A stretch of DNA of 64,000 bases, taken from positions 2,643 through 66,642 of the forward strand of contig CAYICB010000003.1 in the NCBI GenBank assembly GCA_964361825.1. Reading direction: 5' to 3'. Position 1 is the first letter of the stretch. Each line of letters starts with the position of its first letter. This document shows, piece by piece, positions 1 through 64,000 of this stretch. This DNA is from an uncultured Candidatus Saccharibacteria bacterium (GTDB taxonomy: Bacteria > Patescibacteriota > Minisyncoccia > Phycocordibacterales > JACOZG01). Both the position numbers and the translations under genes were made by a program. The notes under the pieces were generated by a model. The model saw only the letters and a program-made list of their open reading frames with translations. It did no database searches and was not told the DNA's origin.

Positions 1-21
1 ATTTTAATGCAACTTGCCAAA

Positions 22-1551
22 TTAGCGAGCATATTCGATGGCCCGAGACTCGCGGATGGCCGTGATTTTAATTTCTCCGGGATATTTGAGCTCTTTTTCA
101 ATGCGGAGGGCGATCTCGCGGGCGATTTTGCGGGTTTCAATATCAGAAATTTCGCCCGGGCGCACAAAAACGCGTAATTCCCGACCAGCCTGAATGGCGT
201 AACTCTTATCGATTCCGGGGAAAGAGTTGGCGATATCTTCTAGATCTTTAAGCCGCTTGAGATAATTCTCGAGACTATCACGGCGCGCGCCGGGCCGACC
301 ACCAGAAATGGCGTCAGCCACCTGCACAATGATCGATTCGATGGTTTCGTAGGGATATTCTTCATGATGCGAGCGCATCGCCTTCACAATTTCTTTACTG
401 ACGCCAAATTTTTCGAGAATTCTGATGCCAATTTCCACATGAGTGCCGGGCACCTCATGATCGACTGCCTTACCAATATCGTGTAAGAGGGCGCCAGCGC
501 GCGAGACTTGTGGGTCGGCCCCCAATTCTTCGGCCAACATGCCCGCTAGATGCGCCATTTCTACCGAGTGTTGAAGCACATTTTGGCCATAACTAGTACG
601 GAAGTGGAGGCGGCCTAGGATTAAGATGATTCGCGGATCGAGGTTAAAGACACTCGCTTCGTAAGCCGCTTTCTCGCCCTTTTCCTTAATTAAGTTATTG
701 ATATTAGTTTTGGCTTTTTCTGTTACCTCCTCAATTCGCGAGGGGTTAATGCGACCATCGCTAATTAATTCTTCAAGCGCGGCCTTGGCAATGTGGCGGC
801 GCACGGGGTCAAAAGATGATAACACAATCGAGCCCGGTGTATCGTCAATAATTAGTTCCACGCCGGTGGCTTTTTCGAAGCTGCGGATATTTCGTCCCTC
901 TTTACCAATAATTTTACCCTTGAGATCATCGGAGGGGATTTCGACCAAGGTCGACATCACTTCTGGCACAGATGAATTGGCCAATCGTTGAATGGTGGTG
1001 GCCAGAATGTCGCGCGCTTTCCGTTCGAGCTCGGCTTGGCCATCATTTTCTAGTTTTCGGATGCGGACCAAGAGATCAGCCTCATTTTCTTGAGTAATGA
1101 GTTTAAATAATTCTTCTTTGGCCGCCTCTTGTTTTAAGCCGGCGATTCGTTCTAGTTCCGTCCGACGGTTATTCTCTAGTGCCTCAACCCGATCTTTAGT
1201 TTGATTAATTTCCAACACCTTCTGGCGCAATTCTTCCAGATCGCGATCAAGGTCAGTTTGGCGTTTATCTAGGGCGTCCTCCTTTTTCTCTACGCGCTCC
1301 TCGCGCTTTTTGAGATCCAGGTCTTTTTCTCGTTCTTTTTCTTTTACTTCTTTGAGAATAGTGTCGGCATCCGTTTCGGCCTTCTCGACAATTTTTTGGG
1401 CCTGATCCTTAGCCTCAAGCATTACTTGCTTGATGGTGACCTCCATGGACCCCTTTTGGCTCAAGGTAATTAACCAGCGGAGAAAATAGCCAAAAATCAA
1501 ACCACCCGCGGCGGCGGTACCGGCAATAATAATAAGCAGAGTGAGGTTCAC
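22..1551 (-). CDS. rny: ribonuclease Y
   Basis: N-terminal TM helix, long coiled-coil, KH motif (GKIIGKEGRNIR), HD domain (LLHDIGK..HH). Confidence 0.9.
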   Translation of the reverse strand: MNLTLLIIIAGTAAAGGLIFGYFLRWLITLSQKGSMEVTIKQVMLEAKDQAQKIVEKAETDADTILKEVKEKEREKDLDLKKREERVEKKEDALDKRQTDLDRDLEELRQKVLEINQTKDRVEALENNRRTELERIAGLKQEAAKEELFKLITQENEADLLVRIRKLENDGQAELERKARDILATTIQRLANSSVPEVMSTLVEIPSDDLKGKIIGKEGRNIRSFEKATGVELIIDDTPGSIVLSSFDPVRRHIAKAALEELISDGRINPSRIEEVTEKAKTNINNLIKEKGEKAAYEASVFNLDPRIILILGRLHFRTSYGQNVLQHSVEMAHLAGMLAEELGADPQVSRAGALLHDIGKAVDHEVPGTHVEIGIRILEKFGVSKEIVKAMRSHHEEYPYETIESIIVQVADAISGGRPGARRDSLENYLKRLKDLEDIANSFPGIDKSYAIQAGRELRVFVRPGEISDIETRKIAREIALRIEKELKYPGEIKITAIRESRAIEYAR

Positions 1552-1555
1552 AAAC

Positions 1556-2137
1556 TTAACTTTGAGTTTTAATAATACCGTCGATTAAGCCGTAATCTTT
1601 GGCCTCATCTGCCGACATGTAGTAATCACGGTCGGAGTCTTTTTCAATCTGCGCTAGGGTTTTGCCGGTCTGTTTGGCCAAAAGTTTATTGAGCCGATCT
1701 TTAATCTTGAGAATTTGTTTGGCGGTAATCGCAATGTCAGACGCCTGACCCTCGGTGCCACCGAGCGGTTGATGAATCATGATTTCGGCATTAGGCAAAG
1801 CAAAGCGCTTACCTTTAGCCCCCCCAGAAAGCACGATTGCTCCCCCCGAGGCGGCCAGCCCCACGCAGACAGTAGAAATATCAGACTTCACATAGTTCAT
1901 TGTGTCAAGAATGGCCATGGTCGAGGTTACTGATCCCCCGGGTGAATTGATATACATCGTAATATCCTTCTTTGGTCCCTCGGATTCGAGGAAAAGCAGT
2001 TGGGCAATAATCAGATTGGCCGAATGGTCATCAATGGGGCCACCAAGGAAGATGATGCGCTCCTTTAAGAGGCGAGAGTAAATATCGTAGGCACGCTCGC
2101 CAAAAGGCGACTTTTCGATTACGGTCGGTATTAACAT
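1556..2137 (-). CDS. clpP: ATP-dependent Clp protease proteolytic subunit
   Basis: ClpP family sequence (INSPGGSVT..., catalytic Ser/His region MIHQPLGG). Confidence 0.92.
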
Positions 2138-2172
2138 GATAATTTAAATTTAAAATGAGTAATTCTGTATTA

Positions 2173-3159
2173 TTAAACATTTTCGAGTTTTTGCCAAGCG
2201 AGCGAGATTAAGAGCTCCTGCTCGGCGTAAGCTTCAATTTTTGCCTGTTCCAGTTCGGGATAATGACTTTTTAGGTGCTGAACCAGTTTTTCTTGTTCTT
2301 TTTGATCCACGGTGAGGGTTTCTGCTTTAATAATCGCCCCCAAGAGGAGGTGGATCCGGACGCGCTTCTCAGCCTCGGGACGATTGTGGAGACGCAAATC
2401 AGCCTCGGTCTTTTTGAGGTGGTTTAAATAATCTTCAAACTTTAAACCAAAACGCTCCAAACTAGATTTTAGTTCGTCCATCAAGCGATCGGCTTCGCTG
2501 TCGATCAAAATGGCGGGTAATTCGAAAGGGGTTTGCTTGATTAGTTCCTCGATGATCACGAGCCGTCGTTTTTCTTTGGCTTCTCGAGTCCGGTCACCCT
2601 CTAATTGAGCGCGAAGCTTGGTTTTGAGCTCCTGTTTGTCGGCTAGTTCCGGCGCCTTGGGGTTTTTGATCTCTAAATCGGTAATAATCTTGGTGATTTC
2701 TTCTTCGGTTACTGGCAGAGGAGCAATTTTGGTTGCCGCGACGGTTTTAATTTTGGCCCGGTAATCACCCAAGCTAAAGGTGGGCAGAACCGCCGTTTTG
2801 ATGATCAGACCGAGAGGGTTACCCTTAGCCAATTTAGTGATGGTAACTTGGGGCGAGCCCAAAGCATCAATTTGTTTGGCTTTGAGTAATTTGGGATAGA
2901 AGTCATTTACCGCCAATTCGGCCATTTCTTGGAGAATAGAGGCTTCACCCAAGTGGCGCTCTAGGGTTTCTTCTGGAATGTGGCCCGAACGAAAACCGGC
3001 CAAATTAGTGTTGGTATTTAGCCTTTTTAGCGCCGCAACCCGAAACGAGGCAAAATCGTCAGTTTCGATTTCGCCCCTAATTTCGATTTCAGAATTAGCT
3101 AAAGACTTAACTTGCCAATTATTGAATGAGTTCTCCTTCGAGTTGGTTGAAACTGTCAT
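2173..3159 (-). CDS. tig: trigger factor (short form, apparently lacking a full PPIase domain)
   Basis: ribosome-binding signature GFRSGHIP (GFRxGxxP); sits upstream of clpP as usual. Confidence 0.75.
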   Translation of the reverse strand: MTVSTNSKENSFNNWQVKSLANSEIEIRGEIETDDFASFRVAALKRLNTNTNLAGFRSGHIPEETLERHLGEASILQEMAELAVNDFYPKLLKAKQIDALGSPQVTITKLAKGNPLGLIIKTAVLPTFSLGDYRAKIKTVAATKIAPLPVTEEEITKIITDLEIKNPKAPELADKQELKTKLRAQLEGDRTREAKEKRRLVIIEELIKQTPFELPAILIDSEADRLMDELKSSLERFGLKFEDYLNHLKKTEADLRLHNRPEAEKRVRIHLLLGAIIKAETLTVDQKEQEKLVQHLKSHYPELEQAKIEAYAEQELLISLAWQKLENV

Positions 3160-3442
3160 CGGTTTCGCTAAAAGTGGCGGGATTATTAAGTTCGGCTTCT
3201 AGTTGATTGAGTTCGTCAGCCTCATTTGGTGTGGTTGGGTTGGTGTTGAGCACGCCTTCACCGGTGGCGGGGGTTTCTCCGGGAGTGAGATCGGTGGCAG
3301 GGGCCGAAGATCGAGAAGCTAAGAGATAAATTACCGCTAAGACCACAATTAGAATCACCACAATGGTGCCGACCATCGAGCTTTTGCGTTCAGGAGCATT
3401 CATTCCCGGTTGAAACATATTATTTGGTTGATCGCCGTTCAT
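3119..3442 (-). CDS. small single-pass membrane protein, hypothetical
   Basis: ORF with one hydrophobic helix and acidic low-complexity tail; overlaps tig start. Confidence 0.35.
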   Translation of the reverse strand: MNGDQPNNMFQPGMNAPERKSSMVGTIVVILIVVLAVIYLLASRSSAPATDLTPGETPATGEGVLNTNPTTPNEADELNQLEAELNNPATFSETDDSFNQLEGELIQ

Positions 3443-3467
3443 GTTTTTGTTTTAAGTTAATGATTAA

Positions 3468-3968
3468 TTAATTGGTAGTTTCTGTTGCCCGCACTAGTTT
3501 AATTGCTTCCATCAAGGTGGTATGAATCGTGCGGAGATTGGTGCGGATCTTCTCTAGTTCTGGACGGAGGGTTTGGAACGAGGTTTTGAGCTCGGTGGCC
3601 GATAAGGCGGTGGCGACCTTGGGGATTAGGGCGGCTAAAGTGCTTTTGACTTCGGCATTTAATTTGGCCGCTTCTTCTACTTTAGTTTTGGCCGTGGCTA
3701 GATCTGCTCCTGTGGCGGTTTTTCGTTCAAGGTGAGCCGATAAGCGGGTAATAGTTTCGTCGAAGCGGTTAGAAAGTTTGGTTAAACGCTCAATTATCCG
3801 CTGGCTGATGGTGGTTAAACGCTCTTTGCGTGTGGCCACTCGTTCAGCCACTCTTTCTTGAACCGCTTCTGGGGCAGTGCGGAGCGGGGTTTCTTGAGCT
3901 CGGCTGGCCGCTAGAGGAGAGAGGGCCAAGCCTAGGGCTAAAACGCCTAAAAGTTGGTTTTTCGTCAT
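3468..3968 (-). CDS. secreted coiled-coil protein, hypothetical
   Basis: signal peptide (LALGLALSPLAASRAQ), Ala/Glu/Lys-rich helical repeats. Confidence 0.5.
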   Translation of the reverse strand: MTKNQLLGVLALGLALSPLAASRAQETPLRTAPEAVQERVAERVATRKERLTTISQRIIERLTKLSNRFDETITRLSAHLERKTATGADLATAKTKVEEAAKLNAEVKSTLAALIPKVATALSATELKTSFQTLRPELEKIRTNLRTIHTTLMEAIKLVRATETTN

Positions 3969-4010
3969 TTAATTATAATTTTTTAATTTTTAATACCTTC
4001 CCGCCTTATC

Positions 4011-4535
4011 TTAGTGTGCTGGTCGCTCCTTGTAAAGTTGGCAACCGCGCTCGAAGACGGCTTCGGCCTCGGTGCGGCCAGAAAAGCCCTTGACCACCAC
4101 CTCTTTATTTTGCAGTTTTTTATAAGTGGAGTAGAAGTGTTCAAACTCTTTTAGGGTGTGAGAGTTAATGTCGGCCAAATCTTGGACTTTGGACCAGCGC
4201 GGGTCATCAAGCGGGACGGCAATCAGCTTATCATCGCCCTCGCCGCCATCGGTCATGTGCATCACCGCCACGGGTCTTACTCGCACCAAGATGCCGGGGA
4301 GGAGGGGGTAGGTGGTGAGAATAATCACATCTACCGGATCATTGTCTTCCCACAAGGTTTGGGGCACAAAACCATAGTCAGCTGGGAAGTCTTGGCTGGA
4401 GTGCATCACGCGGTCAAGGGCAATCAGGCCAGTGGCCTTATCTACCTCATATTTGTTTTTGGAGCCCTTATTAATCTCCACTACCACATTGATCGCTGAT
4501 TTCTCACCAGCGGGTAAATCATGCCACAGGTTCAT
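4011..4535 (-). CDS. ppa: inorganic pyrophosphatase
   Basis: family I PPase motifs (DPVDVIIL, NKYEVDK). Confidence 0.9.
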   Translation of the reverse strand: MNLWHDLPAGEKSAINVVVEINKGSKNKYEVDKATGLIALDRVMHSSQDFPADYGFVPQTLWEDNDPVDVIILTTYPLLPGILVRVRPVAVMHMTDGGEGDDKLIAVPLDDPRWSKVQDLADINSHTLKEFEHFYSTYKKLQNKEVVVKGFSGRTEAEAVFERGCQLYKERPAH

Positions 4536-5640
4536 GGTTTTTATTTTCTACTTGATTAGGTCCAATAATATCGATATTCCAACCGGTGAGCTTGGCCGCT
4601 AGGCGGACATTTTGCCCGCCTTTACCCACCGCCAGCGAGAATTGATCGGGTTCTACTTCTACTTTTACCGTGCGATTGATGCCATCCAGAATCATGCCTT
4701 TAATTTTGGCCGGGGAGAGGGAGTTTTGGATAAAAACTTCTGGATTATCGGACCATTCCACAATATCAATTTTCTCTCCGCCGAGCTCGCTGATTACGGT
4801 ATTGACGCGCACTCCACGCTGGCCGACACAAGAACCCACCGGATCAATTTTGCGGTCTTTAGACGCCACGGCCACCTTGGTGCGGGAGCCGGCCTCTCTG
4901 GCCACCGAACGGAATTCTACCACGCCGGAAGCAATTTCTGGCGCTTCGAAGGAAAAAAGCTTTTCCACAAACTTAGGGTGAGCGCGGGAGAGTTTAAGGT
5001 TAATGCCGCGCGGCGTTTCTTCTACCGCATAGAGATAAGCCCGCAGGCGTTCGCCTTGGCGATAATGCTCACCCGGAATTTGCTCTTCGTAGGGGAGAAT
5101 CGCGGTGGTGCGGCCAAGGTCTAAGAAGACATTGCCGCGTTCCATCTTTTGCACCTTACCCGAGATCACTTCGCCTTGTTTATCGGTATATTCGCCCAGA
5201 ATCGAGGTGCGCTCGGCCTCGCGGATGCGTTGCACAATTACTTGCTTGGCGGTTTGAGCGGCAATACGGCCAAAATCGTCTTTGGTTTCAAGTGGGAAAA
5301 TAAGTTCCTCGCCCACTTGGGCCTCGCGTTTAATCTTCTTGGCATCCTCCAGCATAATATGATGCTCTTCGTCGAAGACCACGCGCTCATCGCCCTCGGC
5401 CACCTCTTCGTCTTCGGTTCTTAGCTTATTTTCATCTACCACAATCCGCACTTGGTAAAACTCGGTTTTGCCACTATCGAGATCAAACTGGGCGCGGATA
5501 ATCTGGCCGCGCTTACCAAAATCCTTTTTATAAGCGGCGGTTAAGGCATCGCCAATCGCCCCAAGGATTTTTTCCTTAGGGATACCGCGTTCTTCCTCGA
5601 GTTGCTCGAGGGCCGACTTTAATGTTTTTAAATCAATCAT
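4519..5640 (-). CDS. nusA: transcription termination/antitermination factor NusA
   Basis: N-terminal domain, S1 and two KH domains; typical NusA length. Confidence 0.9.
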   Translation of the reverse strand: MIDLKTLKSALEQLEEERGIPKEKILGAIGDALTAAYKKDFGKRGQIIRAQFDLDSGKTEFYQVRIVVDENKLRTEDEEVAEGDERVVFDEEHHIMLEDAKKIKREAQVGEELIFPLETKDDFGRIAAQTAKQVIVQRIREAERTSILGEYTDKQGEVISGKVQKMERGNVFLDLGRTTAILPYEEQIPGEHYRQGERLRAYLYAVEETPRGINLKLSRAHPKFVEKLFSFEAPEIASGVVEFRSVAREAGSRTKVAVASKDRKIDPVGSCVGQRGVRVNTVISELGGEKIDIVEWSDNPEVFIQNSLSPAKIKGMILDGINRTVKVEVEPDQFSLAVGKGGQNVRLAAKLTGWNIDIIGPNQVENKNHEPVA

Positions 5641-5677
5641 AATTTTTTAAGAAAAATGTCCGGGCGGGAAGCCGGAC
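5641..5677 (-). terminator. hairpin GTCCGG/CCGGAC followed by U-run on minus-strand RNA, between the TA pair and nusA
   Basis: perfect 6-bp stem, 8-nt loop, then A/T-rich run in the transcribed direction. Confidence 0.35.
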
Positions 5678-5738
5678 AGGACTGCTAAGCGGACACTAGT
5701 AGTCTACTATGGAAGTTATCAAGAAGCAAATTATGGTC

Positions 5739-6056
5739 TCAATCTTCAGAAAATCGTCCTTTGATGTGCTGGGCGGTATGGTAAACACGAATTAATTCGA
5801 ATCGAGTTGGGGTGTATTTGTAAAAGATAAGATAACGGAAACCCCTTAATGGATGCCACCTAACCTTTTTCAGTTTAGGTTCGTTATAGATCCACAGAGT
5901 GCCTATTTCGGGCATTGAGGCCAAGGTTTTAATCGTTTGAAAAAGAGTGTCTAAAAACCGCTGAGCGGTTTCGTTGTCGGCGTGTTTAATTAAGTAAGCT
6001 GTTTGCGAATCTATTTCTCTTTGAGCGATTGGACGGACAATGACTTCTCGATTCAC
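5739..6056 (-). CDS. type II toxin, ParE/RelE family
   Basis: ~100 aa, ParE/RelE-like C-terminal region (WHPLRGFRYLIFYKY..ELIRVYH); preceded by a small antitoxin-like gene. Confidence 0.7.
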   Translation of the reverse strand: MNREVIVRPIAQREIDSQTAYLIKHADNETAQRFLDTLFQTIKTLASMPEIGTLWIYNEPKLKKVRWHPLRGFRYLIFYKYTPTRFELIRVYHTAQHIKGRFSED

Positions 6057-6064
6057 GGTTCGAT

Positions 6065-6262
6065 TTATTTTTTTTCGAGAAGGCGATAACGATCTTTAAG
6101 CCAAGCTTTAGTCATTTTCACCGGTTTGCCACTATTAAGAGAAGCCAACAAACTATTTTCGATTTCTCGATGCAGGTGCTGTTTTAAGTCTTCCGAAACT
6201 ACTTTATTTTGCACCCAAGCTTGTGTTTCTTTTGGTAAGGATATTTTTAACGCTGTTTTCAT
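6065..6262 (-). CDS. type II antitoxin, ParD/RHH-like
   Basis: 65 aa; N-terminal KISLPKETQAWV resembles ParD ribbon-helix-helix; 9 nt upstream of the toxin gene. Confidence 0.5.
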   Translation of the reverse strand: MKTALKISLPKETQAWVQNKVVSEDLKQHLHREIENSLLASLNSGKPVKMTKAWLKDRYRLLEKK

Positions 6263-6318
6263 TGTTTTTCAGTTTAACATAATTTTAGGAGTTATCAACA
6301 ATCAAGCGCTCTTAAAAT

Positions 6319-6663
6319 TTGCTATCATTTAGCCATATGATTCGCCAAGAAGATTTGCCACCGGTCAAAACCCATCATCCGGTAATTATTACGCTGATTA
6401 TTTTAATTTTACTAGTCGTTATTGCCATTACTTTGGGCTATTTTGGTTTGTGGTCTCCGGCCGAGCCATCGGCCTCTGGCCTTACCGCCGAGCAGAAGGC
6501 GCGGATTTTAGAATCGCTCAATGCACCCGCCAATCAGCCGGAGCTTACCACCGAGCAGAAGGAACGCATTCTCAAATCGCTCAATGCGCCGGTAAACCAG
6601 CCCGAGCTCACCACCGAGCAAAAGGCCCGGATTTTAGAATCGCTTAATCGGCCAGTGAATTAA
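6319..6663 (+). CDS. membrane-anchored protein with 3 tandem 21-aa repeats (LTxEQKxRILxSLNxPxNQPE)
   Basis: N-terminal TM helix, then three near-identical in-frame repeats. Confidence 0.55.
   Translation: MLSFSHMIRQEDLPPVKTHHPVIITLIILILLVVIAITLGYFGLWSPAEPSASGLTAEQKARILESLNAPANQPELTTEQKERILKSLNAPVNQPELTTEQKARILESLNRPVN
6481..6660 (+). repeat. 63-bp tandem repeat x3 (coding)
   Basis: direct near-identical 63-nt units at 6481, 6544, 6607. Confidence 0.85.
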
Positions 6664-6692
6664 ATTAATAAATAAAAAATTAAATAAAATTT

Positions 6693-7790
6693 ATGAATAA
6701 AATTATCGATTACGCCAAAATTATTGCCCTTGCCCTTGTTTTGATGGCTGGTGTTGCCACGGTCCGTGCTTGGGATCCGCCACCCGACGACCCACCAACC
6801 TGTCCAGCCGGCACGCCGGGGTGTTTACCGCCAGTAAATGTGAGTGCGATAGATCAAACAAAACCGGCTCGCCTCACTTTGAATAGTTTAGCCGCGGTTT
6901 TTGCGAAATTGACGAATGGTAACGATAGTTATCAATTACTAAACAACTTGGTTTTGGGTGTAAATGGCAAGGTGGGAGCAGACTCATACTGCACGGCAGA
7001 TGGTGCTATTTGCACATCAGCCGCCAATCTGGGCAGTGGTCCGGATGGGGGGGTGGCCAGTTTGTCTGCTCTCAATGGTGGTGGGGTTCATTTTAACGGA
7101 GGTGGTTCTTTTGGACCATTCACTGGCGCCGTGACCACGGCACTAATCCCTTGTCCAGCAAATAAGATTTTGAAAGCGAGCGGTCCGGTGGGTTGGAGTA
7201 ATAATCCCGGGTGGACATGCGCCGATGACTTAACAACTGGAAATGTGGGTGGAGTTTCGCAATTGCTCGCCGGAGATAATATAACTCTTAGTCCTGAGGG
7301 TGGTACCGGGGTGGTAACTATCACTGCCACCGGTGGTACGGGCGGGGGGGATATTATGGGGATAAACACTGATGCCAGTGGGGGGTTAAGTGGTGGGGTT
7401 AATGCTGGGACGGCTAGCTTGAGAATCAAGGCTTGTACAGCGGGTCAAATTTTGAAATATCACAATACGGAAGATGAGCTTGGTTGGTATTGTGAAGAAG
7501 ATGAGAGTGCGAGCGTAAATGCCTCTGTCACATCCCCATATATGGCCACCGACAACACCGAGAACAATAGCCCGGTTTCTTTAACCATTGGTTCGAATCC
7601 GGAATTTTGTGCTTTAAACGAGGTTAGACTGACGCTTGAGGACGGTTCTTATATCACTGAGGACGCGCCACCAGGCAGATGCAGTGTGTATAAAAACAAT
7701 GTTGGTGAGTGGAAGGTTGAAGCAGATTTGGCTGGTGCCAACAGTAATGCATCATTGTCTTGCACGGCCCTCTGTCTTAATTTGCAATAA
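6693..7790 (+). CDS. secreted Gly/Thr-rich protein with conserved N-terminal W-PPP..TC..PGC..NVS..QTK module
   Basis: signal peptide; N-terminal module shared with the 8079 protein; Cys pairs. Confidence 0.6.
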   Translation: MNKIIDYAKIIALALVLMAGVATVRAWDPPPDDPPTCPAGTPGCLPPVNVSAIDQTKPARLTLNSLAAVFAKLTNGNDSYQLLNNLVLGVNGKVGADSYCTADGAICTSAANLGSGPDGGVASLSALNGGGVHFNGGGSFGPFTGAVTTALIPCPANKILKASGPVGWSNNPGWTCADDLTTGNVGGVSQLLAGDNITLSPEGGTGVVTITATGGTGGGDIMGINTDASGGLSGGVNAGTASLRIKACTAGQILKYHNTEDELGWYCEEDESASVNASVTSPYMATDNTENNSPVSLTIGSNPEFCALNEVRLTLEDGSYITEDAPPGRCSVYKNNVGEWKVEADLAGANSNASLSCTALCLNLQ

Positions 7791-7844
7791 TCTTGACCCC
7801 AGCAAGAGCCACCCTTCCGGAGTTTAAATGATATTATAAATATT

Positions 7845-8066
7845 ATGACCAAAGAGGATCAGTTTATTAAATTTTTTCAAGAAGCGTCGGAAGACCGTAA
7901 ACAGTATCGGCGTGATGTGGTGGCGATTCATGAGGAAAACAAAGAGAATATGAAGGTGTTGCTGGGACGCTTCGAATCAATGGAAAAAAAATGGAAACAG
8001 CACGATGAAAAACTGGACACCATTATCGAAACAGTGGGTGAAATTAAGGTGGAGTTAATTAAATAA
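7845..8066 (+). CDS. small charged hypothetical protein
   Basis: 73-aa ORF between two paralogous secreted-protein genes. Confidence 0.3.
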   Translation: MTKEDQFIKFFQEASEDRKQYRRDVVAIHEENKENMKVLLGRFESMEKKWKQHDEKLDTIIETVGEIKVELIK

Positions 8067-8078
8067 TTTTTATAAAAC

Positions 8079-10196
8079 ATGTCTCTCGAACAAAAATCTA
8101 AGCTAATCCAAACCGCCAAAACCCTCTCTCTCGCCCTCATCCTCACCCTCGGCGCCCACCTCGCCATGGCCAACTGGACCCCACCACCCAATGCTCCTAC
8201 AACTTGTGATAGCAATCCCAGTTCGCCAAATTATGAGCCGGGTTGTGCGCTACCGATTAATGTTTCGGATATCCCACAAACCAAGACGGGGTTTTTACAG
8301 GTTGGTAAATTGATTTCTAATACCAATTTAGAATTTTTTGGAGAAATAATTCCCCCCACTCCTGGAACTGGGGTTGGTGGTGCCTGTGTCGAGGGTCAAA
8401 CAATTAAAAAGAACGACGATACTGGTGAATGGGAATGTACATATCTTGCTCCAGGACTTTGGGTATTTGATGGGATAGGGAGCATTAGACCTGCTGCGAC
8501 GGTTTTTGATGAAGTTCGAGCGGTTAAATTGCGTTTTGAGGGGGAACTTTTACCAGGCGTTCCTGGTACCCCCGCTTGTAATCCTAACCAAACTATTTTT
8601 AAATACGCCCCTAATGATTGGAGGTGCACCTCATTTGCTCCCGGCTATTGGATACTTGATGGAGGTGGACCGGGGCTTACCACAGATAGCGCAAGAGATG
8701 TTAAGATGCTAAAGAATATTCTTTTGCCGAATACTGATCCGGCCGGTACGGGGGGGGTGATAAAGTTCGGCGGACAGGATTTTATTCATAATAGGGGTTC
8801 AGACCAAAGTTTACTGATCAACACTTTTATTGGTGCTGGTGCTGGTGTTGGCACCGGAGATGGTGGTTTAGGAAATGTTGGTGTGGGGACGGAGGCTTTA
8901 ACGGCCGATAATATGACTGGTTTACGTAATATTGCGATTGGTTACGCGTCTCTAAGTAGTTTGACTGGGGGGAATAATAATATTGCCATAGGTTATTCGG
9001 CCGGTGGTAATCTTGGAGCCGGAGGAATTACTGCTAGCCACAACAACATCGCGATTGGTAAAGAGTCTTTGTATCTTGGTGATGGTGGTGATGAAAATGT
9101 TTTAGTCGGCAATGATACCATGAGGGAAAACACAAATACAACATCTGATTACAATGTTGGGATAGGGCAGGCAGCGCTTAGGGTTAATGTTGCGCCCGGG
9201 TTGGTGGCGGTTGGGAAAAATGCGCTAACCTCAAATACTTCAGGCGTGGCGAATGTTGCGGTTGGTTACGGTGCTTTGGCGGCCAATATTACCTCTGCAA
9301 GTAGTACTGCGGTTGGTTATCAGGCTCTAGCTAACAGTACGGCGGGTTTAAATACTGCTATTGGTAGTCAAGCTCTCCGTTCTAATACTGCGGGTACTAG
9401 TAATACTGCTATTGGTTGGCGCGCCCTGTATGAATTAGATGGTGAAGCTTTGGATGATAAAAATACTGTTATTGGGGCCGAGGCGAGCGATTATTTTGAG
9501 GGTGATAGCAACACAATCATCGGTTTTAATGCCGTCTCTAACCCACTTTCACGTCAAGCCAGAGGTAATGGTAATGTGGTGGTGGGAGCGGTGGCTGCGC
9601 AACAATTAGGAGACAATGCTTCCGCTGGCTCTACTGCTACTAGTTACGGTAACAATAATACTATTGTGGGTCACAATGCCGGCCCCACCCTTGTTTCTGG
9701 GGATAGTAACACATTGCTTGGTAATGGCGCCGATGTTACTGCGAGTGGTGTAATAGATGCGGTTGCTCTTGGACAAGGCTCACTTGCCAACAGTACTTCG
9801 ACGGCGGTTGGTCGCAATTCTAACGCTGCTGGTTTTAATTCCGTTGTGATTGGGGCAAATGCTTTTGCCACAGGAAACAACTCTGTGGTTATTGGCACGA
9901 ACGCGGCCTCCGGTGGAAGTGATGTGTTCATTCTTGGATCATCTGCTACCAAGGTCGGCATCAGAAACACTCTTCCTATTAGTCCTTTTCAGCTCGGTTC
10001 GCCTAGTAGTGCGGGTACACCCACCTACGGTCAAATGGATGTTGAGGGTGTTGTTGGAAATTTGAGCGACTGCAATGACATGACAGAAGCCGGGCGTTTT
10101 TATCTTAGTACTAGCACCATACCAAATCGTATGTATGTTTGTGCTATGGTCACGGCTTCTACATACAATTGGAGATATTTGACTCTTTCTCCGTAA
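8079..10196 (+). CDS. large secreted fibre/beta-helix repeat protein (NxAIGxxAL-type repeats, phage tail-fibre / YadA-head-like)
   Basis: signal peptide; same N-terminal W-PPP..TC..PGC..NVS..QTK module as the 6693 protein; >15 degenerate repeats N(T/I)A(I/V)G..AL..NT.G. Confidence 0.65.
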   Translation: MSLEQKSKLIQTAKTLSLALILTLGAHLAMANWTPPPNAPTTCDSNPSSPNYEPGCALPINVSDIPQTKTGFLQVGKLISNTNLEFFGEIIPPTPGTGVGGACVEGQTIKKNDDTGEWECTYLAPGLWVFDGIGSIRPAATVFDEVRAVKLRFEGELLPGVPGTPACNPNQTIFKYAPNDWRCTSFAPGYWILDGGGPGLTTDSARDVKMLKNILLPNTDPAGTGGVIKFGGQDFIHNRGSDQSLLINTFIGAGAGVGTGDGGLGNVGVGTEALTADNMTGLRNIAIGYASLSSLTGGNNNIAIGYSAGGNLGAGGITASHNNIAIGKESLYLGDGGDENVLVGNDTMRENTNTTSDYNVGIGQAALRVNVAPGLVAVGKNALTSNTSGVANVAVGYGALAANITSASSTAVGYQALANSTAGLNTAIGSQALRSNTAGTSNTAIGWRALYELDGEALDDKNTVIGAEASDYFEGDSNTIIGFNAVSNPLSRQARGNGNVVVGAVAAQQLGDNASAGSTATSYGNNNTIVGHNAGPTLVSGDSNTLLGNGADVTASGVIDAVALGQGSLANSTSTAVGRNSNAAGFNSVVIGANAFATGNNSVVIGTNAASGGSDVFILGSSATKVGIRNTLPISPFQLGSPSSAGTPTYGQMDVEGVVGNLSDCNDMTEAGRFYLSTSTIPNRMYVCAMVTASTYNWRYLTLSP

Positions 10197-10331
10197 AGGC
10201 TTGCGGCAAGGTTTAAAGCCCAAGGCCTACTGCAAGGACTCTCCTCCCAGCCACAAAGTCCAGCAAAGGCTTGGGTTTCTCTTTGTCCACAGATGTCAAG
10301 GAAAGTCCTTGCCAAAGTTTGCTAGAATTGA
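10197..10331. repeat. REP-like imperfect palindromes upstream of the IS200-like gene
   Basis: GCAAGGACT ... AGTCCTTGC inverted repeat plus related CAAGG/CCTTG motifs. Confidence 0.35.
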
Positions 10332-11015
10332 GTGATGCAAAGAAAGGTGGCTTTTGCTCCAGACGAGTTTTATCACCTATATAATCGCGGGAATGACAAA
10401 AGGACGATTTTTCTTGATCAAAATGATCAACTGAGATTTACTCTACTCCTTTGTGTGTCCAACAAGAAACAGACCGTTCACTTGAGTGATCTCTCCAATT
10501 GGCAAGGAGAGTCCTTGACAGCAATTTGGGGCAAAGATTTTGGTGAAAGTTTGGTTGATATTGGCGCTTATTGCTTAATGCCAAACCATTTTCATCTTTT
10601 GGTGCGAGAAAAAACAGATAACGGTATTTCGTTGTTTACTAAAAAACTGCTTACGGGGTATTCGATGTATTTTAACAAGAAACATCAACGAACGGGTAAA
10701 TTATTTGAAGGACCTTTTCGTGCCGAGCGTGTTGCTGAAGATCGACACCTCAAATATTTGTTTGCTTATATTCATCTAAATCCCGTAAAAATTACTGATC
10801 CTAAAAATTGGGAGAGAAAACTTATTCCTGATCCAGAACAGGCAAGGAAATTTTTGAATACCTACCGCTTTTCAAGCCATTTGTATTATGCGGGTCAACC
10901 AAGACCAGAAGATGTAATTCTTAATCCGGTGGCTTTCTCAGAATATTTTCAAAATAAAAAAGAGTTTGGCGAGTTTATCAACGATTGGCTAACATTTGAA
11001 GCCACAGAAAATTGA
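10332..11015 (+). mobile_element. IS200/IS605-like Y1 HUH transposase homologue (RAYT-like)
   Basis: HUH motif in CLMPNHFHLLV, IS200-like fold, conserved Tyr-containing C-terminal region; 227 aa. Confidence 0.7.
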
Positions 11016-11036
11016 TCATCGTGCTATAATTTCCCC

Positions 11037-12788
11037 ATGTGGTTAGACTCGGGGAAAGTCAAACAATTTCTCGTTGACTCTGATTTGGTTAGTGCCAAAG
11101 ATTTTACTGAAGCGGAGGCGGAGGCGAGTCAGGACAATAAATCATTGGAGGAGGTTTTGCTCAATTCCGGCAAAGTCTCGGAAGAAGATTTCCGTCGAAT
11201 GAAGGCTTATTTGCTCGGCATTCCGTATATTAGTTTGTCTAAGCTCAAGGTTGACAAAGAAATTTTGTTTTTGGTGCCCGAGCCAATTGCTCGCAAGCAT
11301 AATATTGTGGCTTTCGCGAGAAGTGATAAGGGTCTAGAGGTGGCGATGCTTGATCCGGAGGATCTCCAAGCGATTGAGTTTATTAAAAAAGGGGTGGGGC
11401 TCAAGATTTTGCCTCGGCTAACCGATACCGAGTCAATAAAAACCATTCTCTTGCAGTATCAGAAGAGTTTGAAGGCCGAGTTTGGCGATATTATTAAAAC
11501 CGAGGCAGGTAAAATTGGGTTAGTGCCCGAAGAAGCGGGCAAAGAGGTGGGTGAGGGTGAGCTTAAGAAATTAGCCGAAGATTTGCCGGTGGTGCGAATT
11601 GTCGACACCTTGCTCTCGCATGCGATCACCCAAAAGGCCTCTGATATCCATATTGAGCCCTTCGAAACCGAGGTGGTGGTGCGTTATCGGATTGATGGCG
11701 TTTTGCACGATGCAATGATTTTACCCAAGAATGCTGGTTCGGGCATTACGGCGCGGATCAAAATTTTGGCCAATTTGCGCTTGGACGAGAAGCGTTTGCC
11801 CCAAGATGGCCGGTTTAAGATTGAAGCGGCGGGGAATAAGGTGTCTTTTCGCGTTTCGATTTTGCCGACCTATTTTGGGGAGAAAATTGTGATGCGTTTA
11901 CTCCCTGATTCTTCGCGCGGACTTACCCTAGAGCAAGCGGGCTTCCACGGTTTAGGTTTGGAGCGAGTGCATGAGGCAATGCGGGGCACGGTGGGGATGA
12001 TTTTGGTCACTGGCCCTACCGGTTCGGGTAAAAGCACCACACTCTACACTATGATGGATATTCTTAATACGCCGGATGTAAATATTTCGACCATTGAGGA
12101 TCCAATTGAGTATCAGATGCCGCGGATCAATCAAACGCAGGTAAAACCAGATATTGGCCTCACTTTTGCTGCCGGCTTGCGCTCGCTGGTGCGCCAAGAC
12201 CCCGATATTATTATGGTCGGTGAGATTCGTGATAAAGAAACGGTGACGCTGGCCATCAATGCCGCGCTCACTGGCCACTTGGTACTCTCTACCCTCCACA
12301 CCAATTCGGCCGCCGGCACGATTCCGCGTTTGCTAGATATGGGAGCCGAAAGCTTCCTCATTATTTCTACGGCTAAGTTGATTGTGGGTCAGCGCTTGGT
12401 GCGTAAATTATGGCCGAGCAAAGAGGCTTACACCCTTTCGGAAGCTGAGCTTAAGAGTTTGGCGGCTAAGGTGGATCTTGATCGGATGCTTGAGCTTTTG
12501 CGGGCGGAAAGGGTGGTGAAGGAGAAGGCGAATTGGAAAGATATTCCTTTTTACCGCGCGAAGTCGGTGCCCGATTGCCTAGAGGGTTTCCAAGGTCGAG
12601 TGGGAATCCATGAGGTGCTGATGATGTCGTCCTCACTTAAAGAGTTGGTGATTGCCGGAGCTACCGCCGAGAAAATTGAGGCTCAAGCCAAAAAGGAAGG
12701 GATGATTACCATGCTCGAAGACGGCGTGTTTAAGGCGGTGAGTGGCGTGACCACCCTAGAGGAGGTGCTCCGCGTGGTTTCGGAGTAA
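11037..12788 (+). CDS. pilB: type IV pilus assembly ATPase PilB / GspE family
   Basis: GSPII_E N-terminal domains, Walker A GPTGSGKSTTLY, Asp/His boxes. Confidence 0.9.
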   Translation: MWLDSGKVKQFLVDSDLVSAKDFTEAEAEASQDNKSLEEVLLNSGKVSEEDFRRMKAYLLGIPYISLSKLKVDKEILFLVPEPIARKHNIVAFARSDKGLEVAMLDPEDLQAIEFIKKGVGLKILPRLTDTESIKTILLQYQKSLKAEFGDIIKTEAGKIGLVPEEAGKEVGEGELKKLAEDLPVVRIVDTLLSHAITQKASDIHIEPFETEVVVRYRIDGVLHDAMILPKNAGSGITARIKILANLRLDEKRLPQDGRFKIEAAGNKVSFRVSILPTYFGEKIVMRLLPDSSRGLTLEQAGFHGLGLERVHEAMRGTVGMILVTGPTGSGKSTTLYTMMDILNTPDVNISTIEDPIEYQMPRINQTQVKPDIGLTFAAGLRSLVRQDPDIIMVGEIRDKETVTLAINAALTGHLVLSTLHTNSAAGTIPRLLDMGAESFLIISTAKLIVGQRLVRKLWPSKEAYTLSEAELKSLAAKVDLDRMLELLRAERVVKEKANWKDIPFYRAKSVPDCLEGFQGRVGIHEVLMMSSSLKELVIAGATAEKIEAQAKKEGMITMLEDGVFKAVSGVTTLEEVLRVVSE

Positions 12789-12797
12789 AATTAAATT

Positions 12798-14003
12798 ATG
12801 CGCTTTCGTTATCGAGGCAAAACAGCAAACGGTGAGGAGACTGAAGGCTTGCGCGATGCCAAAGACAAGTTTGAATTATCGCGCGAGATGCGGAATCAGG
12901 GCATTACTTTAGTTTCGGCCGAGCTCGTGGTAGAGGAGAAGGGGTGGTTCAACCTCAATTTTTCTGGTCGGGTAAAAATGAAGGATAAGATTGTGTTTGC
13001 TTCTTCACTCGCCTCCATGATTTCGGCGGGGCTCTCGCTCGCGCGAGCGCTCAATGTAATTGAGCGGCAAACTAAAGCTAAGGGTTTTAAAGAAATTATC
13101 AAAACGCTGGAAGAAAAGATCAAAAATGGCGAGAGCTTTAGCGCGGCGCTGGCCACTTTTCCTAAAGTTTTTCCGCCGGTATTTGTGGCCATGACCTCGG
13201 CGGGTGAAGAATCGGGTAAATTGCCGGCGGCGCTCCAAACGGTGGGGGAGCAAATGGCCAAGAGTTATGAATTGCGGCGCAAGGTAAAAGGCGCAATGAT
13301 TTATCCAGCAATTATTATTGTGGTGATTATTATTATCGCCATTTTGATGATGATCTTTCTGGTGCCCAATATCACCTCGCTCTTTAAGGAGATGAATGTG
13401 GAATTACCACTCTCCACGCGCGTGGTGATTTTTACCAGCGACCTTATTAGCGGCCACCCGATTTTATTTTTTGCTGGTTTGCTGGCGCTGGTTTCGGGGT
13501 TTGTGTCGCTGACACGAAGTAATTTTGGCCATCAGCTAATCTCGCGGGCGGTGTTGCGCCTACCCCTGTTTAAAGTGATTGCAAAACAAATGAATTCGGC
13601 GATGACCATGCGCACCTTATCTTCTTTGCTCTCGGCGGGCGTGGGAATGGTTGAAGCCATCAATATTACTGGGAAAGTGGTGCAGAATCCGGTATATCAA
13701 AAAGCGTTGACGGAAGCGGCGGCGGCTATTTCTAAGGGCGAAGTGTTGTCGAACATTTTTAAGGCCAAAGAAGATATTTATCCGGTGTTGGTGGGAGAAA
13801 TGGCCGAGGTGGGCGAGGAAACCGGTAATTTAACCGGCATGTTGGAAAAAGGCGCCACGCTTTATGAGGAGGAGGTTAATCAAGCTACTAAAAATCTCTC
13901 CACCATTATTGAGCCCGTGCTCATGATTATTATTGGGATTGCGGTGGGCTTTTTTGCTGTTTCGATGATGGGGCCAATTTACTCTTTGAGTAATCAAATC
14001 TAA
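12798..14003 (+). CDS. pilC: type IV pilus platform protein PilC / GspF family
   Basis: two GspF repeats, polytopic membrane protein. Confidence 0.85.
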   Translation: MRFRYRGKTANGEETEGLRDAKDKFELSREMRNQGITLVSAELVVEEKGWFNLNFSGRVKMKDKIVFASSLASMISAGLSLARALNVIERQTKAKGFKEIIKTLEEKIKNGESFSAALATFPKVFPPVFVAMTSAGEESGKLPAALQTVGEQMAKSYELRRKVKGAMIYPAIIIVVIIIIAILMMIFLVPNITSLFKEMNVELPLSTRVVIFTSDLISGHPILFFAGLLALVSGFVSLTRSNFGHQLISRAVLRLPLFKVIAKQMNSAMTMRTLSSLLSAGVGMVEAINITGKVVQNPVYQKALTEAAAAISKGEVLSNIFKAKEDIYPVLVGEMAEVGEETGNLTGMLEKGATLYEEEVNQATKNLSTIIEPVLMIIIGIAVGFFAVSMMGPIYSLSNQI

Positions 14004-15824
14004 ATGAAAGCAAAAGGCAAAAGGCAAAAGGCAAAAGTGGCGGGGGGGTTCACCCTGGTCGAAACTTTGGTGGGCGTCTTTTTATTTTCGATGTTGGCGC
14101 TCGCGATTTATCAGGGGTATTTGGCGGTGTTGGCGCTCTCGCGCTCGGCGCAATATAAGAGTTTGGCTACTTTGGTGGCTAATGACCAAATTGAATGGAT
14201 TAGAAATGTCGAGTATGAGGATGTGGGTATTTTAAACGGTTTGCCGGCGGGAGTAATTCCGCGCGAGGCTACCAAAACGGTTAGCAATATCACCTTTGAT
14301 CTCACTACCACGATTCGCAATATCGATGACCCCTTCGATGGGACGATTGGTGGTAGTCCCAACGATCTTTCTCCGGCTGATAATAAATTGGTTGAAGTGG
14401 AGGTGGGGTGTAGCACTTGCCCCAATTTTTCTCCGGTGATTATTACGACCACGGTGGCGCCAAAAAATCTGGAGACTACCTCGGGGAACGGGGCGCTTTT
14501 TGTGCAAGTGTTGGATGCCAGTGGCTTGCCAATCACCGAGGCGGAAGTAACGGTAGAAAATGCTTCGGCGATACCGCCCCTTACTATTCAAGATGAAACC
14601 AATAATTCGGGCATGTTGCAATTGGTGGATGTGCCACCCGGCGACTTGGTTTATGAAGTTACCGCCACCAAAGACGGTTATTCCGTAGCGCAAACTTATG
14701 CCATTGATCCCGCCACCAACCCTAACCCGATTCCGCCCCATGCCACGGTGGTGGCGGGTCAAGTAACGCAACTTAGTTTGGCGATTGATCGAGTGAGCGA
14801 GTTTGAGATTGGCACCAAAACCAGTACTTGCAGTGCGGTGCCAAGCGTGACCTTCAACCTTCGGGGTAATAAATTAATTGGCACTTTGCCCGATATTTTT
14901 AAGTTTAGTCAAAATTACACCAGCGATAGTGGCGGGAAGAAAACGGTGGGTGATTTGGAGTGGGATACTTATAATTTTACTTTAACTGGTGGCACTTATG
15001 ATTTAGCGGGGACGATCCCGCTTTTGCCTATCGCTCTCACCCCCGACACTACTCAAGAGGTGTCTCTGGTTTTGCGCGCCAAGGACCCCAAGGCCTTGAT
15101 GGTGACGGTAAAGGATGCGGTGACGGGTTTGCCACTATCAGATGCTTCGGTGCATCTCACCGGCAGCGGGGTTGATGAAACCGAGGTAACCAATCGCGGT
15201 TTTTTCCGTCAGACTGATTGGTCCGGGGGCGAAGGGCAGGATGTTTTTACCGTCAATAATCGTTTTTTTGCCACGGATGGCAATATTGATTTTGACACCC
15301 AGGTGGGAGACCTTAAGTTAAAAAATATTTTGGGTACTTATGTGGTGGATGGCTATTTAGAATCTTCAGCCTTCGATACTGGCGGCAATCAAGCGACTTA
15401 TTACAATTTAAGTTGGAGCCCGGGCACTCAACCGGTAGAAACTGGCGCCGACAGCATTAAGTTTCAGGTGGCCGCCTCTAGTTCACCCGCTGGACCTTGG
15501 GATTATACTGGACCAGATGGCACGGCGAGCACCTTCTATACCGCGAGCGACACCAATATCTCCAATGTGGTTTATAATCAACGCTATCTGCGTTATAAGG
15601 TTTTTTTGAGTACCACTGACCCCCTGTTTACCCCAACGATTTCTGATGTCGCGATTACTTATGGCACGGAGTGTTTACCTTATGGCCAAGTCCTGTTTAA
15701 TAATTTAACGGCCAATAGTTACAATTTAGATATTACGAAAACCGGCTATCAAGCTTATAGTGATAATGCCGTGAGCACCGCCGCCGAGTGGCAAAATTGG
15801 GAAGCCTCGTTACAACCAAATTAA
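14004..15824 (+). CDS. large prepilin-type protein (pseudopilin, 606 aa)
   Basis: N-terminal class III signal GFTLVETLV plus hydrophobic helix. Confidence 0.75.
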   Translation: MKAKGKRQKAKVAGGFTLVETLVGVFLFSMLALAIYQGYLAVLALSRSAQYKSLATLVANDQIEWIRNVEYEDVGILNGLPAGVIPREATKTVSNITFDLTTTIRNIDDPFDGTIGGSPNDLSPADNKLVEVEVGCSTCPNFSPVIITTTVAPKNLETTSGNGALFVQVLDASGLPITEAEVTVENASAIPPLTIQDETNNSGMLQLVDVPPGDLVYEVTATKDGYSVAQTYAIDPATNPNPIPPHATVVAGQVTQLSLAIDRVSEFEIGTKTSTCSAVPSVTFNLRGNKLIGTLPDIFKFSQNYTSDSGGKKTVGDLEWDTYNFTLTGGTYDLAGTIPLLPIALTPDTTQEVSLVLRAKDPKALMVTVKDAVTGLPLSDASVHLTGSGVDETEVTNRGFFRQTDWSGGEGQDVFTVNNRFFATDGNIDFDTQVGDLKLKNILGTYVVDGYLESSAFDTGGNQATYYNLSWSPGTQPVETGADSIKFQVAASSSPAGPWDYTGPDGTASTFYTASDTNISNVVYNQRYLRYKVFLSTTDPLFTPTISDVAITYGTECLPYGQVLFNNLTANSYNLDITKTGYQAYSDNAVSTAAEWQNWEASLQPN

Positions 15825-15825
15825 T

Positions 15826-16416
15826 ATGCATCAAAAAACCCAAGGTTTTGGCTTGCTTGAGTTGCTCGTTAGTTTGAGTATTTTTGTGGGTATTTTGTGG
15901 TTGCTGGGCAATTTTCAGGTCAATGTTTTTTCGCAAAATAATTTTATCGGCAGTGGTTTAAACGCCGAATTCGAGACCCGCACTTCGCTCAAAAAGTTGA
16001 TTGCCGAATTGCGCGCCGCCGTCATCTCCGACACCGGCACTTACCCCATTGCTTTGGCCACGGGGTCAGCGCTCACTTTCTATAGTGATCGGGATGGTGA
16101 TGGCTTAGTGGAGCAAATCCGTTTTTATGTTTCGGGAAATAAAATTTATAAAGGCGTCATTAAACCCACCGGAGCGCCTTTGAGTTACGTGGCGGGAAAT
16201 GAGAAAATTACTACGGAAGTAAATTTTATTACCAATCCCACGACCGTGTTCACTTATTTTGATGCGAATACGGCGCAATTAAATGAGCCGATCAATTTAC
16301 CCGAGGTGCGCTTGATTAAAATTACTTATACTGTGGACGAGAACGCTAGCCGCCCACCCGCTCCGCTAACGCTAAGCGCTCAAGTGAGTGTGCGGAGTCT
16401 TAAATTTCAACAATGA
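15826..16416 (+). CDS. prepilin-type minor pilin
   Basis: N-terminal GFGLLELLVSLSIFV cleavage/methylation motif. Confidence 0.7.
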   Translation: MHQKTQGFGLLELLVSLSIFVGILWLLGNFQVNVFSQNNFIGSGLNAEFETRTSLKKLIAELRAAVISDTGTYPIALATGSALTFYSDRDGDGLVEQIRFYVSGNKIYKGVIKPTGAPLSYVAGNEKITTEVNFITNPTTVFTYFDANTAQLNEPINLPEVRLIKITYTVDENASRPPAPLTLSAQVSVRSLKFQQ

Positions 16417-17882
16417 AGAATTTACGCGGCTATATTGTAATTCAGGCTTTAGTCTTTGGTGGCATTGGCGTGTTGCTAATTGGCGCCTTGGCTGGTTGGG
16501 CGAAGGTGAGTATTGTGGGTGCGCGCCAATTAACCGACCGCGAGCGCGCCTTCCAGATTGCCGAAGCGGGGATTGAGTATTATCGCTGGCACTTAGCTCA
16601 TGCCGCCACCGATTATCAAGATGGCACTGGTGGTTCGGGGCCATACCTGCATGATTATGAAGATAAGAATGGCGAGGTGGTGGGTAGTTTTACGCTCACC
16701 ATTACCCCGCCGCCCATTGGTTCTACGGTGGTGACGGTTTTATCGGAGGGGCGAGTCTTGAGTAATCCCGCCGCGGTGCGCAAGATTGAGGCTAAACTCG
16801 CGATTCCCTCCATTGCTAAGTATGCTTTTGTGGCCAATTCGGTAATGCGTTTTGGTTCGGGAACAGAAGTTTTTGGACCCATTCATTCTAATGATGGCAT
16901 TCGTTTTGATGGCTTGGTGCATAATTTAGTCACAAGTGCCAAGAGTGATTATGATGATCCGGATCATACTGGCAACAATGAGTTTGCGGTGCACACGCAT
17001 GTGACCGCGCCGCCCGGCTCGGGAGTTAATGACAGCTTTCGTTCTCAAGAGGCCCCACCCACCAGTCCGGTGCCCACGCGCAATGATGTGTTTTTGGCGG
17101 GTCGGCAGTTCCCGGTGCCGGCGGTGGATTTTGTGGGTTTTACCAATGATATGGCGACGATGAAGACTGATGCTCAAACCGGCGGCTTTTATCGGGGCGC
17201 TTCCGGCGGCAATGGTTATCGAGTGGTTTTGCGTACTGATGACACCTTCGATCTCTATCGAGTCAATAGTTTGCGCAATCCCCCGAGCGGCTGCAGTGCT
17301 TCTAGTCAAACGGGTTGGGGTACTTGGAGTATTGGCACTAGTGGCAGTTCGCAAACCAATTTGGGCCGGCAAAGTTTGCCGGCCAACGGCCTAATTTTTC
17401 TCGAGGATCATGTGTGGGTGGAGGGTCAGATTGATAGCGCGCGAGTAACCATTGCCTCGGCGCGTTTCCCCGAGAATCCTTCTACTTATACTAGTATCAC
17501 GGTTAATGAGGATCTCAAGTATACCAATTATGATGGCCAAGATGTGTTGGCGCTAATCGCCCAAAACAATATCAATATCGGTTTGTTTAGTGATAATAAT
17601 TTACAAATTGACGCCGCCTTAGTGGCCAAAAATGGCCGAGTGGGCAGGTATTATTATGAAAGTGATTGTCGTTTGAGTGGGACCAATTGGTATATTAGAA
17701 GCACGATTACTTTGTTTGGGATGATTGGCACCAATTTGCGTTACGGTTTTGCTTATACTGATGGCACTGGTTATCAAACGCGCAATATCAATTACGATGC
17801 CAACCTTCTCTACGGCCCACCGCCCTCCTTCCCTCTGACCTCCGATCAATACTCCACCATCTCCTGGCGCGAAGTGCCTTAG
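16413..17882 (+). CDS. pilus-associated protein (PilX-like, N-terminal TM anchor)
   Basis: N-terminal hydrophobic helix; translationally coupled to the upstream minor pilin. Confidence 0.45.
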   Translation: MKNLRGYIVIQALVFGGIGVLLIGALAGWAKVSIVGARQLTDRERAFQIAEAGIEYYRWHLAHAATDYQDGTGGSGPYLHDYEDKNGEVVGSFTLTITPPPIGSTVVTVLSEGRVLSNPAAVRKIEAKLAIPSIAKYAFVANSVMRFGSGTEVFGPIHSNDGIRFDGLVHNLVTSAKSDYDDPDHTGNNEFAVHTHVTAPPGSGVNDSFRSQEAPPTSPVPTRNDVFLAGRQFPVPAVDFVGFTNDMATMKTDAQTGGFYRGASGGNGYRVVLRTDDTFDLYRVNSLRNPPSGCSASSQTGWGTWSIGTSGSSQTNLGRQSLPANGLIFLEDHVWVEGQIDSARVTIASARFPENPSTYTSITVNEDLKYTNYDGQDVLALIAQNNINIGLFSDNNLQIDAALVAKNGRVGRYYYESDCRLSGTNWYIRSTITLFGMIGTNLRYGFAYTDGTGYQTRNINYDANLLYGPPPSFPLTSDQYSTISWREVP

Positions 17883-17890
17883 CTTAAACT

Positions 17891-18676
17891 TTGTTTCCGG
17901 TATGCTATACTCTCGGCGTGAAAATAGTGGTGGCCAATTGGAAGATGAATCCGCTCGCGCCAAGCGAAGCAAAGAAGCTTTTTGCGGGGGTCAAGAAGGC
18001 CACGGCTAAACTTAAGCGAACCAAAGTGGTGGTGTGCCCGCCGGCGGTTTTTTTACCTTTCTTTGCGGAGGCGAAAGGCGGGTTATCTCTGGGGGCCCAA
18101 GATGTTTTTACTGAAAAAGTTGGGGCTTATACCGGCGCGCTCTCGGCCGAGATGCTTGGTTATGTTGGGGCGAAGTACGCCCTTATCGGTCATTCAGAAG
18201 TGAGAGCAAGGGGCGATAATAATGAGGTGGTGAACAAGAAGGTCAAAGCGGCTTTGCGTGCCGGCCTTAAAGTAATTCTGTGCGTGGGCGAACTAGTGCG
18301 CGATGAGTCTGGGGAATATTTAGATTTTTTGAGATTAGAACTGGAGTCGGCGCTTACTGGTTTGCCACGACGATTGTTTAGTCAGATTATTGTGGCCTAT
18401 GAGCCTGTGTGGGCGATTGGTAAGAGTGCCGCCGAGTCAGCGACGCCGGCCGATTTTCTCGAGAAGAAACTTTTTTTGCGTAAGCTCTTGGTGGGACTTG
18501 CGGGCAAACCAGAGGCCGCGGCGGTGCCAATTCTCTATGGTGGTTCGGTGGAAGAGAAAAACGCCCTTGATTTTTTGCAAGCGGGAGAAGCGGACGGTCT
18601 CTTGGTGGGCCATACCTCTTTGCGGGCCGATAAATTTAGCGAGTTATTAACTATTGTTGACCATGGACGGAATTAA
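17891..18676 (+). CDS. tpiA: triosephosphate isomerase
   Basis: NWKMN, IGHSE, CVGE motifs. Confidence 0.9.
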   Translation: MFPVCYTLGVKIVVANWKMNPLAPSEAKKLFAGVKKATAKLKRTKVVVCPPAVFLPFFAEAKGGLSLGAQDVFTEKVGAYTGALSAEMLGYVGAKYALIGHSEVRARGDNNEVVNKKVKAALRAGLKVILCVGELVRDESGEYLDFLRLELESALTGLPRRLFSQIIVAYEPVWAIGKSAAESATPADFLEKKLFLRKLLVGLAGKPEAAAVPILYGGSVEEKNALDFLQAGEADGLLVGHTSLRADKFSELLTIVDHGRN

Positions 18677-19784
18677 ATTAGCCAGTGATTTAACGGCGGC
18701 TGATTTGCGAGGGAAAAAGGTTTTGGTTAGAGTGGATCTTAATTTGCCTTTGCAAGACGGAGAAGTGAGTGATGACTTTCGTTTCCAGAAAACTTTACCC
18801 CTGCTTCAGTTTTTGCTCAAGCAGGAGGCAAAGATCATTTTGCTTAGCCACCTTGGTGGCGCGGCGGGCTCGCTTTTGCCCGTTTCGCGCTGGTTGCAAA
18901 AGTTTTTACCCCATGTTTTTGTGGAAAGTTTTGATGCGGTGGCGGTGGAGCGGGGGCTCGCCGAAAAGCCGGTGGTTTTGCTAGAGAATTTGCGGCGTGA
19001 TCGCGGAGAAGAAAATAATCTATCCGAATTTGCTGAACGCTTGGCTAAATTTGGCGATTTGTATATTAATGAAGCGTTTTCTGTTTCCCACCGCGCACAT
19101 GCCTCGGTGGCGGCTTTACCCAAACTCTTACCTCATTATGTGGGACCACGGTTTAAACAAGAGTATGAGCAATTATCAAAGGCTTTTACGCCCGAGCACC
19201 CCTTCATTTTTATTTTAGGCGGCGCCAAGTTTACCACCAAGGTGCCGGTGCTTAAGAAGTTTATGTATTTAGCCGATCAAATTTTTATCCACGGGGCTTT
19301 GGCCAACGCTTTTTTTAAGGAGTTGGGTTATCAAACGGGGACATCGCTAGTAGATGAGCAAAGTGACCTAGCTCGACAATTTTTAAAGTTTGAGAAAATT
19401 ATTTTGCCCGTTGATGTGCGCGTGCGCCGAGGGACCGAAGTGAGTATCAAGAAACCAGATGAGCTTAATAAAGAGGATGAGATTATTGATGTGGGCGTGG
19501 ATTCGCTTGAGCAATTGGGCGAGGCGGTGGCCACGGCCAAGTTTGTGTTATGGAATGGTCCGGTGGGCCGCTTTGAGTTTGGTTTTAAGGGCGGCACCGA
19601 TGCAGTGGCCAAGATGGTGGCCGAAGCCGAAGCCTATTCTATTATCGGTGGCGGTGATACTTTAGCGGCGATTCGTGATCTCAACTTATTAGACAAATTT
19701 GATTTTATCTCTACGGCCGGTGGCGCGATGCTCGACTTTCTCGCCGAAGGCACCCTCCCCGGAATTGAAGCGTTGAAGGCTTAA
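18654..19784 (+). CDS. pgk: phosphoglycerate kinase
   Basis: PGK N- and C-domain motifs (RVDLNLP, GGGD, AGG). Confidence 0.9.
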   Translation: MLTMDGIKLASDLTAADLRGKKVLVRVDLNLPLQDGEVSDDFRFQKTLPLLQFLLKQEAKIILLSHLGGAAGSLLPVSRWLQKFLPHVFVESFDAVAVERGLAEKPVVLLENLRRDRGEENNLSEFAERLAKFGDLYINEAFSVSHRAHASVAALPKLLPHYVGPRFKQEYEQLSKAFTPEHPFIFILGGAKFTTKVPVLKKFMYLADQIFIHGALANAFFKELGYQTGTSLVDEQSDLARQFLKFEKIILPVDVRVRRGTEVSIKKPDELNKEDEIIDVGVDSLEQLGEAVATAKFVLWNGPVGRFEFGFKGGTDAVAKMVAEAEAYSIIGGGDTLAAIRDLNLLDKFDFISTAGGAMLDFLAEGTLPGIEALKA

Positions 19785-20764
19785 TACTCGCCGGTTTGTT
19801 TGGGTCTAATTTCTCCACCTTGATTAATATCGAAGACCTTGGTGCTTTGATAAGCGGGGTCATCATCGTCCGAGCCGGTGAGATCGCTCTCGTCGACATC
19901 AAAAGAGTCATCAACCGTTTGGTCGAAGTGATCACCATCAGAATCTTGGCCGCTAATGACATAAGTGACCAAATAAGTTCCGGGTTCGGTAATATTAGAA
20001 AAGATGCCAGTGTAAACGCCCGGTGAGACCTCGATAAGATTAACAGTAAACACTTGACCACTAGGTGAGGTGATAATAGCGATTACCGAGGCACCGGTAA
20101 TGGGGATCGTGACATTAAGACCAATGGTTTCTTGAATCGTGATGGTGAGGGTAGCATTGCCACCACTGATTGTTTCTTCACTGCCACCGTTGTCGTCCTC
20201 TTCTGAGTCATTGGAACCTGGCGTGCTCTCAATGTCTTCATCGGTCGACACATTAACGGCAAAGTTACTAGAAGTGTCATTGCTATTATTGGTCACCACA
20301 ATCTCAAAATTTCCGCTACTGGTGCCATTGGGGTTAATTTGGAAAAAGGTGGCCACGCGACCGGTGTCGGGATCAGCGATTACGGTTTTGGTAATAGTAA
20401 AATCATTGGGATTAGTGCCCGGAGCGGGGATAATGGTGGGAGTGAGCGCGGCCGAGTCGCTAACGACCTTAATGGTGGTGTTGCCATCTATCCCAAGCGC
20501 TTCTTCATAATGAGCGTTTGGTTGCAGGGCTTGCAGGAGGGCGCCCGAGAGACCGGCTTCCCAGATGAGGCGGCTTTTTTTGGGAGCGGTTTTTTGGAGG
20601 GTTTCTGTTTGGTTTGATTCTGGGGTGGGGAGCGCTTCGCCACCGGTAAGCCACCAGAGGGTTAAACTGGTGGCAATGAGTACCACTAAGCCCAAAACTA
20701 AGGGAACATTAGCTAAACCGTGATTTTTCATCATGCTATAATCATAGCCCATTGTGACCGACAT
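19781..20764 (-). CDS. secreted acidic Ser/Thr/Asp-rich surface protein
   Basis: signal peptide/TM (LVLGLVVLIATS), low-complexity acidic regions. Confidence 0.5.
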   Translation of the reverse strand: MSVTMGYDYSMMKNHGLANVPLVLGLVVLIATSLTLWWLTGGEALPTPESNQTETLQKTAPKKSRLIWEAGLSGALLQALQPNAHYEEALGIDGNTTIKVVSDSAALTPTIIPAPGTNPNDFTITKTVIADPDTGRVATFFQINPNGTSSGNFEIVVTNNSNDTSSNFAVNVSTDEDIESTPGSNDSEEDDNGGSEETISGGNATLTITIQETIGLNVTIPITGASVIAIITSPSGQVFTVNLIEVSPGVYTGIFSNITEPGTYLVTYVISGQDSDGDHFDQTVDDSFDVDESDLTGSDDDDPAYQSTKVFDINQGGEIRPKQTGEY

Positions 20765-22436
20765 CGTAAATCAACTCTTGGCGCGGCGGGGGATAACTAC
20801 GGAAGCGGCGCGCGAGCGCTTTTTGCGACCAAGTTATGAGCGCGATCTCCACGACCCTTTTCTGTTCTCGCAGATGAACCAAGCGGTGACAAGAATTTTG
20901 CACGCGCTAGAGAAAAACGAGAAAATCACGATTTTTGCCGATTACGATGCCGATGGGGTGCCGGCGGCCGTGATTTTGAGTGAATTTTTTAAAAAAGTGG
21001 GTCATGCCAATTTCGACGTTTACATCCCCGACCGGCATGAAGAAGAATTTGGGCTCAAAGAATTTGCGGTGCAAAAAATTGCGGCGACTGATACCAAGCT
21101 CGTGATTACGGTCGATTGCGGCATCACCGATCTGCCCGGCGCGGCCTTACTCGCTTCGCATGCCATTGATCTTATTATTACCGACCACCATTTGCCACCA
21201 GAACAATTGCCGAAAGCAGTAGCGATTATTGATCCCAAGTTGCTCGGCGATGAGTATCCGGAGAAAATGTTGTGTGGCGCTGGGGTGGCTTTCAAACTCG
21301 TGCAGGCTTTGATCAAAATTTTGAGCCAGAGGACCGTCCTTAAGAACCCAAACCCAAGGACGGTCCTCGGGGACATCGCGCCCGGTTGGGAAAAGTGGTT
21401 GCTCGACCTAGTGGCGATTGCGACCGTTAGTGATATGGTGCCGCTCACGGGCGAGAATCGGGCTTTGGTTTACTTCGGGCTTAAGGTCTTGCGTCAGACG
21501 CCGCGACTCGGCTTGCGCGCCCTCGCTCGGGTTTTAAAACTTGATCCACAATATCTCACCGAGGATGATATTGCTTTTTCCATCGGGCCGCGGATTAATT
21601 CGGCGAGCCGAATGACGCATGGTCGCGAGGCATATGAGCTGCTTGCTACAACCGATCTTGCCCGAGCCGAGGCTTTGGCTAAGCATTTAGACTTGAAAAA
21701 TCGCGAACGGCGAGACGAGGTACAGAAAATTATTGATAGTGTGGGGGTGATGACCGAGAGGGCCTTGCCGCCGGTGCTGATCTTTGGCCATGAAGATTGG
21801 TCGCTTGGGGTTTTGGGTTTGGCGGCTTCGAAATTGGTAGAACAATTTTCTCGAACAGTTTTCATCTGGGGGAAAAATGGTAGCGGTTTGATAAAAGGTT
21901 CTTGTCGCGCCGCGCCCGGAGTGAATGTGGTGGCGCTGATGGGTGCCGCTGGGCCAAATATTTTTTCCAACTTCGGTGGCCATGCAGCTTCGGGCGGATT
22001 CTCGCTGGTGCCAGAAAAATTGCCTAAACTCGAAGCTGGTTTGTTGGCGGCTTATGAACTGGCACCGCGAGGCGAGGGGGCGGTGGCGAAGGAGCCCGAT
22101 CTTGACTTACTGCTCGATGAGATCACTGAAGATTTTTGCGCCAACTTGCATCAATTGGCGCCGTTTGGTTTAGGGAATCCGAAGCCGCTACTCTCTTTCC
22201 GCCACGCGCCATTGATGCAGAAGAAAACTTTTGGTTCAACTCATCTCGAATTACAATTTTCTCGCGAGTTCAGCCGACCAATTAAAGCGATTAAATTCTT
22301 CGCCGCAGAATTGGCCAAGAACGATGACTTGGTGCCGGGGGCGATAATTAATTTGCTCGCCAATTTAGAAAAGTCATATTTCCGCGGTCGACCCGAGCTC
22401 CGCTTGCGGATTGTCGATCTCACGCCGGTGCGTTAG
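20754..22436 (+). CDS. recJ: single-stranded-DNA-specific exonuclease RecJ
   Basis: DHH motifs (ADYDADGV, DHH), DHHA1 region. Confidence 0.9.
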   Translation: MTDIVNQLLARRGITTEAARERFLRPSYERDLHDPFLFSQMNQAVTRILHALEKNEKITIFADYDADGVPAAVILSEFFKKVGHANFDVYIPDRHEEEFGLKEFAVQKIAATDTKLVITVDCGITDLPGAALLASHAIDLIITDHHLPPEQLPKAVAIIDPKLLGDEYPEKMLCGAGVAFKLVQALIKILSQRTVLKNPNPRTVLGDIAPGWEKWLLDLVAIATVSDMVPLTGENRALVYFGLKVLRQTPRLGLRALARVLKLDPQYLTEDDIAFSIGPRINSASRMTHGREAYELLATTDLARAEALAKHLDLKNRERRDEVQKIIDSVGVMTERALPPVLIFGHEDWSLGVLGLAASKLVEQFSRTVFIWGKNGSGLIKGSCRAAPGVNVVALMGAAGPNIFSNFGGHAASGGFSLVPEKLPKLEAGLLAAYELAPRGEGAVAKEPDLDLLLDEITEDFCANLHQLAPFGLGNPKPLLSFRHAPLMQKKTFGSTHLELQFSREFSRPIKAIKFFAAELAKNDDLVPGAIINLLANLEKSYFRGRPELRLRIVDLTPVR

Positions 22437-22446
22437 GATTTAGTCT

Positions 22447-23406
22447 ATGATAAGAGATTTTGATCGGTGGAATAAACGGAAAAAAGAAATTCAAACAGCC
22501 CTTCCAAAAGGAAACTTTTTCTATAAAGAAGGTGAAATTTGGTGGTGTGGACTTGGTGTGAATCTTGGAGTGGAAACGGACGGGAAGCATGATAACTTCG
22601 AGCGACCGGTTTTAATTATTAAAGTTTTTAATCGAGAGATGGTTTGGGTTTTGCCAGTGACTAGTGTTTTTCACCAAGCGCCATTTTATTACAAGTTTGA
22701 TCATGGTGGAGAGGATCAGTGGGTGGTCTTATCTCAAATTAGAACAGTAAGTACAAAAAGATTGTTTAGGAAAATCAGGGTATTAGACGAAACTGATTTT
22801 GAAAAAATTAAAGTTTTAGTAATTGATTACCTTAAAAAACGAAACCCCGCCGTGAGGCGGGGAATCTCGGAGCCCGAAGGCAATAATGGTTCTAGTCTAA
22901 TCGATGAGAAAGAGCTTGTCAAGCCGGTTATCCCCAATCAGCCTAAAATTATTCTCTATACCGATGGTGGTTCGCGGGGGAATCCGGGTATCGCTGGGGC
23001 CGGAGCCGTGATTACTGATGAGGCGGGGAAAGTGATCAAAGAAGCGTCGAAGCCGCTTGGGATTACGACCAATAATGAGGCTGAGTATCAAGGGGTAATC
23101 TTGGGTCTCGAGACAACTAAGAAACATTTTGGCCCGTCTATGGGCCGGGCAAGTAAAGAGAAAATTCGCGATTTAGACATTACGCTCAAGCTCGATAGTG
23201 AACTGGTGGCCAAGCAATTGCGGGGCGAATATCAGATTAAAGAAGATAATCTTGGTAAACTCTTCCTCAAAATTTGGAATGCCCGCGTCGCCGACTTCCC
23301 TAAGCTCACCATTACCCATATCCCGCGCGAACAAAACTCCGCCGCCGATTGCCTCGCCAACGAAGCGATGGATGCCCAAGAAAAAGCCCCAAAACCCTTA
23401 TTTTAA
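22447..23406 (+). CDS. fusion protein: N-terminal MazF/PemK-fold domain + C-terminal RNase HI domain
   Basis: N-terminus GEIWWCGLGVNLGVETDG..RPVLII...LSQIRTVSTKRL matches MazF/PemK; C-terminus ILYTDGGSRGNPG..TNNEAEY..D is RNase H. Confidence 0.75.
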   Translation: MIRDFDRWNKRKKEIQTALPKGNFFYKEGEIWWCGLGVNLGVETDGKHDNFERPVLIIKVFNREMVWVLPVTSVFHQAPFYYKFDHGGEDQWVVLSQIRTVSTKRLFRKIRVLDETDFEKIKVLVIDYLKKRNPAVRRGISEPEGNNGSSLIDEKELVKPVIPNQPKIILYTDGGSRGNPGIAGAGAVITDEAGKVIKEASKPLGITTNNEAEYQGVILGLETTKKHFGPSMGRASKEKIRDLDITLKLDSELVAKQLRGEYQIKEDNLGKLFLKIWNARVADFPKLTITHIPREQNSAADCLANEAMDAQEKAPKPLF

Positions 23407-23678
23407 GCCATATTTTAGCCTACTTGACAAATGGCTGCCAACTATGCTAAGCTATTGGGTAGGAAGTGAAGACAGGACCTTGAAAACTGAATAGCGAAGT
23501 ATAGGAAAACAATCGTTGAAAAACGACAATTGTTATTCCTCTTCGTCTCACGGAGGGATACGGGATAAATAACCGTTAAGCCTCGGTGCGACAAGAGGGA
23601 TCGCAAACTTTCGCAATGGGCGAGAGGGTGATCCAAAAGTGAGTTTTTTCCTGAGAAGATCGGGAGAAGGAGATAGTT

Positions 23679-24188
23679 ATGTTTAGCGTTAGTGATCCTT
23701 GCGTCATCGGATTTTATCGGGGAATGGCCATCACCAGCCAGAGCGATCTGGCTGACCAGCCGGAGGGATCGTACGTAAGTACGGTCTACCCGGCTTGGGT
23801 GGCGGCGAGCATGTTGGAAAACATGCTCGGGGCCACTCAGGCGGACCTTCGCCTTGCGGCGAAGGTCAAGGCCGTGGCCCGGCCCCTCACGGAGGAGGAG
23901 CTCGAAGAAATCGGCAACAAGGTTGTTGCCCGACTGAACAACCTTCCCCACATGGAGGTGGGGGAGGTCGAAGACGTGGAGGAGGTCGTCAACATCTTTT
24001 TTGAGGTCGTTGACTTCCTCTCCGTTGCCGGAGAGAGGGAGGCGGTGACGGAGGTCGTACGATTGGCGATGGAGAACGCTCAAAAGGGGTTGTTCTCCCC
24101 AGCCGCCGTTCAGGCGGCGGCAATCGCCGAAAGGGCGACCGATCGGAGGATCTTGGGGATTGTGAAGGAGGTAATCAACAACAATTAG
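23679..24188 (+). CDS. hypothetical acidic protein (GC-rich islet gene A)
   Basis: strong SD GGAGAAGGAG 7 nt upstream; GC-rich codon usage; opposite-strand ORF judged to be a GC artefact. Confidence 0.5.
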   Translation: MFSVSDPCVIGFYRGMAITSQSDLADQPEGSYVSTVYPAWVAASMLENMLGATQADLRLAAKVKAVARPLTEEELEEIGNKVVARLNNLPHMEVGEVEDVEEVVNIFFEVVDFLSVAGEREAVTEVVRLAMENAQKGLFSPAAVQAAAIAERATDRRILGIVKEVINNN

Positions 24189-24203
24189 AAAAAACGAGTT
24201 TCT

Positions 24204-24236
24204 GGAGATTTATCGTTATCAAATCTCCACTTTGTT
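24204..24236 (+). terminator. hairpin GGAGATTT/AAATCTCC + T-rich tail
   Basis: perfect 8-bp stem, 9-nt loop, then ACTTTGTT. Confidence 0.45.
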
Positions 24237-24294
24237 CAGCTAATGACTTGGGTCGTTGGCTGATCGGGTTAACCCAAAGAAAGGTAGTGCGAAC

Positions 24295-24489
24295 ATGATG
24301 TCTGAATCGGATATGAATCGGATCATGAAGAGGGTCGAGGACGACATGAATTTTTTGGCTGGATTACCGGCCAGAAAGGAGGAAGAGGAACGGCTCGGGC
24401 GTCCCTGGGGGGAATGGACCATTCAGGAAATGATGGCATGGATGGACAGGGCTCTCCCCCTCTTTGCGGAAGCGCCACCGCAAAACTAA
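24295..24489 (+). CDS. small hypothetical protein (islet gene B, ~64 aa)
   Basis: ATG with AAAGAAAGG SD-like upstream; the ORF-track TTG start lies further 5'. Confidence 0.4.
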   Translation: MMSESDMNRIMKRVEDDMNFLAGLPARKEEEERLGRPWGEWTIQEMMAWMDRALPLFAEAPPQN

Positions 24490-24614
24490 ATGGCGCAAAA
24501 GGGAACGCGATTCGCTACGGCAATCACGTTTCCCTTCTGATTGAACCCGTAAACATGTGCTTGTGGGTTCAATGGAAGATTTTTTCCCGAGAAGATCGGG
24601 AGAAGGAGATAGTC

Positions 24615-24812
24615 ATGTTTATCGTCACAGTTCATGCGCAAGAAGGAAACGGGGACCATGTGCTTGGAACAAGCGGCGAATTCGCCACTTGTTCCTCGGA
24701 GGTGGCCGTGGCGGGGTTTGCCACGGCCGAGGCTGCCGTTGCCGCTGGAATGGCGGCGGTGAATCGCTTTGGGGCAACCCCCAAAGCGGTCGAGGTCCGC
24801 ACCTCGTTCTAA
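24615..24812 (+). CDS. small hypothetical protein (islet gene C, 65 aa)
   Basis: preceded by a ~40-nt leader near-identical to that of gene A, including GGAGAAGGAG. Confidence 0.5.
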   Translation: MFIVTVHAQEGNGDHVLGTSGEFATCSSEVAVAGFATAEAAVAAGMAAVNRFGATPKAVEVRTSF

Positions 24813-24824
24813 AGCGGTGGGCAC

Positions 24825-24858
24825 AGGAGAAGGCCCAAACAAACTTCTCCTACTTATT
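24825..24858 (+). terminator. hairpin AGGAGAAG/CTTCTCCT
   Basis: 8-bp stem, 11-nt loop after gene C. Confidence 0.4.
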
Positions 24859-24939
24859 GAGTTCATCACAATGGGTGGTGGATTCATGGGTAGAACATTA
24901 AAAATTTAATGGGGCTTCGGCCCCAGAAAGGAAGTGTTT

Positions 24940-25965
24940 ATGACACTTCAGTTTGCAATTCTCGACCCCCGCAACATTCCGACCGCCGCGGAGGCCAACG
25001 ACAAGGTGTTCGCAAATCCGGTTTACGGAATCGAAGTAACGGTGCCCGCGCTCGCAAAGCGCTGCATCGCGAATCTCGACCCGCAACACACCGGTGGCGA
25101 TGCCAATCGCGCGGCCATCGAAGACGCGCTGACGGCCGAGCTCCCGACCGAGGGTTCCACTCTCGCGACGGTTCGCGCCGATCTGGACGCCGTCGGCGCG
25201 ATGGTTGTTTTCGGCCTTAGATTGAGAGGCCGAATGATAGAACCCTCTGCATGGAGGGTTTGTTCAATTTGTGGGGCGGGGCTACAATCTTGCTTTTTTG
25301 TTTGCGGCCACTGCGGTTGGGTGGTTGGGAGCCACTCTAACGAAGCAGTGGCGACCAGATTTCAACAGGTGGCCGCTGCCGACAAGTTCGCGCGTGGTGG
25401 CTGGTTGGGCCCCAAACCGTTACCAACCAAGGAAAACCCTTGGCCGAGCGAGGGGGCAGCGGATTCGACTCAATCGCTCGCGGCAATCGCCGCGGCGGTT
25501 ACGGACTTCAAGGTCCCGATGGCCGATCGCGTCGCCACGATGGAGAAGTGGCTACTGACGGGTGAAGAGCCCAAGCAGTACCGCGACTCCGTCGAGAAGG
25601 AACGGCTCGACATGATCGCTGCCCTCGAAAGCGGAGCGATCAGGTGCGAGACGCGCTCCGGCGGCAAGATCGCGGTCGTCGAGAGCACGCACCGAGCGGC
25701 CACCAGCGTGGGGTACTCACTCGCGCCAGTCGTGGTTGCTCGCAATCCGGCCTTCAAGCTGGGCGGTGGTGAGGCTCACGCGAAGTACACGGTTTGTGCC
25801 TTCGAGGCAGGCAAGTTTGCGGACATCAAGTCCGCGCTTGCCGAGCTCGCGACGATCGAAGCTGGTTGGGGCGGTTCGCCCGTCATCGGTGGTAGCCCCC
25901 AGGGTGTGAGTTCCGCCTTGACGATCGATCAGGTCGTCGAGGTGGTTGAGAAGCATCTTAAGTAA
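24940..25965 (+). CDS. hypothetical 342-aa protein with central Cys cluster (CSICG..CGHCG)
   Basis: SD AGAAAGGAAG; GC-rich; no family recognised. Confidence 0.55.
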   Translation: MTLQFAILDPRNIPTAAEANDKVFANPVYGIEVTVPALAKRCIANLDPQHTGGDANRAAIEDALTAELPTEGSTLATVRADLDAVGAMVVFGLRLRGRMIEPSAWRVCSICGAGLQSCFFVCGHCGWVVGSHSNEAVATRFQQVAAADKFARGGWLGPKPLPTKENPWPSEGAADSTQSLAAIAAAVTDFKVPMADRVATMEKWLLTGEEPKQYRDSVEKERLDMIAALESGAIRCETRSGGKIAVVESTHRAATSVGYSLAPVVVARNPAFKLGGGEAHAKYTVCAFEAGKFADIKSALAELATIEAGWGGSPVIGGSPQGVSSALTIDQVVEVVEKHLK

Positions 25966-26002
25966 ATGAGATGCTGGCCACCGGAAACGGCCGAGGAAGA
26001 GT

Positions 26003-26036
26003 TTCCGAAAATTGGACAAACAAGCTCTGCTGAAAG
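26003..26036 (+). terminator. rho-independent terminator
   Basis: AGCTCTGC-TGAAAG-GCGGAGCT followed by TTTTTCTTTTTT. Confidence 0.65.
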
Positions 26037-26149
26037 GCGGAGCTTTTTCTTTTTTGCTGGACAAGATTTGGTAAGTGTGCGAGAGTGGGGGCGGAATAGT
26101 ATTGTCTTCGCGAGGCGGAGACTCGCTGGGTTATTGAAAGGAGTGAGCC

Positions 26150-26380
26150 ATGTTAGTGTTATCTAGGAAGCGGGATGAGAGCATTATGATCGGCGACGAT
26201 ATTGAGATTACCGTCGTTGACATCCGTGGCGACAAGGTGCGACTCGGGATCGCGGCACCGCGTCCGGTGCAGGTTCATCGCAAAGAGGTGTATGAAGATA
26301 TCCAACAAGGGCAAATGAAACTGCCCTATATGGATGATCGGCCAGCCAGCAAGAATGGAACAGCCGATTATCAGGTGTGA
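26150..26380 (+). CDS. csrA: carbon storage regulator CsrA
   Basis: [45 protein letters not shown] aligns across the whole CsrA fold. Confidence 0.9.
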
Positions 26381-26411
26381 TATTTGATCGTCGGCAGGAG
26401 GTCGGGGGAGG

Positions 26412-26451
26412 GGGAGCTATTCACCAAGCGGGTAATAGCTTCCCTTTTTTT
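26412..26451 (+). terminator. terminator hairpin GGGAGCTATT/AATAGCTTCCC + T7, overlapping speH stop
   Basis: ~10-bp stem then TTTTTTT. Confidence 0.5.
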
Positions 26452-26830
26452 ATTTGCGGAAGAAGTGAAGGGTTTTGGCCGATTTAGCCTCGAGGAAGTT
26501 TTGGCAAAACTTTTCGGCCGTTTCTGGTTCAAAGAATTTGCAGGAGAACACATCAATGAAAGCGCGACTTTTGCCCTCGTCGAAGTGCATGGTGACGGAA
26601 GATGTTTCAATAAACTGAAAGGCAGAATAACCCTCCAGTGGCCCCTCGGCAAAGCGTTGGATCATGGGCTCACCATAACGCTTCATTTTTATTTCTTCAC
26701 ACAAGCCCTCAATAAGGACCCGAATTTTTTCCGGATCTTTGATAAACTGGGGATGGCAGTCATAGAGGTCAATTGAGGCCACCATCCCCCAACACTGGTT
26801 CTCTTCGTACTCGGTTTGAAGTTTGTTCAC
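26450..26830 (-). CDS. speH: S-adenosylmethionine decarboxylase proenzyme (class 1b, SpeH-type)
   Basis: self-processing site region FIETSSVTMHF, IDVFSCK motif. Confidence 0.85.
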   Translation of the reverse strand: MNKLQTEYEENQCWGMVASIDLYDCHPQFIKDPEKIRVLIEGLCEEIKMKRYGEPMIQRFAEGPLEGYSAFQFIETSSVTMHFDEGKSRAFIDVFSCKFFEPETAEKFCQNFLEAKSAKTLHFFRK

Positions 26831-26888
26831 TCGCGTAAAATTAATTAGTTTCTAATAAAACGTTTTCATTATAAGTAAACTGTCAAGG

Positions 26889-28325
26889 ATGACAATAGTG
26901 CATAACTTATTTGCCTTCTTCTTGAGCTTTGGACTGGGGGTGGTGGCCCAGTTTTATTGGGCTTTGCCTTGGCCTTTTTTGGTAGGCCTCACCTTTTTGA
27001 TTTTGATCTTTTTATTCTATTATCATTTTTCTCGCGCGGTTCCATATCTTTTGGCGGCGATTATTCTCTTTGGTTTTACCTTGGGGGTCGGTCGTTTGTG
27101 GTTAACCGAGAGTTTGCGCGATCGGGAATTAGATCAGTATTTGGGCCAAGAGATCACCTTTCAGGGTCACCTCATTGCGCCGCCCGATGAGCGCGAGGTA
27201 TTTACGCGAGTGGTGGTGCGTCCGGAGGGGTGGCGGGTGGCGATTGCTTTTGACTTGCCGCGGGGCGATGAGTGGCACTATGGCGATTTGGTGCAGGTCA
27301 CTGGTTTACTCGCACCCCGAGCTCGCGGGGCGAGTTTTACGCTTGATTATGAACTCAAATCAGCCGAGGTAGAGATTTTGCCTAGCCAAAATTTTAGCTT
27401 CCGGCGGAGCCTGTTTTGGCTTAAAGACCAATTTCTCGAAAACCTTAAACAACTTTATCCGGAGCCGGCGGCTGGTCTGGTGGCCGGCCTTCTCTTTGGC
27501 GAGAAGCATGCTTTGGGCGAAAAGTGGTCCGAGTATTTCCGTGCCGCTGGCCTTTCTCACATTGTGGTGCTCTCGGGTTATAACCTCACCTTGGTGGCCA
27601 CGCTAATTTTGAGCTTTTTTGCTTGGTGTCGAGTGTCTTTGCGCCCGCGTTTAATTCTGGGAGCCATAGGAATTATCGCTTTTACCTTGATGACTGGCGC
27701 TTCGGCCGCTACCGTGCGCGCGGCAATGATGGCTTTGGTGGCTCTGCTCGCTCGAGCGGCGGGTCGAGAATATGCGGCGGGCACGGCCCTGTTTCTGGCT
27801 GGTTTCTTGATGTTGCTGTATGAGCCGCGGTTATTGGTTGGTGACCTTGGCTTCCAATTATCCTTTTTGGCTACTTTTGCTTTAATTTATTTTTCTCCCG
27901 TGATGGAAAGAGTTTTTGGTTTTTGGCCCAAAACGCGACTAGCTCTCTGGCGCGAAGTAGCCATTACCACCCTCGCGGTACAAATCTTTCTGGTGCCTTG
28001 GCTTTTATATAAATTTGGTACTGTTTCTCTTCTTGGTTTACCGGCTAATATTTTGGTTTTACCGCTGGTGCCACCAGTGATGCTCTTGGGTTTTGGCGCG
28101 AGCTTGCTCGGATCAATTAGTTCGCTTTTAGCTTGGCCGGTGATGGCTATTTCTTATCCGATTATTGCCTTAATGCTTTGGCTCGCCAAGCTTTTTGCTA
28201 CGCCAACCATGGCCACCTTTGAGGTCACAAACTTTTCTGTTTCCACCGTGATAATTTGTTATTTGTTTTACTTCGGAATCATTCTGTGGCATAATCGGAA
28301 AGGATGGTTGCTGGTGGGCCAGTAA
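26889..28325 (+). CDS. comEC: ComEC/Rec2 family competence membrane protein (channel domain only)
   Basis: DUF4131-like N-terminus and competence domain (GLSHIVVLSGYNLTL), polytopic. Confidence 0.8.
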   Translation: MTIVHNLFAFFLSFGLGVVAQFYWALPWPFLVGLTFLILIFLFYYHFSRAVPYLLAAIILFGFTLGVGRLWLTESLRDRELDQYLGQEITFQGHLIAPPDEREVFTRVVVRPEGWRVAIAFDLPRGDEWHYGDLVQVTGLLAPRARGASFTLDYELKSAEVEILPSQNFSFRRSLFWLKDQFLENLKQLYPEPAAGLVAGLLFGEKHALGEKWSEYFRAAGLSHIVVLSGYNLTLVATLILSFFAWCRVSLRPRLILGAIGIIAFTLMTGASAATVRAAMMALVALLARAAGREYAAGTALFLAGFLMLLYEPRLLVGDLGFQLSFLATFALIYFSPVMERVFGFWPKTRLALWREVAITTLAVQIFLVPWLLYKFGTVSLLGLPANILVLPLVPPVMLLGFGASLLGSISSLLAWPVMAISYPIIALMLWLAKLFATPTMATFEVTNFSVSTVIICYLFYFGIILWHNRKGWLLVGQ

Positions 28326-28487
28326 CCAATTGGGCCATAGCGAAGGAGTGCTCGGCGTGTTTCATCTCGATTCTTCTTATTTTGGCGTGATGGGTTGTAT
28401 TGCGGTGGCGATTGCGTTGGCAGTGATTGTGGCGGGGCGTGTTTTCGACAAGAGGCGAGATTAGTGCTGATCGGGCGGGGTAGCTTG

Positions 28488-28530
28488 TTGCCAGTTTGGT
28501 TGAAAAACCGCTGGCAACTTTTTTGTTTTC
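28488..28530 (+). terminator. rho-independent terminator
   Basis: TTGCCAG...CTGGCAA stem + CTTTTTTGTTTT. Confidence 0.55.
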
Positions 28531-28548
28531 TCGCGATAATTTGGCTTA

Positions 28549-29415
28549 ATGATCAAATTGCTTCGCACGCACTACCTTTGGTTTTTGACCCTCTTTTTTC
28601 TGTTGGCAAATCTTTTGGTTTGGCCCAAGGTTTTGGCCGAGCGCCAAGCTTTACTCAAAGTCGCCTTTCTTGATATTGGTCAAGGCGATGCGATTTATAT
28701 TGAGGCACCCAATGGCAATCAAATTTTGCTTGATGGTGGCCGGGGGCGGCAAGTGCTCGCGGCGCTTGGCGAAGTGATGCCTTTCTCTGATCGTTCGCTT
28801 GATTTAGTGATTGCTTCGCATCCCGACGCTGACCATATTGGTGGTTTGGTGGATGTGTTTGATCGTTATGAAATTGGTGGTTTTATGGAGTCGGGAGTAG
28901 CGGCCGAGACCGAGGTTTACGGTTTTTTACAAGAGCGAGTGAAGGCAGAGGGAGCTAAACCAGTTTTGGCGCGGCGAGGAACCATTATTACTCTCGACGC
29001 CGCGCGCCAAATTTATCTCACGGTGCTTTTCCCCGATCGCGACACCACTGGCATGGAGACCAATGAGGCTTCCATTATCGCCAAACTTACCTACGGCGAG
29101 TCTGACTTTTTGCTCACTGGTGATTCACCGATGAAAATTGAAGAATATCTGACCGGTAGTGACGCCGAGAGTCTTGCGAGTGAGGTGCTCAAGCTGGGGC
29201 ATCATGGTTCCAAGACTTCGAGTAGCGCCGAATTTCTCGCCGCCGTTAAGCCGGCGTATGCCATTATTTCTGTGGGTAAAAATAGCTATGGTCACCCGAG
29301 CCCAGAGGTGCTTGATCGTTTAGAAAAGGCTCAAATTCCCTCTCTCCGCACCGATGAAGAAGGGACCATTATTTTTGAAACCGATGGCAAAAAAATTACT
29401 TGGCGCTCGATTTGA
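28549..29415 (+). CDS. membrane-anchored MBL-fold hydrolase (ComEC C-terminal beta-lactamase-like domain as separate gene)
   Basis: N-terminal TM; MBL motif HPDADHIGG, DIGQGDA. Confidence 0.75.
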   Translation: MIKLLRTHYLWFLTLFFLLANLLVWPKVLAERQALLKVAFLDIGQGDAIYIEAPNGNQILLDGGRGRQVLAALGEVMPFSDRSLDLVIASHPDADHIGGLVDVFDRYEIGGFMESGVAAETEVYGFLQERVKAEGAKPVLARRGTIITLDAARQIYLTVLFPDRDTTGMETNEASIIAKLTYGESDFLLTGDSPMKIEEYLTGSDAESLASEVLKLGHHGSKTSSSAEFLAAVKPAYAIISVGKNSYGHPSPEVLDRLEKAQIPSLRTDEEGTIIFETDGKKITWRSI

Positions 29416-29599
29416 GTTGGCGATTTTGCTTGAGGCAGGAGGTGCAGACTTTGATTCTGCCGCCACCGGGTAAAGCGGCCCATTGGAGATTGGGATATTT
29501 GCGCTTCATGCCGACGGGGTTAAACTTGGTCGCGCGGACGCGATTAGAATATTTCCCGGCCATGATCGTGCCTTTATTGCAGGTTGGGCAGACTTTCAT
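29396..29599 (-). CDS. rpmB: 50S ribosomal protein L28
   Basis: Cys4 zinc ribbon (CPTC...CTSC) and SNRVRATKFNP..NLQ core motif. Confidence 0.75.
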   Translation of the reverse strand: MKVCPTCNKGTIMAGKYSNRVRATKFNPVGMKRKYPNLQWAALPGGGRIKVCTSCLKQNRQLKSSAK

Positions 29600-29630
29600 T
29601 TCGGAGGTATGCTAACATGCTGGTTTAATT

Positions 29631-30230
29631 ATGACAATTACCTTTGTTTTCAGTTTAGCGATTCTTATTATGTCGGTGGTGATTCACGAGGTGGCCCATG
29701 GTTATGCCGCCGAGGCGCTCGGCGACTCCACCGCGCGCTTGCAAGGGCGACTCACGCTTAATCCGCTGGCGCATCTCGATTGGTTTGGTTCGGTAATTTT
29801 ACCGCTGATGCTCTCGCTTTTACCGGGCGGACTCGTTTTTGGCTGGGCCAAGCCGGTGCCGTATAATCCGTATAATCTCCGCGGGGGCAAATGGGGTCCG
29901 GCGTTGGTAGCCGCGGCTGGGCCAGCATCTAATTTATTCTTAATGGCGTTTTTTGCCCTCTTTTTGCGCCTTTTTGCTTGGTCGGGGCCAGTAATTTATT
30001 TGGCGAGTTCCATTGTGCTCGTTAATCTCGCCCTCGCTATTTTCAACTTAATTCCTGTTCCGCCACTCGATGGTTCTAAAATTCTTTTTGCTATCCTGCC
30101 ATACCGTTTGCGCTCCCTCGAGAACTTCCTCACCACCTATTCCCTTTTCTTCGTTTTCCTTCTCCTTTTCGTCCTTTGGGATTTTATCTCACCGCTCGTC
30201 TTCACCATCTTCACCTGGCTGGTGGGGTAG
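29631..30230 (+). CDS. site-2 protease family zinc metalloprotease (M50-like)
   Basis: HEVAH motif within TM helix, polytopic. Confidence 0.75.
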   Translation: MTITFVFSLAILIMSVVIHEVAHGYAAEALGDSTARLQGRLTLNPLAHLDWFGSVILPLMLSLLPGGLVFGWAKPVPYNPYNLRGGKWGPALVAAAGPASNLFLMAFFALFLRLFAWSGPVIYLASSIVLVNLALAIFNLIPVPPLDGSKILFAILPYRLRSLENFLTTYSLFFVFLLLFVLWDFISPLVFTIFTWLVG

Positions 30231-30280
30231 CGACTTGCGTCTTTGGGGGAAACATATTAAAGTGGTAGCTCACAAGTTTT

Positions 30281-30700
30281 ATGCCGACAGTTAATCAATT
30301 AATTAAGAACCCTCGCCGGGCCGTGCGCGTGAAGAGCCGCACGGTTGGCTTGGCGAATGGCTTCAACACCAAGAAGAGCCGCCCCATTTTTTACCCCTCA
30401 CCATTTAAGCGGGGAGTTTGTGTGCAGGTTAAAACGACGACACCGAAGAAGCCAAACTCCGCGGTGCGGAAAATCGCTCGGGTGCGCCTCTCTAATGGGA
30501 TGGAGGTCACCGCCTATATTCCCGGTATTGGTCACAATCTCCAAGAACACTCGGTGGTAATGATTCGTGGCGGTCGGGTGAAGGACCTTCCCGGCGTGCG
30601 TTATCATATTGTGCGTGGTCGATATGATTCATCCGGCGTAGATAAGCGGATGAAGGGCCGCTCGCTCTATGGAGCCAAGAGACCAAAGAAAGGCAAATAA
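30281..30700 (+). CDS. rpsL: 30S ribosomal protein S12
   Basis: PTVNQLI..PKKPNSA motif. Confidence 0.95.
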
Positions 30701-30706
30701 TTAAAC

Positions 30707-31201
30707 ATGAGACGCAAAGTTAAAAATCGAATTAAACTCCAACCAGATTTGGCCTACCAATCGCTCAAAATTGCGAAACTAATTAACTATGTGATGGATT
30801 CGGGTAAAAAGAATACCGCGCGTAAGGTGGTGTATGGCGCCCTTGACCAGATTAAAGAAAAAACCAAACAAGAGGCCTTAGAAGTTTTTGAAGAGGCGGT
30901 TAAGAATGCTGGGCCAGCCATGGAGCTCCGTTCGCGCCGGGTGGGTGGTGCTAATTATCAGATTCCTCACGAGGTGAGCCCAGAGCGCCGCCTCACGCTT
31001 GCCTTGCGGTGGATGGTAGAAGCTGCTTCGAGCAAAAAGGGGCGACCGATGGCCCAGAAATTGGCCGAAGAGATTGTGGCGGCGGCAAAAAATGAGGGTG
31101 AGGCGGTAAAAAAGCGCGAGATGATTCACCGGATGGCCGAGGCCAACCGCGCCTTTGCTCACTTTGCTCGGACACAAAATAAGCCTAAGGTTGTTGCTTA
31201 A
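30707..31201 (+). CDS. rpsG: 30S ribosomal protein S7
   Basis: S7 family sequence. Confidence 0.95.
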
Positions 31202-33343
31202 ATGAATCGCGATTATCCGCTCGAGAAGGTTCGGAATTTTGGAATTATTGCCCACATTGATGCGGGCAAAACTACGGTGAGCGAAAGAATCCTTTTCTAC
31301 ACCGGCGTCTCACACAAGATTGGCGAAGTGCATGAGGGCGATACGGTGATGGACTGGATGGAGCAAGAGCGCGAACGCGGGATTACGATTACCGCCGCGG
31401 CCACCACCTGTTTTTGGACCCCAAGTTATGCAGCCGGCGACCTCACCAAGAAGCATCGTTTTAATATTATCGATACGCCCGGTCACATTGATTTTACGAT
31501 TGAAGTAAAGCGTTCTTTGCGCGTGCTCGATGGTGCGGTGGTGGTCTTCGACGGCGTGAGCGGCGTCGAGCCGCAATCAGAAACCAATTGGCGCTATGCC
31601 GATGAGGGTAAGGTGCCTCGCCTATGCTTTATCAATAAACTAGACCGGATGGGCGCCTCCTTCGAATTTTCTTATGGCACGATTCTCGATCGGCTCACCA
31701 AGCAGGCGGTGCGTTACCAAATTCCGATTGGGCTTGAGGAAAACTTTGCTGGTGTGATCGATCTTTTGCAGAAAAAGGCTTATGGCTTCGAGGGTGAGAA
31801 GGGCCAAACGATTAAAGAAATTCCGATTCCCTCCGATTTGCAAGCCGAGGTTGATAAATATCATGCTGAATTAGTGGAACGCATTGCCGAGACAGACGAT
31901 GCGCTCATGACCGAGTATTTAGAGGGCAAAACGATTGCTCCTGATGTGCTTAAGGTCGCCCTGCGGAAGGCGGTGATTGCTAATAAGATTGTGCCGGTTT
32001 TTTGTGGTTCGGCGCTTAAGAATAAGGGGGTTCAGCTTGTGCTTGATGGAGTGGTGGATTATTTGCCTTCGCCGCTCGATATTCCGCCAACAAAAGGAAT
32101 TGATGAGCGCACGGGTGAAGTGGTGGAGCGCTTGCCTTCTGACGAGGCGCCTTTTGCCGCTCTCGCTTTCAAAATTCAAACTGATCCTTTTGTGGGGCAA
32201 CTCGTTTTCTTCCGGGTTTATTCGGGCAAGATTGAGGCCGGTTCATATATTTATAATACCCGCACGCGAACCAAAGAGCGGGTGGGTCGGATTGTGCGTT
32301 TGCATGCCAATGAGCGAGAGGATGTGAAGGTGGTTTATGCCGGAGAAATTGCCGCGACCGTGGGCTTGAAGGATGTGAAAACCTCCGACACTTTTTGCGA
32401 TATTGATAATCCGATTATTCTTGACCAAATTGTGGTGCCGGAGCCAGTGGTCTCGATGAAGATTGAGCCGAAGACTAAAGCCGACCAAGAGAAAATGGGC
32501 ATGGCGATGAAGAAGCTCTCCGACGAAGACCCAACTTTTAAAATTAAATCTGATCCAGAAACTCTTGAGACTATTATTTCTGGGATGGGTGAATTGCATC
32601 TTGAGGTGCTGGTAGAGCGGATGAAGCGCGAATTTGGCGTGGAGGCTAATGTGAGCAAACCACAAGTGGCTTATAAGGAAACAATTACCGCCGAGGCCGA
32701 AGCCGAAGGGAAGTATATTAAGCAAAGTGGTGGCCGTGGTCAGTATGGTCATGTGCGTTTGCGAGTGAAGCCGCTTAAACCGCTCGAGGAAGGGGCGAAG
32801 ATTCCGAAGAATGTGACCCGCGAGCCCGGTTTCGAATTTATCAATGCGATTAAAGGTGGCGTGGTGCCACAAGAATATATTACGCCGGTGGAGAAGGGGG
32901 TGCGTGAGGGGATGGAGCGTGGCGTGGTCGCCGGCTTTTTGCTCGTCGATATCTCGGTCGAGCTTTATGACGGCTCTTATCACGAGGTGGATTCTTCAGA
33001 AATGGCCTTCAAGATGGCGGGCTCGATGGCTTTGCAAGAAGCAGCGCGGCGCGCTAAACCCGTTCTTCTAGAACCTATTATGAAGATAGAAGTGATTGTG
33101 CCGGAGAAGTTTATGGGTGATATTACCGGGCATCTCAACTCTAAGCGCGGGCAGATTGAAGGGATGGAAGATCGCGGTAATGCCAAGGTTATTCGCGCTA
33201 AAGTGCCACTGGCCGAGATGTTTGGTTATGTCACCACTCTCCGCTCGCAAACCGAAGGCCGCGGTTCCTTCAATATGGAATTTGCCGAATACGCCATCAT
33301 TCCCAACAATGTGGCGCAGAAGATTGTGGAAGCGCGGCAGTGA
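31202..33343 (+). CDS. fusA: elongation factor G
   Basis: G-domain [17 protein letters not shown]; 713 aa. Confidence 0.95.
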
Positions 33344-33351
33344 TTTAATTT

Positions 33352-33978
33352 GTGATTAGCAAATGGCTTAAAAAGTTGTTTGCTTGGCGTTTATCTGGGG
33401 CCCGAAGGGAGAAGTTTGAAATAAAAGTTAGACCGTTTAAAGAAAAAATCTTTCGTGATTTGTTGGGCAAAGAAATTTTGGAACTCGGCGCCGGTGCTGG
33501 GGTAAATGTGCGTTATTATGCTGGTGCCAAGTTTGTTTATTTGGTTGAACCCAACCTAGAGATGAGATCTTATTTAGAGAAAAGATGCCAAGCCGAGAAA
33601 TTGCCAAGCAAAATTTTAACTGACCAAGCAGAAAATTTATCTCTCCCAGATCAATCGGTGGAGGTAGTGATCAGCTCTTTTGTTCTCTGTAGTGTGAAAA
33701 ATGTGCCTAAGGTGTTAACTGAAATTGCTCGAGTCCTCAAGCCCGGCGGGAAGTTTATCTTTGTAGAACATGTGGGAGCTAAGACGGGAATAAGGGCCAC
33801 AATGCAAAGAGCGATAAGGCCACTCTGGCGTTTTTGGTCTGATGGTTGTGATTGTTGTCGAAACACCGAGATCTTGATTCGTCAGGCGAATTTGTTTTCA
33901 AAAATTGAGTTACAAGAATACCATCAAGTTCCTAGCTTTATCGCTCGACCATGGATTTTGGGTGTAGCTTTTAAATAA
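33352..33978 (+). CDS. class I SAM-dependent methyltransferase
   Basis: motif I LELGAGAG, VLKPGG motif; inserted between fusA and tuf. Confidence 0.75.
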   Translation: MISKWLKKLFAWRLSGARREKFEIKVRPFKEKIFRDLLGKEILELGAGAGVNVRYYAGAKFVYLVEPNLEMRSYLEKRCQAEKLPSKILTDQAENLSLPDQSVEVVISSFVLCSVKNVPKVLTEIARVLKPGGKFIFVEHVGAKTGIRATMQRAIRPLWRFWSDGCDCCRNTEILIRQANLFSKIELQEYHQVPSFIARPWILGVAFK

Positions 33979-33984
33979 TACAAA

Positions 33985-34044
33985 CCACGAGGGTTCCCCT
34001 CGTGGGGAGAAAAAAAGAACCGCCGGGGATTTCCTCGGCGGTTC
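33985..34044. terminator. pair of hairpins between convergent genes
   Basis: CCACGAGGG/CCCTCGTGG and GAACCGCCGGGG/CCTCGGCGGTTC. Confidence 0.5.
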
Positions 34045-34060
34045 TTGGGGGCTGTGATTT

Positions 34061-34444
34061 TTACAACCAATGGATCTGTCCGTATTCGTCGGTTCGGTGG
34101 TCCTTGGTCATTGTGCCGAGCGCGGGGACCTTTTGGAGATTGCAGAAGCCTTTTTGGAGTAAAGCACGAGCCTTTTCTTTATCGGAAAGTTGATAGGTTT
34201 CCAAGACTTTCCTCATGGTTCGATTGCCACAATCCGCGCATTGAATGATTTCGTAATCGCGCCTGTTTCCCGGCTTGAGGTCGTCGGCATAAATGATCCA
34301 GTTTTGCTGTCTCTCAAATCGCCTTTCGCACCCCGGGCAACAATTGGGAACAAATCTCTCCACCCCGTACATCCACTTTCCCCCCTGCTCAATTATCGCT
34401 TGTTGTAGCCGATCAAGTTCTATCGCTGCCGGTAGCGTCATCAC
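34061..34444 (-). CDS. zinc-ribbon protein, hypothetical
   Basis: CCPGC and CADCG cysteine pairs. Confidence 0.45.
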   Translation of the reverse strand: MMTLPAAIELDRLQQAIIEQGGKWMYGVERFVPNCCPGCERRFERQQNWIIYADDLKPGNRRDYEIIQCADCGNRTMRKVLETYQLSDKEKARALLQKGFCNLQKVPALGTMTKDHRTDEYGQIHWL

Positions 34445-34519
34445 ATTTCTCCTAAAAAGGTGAACTATTTACCCTGTGGGGGAGTTAAGCATAAAAGTGT
34501 TACATTTGCTACTGTACTC

Positions 34520-34548
34520 ACTACATATATTTGACGCCCCCAGAGTGG
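34520..34548 (+). promoter_or_regulatory. sigma70-like promoter for tuf operon
   Basis: TTGACG - 17 nt - TAGTAT. Confidence 0.4.
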
Positions 34549-34666
34549 TTTGCTAGTATTCTAGGGCGCTTTGGGCGCGTCGGTTTTTCTCTAATTTCAA
34601 TCCTAAATTCGCCACAGGCGAATCGGACAAGAAAATTATTAGTTTAGTAAATTTAATTTAAAAAAT

Positions 34667-35872
34667 ATGGCAGTAGATAAATTTGATCGTAATAAGCCCC
34701 ATGTGAATGTGGGCACCATTGGTCACGTTGACCACGGCAAGACCACGCTCACCGCGAGTATTTTGCATGTTCTCGACCTCAATAAAGACAAGGGCTATGG
34801 CGCTCGAGTTGAGGGTATTGACGGTATCGATAATGCTCCCGAAGAGAAGGCTCGAGGTATCACCATTGCCCTCCACCACTCGGAGTATTGGACGCCAAAG
34901 CGTCACTATGCCCACATTGATGCGCCCGGTCATGCCGATTACATCAAAAACATGATTACCGGTGCCGCCCAAATGGATGGCGCGATTATTGTGGTGGCCG
35001 CTCCAGATGGCGCGATGCCGCAAACGCATGAACACATTTTGCTGGCTCGCCAAGTGGGTGTGCCAAAGATTATTGTTTTCCTCAACAAAGTAGACATGGT
35101 CGACGACAAAGAGTTGGTTGACTTGGTAGAAGCCGAGGTTCGCGAACTCTTAACTAAACACGGTTATGATGGCGCCAATACGCCCATTATCCGCGGTTCT
35201 GGTCTTAAGGCCCTAGAAGCCAAGAGCGCTGATGATGAATATGCTAAGAAAGTCCTTGAGCTTGTTGACACCCTCGACACCTTCATGCCTGATCCAGTGC
35301 GGGAGACTGATAAGCCCTTTTTGATGCCGATCGAAGACATTTTCTCGATCGAAGGTCGCGGTACGGTGGTTACTGGTCGGATTGAGCGCGGTCGGGTAAA
35401 AGTGGGCGAAGAAGTCGAGATTGTGGGTATTAAGGATACGGCCAAAACCACGATTACCGGTATCGAAATGTTTAATAAGCAACTCGATGAGGGTCTGGCT
35501 GGCGATAATGCCGGTATTCTTCTTCGGGGTACCAAGAAGGAGGATGTAACTCGTGGTCAGGTGCTCGCTAAAACTGGTTCGGTTACACCGCATACTGAAT
35601 TTACGGCTGAAGTTTATATTTTGAAGAAAGAAGAAGGTGGCCGTCATACGCCATTCTTTACGGGCTATAAGCCACAGTTCTATATTCGAACCACGGATGT
35701 GACGGGTGAAGTAACGCTCGATGAAGCGGTAAAGATGGTCATGCCCGGTGATACCGTTACCTTTAAGGTTAAGCTGGTGGCGCCAGTGGCTCTTGAAGAA
35801 AAGCAACGCTTTGCGATTCGTGAGGGTGGCAAAACCGTAGGTGCTGGCGTGGTCACTAAGATTACTGCCTAA
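34667..35872 (+). CDS. tuf: elongation factor Tu
   Basis: [18 protein letters not shown] motifs. Confidence 0.95.
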
Positions 35873-35875
35873 AGT

Positions 35876-36280
35876 TTGTCTGATAGCTTGGCCCCAATAA
35901 CCAACATGAGTTCAGAAATTACTAAAGAAAAGCCAGCTAAGTCTAAGGTTAAGGTGGCGCCTAAGGATGGTTTACCGCAAAAGATTAGAATTCGTGTTTC
36001 GGCTTACGAAAACAAGGTTTTAGACGCTAGTGTGAAGCAAATTATAGACACCGCTAGTCGTTACGATGCGGTGGTGCGTGGCCCGGTGCCTCTCCCAACC
36101 GAGATTAAGAAATATACGGTTAACCGCAGTTCTTTTGTTCACAAAAACGCGCGAGAGCAGTTTGAGATGCGAGTTCATAAGCGGTTGATTGACATTCTTA
36201 ATCCTTCGGGCAAGATTGTGGAACATCTCACTAATTTAAATTTGCCTTCAGCGGTAAATATTGATGTCAAAATGTTATGA
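35876..36280 (+). CDS. rpsJ: 30S ribosomal protein S10 (N-terminal extension; alternative ATG start at 35906)
   Basis: S10 core KIRIRVSAYE..; 3 nt after tuf stop. Confidence 0.88.
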   Translation: MSDSLAPITNMSSEITKEKPAKSKVKVAPKDGLPQKIRIRVSAYENKVLDASVKQIIDTASRYDAVVRGPVPLPTEIKKYTVNRSSFVHKNAREQFEMRVHKRLIDILNPSGKIVEHLTNLNLPSAVNIDVKML

Positions 36281-36723
36281 AAACCGTTTTAGTTACCAAG
36301 CAAGGCATGACCCAAGTGTTTACGGACTCGGGAGAGGTAATTCCGGCCACGGTGGTTTTGCCGGTGGTAACTAAGGAGGGCGAAGAGCTTTTTGGTGGTT
36401 TGGTGGTTGGCGATAGGGTCAAGGTGAGTGGCGTGACCAAGGGTAAGGGATTCCAAGGCGTGGTTAAGCGCCACGGCTTTAAGGGTGGCTCGCGCACTCA
36501 TGGTCAGAAGCACTCCGAACGCGAACCCGGTTCGATTGGTGGTGGTTTGCGCACTCGTATTCCTAAAAACATGCGAATGGCCGGTCGCATGGGTGGCAAT
36601 CGAGTGACGGTGGCCAATTTGTCGATCGTTGCCCTCAATGAGACAGAGAAGTCTTTGTTAATTTCTGGAGCAGTTCCTGGTCGACGGGGCACCAAGCTTG
36701 AGATCAAAACCAATGAAAACTAA
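36277..36723 (+). CDS. rplC: 50S ribosomal protein L3 (short form)
   Basis: KGKGFQGVVKRHGF motif; operon position. Confidence 0.85.
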   Translation: MKTVLVTKQGMTQVFTDSGEVIPATVVLPVVTKEGEELFGGLVVGDRVKVSGVTKGKGFQGVVKRHGFKGGSRTHGQKHSEREPGSIGGGLRTRIPKNMRMAGRMGGNRVTVANLSIVALNETEKSLLISGAVPGRRGTKLEIKTNEN

Positions 36724-37372
36724 AGTCTACAACCAAGAAGCCAAAGAAATTGGCCACTTTGATTTGCCCGAGCAACTTTTTGGGGCTAAGTGGAACGCTG
36801 ATTTGGTCCATCAAGTGGTCACTTCGGCTAATACTAGTCGTCGAGCTAATACTGCTCAAGCTAAGGATCGTAGCGCGGTGCGGGGTGGTGGCAAAAAGCC
36901 GTGGCGACAAAAGGGTACTGGGCGAGCGCGCCATGGTTCCACTCGGTCGCCTTTGTGGCGTGGTGGTGGAATTACCCATGGTCCTACTACCGAACGGAAT
37001 TATGATCGAAAAATAAACAAGACGATGAAAAATCGGGCTCTGGCCGCGGTTCTTTCTCGTAAGTTGCGTGATGGCGAAGTGGTGTTACTCGATAGCTTGG
37101 CTTGGCCAGAAGTAAAGACCAAACAGGCAATAGCGATGCTTAATCAGTTTGCCACTAAACCAGAATTCAAGAAGATCAATTATCGTTCTGGTAAGAGGGC
37201 CTTGCTGGCTTTACCCGAAATTAATCCCGAGTTGGTAAAAAGTTTTCGGAACATTGCCAGTGTGCAGGTGGCCGAAGCGAGAAACTTGGGTCCAGTTGAG
37301 GCTTTGGCCTATCGTTATATTTTGTTTGTTAAGCCAGAGGTGAGTCTGCCGATTTTGGCCAAACGTTTTTAA
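36713..37372 (+). CDS. rplD: 50S ribosomal protein L4
   Basis: KPWRQKGTGRAR motif. Confidence 0.9.
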   Translation: MKTKVYNQEAKEIGHFDLPEQLFGAKWNADLVHQVVTSANTSRRANTAQAKDRSAVRGGGKKPWRQKGTGRARHGSTRSPLWRGGGITHGPTTERNYDRKINKTMKNRALAAVLSRKLRDGEVVLLDSLAWPEVKTKQAIAMLNQFATKPEFKKINYRSGKRALLALPEINPELVKSFRNIASVQVAEARNLGPVEALAYRYILFVKPEVSLPILAKRF

Positions 37373-37375
37373 ACC

Positions 37376-37675
37376 ATGTCTAAAGTAAATAAATTATCCC
37401 CAGACGCCGTAATTCTTAAACCGCATCTTACCGAACGGGCGGCTTTGGGCGAGGCTTTAACTAAGCCGGTGTACACCTTTGTGGTAGCCTCTCGCGCCAC
37501 TAAACCGGAGATTTCGCGCGCGATTAAAACCCTTTATCAAGTAACGCCCCTCAAGGTAAATATTCTTCGGGCTAAACCCAAGCGCTTTGTTTACCGTGGT
37601 CGTGGGGGCAAAACTGCTGGTTTTAAGAAAGCCCGAGTTTTTTTACCAGCGGGTACTAAAATTACTTTGCTCTAA
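37376..37675 (+). CDS. rplW: 50S ribosomal protein L23
   Basis: L23 family, operon position. Confidence 0.9.
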   Translation: MSKVNKLSPDAVILKPHLTERAALGEALTKPVYTFVVASRATKPEISRAIKTLYQVTPLKVNILRAKPKRFVYRGRGGKTAGFKKARVFLPAGTKITLL

Positions 37676-37677
37676 AA

Positions 37678-38505
37678 ATGAAAACTTATCGCCCTACCAC
37701 CAAAAGTCGCCGTCATACTATTACGATCAATTATCGGGCGGTTTTAACGGCGGCTGAACCGCACAAACCCCTCACTTTTGGCCGGAAGCGTTACATGGGT
37801 CGAAACAAGGCTGGCCGCATTACCGTGCGACACAAGGGTGGCGGGTCAAAGCGGTTATATCGAGAAATTGATTTTCGTTACGACAAAATCAATATTCCGG
37901 CGCGAATCGAGACCATTGAGTATGACCCCAATCGTTCTGGTTTTATTGCTTTGGTGCTTTACGCTGATGGTGAGCGGCGTTATGTTTTGGCTCCAAAGGG
38001 TTTAAAAGTGGGCGATTCTTTAATGGCTTCAGCGGAGGCTGATCTGACCACCGGAAATCGTTTACCCTTGGCCAAGATTCCTGTTGGCTCCTTTGTTTAT
38101 AATCTAGAAGTAAAGCCGGGCGGTGGCGCTAAATTGGTGCGTTCGGCCGGTAATTTTGCGCAAGTTCTCTCTAATGATGCGGGCTACACCTTGATTAAGA
38201 TGCCATCGAGCGAAACGCGGAAGATTGATGATCAGGCCTGGGCCTCAATTGGCTCGGTCTCTAATGAAGAAAATAAATTGATTAAGCTTGGTAAAGCTGG
38301 TCGCTCGCGCTGGCTGGGGATTAGGCCAACCGTGCGGGGTAGCGCCATGAATCCGGTCGACCACCCCTATGGTGGTGGTGAGGGTCGCCAAGGTCGAGGG
38401 ACGCGTCGGCCCAAAACGATGTGGGGTAAAATCACTGGTGGTCGGAAGACCCGCCGCCCCAAGAAGTATTCTAACCATTTGATTATTTCTCGCCGTTCTG
38501 GTTAA
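37678..38505 (+). CDS. rplB: 50S ribosomal protein L2
   Basis: L2 motifs (GGG..R, HKGGGSKR). Confidence 0.95.
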   Translation: MKTYRPTTKSRRHTITINYRAVLTAAEPHKPLTFGRKRYMGRNKAGRITVRHKGGGSKRLYREIDFRYDKINIPARIETIEYDPNRSGFIALVLYADGERRYVLAPKGLKVGDSLMASAEADLTTGNRLPLAKIPVGSFVYNLEVKPGGGAKLVRSAGNFAQVLSNDAGYTLIKMPSSETRKIDDQAWASIGSVSNEENKLIKLGKAGRSRWLGIRPTVRGSAMNPVDHPYGGGEGRQGRGTRRPKTMWGKITGGRKTRRPKKYSNHLIISRRSG

Positions 38506-38520
38506 CTCAAGCCCGCCACC

Positions 38521-38883
38521 ATGACAAGATCGCTTAAAAAAGGCCCATTTATTGACCCAAAGCTCCTGAAGAAAATTTCGGGTAAAAAACCGATGGAAGC
38601 GGGGGTGATTAAAACTTGGTCACGAGCCAGTGAGATTAGTCCGGAGATGGTCGGTTTTACCTTCGGTGTGCATAATGGCCGAGATCATGTGCCGGTGTTG
38701 GTGGCGGAAGAAATGGTCGGACATCGTTTGGGAGAGTTTAGTCCAACCCGGAAGTTTATTCGCCATGGCGGTAAGATGCAGAAAGAAATGGAGCAGAAGA
38801 AAAAAGAAGCCGAGATTGCGGCAGCTAAGGCCGCCAAAGAGCCGGCCGCCGCGACTGGTGCCGCCACGGCCCCTAAAAAATAA
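38521..38883 (+). CDS. rpsS: 30S ribosomal protein S19 with Ala/Lys-rich C-terminal extension
   Basis: S19 core ([15 protein letters not shown]). Confidence 0.9.
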
Positions 38884-38898
38884 TTAATTAGAAAAAAC

Positions 38899-39240
38899 AT
38901 GAAAGCTGCCCTTTATCGTTATCGTCAATCACCACGCAAGGTTCGTTTGGTGGCTAATTTGGTGGCCGGAAAAAGGGTGGCTGAGGCGCTAAAGCAACTT
39001 GAGTTTTTGCCCAAGAGAGCGGCTTTGCCTCTGGCTAAATTAATTAAGTCGGCCGTGGCGAATGCGGTTAATAATTTAAAAATGAGCGCCGATCACCTGA
39101 TCGTTAAGAACTTAACGGTCGATAAGGATGTGGTCTTAAAGCGTTTTCGACCTCGAGCGCGAGGTTCGGCCAGCAGAATCAATAAACGCACCAGTCAGGT
39201 GCGAGTGATTTTGGCCGAACAGGTGACGAATAAAAAATAA
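38899..39240 (+). CDS. rplV: 50S ribosomal protein L22
   Basis: L22 family, operon position. Confidence 0.9.
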   Translation: MKAALYRYRQSPRKVRLVANLVAGKRVAEALKQLEFLPKRAALPLAKLIKSAVANAVNNLKMSADHLIVKNLTVDKDVVLKRFRPRARGSASRINKRTSQVRVILAEQVTNKK

Positions 39241-39241
39241 T

Positions 39242-39907
39242 ATGACGCATAAAGTTCATCCTTACGCTCATCGTTTAGGCCTGCTCACTGATTGGCGGTC
39301 GCGCTGGTTTGGCGGCCGAGACAATTATCAGGCCTTTTTGCGCACCGATGTGTTGGTGCGAGAATTTTTAGAAAAGAAATTGCGCGGTTTTTATGTGAGC
39401 GCGGTAGAGATGGAGCGCGGGGCTAATTATTGGCGAGTAATTATTAAAACTTCTCGACCGGGAATGGTTATTGGTCGTTCGGGTGAGGGGGCCACGAAAT
39501 TGCGCCAAGAGGTTTTGGCCTATGCCAAAAAAATCGAAGGGGTTATCCCGCGTGATTTCAAAATTGATATTGAGGAAGTAAAAAACCCTGATGCCGATGC
39601 CGCTATCGTGGCCTTCAATGTGGCTGAAGGTTTGGAGAAGCGTTTGCCCTTTCGCCGAGTGCTAAAGCAAACGACCGAGAAGGTTCTGGCCGCGCGCGGG
39701 GTGGACGGGGTGAGAATTGATGTTTCTGGCCGCTTGGGTGGCGCAGAGATTGCGCGTAAAGAAAGTTTGAAAAAGGGTCGCTTGCCGTTGCAAACTTTGC
39801 GCGCCAATATCGATTTTGCGCGCGAGAAAGCCTACCTTTCTTACGGAGTAATTGGGGTCAAGGTGTGGATTTATAAGGGGCAAGTTTTTGACGAAATTAA
39901 AAAATAA
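39242..39907 (+). CDS. rpsC: 30S ribosomal protein S3
   Basis: KH domain and S3 C-terminal domain. Confidence 0.92.
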   Translation: MTHKVHPYAHRLGLLTDWRSRWFGGRDNYQAFLRTDVLVREFLEKKLRGFYVSAVEMERGANYWRVIIKTSRPGMVIGRSGEGATKLRQEVLAYAKKIEGVIPRDFKIDIEEVKNPDADAAIVAFNVAEGLEKRLPFRRVLKQTTEKVLAARGVDGVRIDVSGRLGGAEIARKESLKKGRLPLQTLRANIDFAREKAYLSYGVIGVKVWIYKGQVFDEIKK

Positions 39908-39910
39908 ACC

Positions 39911-40327
39911 ATGTTGCTCCCGAAAAAAGTAAAATATCGCAAATGGCATACCATGCGGCGCAACCCCAAAAAGGTGATGGTGGAGACACGCGGCCTAACC
40001 TTAGCCTTCGGTTCTCATGGGTTAAAAGCTGAAACTGTTGGTCGGGTGCGCTCGAATCAAATTGAGTCGGCGCGTAAAGTGATTGTGCGCGAAATTAAGA
40101 AAGGCGGAAAACTTTGGATTAGAATTTTCCCCGATAAACCCTACACGGCTAAACCCGCCGAAGTGGGTATGGGTAAAGGTAAGGGTGATCCACAGGGTTA
40201 TGAGTTTGAAGTCAAACCCGGTCGAGTTATCTTTGAGCTTGATGGTTTGCCCGATGAACAAGCAAAAGATGTTTTGCGCCAAGCGGGCAGCAAATTACCC
40301 CTTAAAACCAGAGTGATTAGTCGATAA
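39911..40327 (+). CDS. rplP: 50S ribosomal protein L16
   Basis: L16 family sequence. Confidence 0.95.
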   Translation: MLLPKKVKYRKWHTMRRNPKKVMVETRGLTLAFGSHGLKAETVGRVRSNQIESARKVIVREIKKGGKLWIRIFPDKPYTAKPAEVGMGKGKGDPQGYEFEVKPGRVIFELDGLPDEQAKDVLRQAGSKLPLKTRVISR

Positions 40328-40331
40328 AAAC

Positions 40332-40526
40332 ATGGCCAAAGATAAAACAAAAATTTGGATTGATAAGAACCCGAGTGATTTGAAAAAACTCGTGACGGAG
40401 CGGGTGGCTAAATTACGCACCTTTCGCTTTAGTGTGGCCGGAAGCAAAATTACCAATGTGAAGGAGGGGAAAAAATTGCGTCGAGAAATTGCCCAGGTTC
40501 TTACGGCACTACGAAACACTAAATAA
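40332..40526 (+). CDS. rpmC: 50S ribosomal protein L29
   Basis: 64 aa, operon position. Confidence 0.85.
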   Translation: MAKDKTKIWIDKNPSDLKKLVTERVAKLRTFRFSVAGSKITNVKEGKKLRREIAQVLTALRNTK

Positions 40527-40527
40527 T

Positions 40528-40752
40528 ATGACCAAAGGTAAAATGTTGACGGGGGTAATCGTTTCGACCAAAATGGCCAAAACCGCGGTGGTGGAAGTTT
40601 CGCGATTGGTTAAACATCCTAAATATGGTAAGTTCTTGCGGCGGAGCAAGCGCTATTTGGCCCACGATGAGGCTGGGCACCAAACGGGCGAGAAAGTTAC
40701 CATCGTCGAAACCGCCCCGCTCTCTAAACGCAAACACTTTCGAGTAGTGTAA
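40528..40752 (+). CDS. rpsQ: 30S ribosomal protein S17
   Basis: S17 motif GVVVS.KM.KT; start set at ATG after rpmC stop. Confidence 0.9.
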   Translation: MTKGKMLTGVIVSTKMAKTAVVEVSRLVKHPKYGKFLRRSKRYLAHDEAGHQTGEKVTIVETAPLSKRKHFRVV

Positions 40753-40768
40753 ATTATTTAATAAAACC

Positions 40769-41140
40769 ATGATTCAACCGCGTTCGATTGTGAAGATTGC
40801 TGATAATACCGGAGCTAAGCTTGGGCGCGTGTTTAAGGTGCTTGGCGGTTCTAAACGGCGCTATGCTCGGCTTGGTGATTTGGTGGTGATCTCGATCCAA
40901 ACCGCCGAACCGCAAAAAGCGGTTAAGAAAAAAGAAGTTTGCCGCGCGGTGGTGGTGCGCAGTCGCGAGGCGCATCGTCGGGCTGATGGTTCTTATGTTC
41001 GCTTTGATGAAAATGCTGTGGTGCTTTTAGAAAAAGATAAACCAGAGCCACGCGGGGGGCGTATTTTCGGACCAATTCCGCGCGAAATTGCTGATCTTGG
41101 CTATCAGAAAATTGTTTCTTTAGCGCCAGAAATTGTTTAA
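40769..41140 (+). CDS. rplN: 50S ribosomal protein L14
   Basis: MIQ..S.L.VADNSGA-type N-terminus. Confidence 0.95.
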   Translation: MIQPRSIVKIADNTGAKLGRVFKVLGGSKRRYARLGDLVVISIQTAEPQKAVKKKEVCRAVVVRSREAHRRADGSYVRFDENAVVLLEKDKPEPRGGRIFGPIPREIADLGYQKIVSLAPEIV

Positions 41141-41145
41141 GAATC

Positions 41146-41454
41146 ATGATGAAACTCAAGAAAAACGATGAGGTGGTGGTGATGACGGGCAAAGATCGCA
41201 CTAAGCGGGGTAAGATTTTGCGCGTTTTGCCCAAAGAGTATCGGTTGGTGGTAGAGGGGGTAAATGTGCGTAAGGTGAGAGAACGAGCGCGTAAGGCTGG
41301 CGCCAAGGGTCAAGTGATTGAGCGACCTTCTCCGGTGGCCATTTCTAATGTTTTGCTTTATTGTGCCGCTTGTAAAAAGGGGGTGCGCGTGGGGAGTAAA
41401 TTACTTAAAACCAAGAAGGTGAGAATTTGTAAACAGTGTGAGAAAGAAATTTAA
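41146..41454 (+). CDS. rplX: 50S ribosomal protein L24
   Basis: KOW motif (KKNDEVVVMTGKD). Confidence 0.9.
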   Translation: MMKLKKNDEVVVMTGKDRTKRGKILRVLPKEYRLVVEGVNVRKVRERARKAGAKGQVIERPSPVAISNVLLYCAACKKGVRVGSKLLKTKKVRICKQCEKEI

Positions 41455-41459
41455 AAAAC

Positions 41460-41993
41460 ATGATTCCGGTTAAAGAAAAATTAAAACAAGCTCGACCGGC
41501 GCTTAAAGAGGCGCTAAAAATTACTAATGATCTAGCCGCTCCGCGGCTTCTAAAGGTGGTTTTGAGTTCTGGTACGGGTAAGGCTAAAGATAAGAAGCGT
41601 AATGAGCTAGTGGCGAATCGTCTGGCCAAAATTACAGGGCAAAAAGCCTCACCCCGAGGAGCAAAAAAGGCTATTGCCTCGTTTAAAACTCGTCAGGGTG
41701 ATGTGGTTGGTTTTGCGGTGACTTTGCGGGGTGAGCGAATGTATCACTTTTTAGACCGTTTGCTTAATGTGGCTGTGCCTCGGATTCGCGATTTTCGTGG
41801 TTTTGATGATAAAAGCGTGGATGAGATTGGCAACTTGACCATTGGAATTCGCGAGCACACCGTTTTTCCTGAAACCGCTGATGAAGATCTCAAAGATGTG
41901 TTTGGTTTTGCGGTGACGATTGCCACTACAGCCAAGAATCGCGCCGAGGCCCTCGCCCTCTTTCGTGGCATCGGCTTTCCATTTAAGAAGTAA
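41460..41993 (+). CDS. rplE: 50S ribosomal protein L5
   Basis: L5 family sequence. Confidence 0.95.
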   Translation: MIPVKEKLKQARPALKEALKITNDLAAPRLLKVVLSSGTGKAKDKKRNELVANRLAKITGQKASPRGAKKAIASFKTRQGDVVGFAVTLRGERMYHFLDRLLNVAVPRIRDFRGFDDKSVDEIGNLTIGIREHTVFPETADEDLKDVFGFAVTIATTAKNRAEALALFRGIGFPFKK

Positions 41994-42046
41994 GAGCCCC
42001 GATTGACTTAAGGTTGGGCTCTTGCTAGCATGGTGACGCTTTCTTT

Positions 42047-42232
42047 ATGGCAAAAACATCAGTCATTGCGAGGGCAAAAAAGCCCCCGAAGTTTAGTACT
42101 CGCCTCGTGCGGCGCTGTTTTCGTTGTGGTCGTAAGCGGGCCTTTATGCGCTCTTTCGAGCTATGCCGAATTTGTTTTCGGGAGCTAGCTAATGAGGGCA
42201 AGATTCCCGGGGTAAAGAAATCTTCTTGGTAA
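42047..42232 (+). CDS. rpsZ: 30S ribosomal protein S14 type Z (zinc-binding)
   Basis: 61 aa, CxxC..CxxC. Confidence 0.9.
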
Positions 42233-42233
42233 T

Positions 42234-42626
42234 ATGAACACCGATCCCATTGCTGATTTTCTAATTCGTCTACAAAATGCCGCCGGCGCTGGTAAGGTGG
42301 CGGTAGATGTGCCGTTTTCTAATTTTAAATTAGCGATTGCTAAGTTGTTAGAAGAAAATAATTATCTCAAAATTGTGCCGGCCAAGAGTAAGACCGGCCG
42401 CAAGATTTTGCATCTGGAATTAGTCAAAGATGGTTCACGCTTTAAGTTGCAAGGCGTGGAGCGGTTATCTAAGGTTTCTCGTCGGGTGTATGAACCGGCG
42501 AGCAATCTCCGTTTGGTCAAACGCGGCCACGGCCTCTTGGTGGTCTCCACCTCGCAAGGTTTGATGACCGGCACCAAGGCGCGTCAAGCCGGTTTGGGTG
42601 GCGAGCTTTTATTTAAAATTTGGTAA
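42234..42626 (+). CDS. rpsH: 30S ribosomal protein S8
   Basis: S8 family, operon position. Confidence 0.9.
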   Translation: MNTDPIADFLIRLQNAAGAGKVAVDVPFSNFKLAIAKLLEENNYLKIVPAKSKTGRKILHLELVKDGSRFKLQGVERLSKVSRRVYEPASNLRLVKRGHGLLVVSTSQGLMTGTKARQAGLGGELLFKIW

Positions 42627-42627
42627 T

Positions 42628-43164
42628 ATGTCACGCCTAGTTAAAAAACCGATTAGTTTGCCACCTAAGGTTGAGTTTAGCCAAAATGGTGAGACGATAA
42701 CTGTTAAGGGGCCGCTCGGCACGCTTAGTCGTGATTTTAGGAATTTGATTGATTTTGCTCTCGAGGAGGGTGGAGTTAAACTAAGTGCCAAGCGGGAGAC
42801 CTTGGAAACAAAAACTCTTTTGGGTACATATGCTTCGCACCTCAAAAATATGGTTTTGGGTGTCAGTCAAGGTTTTACCAAAAAGTTAATTTTGGAAGGG
42901 GTGGGCTTTAAGGCCAATGTGGCTGGTAATAAACTCGCGCTTAGTTTAGGCTTTTCTCATCCGGTAGAAGTGGCAATTCCGGCCGAGCTTAAAGTGACGA
43001 GCGAAAAGAATTTGGTGACGGTCACGGGAAACAATAAGGAGACGGTCGGCCAATTTTCGGCCAACCTTCGGTCTCTGAAGAAGCCGGAACCGTATAAAGG
43101 CAAAGGCTTTCGTTATGAGGGTGAGGTCATTTCTCGCAAACAGGGTAAGAAGGTGGTCGCTTAA
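42628..43164 (+). CDS. rplF: 50S ribosomal protein L6
   Basis: two L6 repeats; start set at ATG after rpsH stop. Confidence 0.9.
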
Positions 43165-43166
43165 AC

Positions 43167-43547
43167 ATGCTTAAACTTAAAACCAAAAACGATCAGCGCC
43201 AGCATCGACACCGCAAAATTCGGACCAAAATTAGCGGGGATGAAACACGGCCACGGTTGGCAGTTTTCCGGTCTAATCGGCATATTTATGCTCAACTCAT
43301 CAATGACCAAGTGGGTAAAACCTTGCTGGCCGCGAGTGATGCTGATATTAAGGGTCTAAAGCGTGATGGTGAAGCGGCTAAGCTTTTGCCCAAACAGGGC
43401 GATGCCTTTTTGGTGGGGCAATTGCTGGCCACTAAGGCTTTGGGTTTGCGCGTTAAAGACATTTCTTTTGATCGGGGGGGCTACCTTTTTAGTGGTCGAG
43501 TGAAGGCGCTGGCTTTGGGCGCGCGCGCTGGAGGACTTAATTTTTAA
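43167..43547 (+). CDS. rplR: 50S ribosomal protein L18
   Basis: L18 family sequence. Confidence 0.9.
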
Positions 43548-43554
43548 AATATTT

Positions 43555-44040
43555 ATGGCTAGACCAGAACATCAACATCGCGGCCGCGGCGGACGACAAA
43601 CCGAAAAGCCGGAATTTGACCAAAAAACGATTACGATTCGTCGGGTAACTCGGGTGGTTAAAGGTGGGCGCCGGTTTAGCTTCTCGGCAGTGATTGCCGC
43701 GGGCGATCGCCTTGGTCGGGTGGGTCTTGGGGTCGGCAAAGCGGCTGATGTCTCGCTTGCGATTGAGAAAGGCTTCAAAGATGCACGTAAACACATGTTT
43801 AAATTGGCGCTAACCAAAGATTCTTCTTTGCCTTACGATGTTTCGGCCAAGTTTTCTAGTTCACAAGTACGCTTGGCGCCGGCGCCCGGCCGGGGTTTAT
43901 CGGCCGGTTCCGCTGCCCGAATTATTTTAGAACTGGCGGGCGTGCGTAATGTTTCGGCCAAATTTATTTCGCGTAGTAAAAATAAGCTCAATAATGCTCG
44001 AGCGGCCATGAAGGCGTTGGAGCATTTTGTCCAAAAATAA
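43555..44040 (+). CDS. rpsE: 30S ribosomal protein S5
   Basis: dsRBD-like N-domain and S5 C-domain. Confidence 0.92.
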   Translation: MARPEHQHRGRGGRQTEKPEFDQKTITIRRVTRVVKGGRRFSFSAVIAAGDRLGRVGLGVGKAADVSLAIEKGFKDARKHMFKLALTKDSSLPYDVSAKFSSSQVRLAPAPGRGLSAGSAARIILELAGVRNVSAKFISRSKNKLNNARAAMKALEHFVQK

Positions 44041-44473
44041 TATGCAACTTCAAGATTTAAAACCTCAACACTCGTGGGCAAAGAAGAAAACGGTGGGTCG
44101 GGGCGGTAAACGCGGGACCACGGCCGGTCGCGGTACTAAGGGGCAAAAGGCGCGTGCTGGTCATCGGATGCGCCCAGAATTGCGTGATATTATTAAAAAA
44201 TTACCCAAGCAGAGAGGTTATCACTTTAGTTCGATAAATACGCGACCGGCGGTGGTAGATTTGGCGGTGATTGCTAGCAAGTTTACCGCTGGAGAAATAA
44301 TTTCCCCCAAAACCCTAGTGGCTAAGGGTTTGGCCAAGATGGTTGGCGGTTATTTACCTAAGATTAAGATTTTGGGGACAGCTGAACTCAAGACTAAACT
44401 GATCATCAATGATTGCCTCTTTTCGAGCGGGGCGCGCGAGGTGGTGCAAGCGGCTGGCGGCACGATTAAATGA
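44027..44473 (+). CDS. rplO: 50S ribosomal protein L15 (directly after S5; no L30 gene)
   Basis: Gly/Arg-rich N-terminus typical of L15. Confidence 0.9.
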   Translation: MSKNNMQLQDLKPQHSWAKKKTVGRGGKRGTTAGRGTKGQKARAGHRMRPELRDIIKKLPKQRGYHFSSINTRPAVVDLAVIASKFTAGEIISPKTLVAKGLAKMVGGYLPKIKILGTAELKTKLIINDCLFSSGAREVVQAAGGTIK

Positions 44474-45741
44474 ATAATTTTCTCCACAAACTAAAAGTAA
44501 TTTGGAGTGATCGGAGTTTGCGACGCAAAGTGTTGTTTTTGGTTTTGGCCCTAATTCTTTTCCGTTTAGGGGCGGCGGTGCCGATCCCCGGAGTTAATCA
44601 TGAGGTGCTAAATCGTTTTTTGGCGAGCAATCAATTTTTCGGTTTGCTCAATATCTTTTCTGGTGGCGGCCTTTCTAATTTGTCGGTGGTGATGCTAGGG
44701 GTTGGTCCATTTATTACCGCTTCCATTATCATGCAGTTGCTCACCATTATGGTGCCGGCGCTTAAGGAGCTTTATCATGAGTCGGGGGAGTTGGGCCGCC
44801 GGAAATTTGCCCAATACTCACGCGTGCTTACGGTACCGCTTGCCATGTTGCAAGGTTTTAGTTTGCTAATTTTACTCGAGCGGCAAGGAGCGCTTTTGCC
44901 CTTATCCATTTTTGATCGCTTGACCAATGTTTTGGTAGTAACCGCCGGATCAATCATTTTAATGTGGCTTGGTGAGTTGATTAGCGAATATGGTATTGGT
45001 AATGGGACTTCGCTCCTGATTTTTGCCGGTATTGTGGCGGGGATTCCTTCCCAGTTGAGTCAGGTGATTGTGAACTTTGAGCCGGCGCAAGTGCCAATTT
45101 ATTTGGCCTTTGTACTGGTGGCGATTATTACGATTGCGGGAGTGGTGGTGGTCACCGAGGCTGAGCGCCCGGTGCCGATTACTTATGCTAAGCAGGTGCG
45201 GGGCAATAAGGTGTATGGCGGTGTTTCCACTTATTTACCCTTGCGGCTTAATCAGTCGGGAGTGATGCCGATTATTTTTGCCTTATCACTTCTTTTGTTT
45301 CCGCAAATGATTGCCCAGTTTTTAACCAATGTTTCTAGTGATTTGGTGCGGGCCATGGCGAGCTTAATTTTAGAATTGCTCAATAATCAGTGGGTTTACG
45401 GCGTGTCTTACTTTGTGTTGATCTTTTTGTTTACTTATTTTTATTCAGCGATCACTTTTGACCCAGAAGCGATTGCGAATAATTTGCAAAAAGGAGGCGC
45501 TTTTATCCCCGGCGTTCGACCCGGCATACCCACGCGCGACCACCTTAATCGCACGGTTAATCGTTTAACCTTGGTGGGAGCAATGTTTTTGGGGGTGGTA
45601 GCGATTTTACCTCTAATTATGCGCGCGGTCACGGGGATGCAGTCTCTCGCGATTGGTGGCACCGCCCTTTTGATTGTGGTCTCGGTGTCGCTTGATCTGA
45701 TGAAGCAACTTGATGCCCAAACCACCATGCGGGAGTATTAG
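44470..45741 (+). CDS. secY: preprotein translocase subunit SecY
   Basis: 10 TM segments, SecY motifs. Confidence 0.95.
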   Translation: MNNFLHKLKVIWSDRSLRRKVLFLVLALILFRLGAAVPIPGVNHEVLNRFLASNQFFGLLNIFSGGGLSNLSVVMLGVGPFITASIIMQLLTIMVPALKELYHESGELGRRKFAQYSRVLTVPLAMLQGFSLLILLERQGALLPLSIFDRLTNVLVVTAGSIILMWLGELISEYGIGNGTSLLIFAGIVAGIPSQLSQVIVNFEPAQVPIYLAFVLVAIITIAGVVVVTEAERPVPITYAKQVRGNKVYGGVSTYLPLRLNQSGVMPIIFALSLLLFPQMIAQFLTNVSSDLVRAMASLILELLNNQWVYGVSYFVLIFLFTYFYSAITFDPEAIANNLQKGGAFIPGVRPGIPTRDHLNRTVNRLTLVGAMFLGVVAILPLIMRAVTGMQSLAIGGTALLIVVSVSLDLMKQLDAQTTMREY

Positions 45742-45763
45742 TTTGTGTTAAAATAGGCTTACT

Positions 45764-45955
45764 ATGTCACAAATTGTTTTTAACCCCGACGACAGAGAGT
45801 ATCGTCGGGCGGGGCGCGGTGTTGGGCGGGGCGGTTTGGTGGGGCTAGTGATGCGCTTGGGGGCGCGGAGCGAAGCGTCCGCCAATTTTATTTTATTAGT
45901 TTCAGCGCTAGCCATCTTCGTTTTAGCCGGTATTATTTTCTTTTTTAATTCATGA
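45764..45955 (+). CDS. small Arg/Gly-rich membrane protein, hypothetical
   Basis: 63-aa ORF with C-terminal TM helix between secY and adk. Confidence 0.3.
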   Translation: MSQIVFNPDDREYRRAGRGVGRGGLVGLVMRLGARSEASANFILLVSALAIFVLAGIIFFFNS

Positions 45956-46563
45956 ATCAACCAGAAAATAAGTTTCAAGCTTTTATCTTGATGGGTCGAT
46001 CGGCGTCGGGTAAAGGGACACAAGCCGTGCTCCTTCGAGATTTTTTAAAACAGCGCGAGACTTCTACCCCTGACCCTGTTCTCTATATTGAAACCGGGGC
46101 AAATTTCCGTGAATATATCAAAGCCGATAATTACTCTAGTGGTATTTCACGCCAGATTATGACCGATAGTGGTCTCCAGCCAGCCTTTTTGGCTAATTGG
46201 TTGTGGGCTGATCTTTTGATCAAAAATTATCGCGGTGAGCAACATTGGGTGGTGGACGGCACGCCACGCACTTTGGCCGAGGCTTTAACCTTCGACTCTG
46301 CCCTCAAGTTTTATGGTTTTAAACGACCAACGGTGGTCTTGCTCGATATTCCCAACGATATCGCCCATGATCGCTTGCTAAAGCGGGGTCGTTTTGATGA
46401 TTTGCAACACGAGGGTAATGAAAAGAGGTTGGCTTGGTTTGAGACTGAAGTAATGCTTGCTGTCGACCTTTTTCGTCAGCATCAGGAATATTATCGTTTT
46501 GTAACCCTAGATGGCACGGCGGGTATTGAGGTAATCCATAAACAAATTTTGGCTTTGGTATGA
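45952..46563 (+). CDS. adk: adenylate kinase (short-LID type)
   Basis: P-loop GRSASGKGTQA, DGTPRTLAEA (DGFPR motif), R..RGRFDD. Confidence 0.8.
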   Translation: MNQPENKFQAFILMGRSASGKGTQAVLLRDFLKQRETSTPDPVLYIETGANFREYIKADNYSSGISRQIMTDSGLQPAFLANWLWADLLIKNYRGEQHWVVDGTPRTLAEALTFDSALKFYGFKRPTVVLLDIPNDIAHDRLLKRGRFDDLQHEGNEKRLAWFETEVMLAVDLFRQHQEYYRFVTLDGTAGIEVIHKQILALV

Positions 46564-47321
46564 CGATTAAAAGTCCAGAAGAGATTGCGCTTTTGCGTTT
46601 GGGTGGTCAGCATTTATCACGGATTTTGGCTCAAGTGGCAGAAGCTACTAAGGCGGGGGTAACCACCGGCGAGCTTGATTTGTTGGCCCGGGATTTAATT
46701 AAACAGGCTGGCGCCTACCCCGCTTTTTTGGGTTATGCCCCAGAGGGAGGCAAAACTTATCCAGCAGCCCTTTGTGTTTCAATTAACGAGGAGGTTGTGC
46801 ATGGCTTGCCGGGCAAAAGGAAAATTGCTAATGGTGAGGTGGTCAGTCTCGACCTGGGTTTGCGTTATGAGGGCTTGTATACCGATATGGCCACTACCAT
46901 AATTGTGGGCGAGGTGGCGGCGGCAGTAAAAAATTTGGTAGCAAAGACCAAAGAGGCTTTACTCGCTGGCGTGGCCACGGTAAAACCGGGGACCACCTTG
47001 GGTGATATTGGCGCGGCGGTGGCGCGAGTGGCCGAGCGAGAAAAACTGGCGATTATTCGCGAGCTTGGTGGTCACGGAGTGGGTTATGCGGTGCATGAAG
47101 AGCCGCTAATTCCTAATTATGGCACTCCGGGTAAGGGGCCCAAGCTTATTGCTGGAGTGGTGATTGCTATTGAGCCGATGTTGGCGCTGGGTAAGGGTAA
47201 AGCCAAATTGGCCCCAGACGGTTTTACTTATATCACTCGCGATGGTGGCCTCGCCGCCCACTTTGAAGCCACGGTGGTGGTGACCGAAACCGGAGTTGAA
47301 GTTTTAACAGCAATAATTTAG
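46560..47321 (+). CDS. map: type I methionine aminopeptidase
   Basis: metal ligand pattern D..D..H..E..E. Confidence 0.9.
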   Translation: MTIKSPEEIALLRLGGQHLSRILAQVAEATKAGVTTGELDLLARDLIKQAGAYPAFLGYAPEGGKTYPAALCVSINEEVVHGLPGKRKIANGEVVSLDLGLRYEGLYTDMATTIIVGEVAAAVKNLVAKTKEALLAGVATVKPGTTLGDIGAAVARVAEREKLAIIRELGGHGVGYAVHEEPLIPNYGTPGKGPKLIAGVVIAIEPMLALGKGKAKLAPDGFTYITRDGGLAAHFEATVVVTETGVEVLTAII

Positions 47322-47331
47322 ATTTAGAGAT

Positions 47332-47916
47332 ATGATCCACCCAAAAGAGGAAAAGACATTTTTGATGGTTAAGCCGGACGGCGTGCGTAAGGGGTTGATT
47401 GGCGAGATTATTAAGCGTTTAGAACAGCGCGATTTGAAAATTGTAGCCTTGGAAATGTTCCAAGCCACTAAAGCCCAGGTTGATGGCCACTATCCTAAGG
47501 ATGAAAAGTGGATTCGGCGTTTGGGCGAGAAAACCCTCGCGACTTATGAGAAGTATGGCTATGATCCCAAAAAAGAAATTGGGACTACCGATCTAATGAA
47601 AATTGGGAAAAATGTGCGGGGCTGGTTAATTGATTTTATGGTTAGTGCGCCCATGGTTAGAATGGTGGTGCAGGGGGTGCACGCGGTAGATATGGTCAGA
47701 AAAATTGTGGGACCGACTCTGCCTTATTTAGCTGATATGGGAACCATTCGCGGTGATTTTTCGGCGGATTCACCCGCTTTGGCTAATAAAGAAAAGCGCG
47801 CGGTGGCCAATTTGGTCCACGCTTCAGAAACGGCCGAAGAAGCGGCTCACGAAATTAAGTTTTGGTTCAAGGATCAAGCCGTTTTTACTTACAAAAGATT
47901 TGGGGTTGATGAGTAG
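47332..47916 (+). CDS. ndk: nucleoside diphosphate kinase (with ~45-aa insertion)
   Basis: ERTFIMVKPDGV-like N-terminus, NLVHASET (active-site His). Confidence 0.85.
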   Translation: MIHPKEEKTFLMVKPDGVRKGLIGEIIKRLEQRDLKIVALEMFQATKAQVDGHYPKDEKWIRRLGEKTLATYEKYGYDPKKEIGTTDLMKIGKNVRGWLIDFMVSAPMVRMVVQGVHAVDMVRKIVGPTLPYLADMGTIRGDFSADSPALANKEKRAVANLVHASETAEEAAHEIKFWFKDQAVFTYKRFGVDE

Positions 47917-47940
47917 TGAAATACGGTGTACGCTAAATAG

Positions 47941-48192
47941 ATGACCAGCCAAGTGGTATTCAAAATTGATAGTAAGTTGAAGCGCGCGGCTCAAAGCCAA
48001 GCTAAAGCCAGCGGTTTAACCTTGAGTGAGTGGTACAAACAAGCCACAGAATCTTTCTTGACCGCGCCAGAAATTCCGAATGCGAAAACCGCTCGCTCGC
48101 TTAAATCGGCCCTGAAAGATGTGAAATTAGGCCGGAACTTTTCCCCGTCTTTTGATAATATTGACGATATGATTGCGCATCTCGAAAAATGA
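47941..48192 (+). CDS. type II antitoxin, DinJ/RelB family
   Basis: 83 aa, RHH-like N-terminus; immediately precedes and overlaps a YafQ-like gene. Confidence 0.7.
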   Translation: MTSQVVFKIDSKLKRAAQSQAKASGLTLSEWYKQATESFLTAPEIPNAKTARSLKSALKDVKLGRNFSPSFDNIDDMIAHLEK

Positions 48193-48449
48193 TTGTTGAC
48201 TATCATCGCCTTTTTAAGAAAGATTGGAAACATTTACAACCTAAAGTTAAACAAGCATTTCGAGCGCGATTTCAAATTTTCAGGACCAACCCTTTTAATC
48301 CCATTTTAAGTAATCATAAACTCCAAGGATATTATGGTGGTTGTCGTAGTATTAATGTCACTGGTGATTACCGAGCAATTTTTGTTGAGGAAATGGATTC
48401 AATAAAGTTTTTACGGATTGGCACTCATGCTGAATTATATGGGAGATAA
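48189..48449 (+). CDS. type II toxin, YafQ/RelE family mRNA interferase
   Basis: HKLQGYYGGCRSINVTGDYRAIF..FLRIGTHAELYG aligns with YafQ. Confidence 0.8.
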   Translation: MIVDYHRLFKKDWKHLQPKVKQAFRARFQIFRTNPFNPILSNHKLQGYYGGCRSINVTGDYRAIFVEEMDSIKFLRIGTHAELYGR

Positions 48450-48468
48450 AAAACAAAAATTTTAAGAC

Positions 48469-49341
48469 ATGGAAGACCTTTTCGATCCAAGGAAGATAGA
48501 AAAAACTTGGGCATTAGAAAATGTAACCCAAGAAAGAGTTTTGCAACAAAACGAAGACCGATTGGTGGTTTTGTTTAACTCCGATCAAGGAAAGTTTGTT
48601 TGCAAAACAGCTAGTCCTTGGAAGACGGCCGTAGCACTTGAGAAAGACACTACTGTTTTCCAATTTTTACTGGAGCAAAATTTTTCTCATGCTCCTAAAT
48701 TTTTGTTGACCAAAAGCGGAAAAAGGTTTGCGGAACTAGACAGCAGGCTTGTTTATCTAATGGAATATGTCGAGGGGAAGAAGCCGGAAGCGACCGTCGA
48801 GACTTATCAGAAACTCGGGGCGATGACGGCGGAGCTGCATTTGCTAGAAAACTATCCCCATAAAACAGATTTCGATCCCGCAATAATTATTGCTACTAAT
48901 TTTCCCGATAACGCTAAGAAACCACCTTTTGGTGAAGAATATTTGAAAGTTGCGGCGACCTTGCCTAATTTTAGTGTTTTTTCTCAAACTCTTATTCATA
49001 CTGACATTGCTCCGGCCAATGCGATCGAGAAAGCAGACGGCTCTCTGACGCTTATTGATTGGGATGATGCTGGTGTTGGTTCGGCGGTGCTTGATTTGGG
49101 TTACCCCTTACTGTCTCAATTTACAACCGAAGATTTGGAGTTGAGGCCAGAATTAGCACGAGCCTTCTACGGAGCCTATCTGGCTAAACGAGAAATCACA
49201 GCCACAGAAAAGAAAGTTTTGTTTTCGGCCGGTTTATTTTTTGCTCTGATGTATCTGATTTATGGTGATACTACTAAGCGCTGGGAGAGACTCAACTGGG
49301 CGCTAAAACATCGAGAAGAGATTGAGGGGATGATTCCATAA
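48469..49341 (+). CDS. aminoglycoside/choline-kinase-like phosphotransferase (APH family)
   Basis: HTDIAPANAI (Brenner motif) and IDWDDAG. Confidence 0.75.
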   Translation: MEDLFDPRKIEKTWALENVTQERVLQQNEDRLVVLFNSDQGKFVCKTASPWKTAVALEKDTTVFQFLLEQNFSHAPKFLLTKSGKRFAELDSRLVYLMEYVEGKKPEATVETYQKLGAMTAELHLLENYPHKTDFDPAIIIATNFPDNAKKPPFGEEYLKVAATLPNFSVFSQTLIHTDIAPANAIEKADGSLTLIDWDDAGVGSAVLDLGYPLLSQFTTEDLELRPELARAFYGAYLAKREITATEKKVLFSAGLFFALMYLIYGDTTKRWERLNWALKHREEIEGMIP

Positions 49342-49554
49342 CAGTGGATAAGTAACTTGCGAGGGGGGTGAGGAGAGTTATAATAGATGGGAGGTTATTT
49401 GGAAGTGATCTAAGTTAATTTTTTAGGGAACTCACATAATTCTAGGCCGTGGTCTAGGATTGAGAGATCCCCCTTGGGTAAGCATCTCTTCCAATTAACC
49501 CCCAGAAGTTAAGCCCCGACGCGAGTCGGGGCTTAACTGTGTTAAAATGGCTCA

Positions 49555-50919
49555 ATGAAAATCACTTTTTGTGGTGGCGCCGGCACAGTCACCGGGTCCA
49601 ATTTTTTAGTTGAAGAATCGACGGGTGAGGGCAAGAAGTTTTTAGTGGATTGCGGTTTATTGCAGGGCGGCAAAATTTGCGAAGAAGACAATTTCAAACC
49701 TTTTGCTTATGACCCCAAAGATATTACGGCCATTTTTATTACTCACGCCCACATCGATCATATTGGCCGTTTGCCGCGCTTGGTGAAGCAAGGTTTCCGT
49801 GGCCAGATTTATTCTACGGCGCCCACCAAGGCGATTGCGGAATTAAATTTGCTCGATAGTTTGGGGGTGTTCCAAAAAGAGGCGCGGAAGAGTGGCCGCG
49901 AAGAATTGCTCTATCAAGAGGTTGATGTGGTTGAAACAATTAAACACTGGCAGACGGTAGAGTATCACGAAGCGATCAAATTTGCTGACCTCACGATTAG
50001 CTTGCTTAATGCGGGCCATATTTTGGGCTCGGCGATGGTCGTTTTTTCTCGTGGCGGCAAAAAATTGGTGTTTACTGGTGATTTGGGCAATTCTCCTACG
50101 CCGCTTTTACCAGATACGGAAATTATAAATGATGCTGACTATTTGGTAATGGAGAGTGTGTATGGTGACCGACTTCATGAGGCTAAAGCGGAGCGTAAGC
50201 GGCGCCTAGAGGCGGTAATTGAGGAGGTGGTGGGGCGGGGTGGAGTGCTGGTGATCCCCGCCTTCTCGATTGAACGCACCCAAGAACTATTATTTGAAAT
50301 TGAGGAGTTGATTGAACGCTCGCGGGTGCCGGTGGTGCCCGTTTTTCTCGACTCACCGCTTGCGATTAAGGTCACTCGGGTTTACCGCGATTATCTCGAT
50401 TTTCTCAACCTTTCCGCCCAAGAAAAAGATTCTTTGAGCGACGGCATTTTCCGTTTTCCTAATTTACACCAAACTTTAACGACCGAGGAATCCAAGGCCA
50501 TTTTGGGCTTACCGGATCCAAAAATTATTATTGCCGGTTCGGGGATGAGTAATGGCGGAAGAATTCTTCATCATGAGCGCCATTATTTGGGCGACCAGAA
50601 AAACGCTCTGCTTTTGGTGGGTTATCAGGCAGGAGGGAGTCTGGGGCGCTTATTGCTTGAGGGCGCTCGCTCGGTAAGAATTATGGGTGAGGAGGTGATG
50701 GTGGCGGCGCAAATTATTAATCTCACCGGCTATTCGGCCCACCGTGATTCTGATGGCCTATTTAACTTTGTGCGTCAAAGTGCCGACACCTTAAAACGGG
50801 TTTTTGTGGTTTTGGGTGAGCCCCGCTCCGCTTTGTTTTTGGTCCAGCGCTTGAGAGATTACTTGGGTCTTGAGGCCAGCGCGCCCCAAGCTGGCGAAAG
50901 TGTGGACTTGCCCTTATAA
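49555..50919 (+). CDS. MBL-fold beta-CASP ribonuclease (RNase J / CPSF-like)
   Basis: HAHIDHIG, beta-CASP motifs; 454 aa. Confidence 0.75.
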   Translation: MKITFCGGAGTVTGSNFLVEESTGEGKKFLVDCGLLQGGKICEEDNFKPFAYDPKDITAIFITHAHIDHIGRLPRLVKQGFRGQIYSTAPTKAIAELNLLDSLGVFQKEARKSGREELLYQEVDVVETIKHWQTVEYHEAIKFADLTISLLNAGHILGSAMVVFSRGGKKLVFTGDLGNSPTPLLPDTEIINDADYLVMESVYGDRLHEAKAERKRRLEAVIEEVVGRGGVLVIPAFSIERTQELLFEIEELIERSRVPVVPVFLDSPLAIKVTRVYRDYLDFLNLSAQEKDSLSDGIFRFPNLHQTLTTEESKAILGLPDPKIIIAGSGMSNGGRILHHERHYLGDQKNALLLVGYQAGGSLGRLLLEGARSVRIMGEEVMVAAQIINLTGYSAHRDSDGLFNFVRQSADTLKRVFVVLGEPRSALFLVQRLRDYLGLEASAPQAGESVDLPL

Positions 50920-50925
50920 TTTATC

Positions 50926-51513
50926 TTGATGAATAATCTTAAACACGCGCATCTCAAACTAAAGTTATGTGTTTCTGGCGCGGCCGAAACGGGTCACTGC
51001 GGTGAGGGGGCGATGGTTAAGGCCAAAGAACTCGGGCGAGAAATTGTGCGTCAGGGGGCAGTGATCGTTACCGGGGCGACTACCGGCTTTCCCTTGTGGG
51101 CGAGTATTGGGGCCAAAGAGGAGGGCGGAGTTTCGCTTGGTTTATCGCCCGCGATGAGCGAGCGCGACCATGTGAAGAATTATGGTTTGCCTCTCGATTA
51201 TCTTGATTTGGTAATTTATACCGGTGCGGGTTACTCGGGGCGTAATTTGCTGATGACGCGATCTTCAGATGCGGTGTTGGTGGGTTGCGGGCGGGTGGGC
51301 ACGATCAATGAGTTCTCGGTCGCTTTTGAAGACAAAAAGCCGATTGGTGTCTTGCAGGGGGCGTGGGAGACCGATGAGGTGATCCGCGATATCATGCAAA
51401 AAGGCCACCGCACCAATGAGTTGGTGGTCTTCGATAGTGACCCCAAGCATTTGGTGGAGAAAGTAATTAAACTAATTCAGACTAATAAGTATAAAGATCA
51501 GCGAATTTTATAA
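50926..51513 (+). CDS. Rossmann-fold protein, TIGR00725/LOG-like
   Basis: Gly-rich Rossmann motif and PGGxGTxxE-like region. Confidence 0.45.
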   Translation: MMNNLKHAHLKLKLCVSGAAETGHCGEGAMVKAKELGREIVRQGAVIVTGATTGFPLWASIGAKEEGGVSLGLSPAMSERDHVKNYGLPLDYLDLVIYTGAGYSGRNLLMTRSSDAVLVGCGRVGTINEFSVAFEDKKPIGVLQGAWETDEVIRDIMQKGHRTNELVVFDSDPKHLVEKVIKLIQTNKYKDQRIL

Positions 51514-51521
51514 ACGAGAAA

Positions 51522-51866
51522 TTATTTTACCGAAGCCACAATTTTTTCAAAAATGGCGGGGTGATTCATGGCAAAACCAGATAAGATTTTGCGATCAAGA
51601 GCGATGTTTTTGACCTTGAGAATATTGATAAAGCGCGAGTAAGTGAGGCCGAGCGGACGGAGGGCGGCATTAAGTCTAATGGTCCAAAGGCGGCGAAAAT
51701 CATTCTTTTTATCGCGCCGGTGGGCAAAGGCGTGTTGGCCGGCCTTAAGGAGCGCCGTGCGCGCCTCGCGCTCTTTCTTAGAGCGGCCAAAGCGAAAGCC
51801 CTTGGCGTCTTTTAGCACTTGGCGCCGGCGTTTATTGGCAATCGTTCCGCGTTTTACTCTAGGCAT
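51522..51866 (-). CDS. rplT: 50S ribosomal protein L20
   Basis: MPRVKRG N-terminus. Confidence 0.95.
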   Translation of the reverse strand: MPRVKRGTIANKRRRQVLKDAKGFRFGRSKKEREARTALLKAGQHAFAHRRDKKNDFRRLWTIRLNAALRPLGLTYSRFINILKVKNIALDRKILSGFAMNHPAIFEKIVASVK

Positions 51867-51878
51867 AGTGGTTATAAA

Positions 51879-52070
51879 CTACCTTACGGGGAGCATCCGC
51901 GTCAAGGTTTTGCGCTTAATTTGCACTTTGATTGGCCGCTTGCCCGCTAATTGCTTGGAGCGACTCGCCTTGGCATTGAAGTGGTCTTGACCCGACTTGC
52001 GACCCAGCACCTTGCCGTTCTTGGTAAATTTTAGCCGTTTACTAAAGGATTTATTGGTTTTGATACTCAT
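51879..52070 (-). CDS. rpmI: 50S ribosomal protein L35
   Basis: 63 aa, basic, operon position. Confidence 0.9.
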   Translation of the reverse strand: MSIKTNKSFSKRLKFTKNGKVLGRKSGQDHFNAKASRSKQLAGKRPIKVQIKRKTLTRMLPVR

Positions 52071-52100
52071 GTTTATTTTTTTTATGGTAAATTCGTCGAA

Positions 52101-52613
52101 TTATTTAGCTCTTTCGATAATTAAACTGGGGCCACGCGGACCGCTTTGGATTGGCGAGGCAATTTGGTAATTCTCGGAAATAAAGCGGAGCAAGCGCCCG
52201 AGCCTTTCTTCTAAAAACTTTTTATCAAAGTATTTGGCCCGACCAGAGAGGAAGAGTTCTACCTTCACGCGGTGACCCTCGCGCAGGAATTCCGAAATTT
52301 TGCCCGCTTTAATCTCTAGATCATGATCGCCAGTGCCAATTTTGGCCTGAATCGATTTGACCTCGCCGCTTGCTCCCTTGGGCTTAGTCTGCTTGGTTTT
52401 TTTATTTTCGAGATACTGATACTTGCCGAAGTCCATAATTTTGGCCACGGGCGGATTGGCCGTGGGTGAGATCTCAATGAGATCAAGGCCCGAGGCATCA
52501 GCTTGGCGCAGGGCTTCGCTAAGAGAGATGACCCCAAAATTATCACCATTCTCTCCGATGACTCGGAGTTCCGGTGACTTGATTTGATGATTAATTCTAA
52601 TCCGGTCTTTCAC
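52101..52613 (-). CDS. infC: translation initiation factor IF-3
   Basis: RINHQIKSPELRVIGENG.. N-domain and C-domain. Confidence 0.9.
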   Translation of the reverse strand: MKDRIRINHQIKSPELRVIGENGDNFGVISLSEALRQADASGLDLIEISPTANPPVAKIMDFGKYQYLENKKTKQTKPKGASGEVKSIQAKIGTGDHDLEIKAGKISEFLREGHRVKVELFLSGRAKYFDKKFLEERLGRLLRFISENYQIASPIQSGPRGPSLIIERAK

Positions 52614-52737
52614 TCGTTAGTGCTGGTATGGTAATCGGTTTTGCCACAAAAGTCAAATCTTGCTAGGCTGGGTATGGCTATTGGTTCTCTGAGGCAAAAT
52701 TGCTCTTTATAATCATCAAGAAAGGAGGTGATTTAAG

Positions 52738-52953
52738 GTGGTTAAATTCTGGAACCCTAAAACCGAATGGGAAGAAGCCAAAAAGTATTATGGCTTTACT
52801 GATGAGGAGGCCGCAATGTACTTCTACAGCCAGAGCCTGCTTCCGGAGGGCAAAAAGCGTTTCTTGCCTTCTGTTGGGCAACGGGCCGAGGTTTGGGAGC
52901 TAGCTCAGGCTAGAATTAGGCGCAAGAGACCGGGAGGTGGCGTCGATGATTAA
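52738..52953 (+). CDS. hypothetical 71-aa protein (GTG start, SD AAAGGAGG)
   Basis: good SD; 3' end lies in the left copy of the direct repeat. Confidence 0.4.
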   Translation: MVKFWNPKTEWEEAKKYYGFTDEEAAMYFYSQSLLPEGKKRFLPSVGQRAEVWELAQARIRRKRPGGGVDD

Positions 52954-53018
52954 GGGGCGAGTGAAGAAGAAAAAAAGCCGTTTGTTGGTTAACCCCCAAC
53001 CTACGGCTTTTTGATTTT
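52931..53018 (+). repeat. direct repeat, left copy (SD + 22-codon Lys-rich ORF + terminator hairpin)
   Basis: 53-nt identical core GAAGAAAAAAAGCCGTTTGTTGGTTAACCCCCAACCTACGGCTTTTTGATTTT shared with 53697-53751. Confidence 0.85.
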
Positions 53019-53640
53019 TATGACAGACAAATCAAATGTGGACACATCACTAAGGTCGTCTTGGTTGGGCACAACAAGATCGATCGTGGTAGCATTGAAT
53101 AACTTCAAAAAAATGACTGTCGCTTTATCACTCATCCCTCCCGAACGGATCGAGAAAATAATTTTGGTAATCCGCAACCAACGAGTGATTATCGATACTG
53201 ATCTGGCCGCCCTGTACGGGGTAACCACCAAGCGACTCAATGAACAGGCCAAGCGTAACCGTGATCGTTTTCCCGCCGATTTCATGTTTCATTTGACCGT
53301 TAATGAGTGGGCCAACTTGAAGTCGCAATTTGCGACCTCAAGTGCTGACCATGGTGGTCGTCGTACTCTTCCGTTTGTGTTTACCGAACATGGCGCTATC
53401 ATGGCTGCCAATATTCTCAATAGCCCCGTGGCGGTCAAAGCGAGCATTCAGGTTGTGCGCGCCTTCGTCCGTCTACGGCGAATGCTAATTGATAACGCCG
53501 AGCTCGCGAAGAAGCTGTTTTCCCTCGAAGCGAAGTACGATGACCAGTTCAAGGTCGTGTTCCGGGCGATCCGTGAGCTGATGACGCCACCACCGGAGCC
53601 GGATAAGCCGAAAATTGGGTTTCGGGTGGATAATAAATAG
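53011..53640 (+). CDS. ORF6N-domain protein (phage/mobile-element-associated, KilA-N-related); alternative start at 53113
   Basis: VIIDTDLAALYGVTTKRLNEQAKRNRDRFPADFMFHLT..ATSS..GGRR matches ORF6N domain. Confidence 0.7.
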   Translation: MIFMTDKSNVDTSLRSSWLGTTRSIVVALNNFKKMTVALSLIPPERIEKIILVIRNQRVIIDTDLAALYGVTTKRLNEQAKRNRDRFPADFMFHLTVNEWANLKSQFATSSADHGGRRTLPFVFTEHGAIMAANILNSPVAVKASIQVVRAFVRLRRMLIDNAELAKKLFSLEAKYDDQFKVVFRAIRELMTPPPEPDKPKIGFRVDNK

Positions 53641-53660
53641 TTGGCCATTTGGGAAAATGC

Positions 53661-53751
53661 AAAGGAGGAAAGGTGATGACCCGGGCGAAGCGAGTTAGGA
53701 AGAAAAAAAGCCGTTTGTTGGTTAACCCCCAACCTACGGCTTTTTGATTTT
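53661..53751 (+). repeat. direct repeat, right copy (SD + 23-codon Lys-rich ORF + terminator hairpin)
   Basis: same 53-nt core plus weaker upstream similarity; stem AAGCCGT/ACGGCTT then TTTTTGATTTTTT. Confidence 0.85.
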
Positions 53752-53815
53752 TTGTGGCAAGGCTTAGCCTTGTTGAGATGACTTGAATTGCCCGATTTAA
53801 TCAATGTGATCAATA

Positions 53816-55435
53816 TTAATCCCCAATGTATTCTACCGAATTACTAAACAGATCGAACGCGGATTCAATCTGCCCTCTCGAATTAGTTGTATACCCGCCA
53901 ACACTAATTGAAACGATCTTATTTGGAGTAGCAAAATCAAATGAGCGAACTAGCCAATCGCCCTTACTGGTTGTGAGTGTGTTCCAATATGAAACAAAGG
54001 GTACTTCTGTGTCTAGATTTATCCCACTCTCATCCTCAATAAACTCTATGTGCTCACTCGATTTTTGAACGATTTTTGTTAAATCATCGAGTGTTGCATG
54101 CTTGCTTTCTGGTAGATTAATAAAACTAATTAGATAGCGAAAACCGTCATTACTATACACATCATAAAAAACAAAGTTTTCATTCTCGGTACGCACGGGT
54201 TTATCAGGAAAACCAACGCTCCACCCCTCTTTTAAACTATAAGTTTTCCACCCCACAGACCCATGGTTCTCTGTTTGGTCTAAATCTCCTTCGGTAGAGA
54301 TGTGTTTAATTTCTCCAAAGTTATTTCCAAGAATGTTTTCCATTTCTGACAATGCCTCCTCCTGTGCCCTGACCGTTACGTCGGCAACAATAATTACTCG
54401 CTTTTCGTTACCCCTCTGGTCGGTGAATGAAAGGTATGGCAAACCTACCGGTTCGTCACTGAAAAATTTTGATAAGTAGTCATTGAGTTCACGGGAATTA
54501 TTACAGGAATCAGATTTAACAACGAAATTTGATTTGTAATTCTCTATGTCTAGTTCCCTCACAATATTGCACTGTTCTAGGTTTTCTAAACGAGTTATTA
54601 CCCCAAGTTTGTCTGACAAAATAACAACGCTATAGTAGTAACTACTCTGATTAATCCGTGCAACAATACCCAAATATGCAATATAACCAGAAACGCCAAG
54701 TAATAGTATCAGTATAATAGTGAGTAGGGTCGTGTTTTTCGGCCTTTCGGGTTTTACAGTCAGTTGTTCTTCCTTAGAAACATTGTGTGGCAAAGTATAT
54801 TCCTCATTTTTAAATTTATAAAACAGATAGATTGACCCAGCAACGGCCAAAACTAGTGTGGCTAGACCGAACTCAACATTCGTAATATCTGTCACATGTA
54901 GCGAAATGTTAAATAAACTGTGAACAAGTACTGCCAAAATAAATCCTTTGAAAAATAATTTAGTTCTCTCTTTCTCGCCTCTAAACCATAATAATCCCCA
55001 GTAGAAACCAAAAATACCTGAGGTTGCCAAATGCATAAGTGTTGTGGCAATCGCGCGAAGGCCAAATGTATTCAATACATCTGTCCAAATAAATATAGAA
55101 TTGAACCCCAAACTATGGTTCATTTGATAGGACTCATAGAAGTATTTGAAATTCTCAACAAAAGCAAAAGCTGCTGCCGCTACCACCATATAAATGATCC
55201 CGTCAACAATTTGAGTAAAATACTTTTTATTCCTTTGAACGACCGTTTTAGCAATCCAGTACTTAACAAATTCCTCGATCGGAGCAACAAGAAAAAACGT
55301 TGAGATAACGCTCAGCCAAATTAATTTCGCAGTAGTGTCTGGTGAACTAAATAAATACTGCTCCCCAATACTTTCTGCAATATATGTCACTGGGAGTGCC
55401 AGAATTACGCCGAGAAGAAAGATCTTCAAAAGCAA
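53816..55435 (-). CDS. PrsW-family intramembrane protease fused to a large extracytoplasmic domain
   Basis: PrsW motifs EEFVKY, FAFVEN, H..G in the TM region; AT-rich codon usage unlike neighbours. Confidence 0.65.
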   Translation of the reverse strand: MLLKIFLLGVILALPVTYIAESIGEQYLFSSPDTTAKLIWLSVISTFFLVAPIEEFVKYWIAKTVVQRNKKYFTQIVDGIIYMVVAAAAFAFVENFKYFYESYQMNHSLGFNSIFIWTDVLNTFGLRAIATTLMHLATSGIFGFYWGLLWFRGEKERTKLFFKGFILAVLVHSLFNISLHVTDITNVEFGLATLVLAVAGSIYLFYKFKNEEYTLPHNVSKEEQLTVKPERPKNTTLLTIILILLLGVSGYIAYLGIVARINQSSYYYSVVILSDKLGVITRLENLEQCNIVRELDIENYKSNFVVKSDSCNNSRELNDYLSKFFSDEPVGLPYLSFTDQRGNEKRVIIVADVTVRAQEEALSEMENILGNNFGEIKHISTEGDLDQTENHGSVGWKTYSLKEGWSVGFPDKPVRTENENFVFYDVYSNDGFRYLISFINLPESKHATLDDLTKIVQKSSEHIEFIEDESGINLDTEVPFVSYWNTLTTSKGDWLVRSFDFATPNKIVSISVGGYTTNSRGQIESAFDLFSNSVEYIGD

Positions 55436-55551
55436 TTTGCGCGGTTCAGGTTCTCGGTAGTCCTTTCTTAGAAATATAATGAGCCAAAATAAACTGGGCA
55501 GGAGAGCTAAAATTAGAAGAAAAAAATTGTCATTGTTATATTATAATCCTA

Positions 55552-55857
55552 TTACTCTGACCTTTTTCTGTTTGATATTCCCTCCTCGTGTTGTTTTACG
55601 AGCTTCTTGTAAATAAAGTGATTGGCTACAAGGATAAGAACTATGACCACAACAAGAGCTGAGGCATTATCAATAATTGTAATATCATTGATGTTTATTC
55701 TTTCAGACCCGACATTGTATCCGTAAATTAAACCTACAATGAAAGACAGTACCCAAGCAATGGGCTTAAAGAGGATTATTACTACTAAATATTCTTTCCA
55801 CGAATTTCCAAAGGTTATCTTAGGTTTCCAGCCATCACTTGCTCTATATTTTTTCAT
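55552..55857 (-). CDS. small two-TM membrane protein, hypothetical
   Basis: 101 aa, AT-rich, two hydrophobic helices. Confidence 0.4.
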   Translation of the reverse strand: MKKYRASDGWKPKITFGNSWKEYLVVIILFKPIAWVLSFIVGLIYGYNVGSERININDITIIDNASALVVVIVLILVANHFIYKKLVKQHEEGISNRKRSE

Positions 55858-56145
55858 ATTAATTTTTTATTTTGCCAACAAACACAAAAAGCCCACCGCC
55901 AGGCGACAACCTTTCGGTCGTCCACACCTCTTTCGAAGCGTGACCAATCACGGTGAACCTAGACGATGGGTTCTTTACCCGTGATTGGTTTTTTAAGCCA
56001 TGCCCAACTAAACAGTTGGGTTTAGGCCATTATTAAATTGTGCTTACAATTTAGCATTAAATTCGCACAGAGAAAACAACCCGTATCAATTATATGATCG
56101 AGTGGTTTACCATGAGCGAGTTCGTCTTTCAACGAACGAGTCGAA

Positions 56146-56524
56146 TGGAGATGCCGGGAATCGAACCCGGGTGCAGAAAGAGATCTCAAGTAGGTCTACA
56201 AGCGTAGTTGGTTTGGTGTTGTCGGGAGTGGCATAGAAAGCCAACAAAAACGCACACCCCGTAGCTCTAGGTTTTCGTCTCTCGCCTCGAGCGCGGGCGG
56301 GAGCTTATTCCGAATTTATGACACCACTTTGATCTTATCGGAAGTCAGACCAAGTGATGTCGCTTAGGCTAAAGCGTAAGCGAAAGGAAGAGGATATGGC
56401 GAAGCCACACCTTCTCCCTCGTTAGATAAGTTGGCACTTATCAGTGTGCCGCGGTTTTACGAGTGGGCGGCAACTCGGCTTGCATAGCAAGAGAGTGATC
56501 CTTCTGTCGAAGCCAATCATCCCC
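56146..56524 (-). ncRNA. ssrA: tmRNA (SsrA)
   Basis: 5' GGGGATGATTGGCTTCGACAG; 3' T-arm CCCGGGTTCGATTCCCGG + acceptor CATCTCC with G3:U70 (Ala identity); internal frame ends ..PFAYALA-TAA; immediately downstream of smpB. Confidence 0.88.
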
Positions 56525-56533
56525 TTATGTAAA

Positions 56534-56980
56534 TTAACTTTTCAATGATCTTTCGATCTGTCTTTTGGCCTCGCGCTTTTTAATGCTTTCGCGCTTGTCG
56601 TGCGTTTTTTTGCCGCGAGCGAGGCCAATTTCCAGCTTGAGCTGGTTCCGCTTACTATACAGTGATAATGGAATTATTGTCAAGCCGCGTTCATTGGTTT
56701 TGCTGGCCAGTTCCTTCAATTCTTTCTCATTGAGAAGCAATTTGCGTCGTCGCTCGGGCTTATAATCCTCGGGTGTATTGCCGGGCTGATAGGGGGCGAT
56801 GGTGGCGCCCACCAAGTAAGCTTCGCCGTTTTCGAAACTGATATAACTGCCGGCCAGCGAGGCGCCGCGACCGCTTTTAAGCGATTTGACCTCAAGGCCG
56901 AGCAAAACCAAACCCGCCTCCCATTTCTCAAGGATTTCGTAGTCGAAAGTGGCTTTTTGATTGCGAATCGCGGTGGCCAT
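56534..56980 (-). CDS. smpB: SsrA-binding protein SmpB
   Basis: SmpB family sequence (IAENRKA.., basic C-terminal tail). Confidence 0.9.
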   Translation of the reverse strand: MATAIRNQKATFDYEILEKWEAGLVLLGLEVKSLKSGRGASLAGSYISFENGEAYLVGATIAPYQPGNTPEDYKPERRRKLLLNEKELKELASKTNERGLTIIPLSLYSKRNQLKLEIGLARGKKTHDKRESIKKREAKRQIERSLKS

Positions 56981-57026
56981 TGTCAGATTCTAGCATTTTC
57001 TCTAACTTTCATTATAATCAGGTCGC

Positions 57027-58946
57027 GTGATGAAAAAGATGTCAAAATTGAATAAAACCAGTCCGCGAGGCTTTGGTCAATTTGGTCGCCAAATTGCTTC
57101 CACGGTCTTGATTTTTCTCGTTTTGCTCGGAATCTATTCTGCGGTGACCAGCAATCAGCAAACCGCCAAAGAGCTAACTTTATCAGAATTAGCCCAAGCG
57201 ATTAATCAGGGTGAGGTGGCCAAAATTGTGATTCAAGGCGATGCTTTAGCTGTGACCCTGCAAACCGGGGAAGAGCTTCGGTCGCAAAAAGAGGCCGAAA
57301 CTTCGCTCTCCGAAAGTTTGGCTAATTATGGCGTTTTGCCGACTAGTTTGGGCGGGGTTTCGGTGGCGGTGGCTAATCCCTCGGGCCTTACTTTTTGGTT
57401 GCTCAATTTATTGCCTTTTATTTTACCAGCGATTTTTGTACTTCTGATTTTTTGGTTTATCTCGCGCCAAGTGCGCGGGGCTTCGGTGCAAGCGTTCTCT
57501 TTTGGTCAATCGCGCGCGCGAGTAATTGACCCCAATGATCAGTCGCAGAAAATTACTTTCAAAGATGTGGCTGGCGTAAAGGAGGCCAAAGAAGAATTGT
57601 TAGAAATTGTCGATTTTCTCAAAAGTCCAAAAAAGTTTTTAGACATTGGCGCCAAGATTCCCAAGGGTGTTTTGCTTATTGGTGCGCCGGGGACCGGTAA
57701 AACTTTGTTGGCGCGCGCGGTGGCGGGTGAAGCGGGTGTGCCCTTCTTTTATCTCTCGGGTTCGGAGTTTGTTGAGATGTTTGTAGGCGTGGGCGCTTCG
57801 CGCGTGCGCGACCTCTTCAAAATGGCCAAGAAAACGGCCCCAGCGATTATTTTTATTGATGAAATCGATGCCATCGGTCGTCATCGCGGTGGCGGCATGG
57901 GTGGCGGCAATGATGAGCGCGAGCAAACACTTAATCAAATTCTCGTGGAGATGGATGGCTTCGAGCCTAATGAAAAACTGATTGTAATGGCGGCCACCAA
58001 TCGGCCTGATGTGCTCGATATCGCGCTTTTGCGCCCCGGTCGCTTTGACCGTCGCGTGGTGCTCGATAAGCCGGATCTTAAAGATCGTGAAGAAATTCTT
58101 GGCATTTATGCCCGCAAGAAACCGCTCCACGAGGATGTGAACTTGCGCGTCATTGCTCAACGCACGCCCGGTTTCTCTGGCGCGGATCTCGCTAATGTGA
58201 TGAATGAAGGCGCGATTTTGGCGGCGCGCGAGAATCGCAAGCAGATTACGCAATACGATCTCATTCGCTCGGTGGAGAAGGTAATTCTTGGTCCGGAGCG
58301 CAAGAGTCATATCTTGTCTGAACGAGAAAAGAAAATCACGGCTTACCACGAGATGGGCCATGCGCTCATTGGCTCGGTTTTGCCGCATTCGGATCCGGTG
58401 CACAAGGTCTCGATTATTTCTCGCGGGCATGCGGCGGGCTACACGCTTAAATTGCCGTTCGAAGACCGCAAACTGGAGTCGAAGAAAGAATTCTTGGATG
58501 AAATCGCGGCGCTCCTCGGTGGTTATGCCGCCGAGCAACTGATTTTTGGCGATATTACTACCGGCGCTTCTAATGATCTTGCGGTGGCGACCTATACGGC
58601 GCGTAATATGGTCACCAAGTATGGTATGAGCGAGAAGCTCGGGCCGGTGGCCTTCGACACTGGCGGCGAACGCCACTTGGTGAGCGGCGGGCAACTAGTG
58701 GAGAAGGCGTCATCGGAGGCGGTGTCGGCGCTCATTGATCAAGAAATTTCTAAAATTCTTAGCGAAGGTCTGACGCGCGCTAATCAAGTGCTTACCGATT
58801 ACCGCGCCGCTCTCGACGCGATGTCGGAAGAACTGATTAAAGTCGAAACCATCGATCGCGAAGACTTCGATAAACTGCTTATTTTGAACGGCATCAAGCC
58901 GAAGGAGGATACTAATAAGGTTGTGGATAACTTATCGGCCCGGTAG
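57027..58946 (+). CDS. ftsH: ATP-dependent zinc metalloprotease FtsH
   Basis: two N-terminal TM, AAA Walker A/B, SRH, HEMGH zinc site. Confidence 0.95.
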
Positions 58947-59006
58947 GATTCGAACCTACAACCAGCCGTGTATAAGACGGCGGCTCCACCATTGAGCTAC
59001 GGGCCG
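58935..59006 (-). tRNA. tRNA, anticodon UAU (Ile, AUA-decoding), no encoded CCA
   Basis: cloverleaf: acceptor CGGCCCG/CGGGCCG, D GCTC..GAGC, anticodon stem GCCGT/ACGGC with loop CTTATAC, T-arm GTAGG-TTCGAAT-CCTAC; overlaps ftsH stop by ~11 nt on the opposite strand. Confidence 0.7.
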
Positions 59007-59088
59007 GAAGGTGTTACCATAATAATGGCCAAAATATACTGACTGGTCAATCTCAAGTTTTTGGCTTTATTACTTAATTTTTCTTTAA

Positions 59089-59841
59089 ATGAACAAATCT
59101 CTTATTAGTTTCTTTTTGGTGTTTGCTTTGGTTTTGGCGCCAGTTTTTACTGTTAGTGCTAAATCGGTCAATGAGAAAAAAAGTTTGCTTTCGCGTTTAT
59201 TGGCGCGTTTTCAGCGAGTAGAGAAAGTGGAGCGCGTGGTATTAGAACCGGTGGTGGAGATTAATCAGCCCGCGATCAATGCCGAGAGTTTATCACTGGT
59301 TTCGAGTAATCCGCCGTCTGGGGCCATTAGAACTGGTCAACCATCTAATCCTGATGGCACCGGCTTTTGGGATCCTAAAGGCGCTTGGCAAACCATTGAG
59401 GTGATAATGAGTGGTAATACCGCTTCGGTGGCGCCAGAAATGTTTGAGGTTAAGGGGACTTCGGCCGATACGCCTAAGGTCACTGGTATTATGCCGAGCG
59501 AGAAGGCGGGAGCGGTTACGCTGGTTTTAAGTCACCCGATTCAAGTTGGTTGGACCACGATTGTTCTAAAATCAAGTGGTCAAACTATTAATCTGGGTTA
59601 TTTACCCGGAGATGTGGATCAAAGTGGCGCTTTTACTGCTGCTGATTGGCTAAAGTTAATCGACGCTCTTAATGGAGTGGCTGATTTGCCTCTCTACATG
59701 ACCGATATCGATAATAGCGGTGTTTTTACCCCGGCTGATCTCTTGCGTTTAATCGACATGATTAATGGCGCAGACCATTTTGTGGCCCTCAACCTTTTTG
59801 GCGCTTCGATCCCTGCCTTGCCAGAGGTAAGTCTTAATTAA
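59089..59841 (+). CDS. secreted protein with C-terminal dockerin-like Ca-binding repeat pair
   Basis: signal peptide; DVDQSGAFTAAD and DIDNSGVFTPAD loops each followed by LxxLIDxxNG. Confidence 0.55.
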   Translation: MNKSLISFFLVFALVLAPVFTVSAKSVNEKKSLLSRLLARFQRVEKVERVVLEPVVEINQPAINAESLSLVSSNPPSGAIRTGQPSNPDGTGFWDPKGAWQTIEVIMSGNTASVAPEMFEVKGTSADTPKVTGIMPSEKAGAVTLVLSHPIQVGWTTIVLKSSGQTINLGYLPGDVDQSGAFTAADWLKLIDALNGVADLPLYMTDIDNSGVFTPADLLRLIDMINGADHFVALNLFGASIPALPEVSLN

Positions 59842-59845
59842 ACTG

Positions 59846-60832
59846 ATGAAGAAGCGCCTTTTTGCTTTTTTGTTGGTTTTGGTTTTTGGCGGTGTTTTAC
59901 CCTTAGGAGCTTCGGCCGAAGGCTTTTTAACCGAGACGATTGCTGGACTTAAGGCGCAAATTGCCGAATTGGAAGCGCGGTTAGCTCAACTCCAAGGTTT
60001 AGAAGTTGGCGAAACGGAGCAAGGCTTTCTCAACCGAAATTACCAATTGGGTGAAACTGGACCAGAGGTCATTGCTTTACAAGACTTCTTACGTGCCAAA
60101 GGTTTTTTTAGTTTACCCCAGTCCACTGGTTATTTTGGCGAAGTCACGCAAAAGGCGCTTCGGGCTTACACAGAATCTTTGAGTAAAACAGTTACTCCAG
60201 TAACAACGGTAATTACTACTACCATTTTAGCTACCTCTACGCCCACCACTACGCCGTTGGTGGTAGAGAAGCCACTTCCCGTTACCGGCTTTGGCTTTAA
60301 GGCGGTTAAACCACCAGCTGAAGCCATTGATGCTCGGAGTCCGGTTTCGCTTGAGCCAAACAGTAAAGAGATTTTTGGCTGGCAAGAATTTGAGTTTGCT
60401 TTTACTCCTGATCCCAAAACTAGGGCAAAAAAGCCAGTTTTGGCCGATTTTAGCGTGGAAACGGCCAAACCAGATTTCGATTTGAAAGTGGTGGCGGTGG
60501 TGGCTAGCGATCCGGTGGTGGTGAAGCTAAGTCAACCCATTCCGGCCGGAGTGTGGACCAAGGTTATCCACAAGCCCACACAAACCACCTTCCGTTTTGG
60601 TTACCTTCCGGGGGATGTTAATCAGGACGCTTTAGTGAGTTATGAGGACCTGCTTTTATTGATTGATGTGGTAAACAAGGTTAAATCTGCCCCAGATTAC
60701 ACGGCAGATATCGATCGTAATGGTTTGGTGAATCGGGCTGATCAGCTCGCTTGGCTTAATTTGGTTAAAACTGGCGAGGGAGAAAGTTCTTGGCATCGAC
60801 ACTCCTTGCCAAGCGAAGTCATCCCAAGTTAA
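59846..60832 (+). CDS. secreted protein: coiled-coil, peptidoglycan-binding domain, C-terminal dockerin-like repeats
   Basis: PG_binding_1-like LGETGPEVIALQDFLRAKGF..GYFGEVTQKAL; DVNQDALVSYED / DIDRNGLVNRAD. Confidence 0.55.
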   Translation: MKKRLFAFLLVLVFGGVLPLGASAEGFLTETIAGLKAQIAELEARLAQLQGLEVGETEQGFLNRNYQLGETGPEVIALQDFLRAKGFFSLPQSTGYFGEVTQKALRAYTESLSKTVTPVTTVITTTILATSTPTTTPLVVEKPLPVTGFGFKAVKPPAEAIDARSPVSLEPNSKEIFGWQEFEFAFTPDPKTRAKKPVLADFSVETAKPDFDLKVVAVVASDPVVVKLSQPIPAGVWTKVIHKPTQTTFRFGYLPGDVNQDALVSYEDLLLLIDVVNKVKSAPDYTADIDRNGLVNRADQLAWLNLVKTGEGESSWHRHSLPSEVIPS

Positions 60833-60841
60833 AATTTAGAC

Positions 60842-61666
60842 ATGAAAAAATTATTCATTCTTTTGCTTATTAGTTTAAGTTTGCCATTTTTGGCGCAAGC
60901 GCAAGTGGCGAGTAATCCTGCCGCCAGAATGCAGGTGACCCAGCTTATCGAGGCGCTGAAAAGTCGCGGTCTCACACCGATAAGGCCAAGCGCGGTATCC
61001 GCAGTTTCTCCCATGACCTATCAACCAGTGGCCGTGCCACGGCTGATGCGTAACTTGACAGTGGGTGATAAGGGCGAAGATGTGCGCTCACTCCAGACCT
61101 TTCTTAAGACCAAAGGTTACTTTAAGGATGAGGCCACCGGCTTTTTTGGACCAATGACGGCCACGGCGCTGACTGATTGGCAAATGGCCGAAAAAATTAT
61201 TACCAATCGAGCTAATGGTGGGGTGGTGGGCACCTATACTCGTAGCAAATTGGATTCATTAGCGGGGAGTAATCCGATGGTTAGCGCGACAATGGTTAAT
61301 AAGTTGCCCGGTAGTCGCGTGGGCGTAAAATTTGGGGTAACTAATCCGCTCCCTGATAGTGAGTTGAAGCGCGGTGAACGCTTCTCGATTACTTGGCGCC
61401 TGGCCAGAACCTTGGCTACGCCACTAGTAGACACCGAAACAGAAACAGTGACCAATGAGGTGCCGGCCCTTGATGCCGCGCCAGAGGTTAATATTATCCT
61501 TTTGCCAGTTTCTGGCCAGCCGATTGCTTTGATAAGTAATTTGGCTAATAAATCTTTTTATCACTGGACGCCGGCGAACACCATTTTGCCCGGCAAGTAT
61601 CGCGTACAAGTGGAGTCTACCGATCGGGCAATCTCGGCTACCAGCGAAATTTTCACTCTCAAATAA
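60842..61666 (+). CDS. secreted peptidoglycan-binding-domain protein
   Basis: signal peptide; LTVGDKGEDVRSLQTFLKTKGYF..GFFGPMTATAL. Confidence 0.55.
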   Translation: MKKLFILLLISLSLPFLAQAQVASNPAARMQVTQLIEALKSRGLTPIRPSAVSAVSPMTYQPVAVPRLMRNLTVGDKGEDVRSLQTFLKTKGYFKDEATGFFGPMTATALTDWQMAEKIITNRANGGVVGTYTRSKLDSLAGSNPMVSATMVNKLPGSRVGVKFGVTNPLPDSELKRGERFSITWRLARTLATPLVDTETETVTNEVPALDAAPEVNIILLPVSGQPIALISNLANKSFYHWTPANTILPGKYRVQVESTDRAISATSEIFTLK

Positions 61667-61684
61667 GTAAGAAAGCGTGGTGGT

Positions 61685-62212
61685 TTGCGTCTCCAACTAA
61701 TGTCGCTCAATCCACAGCAAGAACTTTTAGAGGCTCATGAGGCTTGGGCGGAGGCTATTTTTCGTCACTTGTTTTTTCGGCTTAGTGATCGAGAGCGAGC
61801 TTTAGAATTGGTCCAAGAGGTTTTTCTGCGGGTGTGGCAAACCCTTGTTCGGGGGGAAAGGGTCGAGAACATGCGCGCTTTTCTTTATCGGATTGCCCAT
61901 AATTTGATTATTGATGAATATCGCAAGACTAAAAGTTCCTCCCTTGAGGCCTTAAACGAGGAGACGGGTTTTGAGCCAGTGGGCGGTGATGAAAATGATT
62001 TGGTGGCTGAATTAGAGAGGGTCGAAATTATCGCCCAATTGCACCAAGTGCCGACCCCCTATCGTGAGGCGCTAGTTTATCGTTATGTGGATGATTTACC
62101 GGTCAAAGAGATTGCCACCTTGCTCGGTGAGACCGAAAATGTGATCTCGGTGAGAATTCATCGCGGTTTGGGTAAATTACGCCAATTAATTTTGCAACAT
62201 GGAAACGCTTAA
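61685..62212 (+). CDS. ECF-type sigma-70 family RNA polymerase sigma factor
   Basis: region 2 (LVQEVFLRVWQ) and region 4 HTH (LPVKEIATLLGETENVISVRIHRGL). Confidence 0.8.
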   Translation: MRLQLMSLNPQQELLEAHEAWAEAIFRHLFFRLSDRERALELVQEVFLRVWQTLVRGERVENMRAFLYRIAHNLIIDEYRKTKSSSLEALNEETGFEPVGGDENDLVAELERVEIIAQLHQVPTPYREALVYRYVDDLPVKEIATLLGETENVISVRIHRGLGKLRQLILQHGNA

Positions 62213-62678
62213 ACAAGCGCTCAATCGGGCGAAAAGTGAGGTGAGTTTGACCCCGGGCGAATGGGCGAGTTCGCGTCGGGCCTTAGAATGGAAAATCGGT
62301 CAAGGTGAACAATCAGTAAGAATTCCCGAAGACTATCGTCATCAAGCTTGGTGGCAGGGTTCACCCCTTTGGCGGGGGTTGGCCCTAGTTTTGCCACTTA
62401 TTGTCATTTTTATTGCCGCGCGTCAAGTGGCGGCACCGGAACCAATTTTACCCCTGACCGTTCCGGCGCCGCTTGTGTCTCCGGAAGCGCCGGTGAGATT
62501 GAAGCGGTTGCCAGCGCCAGAATTGCCGGTGGCGCCGGTAGTGCCCCAAGTTCCATTAATGATGCCGTCGGCTGGTGGCCCGGTGTCTGCTCCAGCCAGT
62601 GAGACCAACTTATTACGCGCCACCTCCACAGCCACCACTTCAGTAGACGAATTACCAGAAGACAGTTATAATAATTAA
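62199..62678 (+). CDS. putative anti-sigma factor (single TM, Pro-rich extracytoplasmic tail)
   Basis: overlaps the sigma gene stop; one TM helix. Confidence 0.45.
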   Translation: METLKQALNRAKSEVSLTPGEWASSRRALEWKIGQGEQSVRIPEDYRHQAWWQGSPLWRGLALVLPLIVIFIAARQVAAPEPILPLTVPAPLVSPEAPVRLKRLPAPELPVAPVVPQVPLMMPSAGGPVSAPASETNLLRATSTATTSVDELPEDSYNN

Positions 62679-62679
62679 T

Positions 62680-64000
62680 ATGAAAAAATTTAATATTTGG
62701 TTGATGGGTTTTGTTTTTCTCGGAATTTTGGCAGCTCCGGCGATTACTCGAGCCCAAGTGGAGACAAAATTTAAAATTGGTGATTTTGGTCAATATGTGA
62801 AAGAACTTCAAGAAAAACTCCGCGCCTCGGGCGACTTCACTTACCCTCAAATCACCGGTTATTACGGTAAAATTACCGACGAAGCGGTGAAGAAGTATGA
62901 GGCGAGAACGAAAGAGAAAATCCTCAGACCTATCCCTCGGCCATTACCCGTACCTCCGGTTGGTAATATGCCTATTACTGTTATTTCACCGAATGGTGGG
63001 GAAAGGGATTGGCAGACAGGCGCAGTAAGACAAATCAATTGGACATTGGGAGGAGGTTTTAGTCTCGGTGTCTACACGGTAGACATTAATTGGGTTCCAG
63101 CCGTTATTCCAATGATTTATTGTGCTCAAGAGGATGATTCCCGGTGTGATTTCTCAAAGAAAATTGTTTCTGGTGTACCAATGACCAGTTATGTTGGTGC
63201 GGGTTTTAGTGGTAATGGCGGGGGTTCTTATAATTGGAAGGTCGGGACATTTGAAGATGGTTCAAATTTTGCTACGAACTCTGATTTTGAAGGTAGAATT
63301 CGTGTTTGCTTGTCTGGTACTAAGACATGTGACTACAGTGACTCCCACTTCACCATCTCTTCTAATAACACCATTCCTTACCCTCAACCTGTTGGCAATC
63401 AACCGCCAGTAATTCATGGTGTGTCTGGTCCGACCCTGCTTAAGGTTGGCGAGATGGGTGAGTGGTCCGTGAAGGCGAGCGATCCCGAGAACGGTAGTTT
63501 GAAGTACGCTATTGATTGGGGTGACCGCAACGCTTCGGCTGGGGCGGCTGGGTTGCCGATGATGTCTGGTTTAACCTATGACACCACACAAAACAGCACC
63601 TTTACTCATAGTTATAGCTCGGCTGGCACTTACACCGTGACCTTCGCCGTGAGCGACAATTTGGGTAGTGTGAACAAGTCGAGCATGAGTGTGCAGGTTG
63701 GTGGCAGCGATATTCCTCGGGATATTATCCAAGTTCTTTCGCCGAATGGCGGGGAGCGTTGGCTTGTTGGTTCAACTCAGTCAGTTCAGTGGCGTTGGTC
63801 GGGCCCTTCTAACCCTCACTACCCACAATATAAGTCAACCAACTTGAATATCTATTTGCTCGGTGAGTACGGTTCCAAGCGTCCTTTAGTTCAGGGGGTG
63901 GACAGTCGTAACGGAGGAGGGTTTTCGGTAAAAGTTCCTTCTTGGGCACCCGCAGGGAATTACCGTGTCGGTGTGTGTGATGATTATCTTTCGGATGCTA
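62680..64000 (+). CDS. secreted peptidoglycan-binding / PKD-like repeat protein (partial; runs off window)
   Basis: signal peptide; FKIGDFGQYVKELQEKL..GYYGKITDEAV; repeated SPNGGER.W modules; no stop before 64000. Confidence 0.5.
   Translation, partial: MKKFNIWLMGFVFLGILAAPAITRAQVETKFKIGDFGQYVKELQEKLRASGDFTYPQITGYYGKITDEAVKKYEARTKEKILRPIPRPLPVPPVGNMPITVISPNGGERDWQTGAVRQINWTLGGGFSLGVYTVDINWVPAVIPMIYCAQEDDSRCDFSKKIVSGVPMTSYVGAGFSGNGGGSYNWKVGTFEDGSNFATNSDFEGRIRVCLSGTKTCDYSDSHFTISSNNTIPYPQPVGNQPPVIHGVSGPTLLKVGEMGEWSVKASDPENGSLKYAIDWGDRNASAGAAGLPMMSGLTYDTTQNSTFTHSYSSAGTYTVTFAVSDNLGSVNKSSMSVQVGGSDIPRDIIQVLSPNGGERWLVGSTQSVQWRWSGPSNPHYPQYKSTNLNIYLLGEYGSKRPLVQGVDSRNGGGFSVKVPSWAPAGNYRVGVCDDYLSDA

Follow-up and report, generated by a model that had tools for sequence, protein, structure and literature searches.

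A conserved N-terminal module on secreted, fibre-like proteins of Patescibacteria, with enriched but not universal linkage to type IV pilus genes

How Patescibacteria (CPR) find their hosts and attach to them is largely obscure outside a few cultured Saccharibacteria, which cannot do so without type IV pili and unnamed adhesins (PMC10633639). In the genome of an ultra-small groundwater bacterium, two genes for secreted proteins lie close to a type IV pilus gene cluster, and the locus raises the question of what these proteins have in common, whether their kind is found elsewhere and what might hold them at the cell surface. Both open reading frames, here called P1 and P2, are present on the + strand of the 64,000-nucleotide stretch of DNA that was analysed (the window), which holds the following features.

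6319..6663, +, small ORF with transmembrane helix and repeats, 114 aa, ending 30 bp upstream of P1 (ORF and translation)
6693..7790, +, P1, secreted, 365 aa, 12 Cys (signal peptide, N-module, tail-fibre-like segments)
6768..6881, +, N-module of P1, aa 26-63, AWDPPPDDPPTCPAGTPGCLPPVNVSAIDQTKPARLTL, with a C-x6-C loop (pairwise BLASTP, profile)
7152..7220, +, first Cys-bracketed hairpin motif of P1, aa 154-176
7434..7493, +, second Cys-bracketed hairpin motif of P1, aa 248-267, CTAGQILKYHNTEDELGWYC
7845..8066, +, charged, coiled-coil-like ORF between P1 and P2, 73 aa
8079..10196, +, P2, secreted fibre protein, 705 aa, 8 Cys
8172..8309, +, N-module of P2, aa 32-77, with a longer C-x12-C loop (pairwise BLASTP, profile)
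8385..8627, +, two Cys-bracketed hairpin motifs of P2, aa 103-120 and 167-183
8820..9938, +, P2 repeats, about 20 degenerate NxA(I/V)G-x2-AL-x2-NT-x-G units (period 17, then 14)
9939..10193, +, C-terminal region of P2, aa 621-705, one Cys pair
10332..11015, +, IS200/RAYT-like Y1 transposase ORF, 227 aa (Y1_Tnp, 2.7e-7)
11037..17882, +, type IV pilus genes (domain matches, prepilin motifs)
11037..12788, +, pilB (T2SSE+MshEN, E=8e-122)
12798..14003, +, pilC (T2SSF, E=2e-58)
14004..15824, +, pseudopilin, 606 aa, CarboxypepD_reg domain (prepilin N-methylation motif)
15826..16416, +, pseudopilin, 196 aa (prepilin N-methylation motif)
16413..17882, +, ORF with a hydrophobic segment at its N-terminus, 489 aa

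The initial annotation had described P1 and P2 as paralogous secreted proteins sharing a novel N-terminal Cys module, and their N-termini are indeed significantly similar (31/71 identities, 44%, E=3e-12 in pairwise BLASTP). Secretion is likewise supported by Sec-like signal peptides in which, as read from the sequences, a basic n-region is followed by about 18 hydrophobic residues and a cleavage site VRA|W or AMA|NW; the signal statistics of the wider family agree with this. Outside the N-terminus the pairwise BLASTP found no significant segment (next best E=0.45). Both have the N-module, which spans about 40-50 aa, and two copies of a short hairpin motif, C-x2-(G/N)Q-x-(I/L)-K-x5-12-W-x-C; since they share only these elements, P1 and P2 are mosaics and the claim of paralogy does not extend to their full length. 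The pattern first given for the module was right in its second half, PGC-x-(L/P)-P-(V/I)-NVS-x-I-x-QTK, but lacked one residue in the first, which reads W-(D/T)-PPP-x-x-P-(P/T)-T-C. A six-frame scan of the window found the motif in P1 and P2 only. Assignment of the two proteins to the pilins or pseudopilins was rejected, as they have ordinary Sec signal peptides and no class III signal peptide; a prepilin motif scan of both was negative and neither matched N_methyl or IV_pilin, unlike the ORFs at 14004-15824 and 15826-16416. No recognised trimerisation domain, such as S74 or collagen, is present in either. In P1 no domain could be recognised at all: Pfam, NCBIfam, PHROG and PDB gave no match, and in a word-indexed search of 5.8 billion proteins its only hits were a near-identical copy and a 27-aa tail-fibre motif. 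The 362-aa product of the first gene of L007 was considered as an orthologue of P1 and rejected, there being no support past the N-terminus. The 73-aa ORF between the two genes is also called in two near-identical contigs.

A profile built from P1 and P2 only, and weak for that reason, matched at least 180 protein clusters at E<=1e-3, so that the module, although shared by the two proteins as claimed, is not exclusive to them. Independent members scored up to 59 bits (E=4e-11), while the 90.9 and 126.6 bits of P1 and P2 are circular, being obtained with their own profile. The module was placed at about aa 25-80 in 144 of the 148 new matches listed, and in nearly all clusters it stands directly after the signal peptide. 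In its family consensus, W-T-x-P-x3-PP-x-C-P-x-G-x-PGC-D-A-P-I-N-V-S-x3-Q-x-K-x-G-x-L, the columns C, C, P and Q are invariant and W, G, N, K, G and L nearly so, and both P1 and P2 conform. The family is accordingly defined by a Sec-type signal peptide followed, within 1-2 residues of the predicted cleavage site, by W-x-x-P-x3-PP ... C-x6-12-C ... P-(I/L/V)-N-(V/I)-(S/G)-x3-Q-x-K-x-G-x-L, a definition that P1 and P2 fit; the module of about 40 residues is made up, in this order, of a Pro-rich W-x-x-P-x3-PP, one Cys-Cys loop and P-I-N-V-S-x3-Q-x-K-x-G-x-L. The signal peptides of the family have a net charge of +2 in the n-region and an h-region of about 18 residues, with W at +1/+2 after an A-x-A site and A at -2 in 90/141 members. 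An even number of Cys in 141/148 members, together with the enrichment of CPR genomes in MdbA-like oxidoreductases and VKOR (PMC6744442), points to an extracytoplasmic location.

The remainder that follows the module is hypervariable and built from parts also present in phage tail fibres and trimeric adhesins. Family members carry Peptidase_S74 (5/139 scanned, neither P1 nor P2), Collagen, YadA_head, Gp34_trimer, PRD1 P5, H_lectin and Fibrinogen_C domains, with PHROG matches up to 3e-34 for tail fibre and 2.5e-21 for tail collar, and the L012 member has a long collagen G-x-y run. Members that occupy one and the same syntenic position can be as short as 168 or as long as 693 aa, and the module is all that they have in common. 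The module matched nothing in Pfam, NCBIfam, PHROGs or the PDB, and a PDB search with the module profile was also empty, so that the module is indeed unannotated; no match was confirmed in 2.9 million viral contigs, and our literature searches brought up neither the module nor fibre genes linked to pili in Patescibacteria. The family has so far been seen only in Patescibacteria; of the 37 genome loci, the majority bear titles of lineages of this group, two are titled 'Gammaproteobacteria' and a few only 'bacterium'. On sequence grounds, the N-module is a hallmark of a large Patescibacteria family and not private to P1 and P2.

P2 itself is identical to NCBI MEK7504689.1 ('hypothetical protein, partial, Patescibacteria group bacterium'). 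More than 15 degenerate repeats had been reported in it, and about 20 units were counted at aa 248-620, with a modal period of 17 residues and of 14 near the C-terminal end; they exist at the protein level only, and TRF found no DNA tandem repeat. Their proposed kinship with phage tail fibres and the YadA head was supported by matches to phrog_4636 tail spike (4e-31) and the BpaC head 7o23 in the PDB (3e-7), and by aa 583-609 scoring 24.6 bits against Pfam YadA_head PF05658, just under the cut-off of 25. The repeats have more than 3100 homologues, of which many are annotated as TAA or tail-fibre proteins and carry PF13884, and the N-module was absent from the best 119 of these. Structure prediction, which had been suggested as a check, gave strands every 17 residues in the repeats (pLDDT 81-94 for aa 370-450), consistent with a beta-solenoid shaft, but the N-module alone, modelled as a monomer with AlphaFold, came out without secondary structure (pLDDT 81, pTM 0.23). 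The hairpin motifs of P2 were modelled as beta-hairpins at a pLDDT of about 70. The full-length model was poor (mean pLDDT 53.5) and found nothing in the PDB by Foldseek (best E=1.9). The C-terminal aa 621-705, presumed to be the distal tip, showed no known domain in the Pfam, PHROG or PDB comparisons and gave a low-confidence model, and P2 had no YadA_anchor or YadA_stalk match at E<=0.1.

We consider it likely that P1 and P2 are members of a large family of Patescibacteria surface fibres in which a constant anchoring N-module is joined to a variable remainder, analogous to the MAT fibres of Bdellovibrio. The proteins would be exported by Sec and their Cys pairs oxidised outside the cytoplasm, after which they may assemble into fibres, probably trimers, with the N-module fixing their cell-proximal end to some conserved surface component and the variable distal parts binding the surfaces of partner or host cells.

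The fibre genes are near pilB, as first described, but not immediately upstream of the pilus operon, since the transposase-like ORF at 10332-11015 separates the end of P2 (10196) from the start of pilB (11037). This ORF, which also matches REP_Tyr_transpos (1.6e-10, under that family's cut-off), has no counterpart there in related loci, in which 55-111 bp separate the module gene from pilB; it is an insertion outside the fibre system. An ORF in the transposase position of L007 was compared with it and showed no homology. The identification of pilB, pilC and adjacent pseudopilins was correct, resting on the T2SSE+MshEN and T2SSF matches and two prepilin N-methylation motifs. The pilus gene order of the window is kept in L007, L051 and L052, and L022 has the same pilus genes but with the minor-pilin genes on the opposite strand. 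A promoter and terminator scan of 5600-11200 stayed at chance level and is silent on co-transcription.

Neighbour statistics were taken from 98 loci retrieved by the exact word PGCDAPIN of an 18-sequence alignment, a biased sample of the family. A PilB-family ATPase was nearby in 14/37 genome loci, in 8/24 longer metagenome loci and, with related genomes collapsed, in 5/19 lineage groups, the other 14 having no pilus ATPase within about 10 kb. The lineage-collapsed enrichment has p=2e-4 at a background of 3%, 0.004 at 6% and 0.035 at 10%. Linkage of module genes to pilus genes is enriched, not universal: the suggested co-occurrence with type IV pilus loci is above chance and homologues are not consistently unlinked from pilus genes, but in most lineage groups they are. 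These frequencies suggest that the fibres work together with pili in attachment, and secreted tail-fibre-like proteins with a shared module, often encoded beside pilus genes, are therefore good candidates for host-cell attachment.

Type IV pilus genes are only the second most common neighbours of module genes, the commonest being a small ORF with a transmembrane helix and repeats. In the window this is the 114-aa ORF, with a basic N-terminus, one transmembrane helix and three 21-residue repeats (LTxEQKxRILxSLNxPxNQPE), inside which lies a 63-bp tandem repeat (x2.7, 6481-6648). Such ORFs stand directly upstream of 23/65 module genes and of 28/496 other genes of the same loci (9-fold, Fisher p=1e-10), 7-55 bp away and on the same strand in pilus-linked and unlinked loci alike, and were found in 10/19 lineage groups. 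The iterative search that collected them may be inflated by the transmembrane helix and by composition; on the repeat part alone, the 114-aa ORF matched five of them significantly (phmmer E 3e-7 to 2e-3). Because similar small ORFs also precede other genes (trigger factor, other secreted proteins), they may be general and not specific partners. The 114-aa protein is a candidate membrane partner or anchor of the fibre proteins.

The tail-fibre and tail-spike PHROG matches of the distal parts are strong and would fit the genes of a remnant or active prophage or tailocin, in which case P1 and P2 would not be cellular adhesins at all. However, PHROG matches never cover the N-module, the proteins carry Sec signal peptides, no module match was confirmed in viral contigs, and the neighbours are housekeeping and pilus genes, in a synteny conserved across orders and free of genes for phage structure or lysis; a phage origin of this kind is hardly credible and was rejected. 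If P1 and P2 are cellular, they might be pilus-borne adhesins, the free N-module docking after Sec export on the minor-pilin complex of the type IV pilus tip and the fibre being carried out and pulled back by pilus extension and retraction. CofJ and TcpF dock in this manner with CofB and TcpB, via the N-terminus, and the module likewise begins at the mature N-terminus. At least 7 genomes (L003, L008, L009, L012, L014, L020 and others) have the module gene on the strand of pilB and 55-111 bp ahead of it; the gene stands at the downstream end of a pilT-pilC-pilin-pilD-minor-pilin operon in L029 and L075, and upstream of a different PilB-like ATPase in a third clade (L011, L034, L062, L083). Pilus linkage in 5/19 lineage groups compares with a few per cent expected, and in two distant proteins, P0034 and P0099, repeats of the P2 type are fused to a prepilin N-terminus (PF07963+PF13884). 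Against this stand the 14 unlinked groups, the modest p value at the 10% background, and a conserved NusA ... TPI-PGK neighbourhood in L024 and L031 that keeps the module gene where pilus genes are absent. Adjacency is in part inherited synteny with the NusA/TF/ClpP block. Moreover, the module is equally conserved beside BLAST-unrelated minor pilins (L006, L009, L014, L020 versus the window, L007, L022), which makes a specific minor-pilin receptor unlikely, and docking on the pilus tip appears rather improbable to us.

Alternatively, the fibres could stand on the cell body, held by the small upstream membrane protein, whose roughly three extracellular repeats would each bind one N-module of a trimeric fibre, pilus linkage then being merely co-regulation or shared synteny. 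The position of the small ORF close upstream in both pilus-linked and unlinked loci, its 9-fold enrichment and its occurrence in more lineage groups than the pilus ATPase argue for this arrangement, as do basic residues before the helix, consistent with an N-in/C-out topology as read from the sequences, and the three repeats in the window, L003, L005, L011, L028 and L032. Yet there are 2 repeats in L022 and 4 in L033, the ORF is missing in 9/19 lineage groups, and both its occurrence before unrelated genes and the possible inflation of the search weigh against it, so that we hold a membrane anchor of this kind to be possible, if somewhat unlikely. Bolder, and in our estimate distinctly unlikely, is the idea that the N-module is a universal 'plug' by which interchangeable phage-derived receptor-binding fibres are mounted on one conserved socket, either the pilus tip or the upstream three-repeat membrane protein.

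The surface-fibre family that we favour has its closest counterpart in the MAT fibres of Bdellovibrio bacteriovorus (PMC10769870), which likewise have a signal peptide followed by a family-wide conserved N-terminal region, shafts resembling phage tail fibres, an S74 chaperone-protease in a subset, diverse and swappable C-terminal tips and many paralogues, in an organism that must recognise other bacteria. That work takes the N-terminal domain to bind some element of the cell surface, as yet unidentified, and raises a possible interplay with type IV pili (PMC10769870). MATs, however, come from a diderm predator and not from Patescibacteria, and their trimer structure is solved, while the trimer is only inferred here. 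Compared by description, membership of the module in the MAT N-domain is unlikely, because that domain has about 130 aa and is beta-rich, whereas the module has about 40 aa, is Pro-rich with one disulfide loop and was modelled without secondary structure. CofJ/CofB and TcpF/TcpB exemplify secreted proteins docking on type IVb pilus tips (PMC6048534, PMC9565799, PMC10120004). CofJ and TcpF resemble the proteins described here in being Sec-exported non-pilins encoded in or beside a type IV pilus operon, with a functional element at the mature N-terminus; they are globular, released proteins of enteric diderms with type IVb pili, whereas the proteins here are fibre-like and belong to a large family whose members mostly do not lie beside pilus genes. 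The P2 repeats appear homologous to those of trimeric autotransporter adhesins (YadA, BpaC) and of Bacteroidota 'tail fiber domain-containing proteins', but no C-terminal YadA-type membrane anchor or coiled-coil stalk was found in P2, and the source organism presumably has no outer membrane (PMC6744442). The P2 shaft is also homologous to phage tail fibre and tail spike proteins, but an export signal is present and no phage structural module surrounds it. In Streptococcus sanguinis, whose envelope is likewise of the monoderm type, the bimodular pilin PilB links an adhesive module with type IV pili (PMC8179133), as may apply here, but PilB is a true pilin with a class III signal peptide, while P1 and P2 have Sec signal peptides and no prepilin motif.

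A short tag at the mature N-terminus that marks a large and hypervariable set of fibres makes it possible to screen any Patescibacteria genome for candidate host-recognition proteins and to compare the diversity of their tips with host range, and it comes with two concrete candidate partners, the pilus and the small repeat protein. Should the plug idea be true, episymbionts would set their host range much as phages do, by exchanging the fibre tips carried by a constant adaptor, and with the retractile pilus as socket the system would be of a new kind, one of exchangeable adhesins borne on a pilus in a monoderm-type envelope. The family extends to Patescibacteria the idea established with the MAT fibres, that bacteria living on bacteria recycle parts of phage tail fibres for cell recognition.

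The two secreted proteins encoded beside the type IV pilus genes, P1 and P2, show 44% identity in an alignment of their N-terminal 71 residues (E=3e-12), which bears out the N-terminal similarity claimed in the initial annotation, and outside this stretch they gave no significant alignment to each other. The Cys-containing segment of about 40 residues that follows both signal peptides, hereafter the N-module, has its motif confined to these two ORFs within the window. The pattern first proposed for it was correct overall but one position short (the true form is PPP-x-x-P-[PT]-T-C), while the fibre-type repeats noted in P2 were recovered as about 20 units, mostly of 17 residues, at aa 248-620. 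A further motif, C-x2-(G/N)Q-x-(I/L)-K-x5-12-W-x-C, occurs twice in P1 and twice in P2, which contain 12 and 8 cysteines, respectively. As a shared property of two genes the module is thus real, but it proved more general, P1 and P2 being local representatives of a family-wide architecture. The window belongs to a Patescibacteria genome recovered from groundwater at Hainich; contigs near-identical to it were found in samples Hain_H43 and Hain_H51, and P2 shows 100% identity across 649 residues to NCBI MEK7504689.1 ('hypothetical protein, partial, Patescibacteria group bacterium'). The fibre genes, the pilus genes and the genes for triosephosphate isomerase (TPI) and phosphoglycerate kinase (PGK) all lie on the plus strand between 6319 and 19784.

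Gene order at the window locus
Upstream of the fibre genes, opposite strand: NusA, pyrophosphatase, trigger factor, ClpP and RNase Y
6319-6663, +: 114-aa ORF with one transmembrane helix and three 21-residue repeats
6693-7790, +: P1, 365 aa
7845-8066, +: charged ORF, 73 aa
8079-10196, +: P2, 705 aa
10332-11015, +: IS200/RAYT-like Y1 transposase ORF (Y1_Tnp 2.7e-7; REP_Tyr_transpos 41 bits, below the cut-off of 80)
3' of the transposase ORF, +: pilB (T2SSE+MshEN, E=8e-122)
3' of pilB, +: pilC (T2SSF)
After pilC, +: two ORFs with prepilin N-methylation motifs
After these, +: 489-aa ORF with an N-terminal hydrophobic segment
End of the run (to 19784), +: TPI, then PGK

The Y1 tyrosine transposase ORF (10332-11015) splits P2 from pilB at a position where related genomes lack it, and a 35%-identical relative is found near trigger factor in two other module loci (L095 and L096). 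A ParE-type toxin (PF05016, 4.7e-9) with a 65-aa putative antitoxin lies between NusA and the fibre cassette (5739-6262, minus strand), and a 319-aa ORF at 22447-23406 (plus strand) presents an unusual fusion of a PemK/MazF toxin domain (1.2e-13) with an RNase H / RVT_3 domain (1e-19).

Pfam, NCBIfam, PHROG and PDB had no entry that matched the N-module. When a profile of just the two window modules was run exhaustively with HMMER against 1.84 billion representative proteins, 180 clusters with the module were returned at E<=1e-3, and among the matches listed it was positioned at about residues 25-80 in 144 of 148 new ones. The consensus of 85 members is x-W-T-x-P-x3-P-P-T-C-P-x-G-x-P-G-C-D-A-P-I-N-V-S-x3-Q-x-K-x-G-x-L, in which both Cys, one Pro and the Gln are invariant. 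When 141 members were anchored on the Trp, a signal region with a basic n-region and a hydrophobic core of about 18 residues was evident, with Ala at -2 in 64% and Ala/Val at -4 in 57%; in our reading of these sequences this would be a standard signal-peptidase I site, cleavage at which leaves a mature protein that starts with the Trp or one residue ahead of it. The number of cysteines is even in 141 of 148 members, which fits disulfide formation outside the cytoplasm, and the proteins are probably disulfide-bonded; MdbA-like oxidoreductases and VKOR are known to be enriched in Patescibacteria (PMC6744442). A Cys-less module (...TWTAPLLAPPSGNTLPPINVGPVQQEKVGPL...) occurs in a Vogelbacteria genome, where two fibre genes stand in tandem upstream of pilB and the first of them (L007 8768-9856) encodes it; its pattern is W-T-A-P-x3-PP-S-G-N-T-L-P-P-I-N-V-G-x3-Q-x-K-x-G-x-L, to be compared with window 6768-6881. 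This makes the Cys loop look like an insertion, and the family probably extends beyond what was found with a Cys-biased profile.

Downstream of the module the proteins are hypervariable and related to tail fibres. Genes that occupy equivalent chromosomal sites in different genomes encode products of 168 to 693 aa with only the module in common. Among 139 full-length members the majority lacked any Pfam domain, the rest carrying Gly_rich_2, Peptidase_S74, Flg_new_2, YadA_head, Collagen, Shufflon_N, Gp34_trimer, PRD1 P5 C, H_lectin or Fibrinogen_C, and the fibre gene product of locus L012 has a long collagen run. PHROG matches, the best being to a tail fibre (3e-34, database protein P0123) and a tail collar fibre (2.5e-21, locus L008), always fell outside the module. 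The motif G(K/Q)(V/I)LT(S/A)D-x-x-G-x-x-x-W is present in 42 of 148 members, and in eight of these it is bracketed by Cys as in P1 and P2. A screen of 2.9 million viral contigs gave no confirmed module. The family therefore consists of cellular, exported proteins, constant at the N-terminus and with a distal part put together from the phage tail-fibre toolbox.

The P2 repeats match a PHROG tail spike (phrog_4636, 4e-31) and the head of the trimeric autotransporter BpaC (3e-7), and score 24.6 bits against Pfam YadA_head, just under the cut-off of 25. This repeat region is common to more than 3100 proteins in a large database, mostly Bacteroidota proteins with an S74 chaperone domain named 'tail fiber domain-containing' or 'trimeric autotransporter adhesin', and the N-module is absent from the best 119 of them. 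In two distant repeat homologues (P0034 and P0099) the repeat region is joined to a prepilin N-terminus (PF07963) and to an S74 domain, and from their sequences these proteins look like true pilins with tail-fibre-like repeats in other bacteria. In structure prediction the N-module alone, from an 85-sequence alignment, reached a pLDDT of 81, but its chain is extended and lacks secondary structure (pTM 0.23). A P2 model built with module and repeat homologues aligned had a full-length pLDDT of only 53.5, but was confident at aa 370-450 (pLDDT 81-94), where short strands recur at 17-residue intervals, the pattern that a solenoid should give; both Cys-bracketed motifs were modelled as hairpins, and Foldseek found nothing for the model in the PDB. 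Poor monomer models would be expected for obligate oligomeric fibres, which we offer as interpretation and not as evidence.

A scan of one genome per species (GTDB) with the word PGCDAPIN gave 37 confirmed loci, mostly titled as Patescibacteria (Vogel-, Nomura-, Nealson-, Wildermuth- and Falkowbacteria, Paceibacterota, 'Saccharibacteria'), with two titled 'Gammaproteobacteria' and a few only 'bacterium'; a metagenome scan added 61 loci. Co-occurrence of the module with pilus genes held in part, a PilB-family ATPase being present at 14 of the 37 genome loci and at 8 of 24 metagenome loci of at least 6 kb. In one arrangement a NusA block is followed by the small transmembrane ORF (not always present), the module gene, pilB, pilC, minor pilins, TPI and PGK, with 55-111 bp from module gene end to pilB in several genomes; the window has this order plus the inserted transposase-like ORF. 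In another (L029, L075) the module gene is at the downstream end of a pilT-pilC-pilin-pilD-minor-pilin operon, and in a third (L011, L034, L062/63, L083) a different, solitary PilB-like ATPase lies 0.5-1.8 kb downstream. A fourth common order, trigger factor - ClpP - module gene, has no pilus genes nearby (L010, L027, L035, L038 and the P0123 context), although at L089, of the same type, pilB follows 6 kb further on. At L024 (10606-14763) and L031 (11125-15257) the NusA ... TPI-PGK neighbourhood and the module gene are kept, the pilB-pilC-pilin block is missing, and two large secreted proteins and a small ORF with transmembrane helix and repeats stand in its place. When loci with any ORF in common at >=70% identity were merged, 19 lineage groups had a locus of at least 8 kb and five of them a PilB-family ATPase, an enrichment with p=2e-4, 0.004 or 0.035 at an assumed background of 3%, 6% or 10% (estimated from genome size and ATPase number). 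These groups and arrangements indicate a linkage that is real and recurrent but partial, and part of it is inherited synteny.

Module genes are also enriched beside a small membrane protein gene. In many loci, with or without linked pilus genes, an ORF of 70-180 aa in the same orientation ends 7-55 bp before the module gene. Its product has basic residues ahead of a single transmembrane helix, followed as a rule by three short repeats (L-(T/S)-x-E-(E/Q)-K-x-x-I-(I/L)-x-x-(L/M)-N), and has no Pfam match. Under a fixed criterion such an ORF preceded 23 of 65 module genes; for the remaining genes of >=150 aa at these loci the figure was 28 of 496 (odds ratio 9, p=1e-10). With 10 of 19 lineage groups it is a more frequent neighbour than the PilB-family ATPase. 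ORFs of this kind are also found ahead of trigger factor and of genes for other secreted proteins, so that they are not restricted to module genes. In the window the repeat of the small ORF is LTAEQKARILESLNAPANQPE (three copies, encoded by a 63-bp DNA repeat), and the repeat part is similar to five others (E 3e-7 to 2e-3, database of 2084 ORFs). Secreted proteins with repeated (G/Y)(W/A)WS-x-N-I-G-W-I-x-F-N (WS-motif proteins), some with PKD domains and with no Pfam match in the motif region, recurrently adjoin module genes. WS-motif proteins, small ORF and fibre gene form a surface-protein island beside the pilus operon.

Neighbours of module genes
L003: small ORF 9550-9867; WS-motif protein 7229-9538
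L005: small ORF 2244-2645
L011: small ORF 3792-4130
L013: small ORF 9451-9852
L017: WS-motif protein 827-1480
L020: WS-motif protein 8510-9874
L024: WS-motif protein 12657-14717
L028: small ORF 9565-9900
L029: small ORF 9620-9874; WS-motif protein 11365-12624
L031: WS-motif protein 13157-15214
L032: small ORF 2416-2853
L033: small ORF 9319-9858; WS-motif protein 8010-9353
L034: small ORF 9425-9901
L037: small ORF 9422-9814
L089: WS-motif protein 13214-14662

The module thus defines a large unannotated family of exported proteins in Patescibacteria. Its members would form fibres, probably trimers, with the constant N-terminal end as attachment point and the variable distal end binding other cells. 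The adhesin reading initially given to P1 and P2 is reasonable, while their display on the pilus is unproven. The fibres might dock at the pilus tip, by analogy with CofJ/CofB and TcpF/TcpB (PMC6048534, PMC9565799, PMC10120004), but this model is weakened by the many module loci unlinked to pilus genes and by equal conservation of the module where operons have unrelated minor-pilin sets. Among published systems the MAT fibres of Bdellovibrio come closest: in all 21 members of that family a conserved domain directly follows the signal peptide, the shafts are trimeric and resemble tail fibres, a subset carries S74, and the tips are swappable. The authors were likewise unable to say which surface element the N-terminal domain binds, and raise a possible type IV pilus link (PMC10769870). 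The N-module is much smaller than the MAT domain and looks unrelated to it, which suggests an analogous, independently built variant and not a member of that family. We rate the P1/P2 family as probable mosaic fibre adhesins of bacteria living on other bacteria; the N-module offers a simple way, from sequence, to approach host recognition in Patescibacteria.

Follow-up and report, generated by a model that had tools for sequence, protein, structure and literature searches.

What is a gene that appears to join an mRNA-cutting toxin of the MazF/PemK type to RNase HI, with no antitoxin gene before it, doing directly behind recJ? The open reading frame in question lies at 22447..23406 (+) of the window (the whole 64,000-nucleotide stretch of DNA that was analysed) and encodes 319 amino acids. 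An initial annotation, made from the sequence alone, described it as a non-standard fusion of a MazF/PemK-fold domain to a complete RNase H domain, lacking a preceding antitoxin, and proposed either a domesticated toxin fold used as a substrate-binding module or a novel defence or R-loop processing enzyme. We find that the observation itself holds: the frame, its coordinates, the sequence motifs listed for each half and both domains are as described. The features of the locus, to which we refer throughout, are as follows:

20754..22436, plus strand: recJ (DHH/DHHA1/RecJ_OB), ending 10 nt upstream of the fusion; its linkage to rnhA is conserved in relatives.
22447..22836, plus strand: MazF/PemK domain, residues 1–130, including a subfamily-specific N-terminal helix (residues 4–17, KDFDxWNxxKK) and the catalytic residues R53 (22603-22605) and T72 (22660-22662).
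22837..22941, plus strand: interdomain linker, residues 131–165, predicted to be disordered; it is the translation of the candidate antisense sRNA gene and its promoter.
22834..22890, minus strand: candidate antisense small RNA of about 50–55 nt, comprising a single-stranded leader, a hairpin (GCC-UUCG-GGC), single-stranded UCCGAG, a terminator hairpin (CCCCGCC-UCAC-GGCGGGG) and then a U-run.
22894..22922, minus strand: predicted sigma-70-type promoter of the antisense sRNA, TTGACA (22922-22917), a 17 nt spacer and TAGACT (22899-22894).
22942..23406, plus strand: RNase HI domain, residues 166–319, plus the stop codon, with the DEDD residues D173 (22963-22965), E213 (23083-23085), D250 (23194-23196) and D301 (23347-23349); it has no start codon of its own.

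Working from the N-terminus, Pfam assigns PemK_toxin (PF02452) to residues 27–122 (E=1.2e-13, 51.7 bits against a cut-off of 23.1), and PHROG 9567 (‘MazF-like’) also matches (E=1e-16), whereas NCBIfam gave no hit for this half of the protein; assignment to an unrelated fold, which had been named in advance as a result that would overturn the annotation, was therefore not what the profile searches returned. Taken alone, the N-terminal half aligns with the MazF of B. subtilis/B. anthracis at an E-value of only about 0.03, but the alignment is full-length and pairs R53 with B. subtilis R25 and T72 with T48 (E. coli R29/T52). An AlphaFold2 model of residues 1–165, built on 105 family sequences, has a core pLDDT of 86–97, falling below 50 for residues 134–160, and in a Foldseek search of the PDB all of the top hits for this model are MazF structures (TM 0.72–0.82 normalised to target; rmsd 1.8–2.7 Å), consistent with the MazF/Kid SH3-like barrel. 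In the C-terminal half, Pfam places RVT_3 on residues 172–307 (E=1e-19) and RNase_H on residues 167–227 (E=7e-9). This half is 50–60% identical to LC11-RNase H1 (PDB: 3u3g; E=7e-34 over residues 167–310) and also matches M. tuberculosis Rv2228c (PDB: 3hst; E=1e-21); the NCBIfam RNase HI models match below their full-length cut-offs (PRK07238, region 3–137). D173 and E213 align with E. coli D10 and E48, whilst D250 and D301 align with acidic residues of LC11-RNase H1, for which entry 4h8k carries a D->N change at the position equivalent to D250. A joint MAFFT alignment of the fusion with both single-domain families misaligned the RNase H rows and was discarded.

The fusion is not an assembly artefact. 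The same continuous, in-frame junction is seen in four independent assemblies from the Hainich aquifer, representing three alleles: one locus (L002/P0001) is identical to the window apart from a 10-nt patch, a second (L025) is 87% identical, and a third (L001/P0002, with its MAG contig L015) is 54% identical. Between the 54%-identical orthologues both domains are conserved, including all four DEDD residues, whilst the linker differs in sequence and length. Saying this, the fusion contigs other than the window are at roughly 3–4x coverage, and the L015 copy has an in-frame TGA at codon 185, in the RNase H part, where L001 has GGA; conversely, L001 reads TDGW where L015 reads TDGG. The architecture is also rare: no other protein combining the two domains was found in a word-indexed search of 5.8 billion proteins, in an exhaustive HMMER search of 1.84 billion representatives, or in a local re-scan of all retrieved proteins and loci. 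Multi-stretch hits from the exhaustive search proved to be tandem RNase H proteins; L021, with 33% identity over residues 1–232, showed no RNase H domain on local re-analysis; and P0004, considered as a possible frameshifted fusion, is truly stand-alone, located inside an ABC-transporter operon.

Which half, then, is the resident? The order PGK-recJ-[X-RNase H]-ComEC is conserved in relatives, with the identity of X varying. In one (P0006), X is a Pterin_4a domain; in another (P0007, a Vogelbacteria MAG), it is a module of about 90 aa preceded by a 72-aa ORF that overlaps it by 4 nt. Stand-alone homologues of this module hit the HigB-like and YoeB Pfam models, and the closest of them is predicted to fold as a YoeB/YafQ/RelE-type toxin (pLDDT 91.6; TM 0.71–0.78). 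In other genomes, NYN-RNase H fusions with the same domain order sit directly upstream of recJ. RNase HI is thus the housekeeping occupant linked to recJ, its N-terminus having picked up different modules, three of which (MazF, RelE/YoeB-like and NYN) are ssRNA endonuclease folds; in Patescibacteria it is also fused to NUDIX, ASCH, PTPS, formyltransferase and other domains.

The MazF part, in contrast, belongs to a subfamily of stand-alone proteins. Residues 1–150 retrieve 123 clusters of such proteins, of 125–155 aa and mostly from Patescibacteria, which share the additional N-terminal helix and are unusually conserved: W8, K12, W32, W33, G37, N39, G41, E43, G46, R53, P54, Q97 and R105 are invariant or nearly so, and the fusion keeps them all. 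R53 is invariant in 122 of 122 sequences, and T72 is Thr in 108 and Ser in 11 of the 122. The genes lie at unrelated sites (between aminoacyl-tRNA synthetase genes, next to pth, inside an ABC-transporter operon, next to a DGR) and on mobile elements, between terminase and portal in Campylobacter prophage CJIE4 and on Campylobacterota plasmids. No small co-directional partner recurs, and no MazE/PemI-type protein gene is adjacent in any of about 54 loci surveyed; the only recurring neighbours are MazF paralogues (tandem arrays of 2–4), NYN RNases and small GIY-YIG nucleases. Rare fusions to GNAT and HNH domains exist. At the locus itself recJ lies directly upstream, such that no protein antitoxin precedes the gene, and no PADLOC-DB 2.0 family matches at E<=1.

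A closer look at the linker suggests an unexpected, possible answer to the apparent absence of an antitoxin. The DNA encoding the tail after the MazF core is nearly identical between the window and the stand-alone gene P0004, although their MazF cores are only about 56% identical. The same stretch of about 50 nt recurs at the 3′ end of most family genes, with compensatory stem changes, and is translated in three different frames (GISEPEG, GESRSPK and GNLGGRSP); for this reason we rejected the idea that the conserved ‘KRNPA..G.SRxP’ tail is a protein motif. Read on the opposite strand, the element comprises TTGAC(A/T)-N16-18-TAnnnT, about 7 nt, a leader UA(C/U)AAAU (or CAUUAGU), a 3–5 bp hairpin, single-stranded NCCGAG, a 6–11 bp hairpin and a U-run; that is, a predicted promoter, two hairpins and a terminator. 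A strict promoter pattern is found on the minus strand in 71/88 family loci, against 6/88 on the plus strand of the same regions and 24/440 random regions of the same loci; for a hairpin plus T-run, the corresponding counts are 74/88, 22/88 and 93/440. The promoter is a consensus match, however, and promoters of Patescibacteria are poorly characterised. As the U-run is on the strand opposite to mazF, the hairpin cannot be the terminator of mazF itself, a possibility that we had considered.

The predicted structure is also strongly conserved. All 49 aligned examples fold on their own into the same two-hairpin shape, and RNAalifold, working from a MAFFT alignment, finds compensatory changes in 9 of 10 pairs. 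A covariance model gives 81 hits in 745 kb searched on both strands, 78 of which lie antisense at a mazF 3′ end and three of which are not next to mazF; the only hit in the window is at 22834-22890(-) (30 bits, E=2.4e-4). On the model alignment 96.6% of cells pair and all 10 pairs show double changes, with a covariation of 0.49 against 0.17 +/- 0.01 in shuffles (0 of 500 reach it) and 0.04–0.10 for slid partners. That alignment is fitted to the structure, although the single-sequence folds and the MAFFT-based result agree with it; moreover, the RNA is very short and half of it is a terminator hairpin, which would covary whatever its function. In the window, an independent scanner calls both the promoter (22922-22894, TTGACA-17-TAGACT) and the terminator (22862-22845 plus TTTCGTTTTT) on the minus strand, and the 55-nt RNA folds at -23.4 kcal/mol (z=-3.4). 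The 54%-diverged P0002 lineage keeps promoter, hairpins and terminator even though its linker is read in another frame. No Rfam 15 family matches at gathering threshold, at the element in the window or in 12 stand-alone loci, with only chance-level matches at E 0.3–5; inspection by eye found no hammerhead-like core motifs; and a pattern scan of viral contigs for the sRNA core found two chance matches without mazF.

The element also bears on how the two genes came to be joined. In 54 of 69 non-redundant stand-alone genes the mazF stop codon lies inside the candidate sRNA gene, and a 1-nt change in the hairpin-loop length shifts the frame past that stop. In the window, the sRNA promoter ends about 20 nt before the RNase H domain; neither the window nor L025 retains a canonical start codon for a separate RNase H, whereas P0002 still has ATG-164, exactly where stand-alone rnhA genes start. 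The window and L025 are 96–100% identical in DNA from the sRNA terminator onwards but only about 73% identical across the MazF core; synonymous divergence is saturated in the core (pS 0.73) and is 0.17 in the rest, with omega at 0.08 and 0.11, respectively, indicating strong purifying selection on the MazF part and that a functional MazF module was swapped as a unit, with the junction at the sRNA element.

The reading we favour, with moderate confidence, is that a small, mobile-looking cassette, formed from a stand-alone mazF without a protein antitoxin and a convergent antisense sRNA gene overlapping its 3′ end, landed in the short spacer between recJ and the resident rnhA and lost its stop codon. 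In this view the stop within the sRNA gene is out of frame, such that translation would run through that gene (now a disordered 35-aa linker) into rnhA; synthesis of RNase HI in the window lineage would then depend on translating mazF, making the cassette hard to lose, and any enzymatic cooperation between the two nucleases would be optional. Our data establish the two domains (that of MazF by profile and predicted fold), both catalytic sets, purifying selection on both halves, the conserved synteny, and the conservation in sequence and structure of the antisense element with its promoter and terminator, all still intact inside the fusion. In contrast, we only infer that the element is transcribed, that it acts as the RNA antitoxin or regulator of MazF (by antisense pairing with the mRNA and possibly by binding the protein), that the MazF domain is an active ssRNA endonuclease, and that RNase HI still cleaves RNA in RNA:DNA hybrids in its housekeeping role. 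The antitoxin role is suggested by analogy only, resting on the absence of any protein partner, the convergent-overlap layout typical of some type I systems (PMC6563280) and the precedent of RNA-inhibited toxins with a MazF-like fold in type III systems (PMC5086642); conservation of the single-stranded motifs across distant members hints at recognition by a protein and not only at antisense pairing.

The interpretation offered by the initial annotation is thus supported only in part. The architecture, the retained catalytic residues and the unusual nature of the fusion were all correct; but ‘no antitoxin’ is true only for proteins, given the conserved candidate antisense sRNA gene specific to this MazF subfamily, a domesticated binding module is not supported, and a dedicated R-loop or defence enzyme, whilst possible, is not indicated.

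Of the alternatives, the most serious is that the fusion is a selected bifunctional nuclease, MazF having been recruited to help RNase HI, together with RecJ, to clear R-loops or RNA primers by binding or cutting a single-stranded RNA tail whilst RNase H cuts the hybrid. The tight linkage to recJ, the acquisition of three independent ssRNase-type modules by the recJ-linked RNase HI, the retention of both active sites, and the report that E. coli MazF lowers R-loops at rrn operons (PMC12541390) all speak for it, and it cannot be excluded. We nevertheless consider it unlikely: the fusion is restricted to one aquifer lineage despite searches of billions of proteins, its MazF part is indistinguishable from the stand-alone cassette family and still carries the antisense element, the module is exchanged as a unit between strains, and RNase HI in these bacteria is also fused to many unrelated enzymes. 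Rather less likely still is that there is no sRNA, the element being only a terminator or repeat-type DNA element at the end of a mobile mazF gene whose product is a non-toxic housekeeping RNase in need of no antitoxin. Many stand-alone members do sit among housekeeping genes, terminator stems covary regardless of other function, and three model hits lack a mazF neighbour; but the U-run is on the wrong strand for mazF, a promoter with fixed spacing points at the element in 81% of loci, the second, non-terminator hairpin covaries at all 3 pairs, the single-stranded motifs UACAAAU and CCGAG are conserved, and family members also occur on prophages and plasmids and in tandem arrays.

That the MazF domain is a degenerate fold serving only to bind RNA is very unlikely. 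The lack of a protein antitoxin, and the presence in the fusion of G29 where 109 of 120 family members have Arg, might point that way, but P0002 and L025 have R29, R53, T72, E43, Q97, R105 and the other invariant positions are all kept, and omega is 0.08. An artefact joining two separate genes, for which low coverage and the internal stop of L015 could be cited, is all but excluded by the shared junction in three diverged alleles and by the missing RNase H start codon in the window and L025.

A more far-reaching possibility, which we hold tentatively and rate at slightly less than even, is that a widespread subfamily of true MazF/PemK toxins, found in Patescibacteria and also on Campylobacterota prophages and plasmids, is controlled by a dedicated convergent RNA of about 50 nt instead of a MazE protein: a type I/type III hybrid design that has not been described, and which in this lineage has become welded to the housekeeping RNase HI, the interdomain linker doubling as the antitoxin gene on the opposite strand. 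If the antisense RNA is the regulator, this would explain how a large family of apparently solitary MazF genes is tolerated in Candidate Phyla Radiation bacteria, and would add a bona fide MazF-family member to the RNA-controlled toxin systems. No paper in the literature searched describes a MazF-RNase H fusion or a PemK/MazF toxin with a convergent sRNA. The fusion, as we read it, is a clear example of how new multidomain proteins can arise, a non-coding RNA gene being read through to become a protein linker whilst remaining a gene on the other strand, and of how a selfish cassette can become hard to lose by supplying the translation start of a housekeeping gene; the parallel MazF, RelE/YoeB-like and NYN modules also make it possible to ask whether single-strand RNases cooperate with RNase H in removing R-loops or primers.

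Comparison with characterised systems places the gene as follows. With type II MazEF, PemIK and Kid-Kis it shares the protein family, the predicted fold, the catalytic Arg/Thr and the Glu of the S1-S2 loop, but differs in lacking an adjacent MazE/PemI/AbrB- or RHH-type partner, in its extra N-terminal helix, in the accompanying convergent antisense element and in its fusion to RNase HI. In type III systems (ToxIN, CptIN, TenpIN, AbiQ), an endoribonuclease toxin with a MazF/Kid-like fold is paired with a small structured RNA instead of a protein (PMC5086642), as is proposed here; there, however, the antitoxin is a tandem array of repeats upstream of the toxin on the same strand and separated from it by a terminator, whereas here the element is single-copy, downstream and on the opposite strand, and the toxin is a true PF02452 member, not a ToxN, CptN or TenpN. 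Type I systems such as B. subtilis txpA/RatA and C. difficile CD2517.1/RCd8 have a cis-encoded antisense RNA, transcribed convergently and overlapping the 3′ end of the toxin mRNA (PMC6563280), a layout that is predicted here from sequence alone and is strongly conserved; type I toxins are small hydrophobic peptides rather than a nuclease of about 130 aa, and plain antisense action does not require the observed conservation of primary sequence in the single-stranded parts of the RNA. SymE/SymR and RalR/RalA are type I systems with nuclease toxins. The solitary MazF of Myxococcus xanthus also lacks an adjacent antitoxin gene and has been recruited into host physiology (PMC2701414), but is reported to be controlled by a protein encoded elsewhere (MrpC), with no RNA partner or fusion described for it.

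Downstream of the fusion lies a GC-rich insert, the ORFs of which gave no Pfam, PHROG, PADLOC or phage match. As regards the RNase HI half, no architecture with a MazF-type partner appeared in the literature searched or among other database proteins; the domain itself is of the LC11/Rv2228c type (M. tuberculosis Rv2228c, RNase HI/CobC; LC11 and Sto-RNase H1), which is often fused to another domain, the partner here being an mRNA-interferase toxin.

Moving downstream from the fusion, we see that about 2.7 kb of GC-rich DNA (window 23407-26149; 52-63% GC, against about 48% in the flanks) lies between it and csrA. This stretch is absent from the orthologous locus L015/L001 (respectively the MAG copy and an independent assembly of the P0002-type fusion, the more diverged allele) and partly shared with L025, a further assembly carrying the fusion. 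Its ORFs (23679-24188, 24256-24489 and 24934-25965) have no Pfam, PHROG, PADLOC or phage match, whilst a 46-nt direct repeat, carrying both an RBS and an ATG, occurs at 23644 and 24580. Just downstream of the stop codon of the fusion, the scanner also calls a second promoter-like site on the minus strand (window 23412-23441(-); TTGGCA-18-TAAAAT, 10 of 12 matches), pointing back into the gene.

Within the RNase H region, a short patch of 10 nucleotide differences (window 23301-23343; REQNSAAD versus REQNAIAD) separates the window from both L025 and L002 (the assembly otherwise closest to the window), in sequence that is otherwise near-identical; it has the appearance of a small recombination tract between co-occurring strains. 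In the P0002-type fusion, the MAG copy has an in-frame TGA at codon 185 of the RNase H domain (L015 2575-2577), where the independent assembly L001 has GGA—a difference that could represent a sequencing error, strain variation or a decaying allele.

Other modules are found joined to RNase HI in association with recJ. In a Vogelbacteria MAG (locus L011 4786-5705; also L012), the RNase HI encoded downstream of recJ carries an N-terminal toxin module of predicted RelE/YoeB fold, preceded by a 72-aa ORF that overlaps it by 4 nt and could be an antitoxin. In two further loci (L105 5001-6158 and L106 5001-6059), NYN-RNase H fusion proteins, with the NYN domain N-terminal, are encoded immediately upstream of recJ; this being a second, more common ssRNase-plus-RNase HI architecture linked to recJ.

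For the stand-alone mazF genes, we observe tandem arrays of 2-4 diverged copies (loci L033 2361-5612 and L034 22-3868; also L026, L028 and L032), several with their own copy of the predicted antisense sRNA element and often next to NYN-domain RNases or small GIY-YIG nucleases. Rare fusions of GNAT-MazF (protein P0254) and MazF-HNH (protein P0351) type also exist. Three strong hits to the covariance model for the element are, however, not adjacent to a mazF gene (L006 4916-4970(+), L030 8280-8338(-) and L043 7327-7387(-), in three of the loci searched): one lies between the bAvd and reverse-transcriptase genes of a DGR, one after a LexA-like gene, and one after a 116-aa membrane ORF; these may be orphan copies or look-alike terminators. 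Campylobacterota plasmid and prophage (CJIE4) homologues of this MazF subfamily are followed by a similar pair of hairpins and a TATAAT-like box on the opposite strand (L108 2890-2960; L109 2895-2935), although this similarity was seen by eye only and they fell below the threshold of the covariance model.

Elsewhere in the window, at 55905-56028(-), 56143-56524(-) and 58935-59006(-), a search against Rfam finds a LOOT RNA (92.7 bits) directly next to the tmRNA gene (131 bits), and a tRNA further on.

Follow-up and report, generated by a model that had tools for sequence, protein, structure and literature searches.

A punctuated Patescibacteria gene array with a conserved RNA hairpin and a divergent DHH/DHHA1-fold anchor

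Self-cleaving ribozymes of bacteria cluster around particular, mostly uncharacterised genes, and this clustering is still unexplained (PMC6765202). Where hammerhead ribozymes cluster around genes, they are thought to process polycistronic RNA. The clustered hammerheads of prophages are the closest described case. They form co-directional arrays in which every intergenic space holds a self-cleaving ribozyme. The cargo varies and is mostly hypothetical, and the ribozymes presumably process a polycistronic RNA (Perreault et al. 2011, PMC3088659). Unrelated ribozyme classes have been found in the same gene neighbourhoods. Such neighbourhood reasoning is reported to have led to twister-sister, pistol and hatchet (Weinberg et al. 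2015, reviewed in PMC6765202).

We analysed a 64-kb stretch of Patescibacteria DNA, hereafter the window. It contains a GC-rich islet of four genes, from ~23.41–23.50 kb to 26.06 kb. We consider it reasonably probable that this segment is a self-contained inserted transcription unit, belonging to a class of Patescibacteria arrays whose RNA would be processed between genes. Sister loci in other genomes fit the prophage pattern exactly. However, the host here is a Patescibacteria, prophage genes are absent, and the spacers of this islet carry a different hairpin, M1, instead of a hammerhead. The arrays also share a conserved anchor gene, a member of the ORF4 family, and their coding sequences are rich in GC.

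Architecture of the array

Positions are collected in Table 1. The array runs from a candidate promoter and a leader hairpin, L1, through ORF1, ORF2, ORF3 and ORF4 to a single intrinsic terminator. All four plus-strand ORFs of an earlier, sequence-only reading are present, as are the long antisense ORFs that it described. Every intergenic spacer has the same three parts. A hairpin next to the stop codon (H0) is followed by the conserved M1 hairpin and then by a 5′ hairpin that comes with a Shine–Dalgarno sequence (SD). The spacers fold as these three elements with z-scores of −3.6 to −4.5. We infer that the four genes are co-transcribed as one RNA. The sequence-only reading had given each gene its own hairpin terminator, and this was not borne out. 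The terminator scan returned a single intergenic match on the plus strand, at 26022. The remaining plus-strand matches were all inside ORF4, and none of the spacer hairpins was reported as terminator-like (a stem then a T-run). The strong terminator claimed near the end of the islet is real but occupies 26022–26045 plus the T-run, rather than starting at 26003.

Table 1. Elements of the array and their positions in the window
Feature	Position	Strand	Evidence
Candidate promoter (TTGACA, 18 nt, TAAGCT)	23424..23453	+	predicted from sequence; under consensus-scan threshold
Array-initial leader hairpin L1; 5′ strand UGUUAUUCCUCUUCG pairs with 3′ strand CAAGAGGGAUCGCA	23530..23606	+	
46-nt direct repeat, copy 1: 5′ hairpin CCUGAGAAGAUCGGG, SD AGAAGGAGAU, ORF1 start ATGTTTA	23644..23689	+	
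ORF1, 169 aa, acidic, orphan	23679..24188	+	
H0 hairpin directly after ORF1 stop	24204..24228	+	centroid fold of spacer, z −3.6
M1 copy 1	24221..24279	+	CM R2 51.6 bits, E 4.5e-10
ORF2, 64 aa, orphan, weaker SD	24295..24489	+	
H0 hairpin directly after ORF2 stop	24501..24533	+	spacer fold z −4.5
M1 copy 2	24527..24587	+	CM R2 43.0 bits, E 5e-8
46-nt direct repeat, copy 2: 5′ hairpin, SD, ORF3 start	24580..24625	+	
ORF3, 65 aa, orphan	24615..24812	+	
H0 hairpin directly after ORF3 stop	24826..24850	+	spacer fold z −4.3
M1 copy 3	24843..24902	+	CM R2 51.5 bits, E 4.6e-10
5′ hairpin GGGGCUUCGGCCCC before ORF4 SD (AGGAAG)	24911..24924	+	
ORF4, 341 aa, anchor gene, divergent DHH/DHHA1-fold protein (as modelled)	24940..25965	+	
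Optional Zn-ribbon insert of ORF4, residues ~98–135, CSICG...CFFVCGHCG	25231..25344	+	
Intrinsic terminator closing array: 10-bp stem then TTTCTTTTTT	26022..26055	+	terminator scan

Elements of the leader recur elsewhere. L1 has nucleotide homology to the leader directly upstream of the ORF4 homologue in locus L024 and was also detected by nhmmer in L043, L003 and L004. Its RNAalifold structure has 26 pairs, 10 of which show compensatory change. Both copies of the 46-nt repeat (family D1) are 93% identical. Hairpins like GGGGCUUCGGCCCC stand before the SD of many ORF4 homologues.

The predicted proteins of ORF1–3 are lineage-specific cargo, judging by database searches. Among 5.8 billion proteins, the only match to ORF1 was ORF1 itself. 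None of ORF1–3 had a homologue in 94 related loci (tblastn and blastp). Codon positions of ORF1 have coding-like periodicity (GC1/GC2/GC3 = 0.64/0.38/0.75); its single-sequence AF2 model was uninformative (pLDDT 44). In L097 a gene caller extended ORF3 to 124 aa, and the extension, when mapped, would cross H0 and M1. Cargo varies between otherwise alike arrays, such as L012 and L014.

M1 and the hammerheads of sister arrays

M1 is a previously undescribed conserved RNA hairpin. Two covarying stems, one of 5 bp and one of at least 6 bp, flank a small internal loop whose sequence is conserved (5′ UAU; 3′ UU or UA, then GAG). The three copies in the islet were detected at E 5e-8 to 5e-10, while the rest of the window gave nothing better than E 0.6. 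In total, 10 sources, the window plus nine related contigs, hold 22 copies, without exception on the sense strand. Copy 1 is homologous to L070 807–897 and L036 7212–7298, and copy 3 to L055 4792–4853. In the M1 alignment, 92% of cells are paired, compared with 30–46% in slid controls, and 8 of the 11 pairs show compensatory change. Few nucleotides are invariant. G·U pairs are frequent. Hence, the sense strand is the folding strand. In the strand test of copy 1, CM R2 scored 51.6 bits for the sense sequence versus 13.6 bits for the reverse. Rfam searches of the islet and of M1-rich loci returned no family for M1. The islet itself gave only chance matches to Rfam models (CsrC inside csrA, and eiav_FSE).

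In many genomes with such arrays, a canonical type III hammerhead ribozyme serves as the punctuation element; in the window M1 takes this place. In either case a structured 5′ leader with a strong SD comes next. Judged from sequence, the sister-locus hammerheads have an invariant core and three covarying stems, with 98% of cells paired and compensatory change in 12 of 14 pairs. Against Rfam RF00008 they score 46–48 bits, just below the gathering score of 48.5. Our own model, CM R1, was built from 19 sister-locus hammerheads. It found 37 copies in 598 kb (E 1e-10 to 1e-21), each on the same strand as the ORF4 homologue. Hammerheads lie on both sides of that homologue in L008 and L010, and occur together with M1 in L003, L024 and L055. 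The same H0 hairpin precedes hammerheads in related loci. No paper linking hammerheads to Patescibacteria was found in the literature searched.

The spacers of this islet do not contain the type III core. Rfam detected no hammerhead in 22400–27000 at E≤1, and the best match of R1 in the window, with filters off, was at E 2.3 and outside the islet. Hence, the link between this islet and ribozyme processing rests on homology of context. An unrelated structured motif in the hammerhead's slot, within homologous contexts, resembles the ribozyme-associated neighbourhoods, with their non-cleaving RNA motifs, that are reviewed in PMC6765202; M1 matches none of the Rfam models of the motifs described there.

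Two other identities for M1 were rejected. Spacer IG1-2 is not a decayed hammerhead: its 'CUGA' positions are base-paired and covarying (CAG/CUG to GAG/CUC), it has neither GAAA nor stem II, and R1 gives no match. The Drum motif, considered as a hammerhead-associated element, has been published as terminator-linked and protein-associated and gave no Rfam match.

A further parallel is provided by the early genes of phage T7, which are separated by intercistronic hairpins for RNase III. After cleavage there, a protective hairpin remains at the 3′ end of the upstream mRNA. Like M1, these sites are intercistronic and consist of two stems, upper and lower, with an internal loop between them. However, M1 has no sequence relationship to them and its stems are shorter than those of classical RNase III substrates. 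By analogy, M1 may work in the same way.

ORF4 and the GC-rich coding sequences

According to the sequence-only reading, none of the four proteins belongs to a recognised family. This holds for curated libraries, since Pfam, PHROG, PADLOC and NCBIfam models match none of them, but ORF4 has >600 homologous clusters. Homologues that bear organism names, a minority, are all from Patescibacteria. GenBank phages gave no match, and IMG/VR only four distant relatives with 36–40% identity. A single-protein search of genome contigs with ORF4 gave 3 loci. In other genomes, ORF4 homologues occupy quite different gene neighbourhoods, and nucleotide homology ends exactly at the ORF4 borders.

Structural modelling identifies ORF4 as a divergent protein with the two-domain DHH and DHHA1 fold, and so as a hitherto unrecognised relative of the DHH phosphoesterases. 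This family includes NrnA, PggH, GdpP/Pde2, PAP phosphatase, TM1595 and RecJ. At the level of Pfam or PDB sequences the relationship is not visible. ORF4 did not match Pfam DHH (PF01368) or DHHA1 (PF02272) at E≤0.1, and 103 members of its family gave one marginal DHH match (E 0.048) and none to DHHA1. Searching PDB sequences with the family profile (hmmsearch) found nothing relevant, and hhalign assigned a probability of 0.4% to its alignment with RecJ of the same 64-kb stretch. The catalytic motifs I–IV of the superfamily are DxD, D, DHH and D, and its DHHA1 domain carries GGGH. Neither a conserved DHH tripeptide nor GGGH was found in the family alignment; these are replaced by DPQH, DLD and GWGGSPxIGGSPQG. 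Near-invariant positions are D47-P-Q-H50, D81-L-D83, D148, R140, R197, K282 and the GWGGSPxIGGSPQG motif. The N-domain sheet differs too, with four strands only.

Some members have optional Zn-ribbon inserts. Most members (306 aa) are without one, and the hotspot that carries it in ORF4 also holds similar CxxC...CxxC inserts in P0046, P0059 and P0120. The stretch around the insert in ORF4, 25216–25345, has a GC content of 0.515 compared with 0.63 in the rest of the gene, and pLDDT falls below 60 at the insert. ORF4 is probably a metal-dependent phosphoesterase, with a predicted activity on RNA ends or small nucleotides. Alternatively, ORF4 could bind without catalysing, as do Cdc45 and the C-Ala domain of AlaRS, both of which are also among its fold matches.

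The islet is the compositional outlier that the sequence-only reading described. The 2.4 kb from 23701 have the highest GC content of the window (0.573, against a mean of 0.480 and sd of 0.027), and the deviation of the islet corresponds to z=3.46 in the 64-kb distribution. For tetranucleotide distance, 23407–26060 (z=3.3) is one of only two outliers in the window. GC3 is 0.75 in ORF1 and 0.70 in ORF4, versus 0.503 ± 0.065 for 63 ORFs of the window. Two further parts of that description were not upheld: an abrupt rise in GC at 23406 and a foreign composition over the whole segment. The first 272 nt of the islet (23407–23678) have 44% GC and the three intergenic spacers 41–48%, so that leader and spacers together are host-like (0.41–0.48). 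Only the ORFs are GC-rich (0.53–0.62), and peaks of 0.63–0.645 are confined to the 3′ half of ORF4. Hence, the islet has the deviant composition of a genomic island, but the deviation is restricted to its ORFs.

The same pattern recurs in other genomes. The ORF4-family gene has high GC in 39 of 48 loci, irrespective of host GC and with flanks of 36–54%; averaged over the 48 loci, its GC lies 13.5 points above that of the flanks. We conclude that GC richness belongs to the coding sequences of the ORF4 gene clade, not to the DNA segment overall. Translational selection is not supported as the cause of high GC3, because a block of short ORFs at 34–47 kb, unannotated and taken as a ribosomal-protein cluster, has GC3 of 0.42–0.56. 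Ribosomal proteins of L006, sought for a comparison of divergence with ORF4, are absent from the 64-kb stretch. At four-fold sites, identity of ORF4 to GC-rich homologues is 0.41–0.63 versus 0.29–0.35 expected at saturation. These sites are unsaturated.

Insertion, rival explanations and processing

An empty site is present in a syntenic relative, L095. Its gene order is recJ, MazF/RNaseH, csrA and AdoMet_dc(−), without the islet. The RNase H stop and csrA start are 117 nt apart, and the csrA leader aligns to 26060–26143, directly after the islet terminator. L095 is the sole relative with an empty site and is diverged (54% identity in the neighbouring protein), so deletion in its lineage stands as the alternative to insertion. 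No integrase or transposase was found in or beside the islet, and no flanking repeat, tRNA or attachment site beside it. The only hint of such features is a weak likeness between the two sides of the islet at the csrA −35 region (CTTGACAAATGG at 23423 and CTGGACAAGATTTGG at 26057). A functional link to csrA or to MazF/RNaseH was rejected. Both genes are present in L095 and absent from other ORF4 loci, and no other locus pairs the ORF4 family with csrA. Given the empty site, adjacency to csrA merely reflects where the array landed.

The empty site and the varied neighbourhoods of ORF4 agree with an acquired cassette, to the extent that the unit behaves as a module. We give little credence to the rest of that earlier proposal, in which a cassette recently moved from a high-GC phylum, phage or plasmid and kept its donor's composition. 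The outlying GC, GC3 and tetranucleotide values would fit, as would the empty site, and the unsaturated four-fold sites are compatible with transfer among lineages. However, all named homologues are from Patescibacteria, phage databases yield only the distant IMG/VR relatives, leader and spacers are host-like, and the GC excess recurs across loci with flanks of lower GC. Some hosts are GC-rich themselves (L062 and L031), making a donor pool inside the phylum likelier. A phage origin of a different kind, in which a Patescibacteria phage or another mobile element delivered the array and the islet is its remnant or a moron block, is compatible with our preferred reading but rather unlikely. Clusters of hammerheads are typical of prophages, and the published ones flank genes there (PMC3088659). 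The array is inserted, its cargo consists of orphan genes, and ORF4 has a few distant homologues in IMG/VR. Conversely, the islet and the array genes tested show no phage hallmark, integrase or PHROG match, and neither a tRNA nor an attachment site adjoins the islet. M1 had no matches in 489 kb of hammerhead-bearing viral contigs, and the arrays are short and set among housekeeping genes.

Integron cassette arrays (CALINs) also combine short orphan ORFs with imperfect palindromes, the attC sites, that are conserved in structure over sequence. M1, with its two stems, unpaired spacer and variable loop, superficially resembles attC R/L boxes, the ORFs are co-directional, short and orphan, with structured repeats of variable sequence between them, and cargo differs between similar arrays. 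Even so, a DNA recombination site is a very improbable identity for M1. attC sites have the R″/R′ core RYYYAAC...GTTRRRY and fold on the bottom strand. The conserved ends of M1 (alignment A5) lack this consensus, the sense strand folds with many G·U pairs and far outscores the reverse, and no integrase was found among the genes examined. Furthermore, the hammerhead, an RNA-level element, takes the equivalent slot in sister arrays. That a fragment of a GC-rich organism was joined to a Patescibacteria contig during assembly is barely credible. Other assemblies of the same population are indeed interrupted in the islet's left part, with L096 stopping at 23337 and L097, L099 and L098 beginning at 23846, 24532 and 24640, respectively. 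Coverage of 4–5x combined with the internal repeats, namely the 46-nt repeat and the three copies of M1, suffices to explain these breaks. The left junction, 23338–23845, is covered by this contig alone. At the right junction a chimera is excluded; L097, L098 and L099 independently reproduce ORF1 (partial) through ORF4, csrA and comEC at 99.9–100% identity. In addition, ORF4 homologues are embedded in Patescibacteria contigs of up to 1 Mb.

In our preferred reading, the inserted array would be transcribed as a single RNA and cut in every spacer. Hammerheads would cut themselves. M1 would either cut itself or be the target of a host endonuclease specific for double strands, in the manner of the RNase III sites among the early genes of T7. 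The products would be monocistronic mRNAs, capped by H0 at the 3′ end and by another hairpin at the 5′ end.

A bolder version is distinctly unlikely, in our estimate: M1 would be a new RNA cleavage element that replaces hammerheads, either a minimal self-cleaving motif or the dedicated substrate of a novel nuclease. M1 may be too simple for catalysis. If this version were true, the GC-rich Patescibacteria gene units bounded by ribozymes or M1 would be RNA-level modules, excised with 5′-OH and 2′,3′-cyclic phosphate ends. The DHH-like ORF4 enzyme or a ligase would act on those ends, perhaps circularising or mobilising the units. RNA-level modules would account both for hammerheads on either side of single genes (L008 and L010) and for units at unrelated genomic sites.

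For the question of why ribozymes cluster around particular genes, the arrays offer a compact and widespread system. They have a conserved DHH-like anchor without a family model, interchangeable punctuation (hammerhead or M1), GC enrichment limited to coding sequence and a natural empty site for comparison. M1 itself offers a concrete new candidate RNA-processing element or ribozyme. For Patescibacteria, in which gene regulation is almost unknown, processed arrays would mean a further level of post-transcriptional organisation.

Composition and probable insertion of the islet

The sequence-only reading described positions 23407-26060 as a compositional outlier, and this is upheld by GC, GC3 and tetranucleotide figures. 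Mean GC content of the window is 48.0%, and the most GC-rich 2.4-kb segment of the 64 kb starts at 23701 (0.573). Islet GC is 3.46 standard deviations above the mean of all such segments. Tetranucleotide distance singles out two outliers in the 64 kb, the islet (z = 3.3 for 23407-26060) and a low-GC patch at 53-55 kb. The reference for GC3 (see table) is 63 non-overlapping ORFs of the window (0.503 ± 0.065). The four predicted plus-strand ORFs are present and, as expected for GC-rich DNA, long ORFs run antisense to them. GC content does not rise abruptly at 23406 as proposed: the 272-nt leader has 44%, the spacers, three in number, have 41-48%, and high GC is confined to coding sequences. An intrinsic terminator does close the islet, at the tabulated position and not at 26003-26036. 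We conclude that the compositional observation is real, though imprecisely described.

Features of the islet, with positions of the leader hairpin in related loci (L-numbers)
Feature	Position	Strand	Remark
Leader hairpin of the array	window 23530-23606; L024 5895-5975; L043 4156-4240; L003 7634-7716; L004 7214-7300		Conserved
ORF1	23679-24188	+	GC3 0.75
M1 copy 1	24221-24279	+	Covariance model
ORF2	24295-24489	+	GC3 0.65
M1 copy 2	24527-24587	+	Covariance model
ORF3	24615-24812	+	GC3 0.64
M1 copy 3	24843-24902	+	Covariance model
ORF4	24940-25965	+	GC3 0.70
Zn-ribbon insert of ORF4	25231-25344	+	Residues ~98-135; optional module in a hotspot; rest of the protein strongly conserved
Islet terminator	26022-26045 plus T-run	+	Terminator scan

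L095, a contig from the same aquifer, has the gene order recJ, MazF/RNase H fusion (54% identity to that of the window), csrA and AdoMet decarboxylase (minus strand). Here, 117 nt separate the RNase H stop from the csrA start. The two contigs align at the nucleotide level in recJ, in the RNase H gene and in speD. In the alignment, the csrA promoter and leader of L095 correspond to window 26060-26143, which adjoins the islet terminator on its 3' side. Hence, the islet is an indel. In other genomes the ORF4 family occupies unrelated gene neighbourhoods, so insertion is a simpler reading than deletion from the L095 lineage.

Concern about a chimeric assembly is countered at the right junction. 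Window 23846-30965, 24532-28316 and 24640-29346 recur at 99.9-100% identity, each in a further assembly of the population that the window comes from. Since these three assemblies reproduce the sequence, the right junction is solid. The left 0.5 kb of the islet is covered by the window's own contig only, and a fourth assembly of this population stops at window 23337. Together, the islet repeats and 4-5x coverage account sufficiently for the assembly breaks. No tRNA, integrase or transposase adjoins the islet. Similar short sequences occur at both edges (CTTGACAAATGG, 23423-23434; CTGGACAAGATTTGG, 26057-26071), each of them like the -35 region of the L095 csrA promoter (TTGACAAGCTATG). This likeness, too weak to call, could come from duplication of a target or from capture of a promoter. 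The suggested link between islet and csrA does not survive the analysis. The upstream neighbour (22447-23406) fuses PemK/MazF-like toxin and RNase H (RVT_3) domains, an arrangement kept in L095.

Two further regions of the window were noted. The low-GC outlier (53200-55500 and 56146-56524; GC ~0.37, tetranucleotide z 3.8) contains a minus-strand ORF of 539 aa (53816-55435) with a PrsW-family protease domain, ~0.7 kb from the tmRNA gene. The tmRNA gene is a classic island integration site. An ORF with an IS200-like Y1 transposase domain (10332-11015, GC 0.377) lies downstream of one encoding 705 aa with a YadA-head repeat match (8079-10196, GC3 0.37).

The ORF4 family and its GC content

A word-indexed search found at least 444 relatives of ORF4, the anchor gene of the array, with 57-74% identity among the 119 non-identical matches listed. 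An exhaustive search identified homologues in 679 clusters at 50% identity. The minority of homologues with a named organism are all from Patescibacteria. The idea of an acquired cassette survives, given the empty site in L095, but origin in a high-GC phylum does not. The statement that the islet proteins have no recognisable family holds for curated libraries and fails for ORF4, given its homologous clusters. The ORF4 family has no model in any curated library searched and no match among PDB sequences.

Family members are usually 306 aa long. The window's ORF4 bears a 35-aa Zn-ribbon insert (CSICG...CFFVCGHCG), and other members sporadically have comparable inserts at this hotspot. GC around the insert (25216-25345) is 0.515, compared with 0.63 for the remainder of the gene, and this stretch holds hairpins flagged by the terminator scan. 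Family proteins P0046 and P0120 show another insertion hotspot, which has CxxC pairs. The AlphaFold2 model of ORF4 (pLDDT 90.6, 103-sequence alignment) matched PggH, RecJ2, PAP phosphatase and NrnA in the PDB (Foldseek) and phage DHH hydrolases in BFVD. These structure matches are mutually consistent. Near-invariant residues include D47-P-Q-H50, D81-L-D83, R140, D148, R197, K282 and GWGGSPxIGGSPQG; the family lacks the classical DHH and GGGH motifs. Hence, the class assigned to ORF4, DHH/DHHA1-fold protein, refers to its predicted fold and not to proven membership in the enzyme family. In the frame used, codon 191 of the closest homologue on a long contig (L010 4757-5676, ~80% identity) is an internal stop, which could reflect a frameshift, a pseudogene or a coordinate error.

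GC richness belongs to the ORF4 gene clade. Among the 48 loci with enough flanking DNA, GC of the ORF4 homologue exceeds that of its flanks by 13.5 points on average (maximum 26); the excess is above 5 points in 39 of them. GC3 reaches 0.915, with flanks at 36-54% GC. Array genes beside ORF4 homologues are often GC-rich too. Some distant members (41-55% identity; L046, L047, L050, L063, L065 and L066) have host-like GC (~40%). Nucleotide homology to the window is limited to 24940-25965. Identity at four-fold sites between ORF4 and its GC-rich relatives is 0.41-0.63, where saturation predicts 0.29-0.35. Such unsaturated sites fit either spread within Patescibacteria or selection on synonymous sites. 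Simple expression-linked codon bias is unlikely, because GC3 is ordinary in a short-ORF block at 34-47 kb, a presumed ribosomal-protein cluster.

Spacer hairpins and hammerheads

Each islet gene had been credited with its own hairpin terminator. The terminator scan contradicts this; no spacer hairpin between islet genes is terminator-like. Each spacer folds much better than shuffled controls (z -3.6 to -4.5). Briefly, the fold has three parts: a post-stop hairpin (H0), a second hairpin (M1) and a 5' hairpin ahead of the Shine-Dalgarno (SD) sequence. A second copy of the ORF1 5' hairpin, SD and start lies before ORF3, as part of a 46-nt repeat.

Window 24197-24287, which holds M1 copy 1, is homologous (blastn, nhmmer) to L070, seven copies in L036, and sequences in L024, L031, L043, L003 and L055. 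M1 comprises a 5-bp P1, an internal loop (5' UAU; 3' UU or UA, then GAG) and a P2 of 6 bp or more that ends in a variable hairpin. Pairing extends to 91% of cells in 15 copies collected by hand, compared with 26-43% in slid controls, and 7/11 pairs show compensatory change. For 22 model-aligned copies (E≤0.01; the window and nine related contigs, 10 sources) the figures are 92% and 8/11. The covariance model finds exactly three matches in the window (E 5e-10 to 5e-8); the next best is the reverse strand of one M1 copy (E 0.6). Every one of the 22 copies (E≤0.01) lies on the sense strand, and many G·U pairs indicate that this strand folds. No Rfam family fits M1, and 489 kb of hammerhead-bearing viral contigs gave zero matches to the model. 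M1 is not a hammerhead: its "CUGA" positions are paired and covarying, and stem II and GAAA are missing. The two motifs have a common 5' context (…CUCCACUUUAUU-CAG…).

Rfam detected type III hammerheads, slightly below gathering score, in spacers of L012, L014 and L019; these have the complete CUGAUGA...GAAA core. When a covariance model built on 19 sister-array copies was run on 598 kb of ORF4 loci, it found 37 copies, each lying on the same strand as the ORF4 homologue. In the alignment 98% of cells are paired and 12/14 pairs are compensatory. Positions are stereotyped, either 160-178 nt 5' of the ORF4 start or 46-89 nt past the stop, and an H0-like hairpin precedes each hammerhead. Hammerheads bracket the ORF4 homologue on both sides in L008 and L010, and occur together with M1 in L003, L024 and L055. 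The model found no hammerhead in the window.

The cargo genes, ORF1-3, are orphans, with no homologues found in the ORF1 protein search or in related loci. Cargo of other arrays is equally anonymous, except for DEAH/HA2-type RNA helicases. These GC-rich genes, the sole cargo with recognisable function, occur in hammerhead/M1 arrays at several loci (such as L024 8552-10918 and L026 9552-12509). A second GC-rich gene lies 5' of the ORF4 homologue in L012 (255-1403), L014 (1199-2098) and L019 (4236-5336). It belongs to two unrelated families (GC3 0.75-0.88) and shares a ~90-nt structured leader with ORF4 within each locus. Hence, leaders, like punctuation, are reused inside an array. In the array-initial leader hairpin, a near-invariant 5' strand, UGUUAUUCCUCUUCG, pairs with CAAGAGGGAUCGCA in an anti-SD/SD-like pairing. 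This hairpin may have a regulatory role. A TrmB-type regulator, divergently oriented, lies upstream of it in L003 and L004.

Proposed processing of the array transcript

Clustered gene-flanking hammerheads cleave in vitro and in vivo, and processing of polycistronic RNA has been proposed (PMC3088659). The same neighbourhoods host unrelated ribozyme classes, which argues that cleavage matters and not the particular motif (PMC6765202). On this reasoning, the islet most likely forms a single transcription unit whose RNA is cut at every M1. The products would then be shielded by H0 at their 3' ends and by the 5' hairpins at their 5' ends. The nearest mechanistic analogue would be phage T7, in which RNase III sites separate the early genes. 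As a more novel alternative, M1 may cleave itself.

We conclude that the islet is a new variant of a hammerhead-punctuated gene array found across Patescibacteria. The array anchor is, according to its predicted structure, an unrecognised DHH-fold family. In the window, a previously undescribed covarying RNA motif, M1, occupies the place of the ribozyme.
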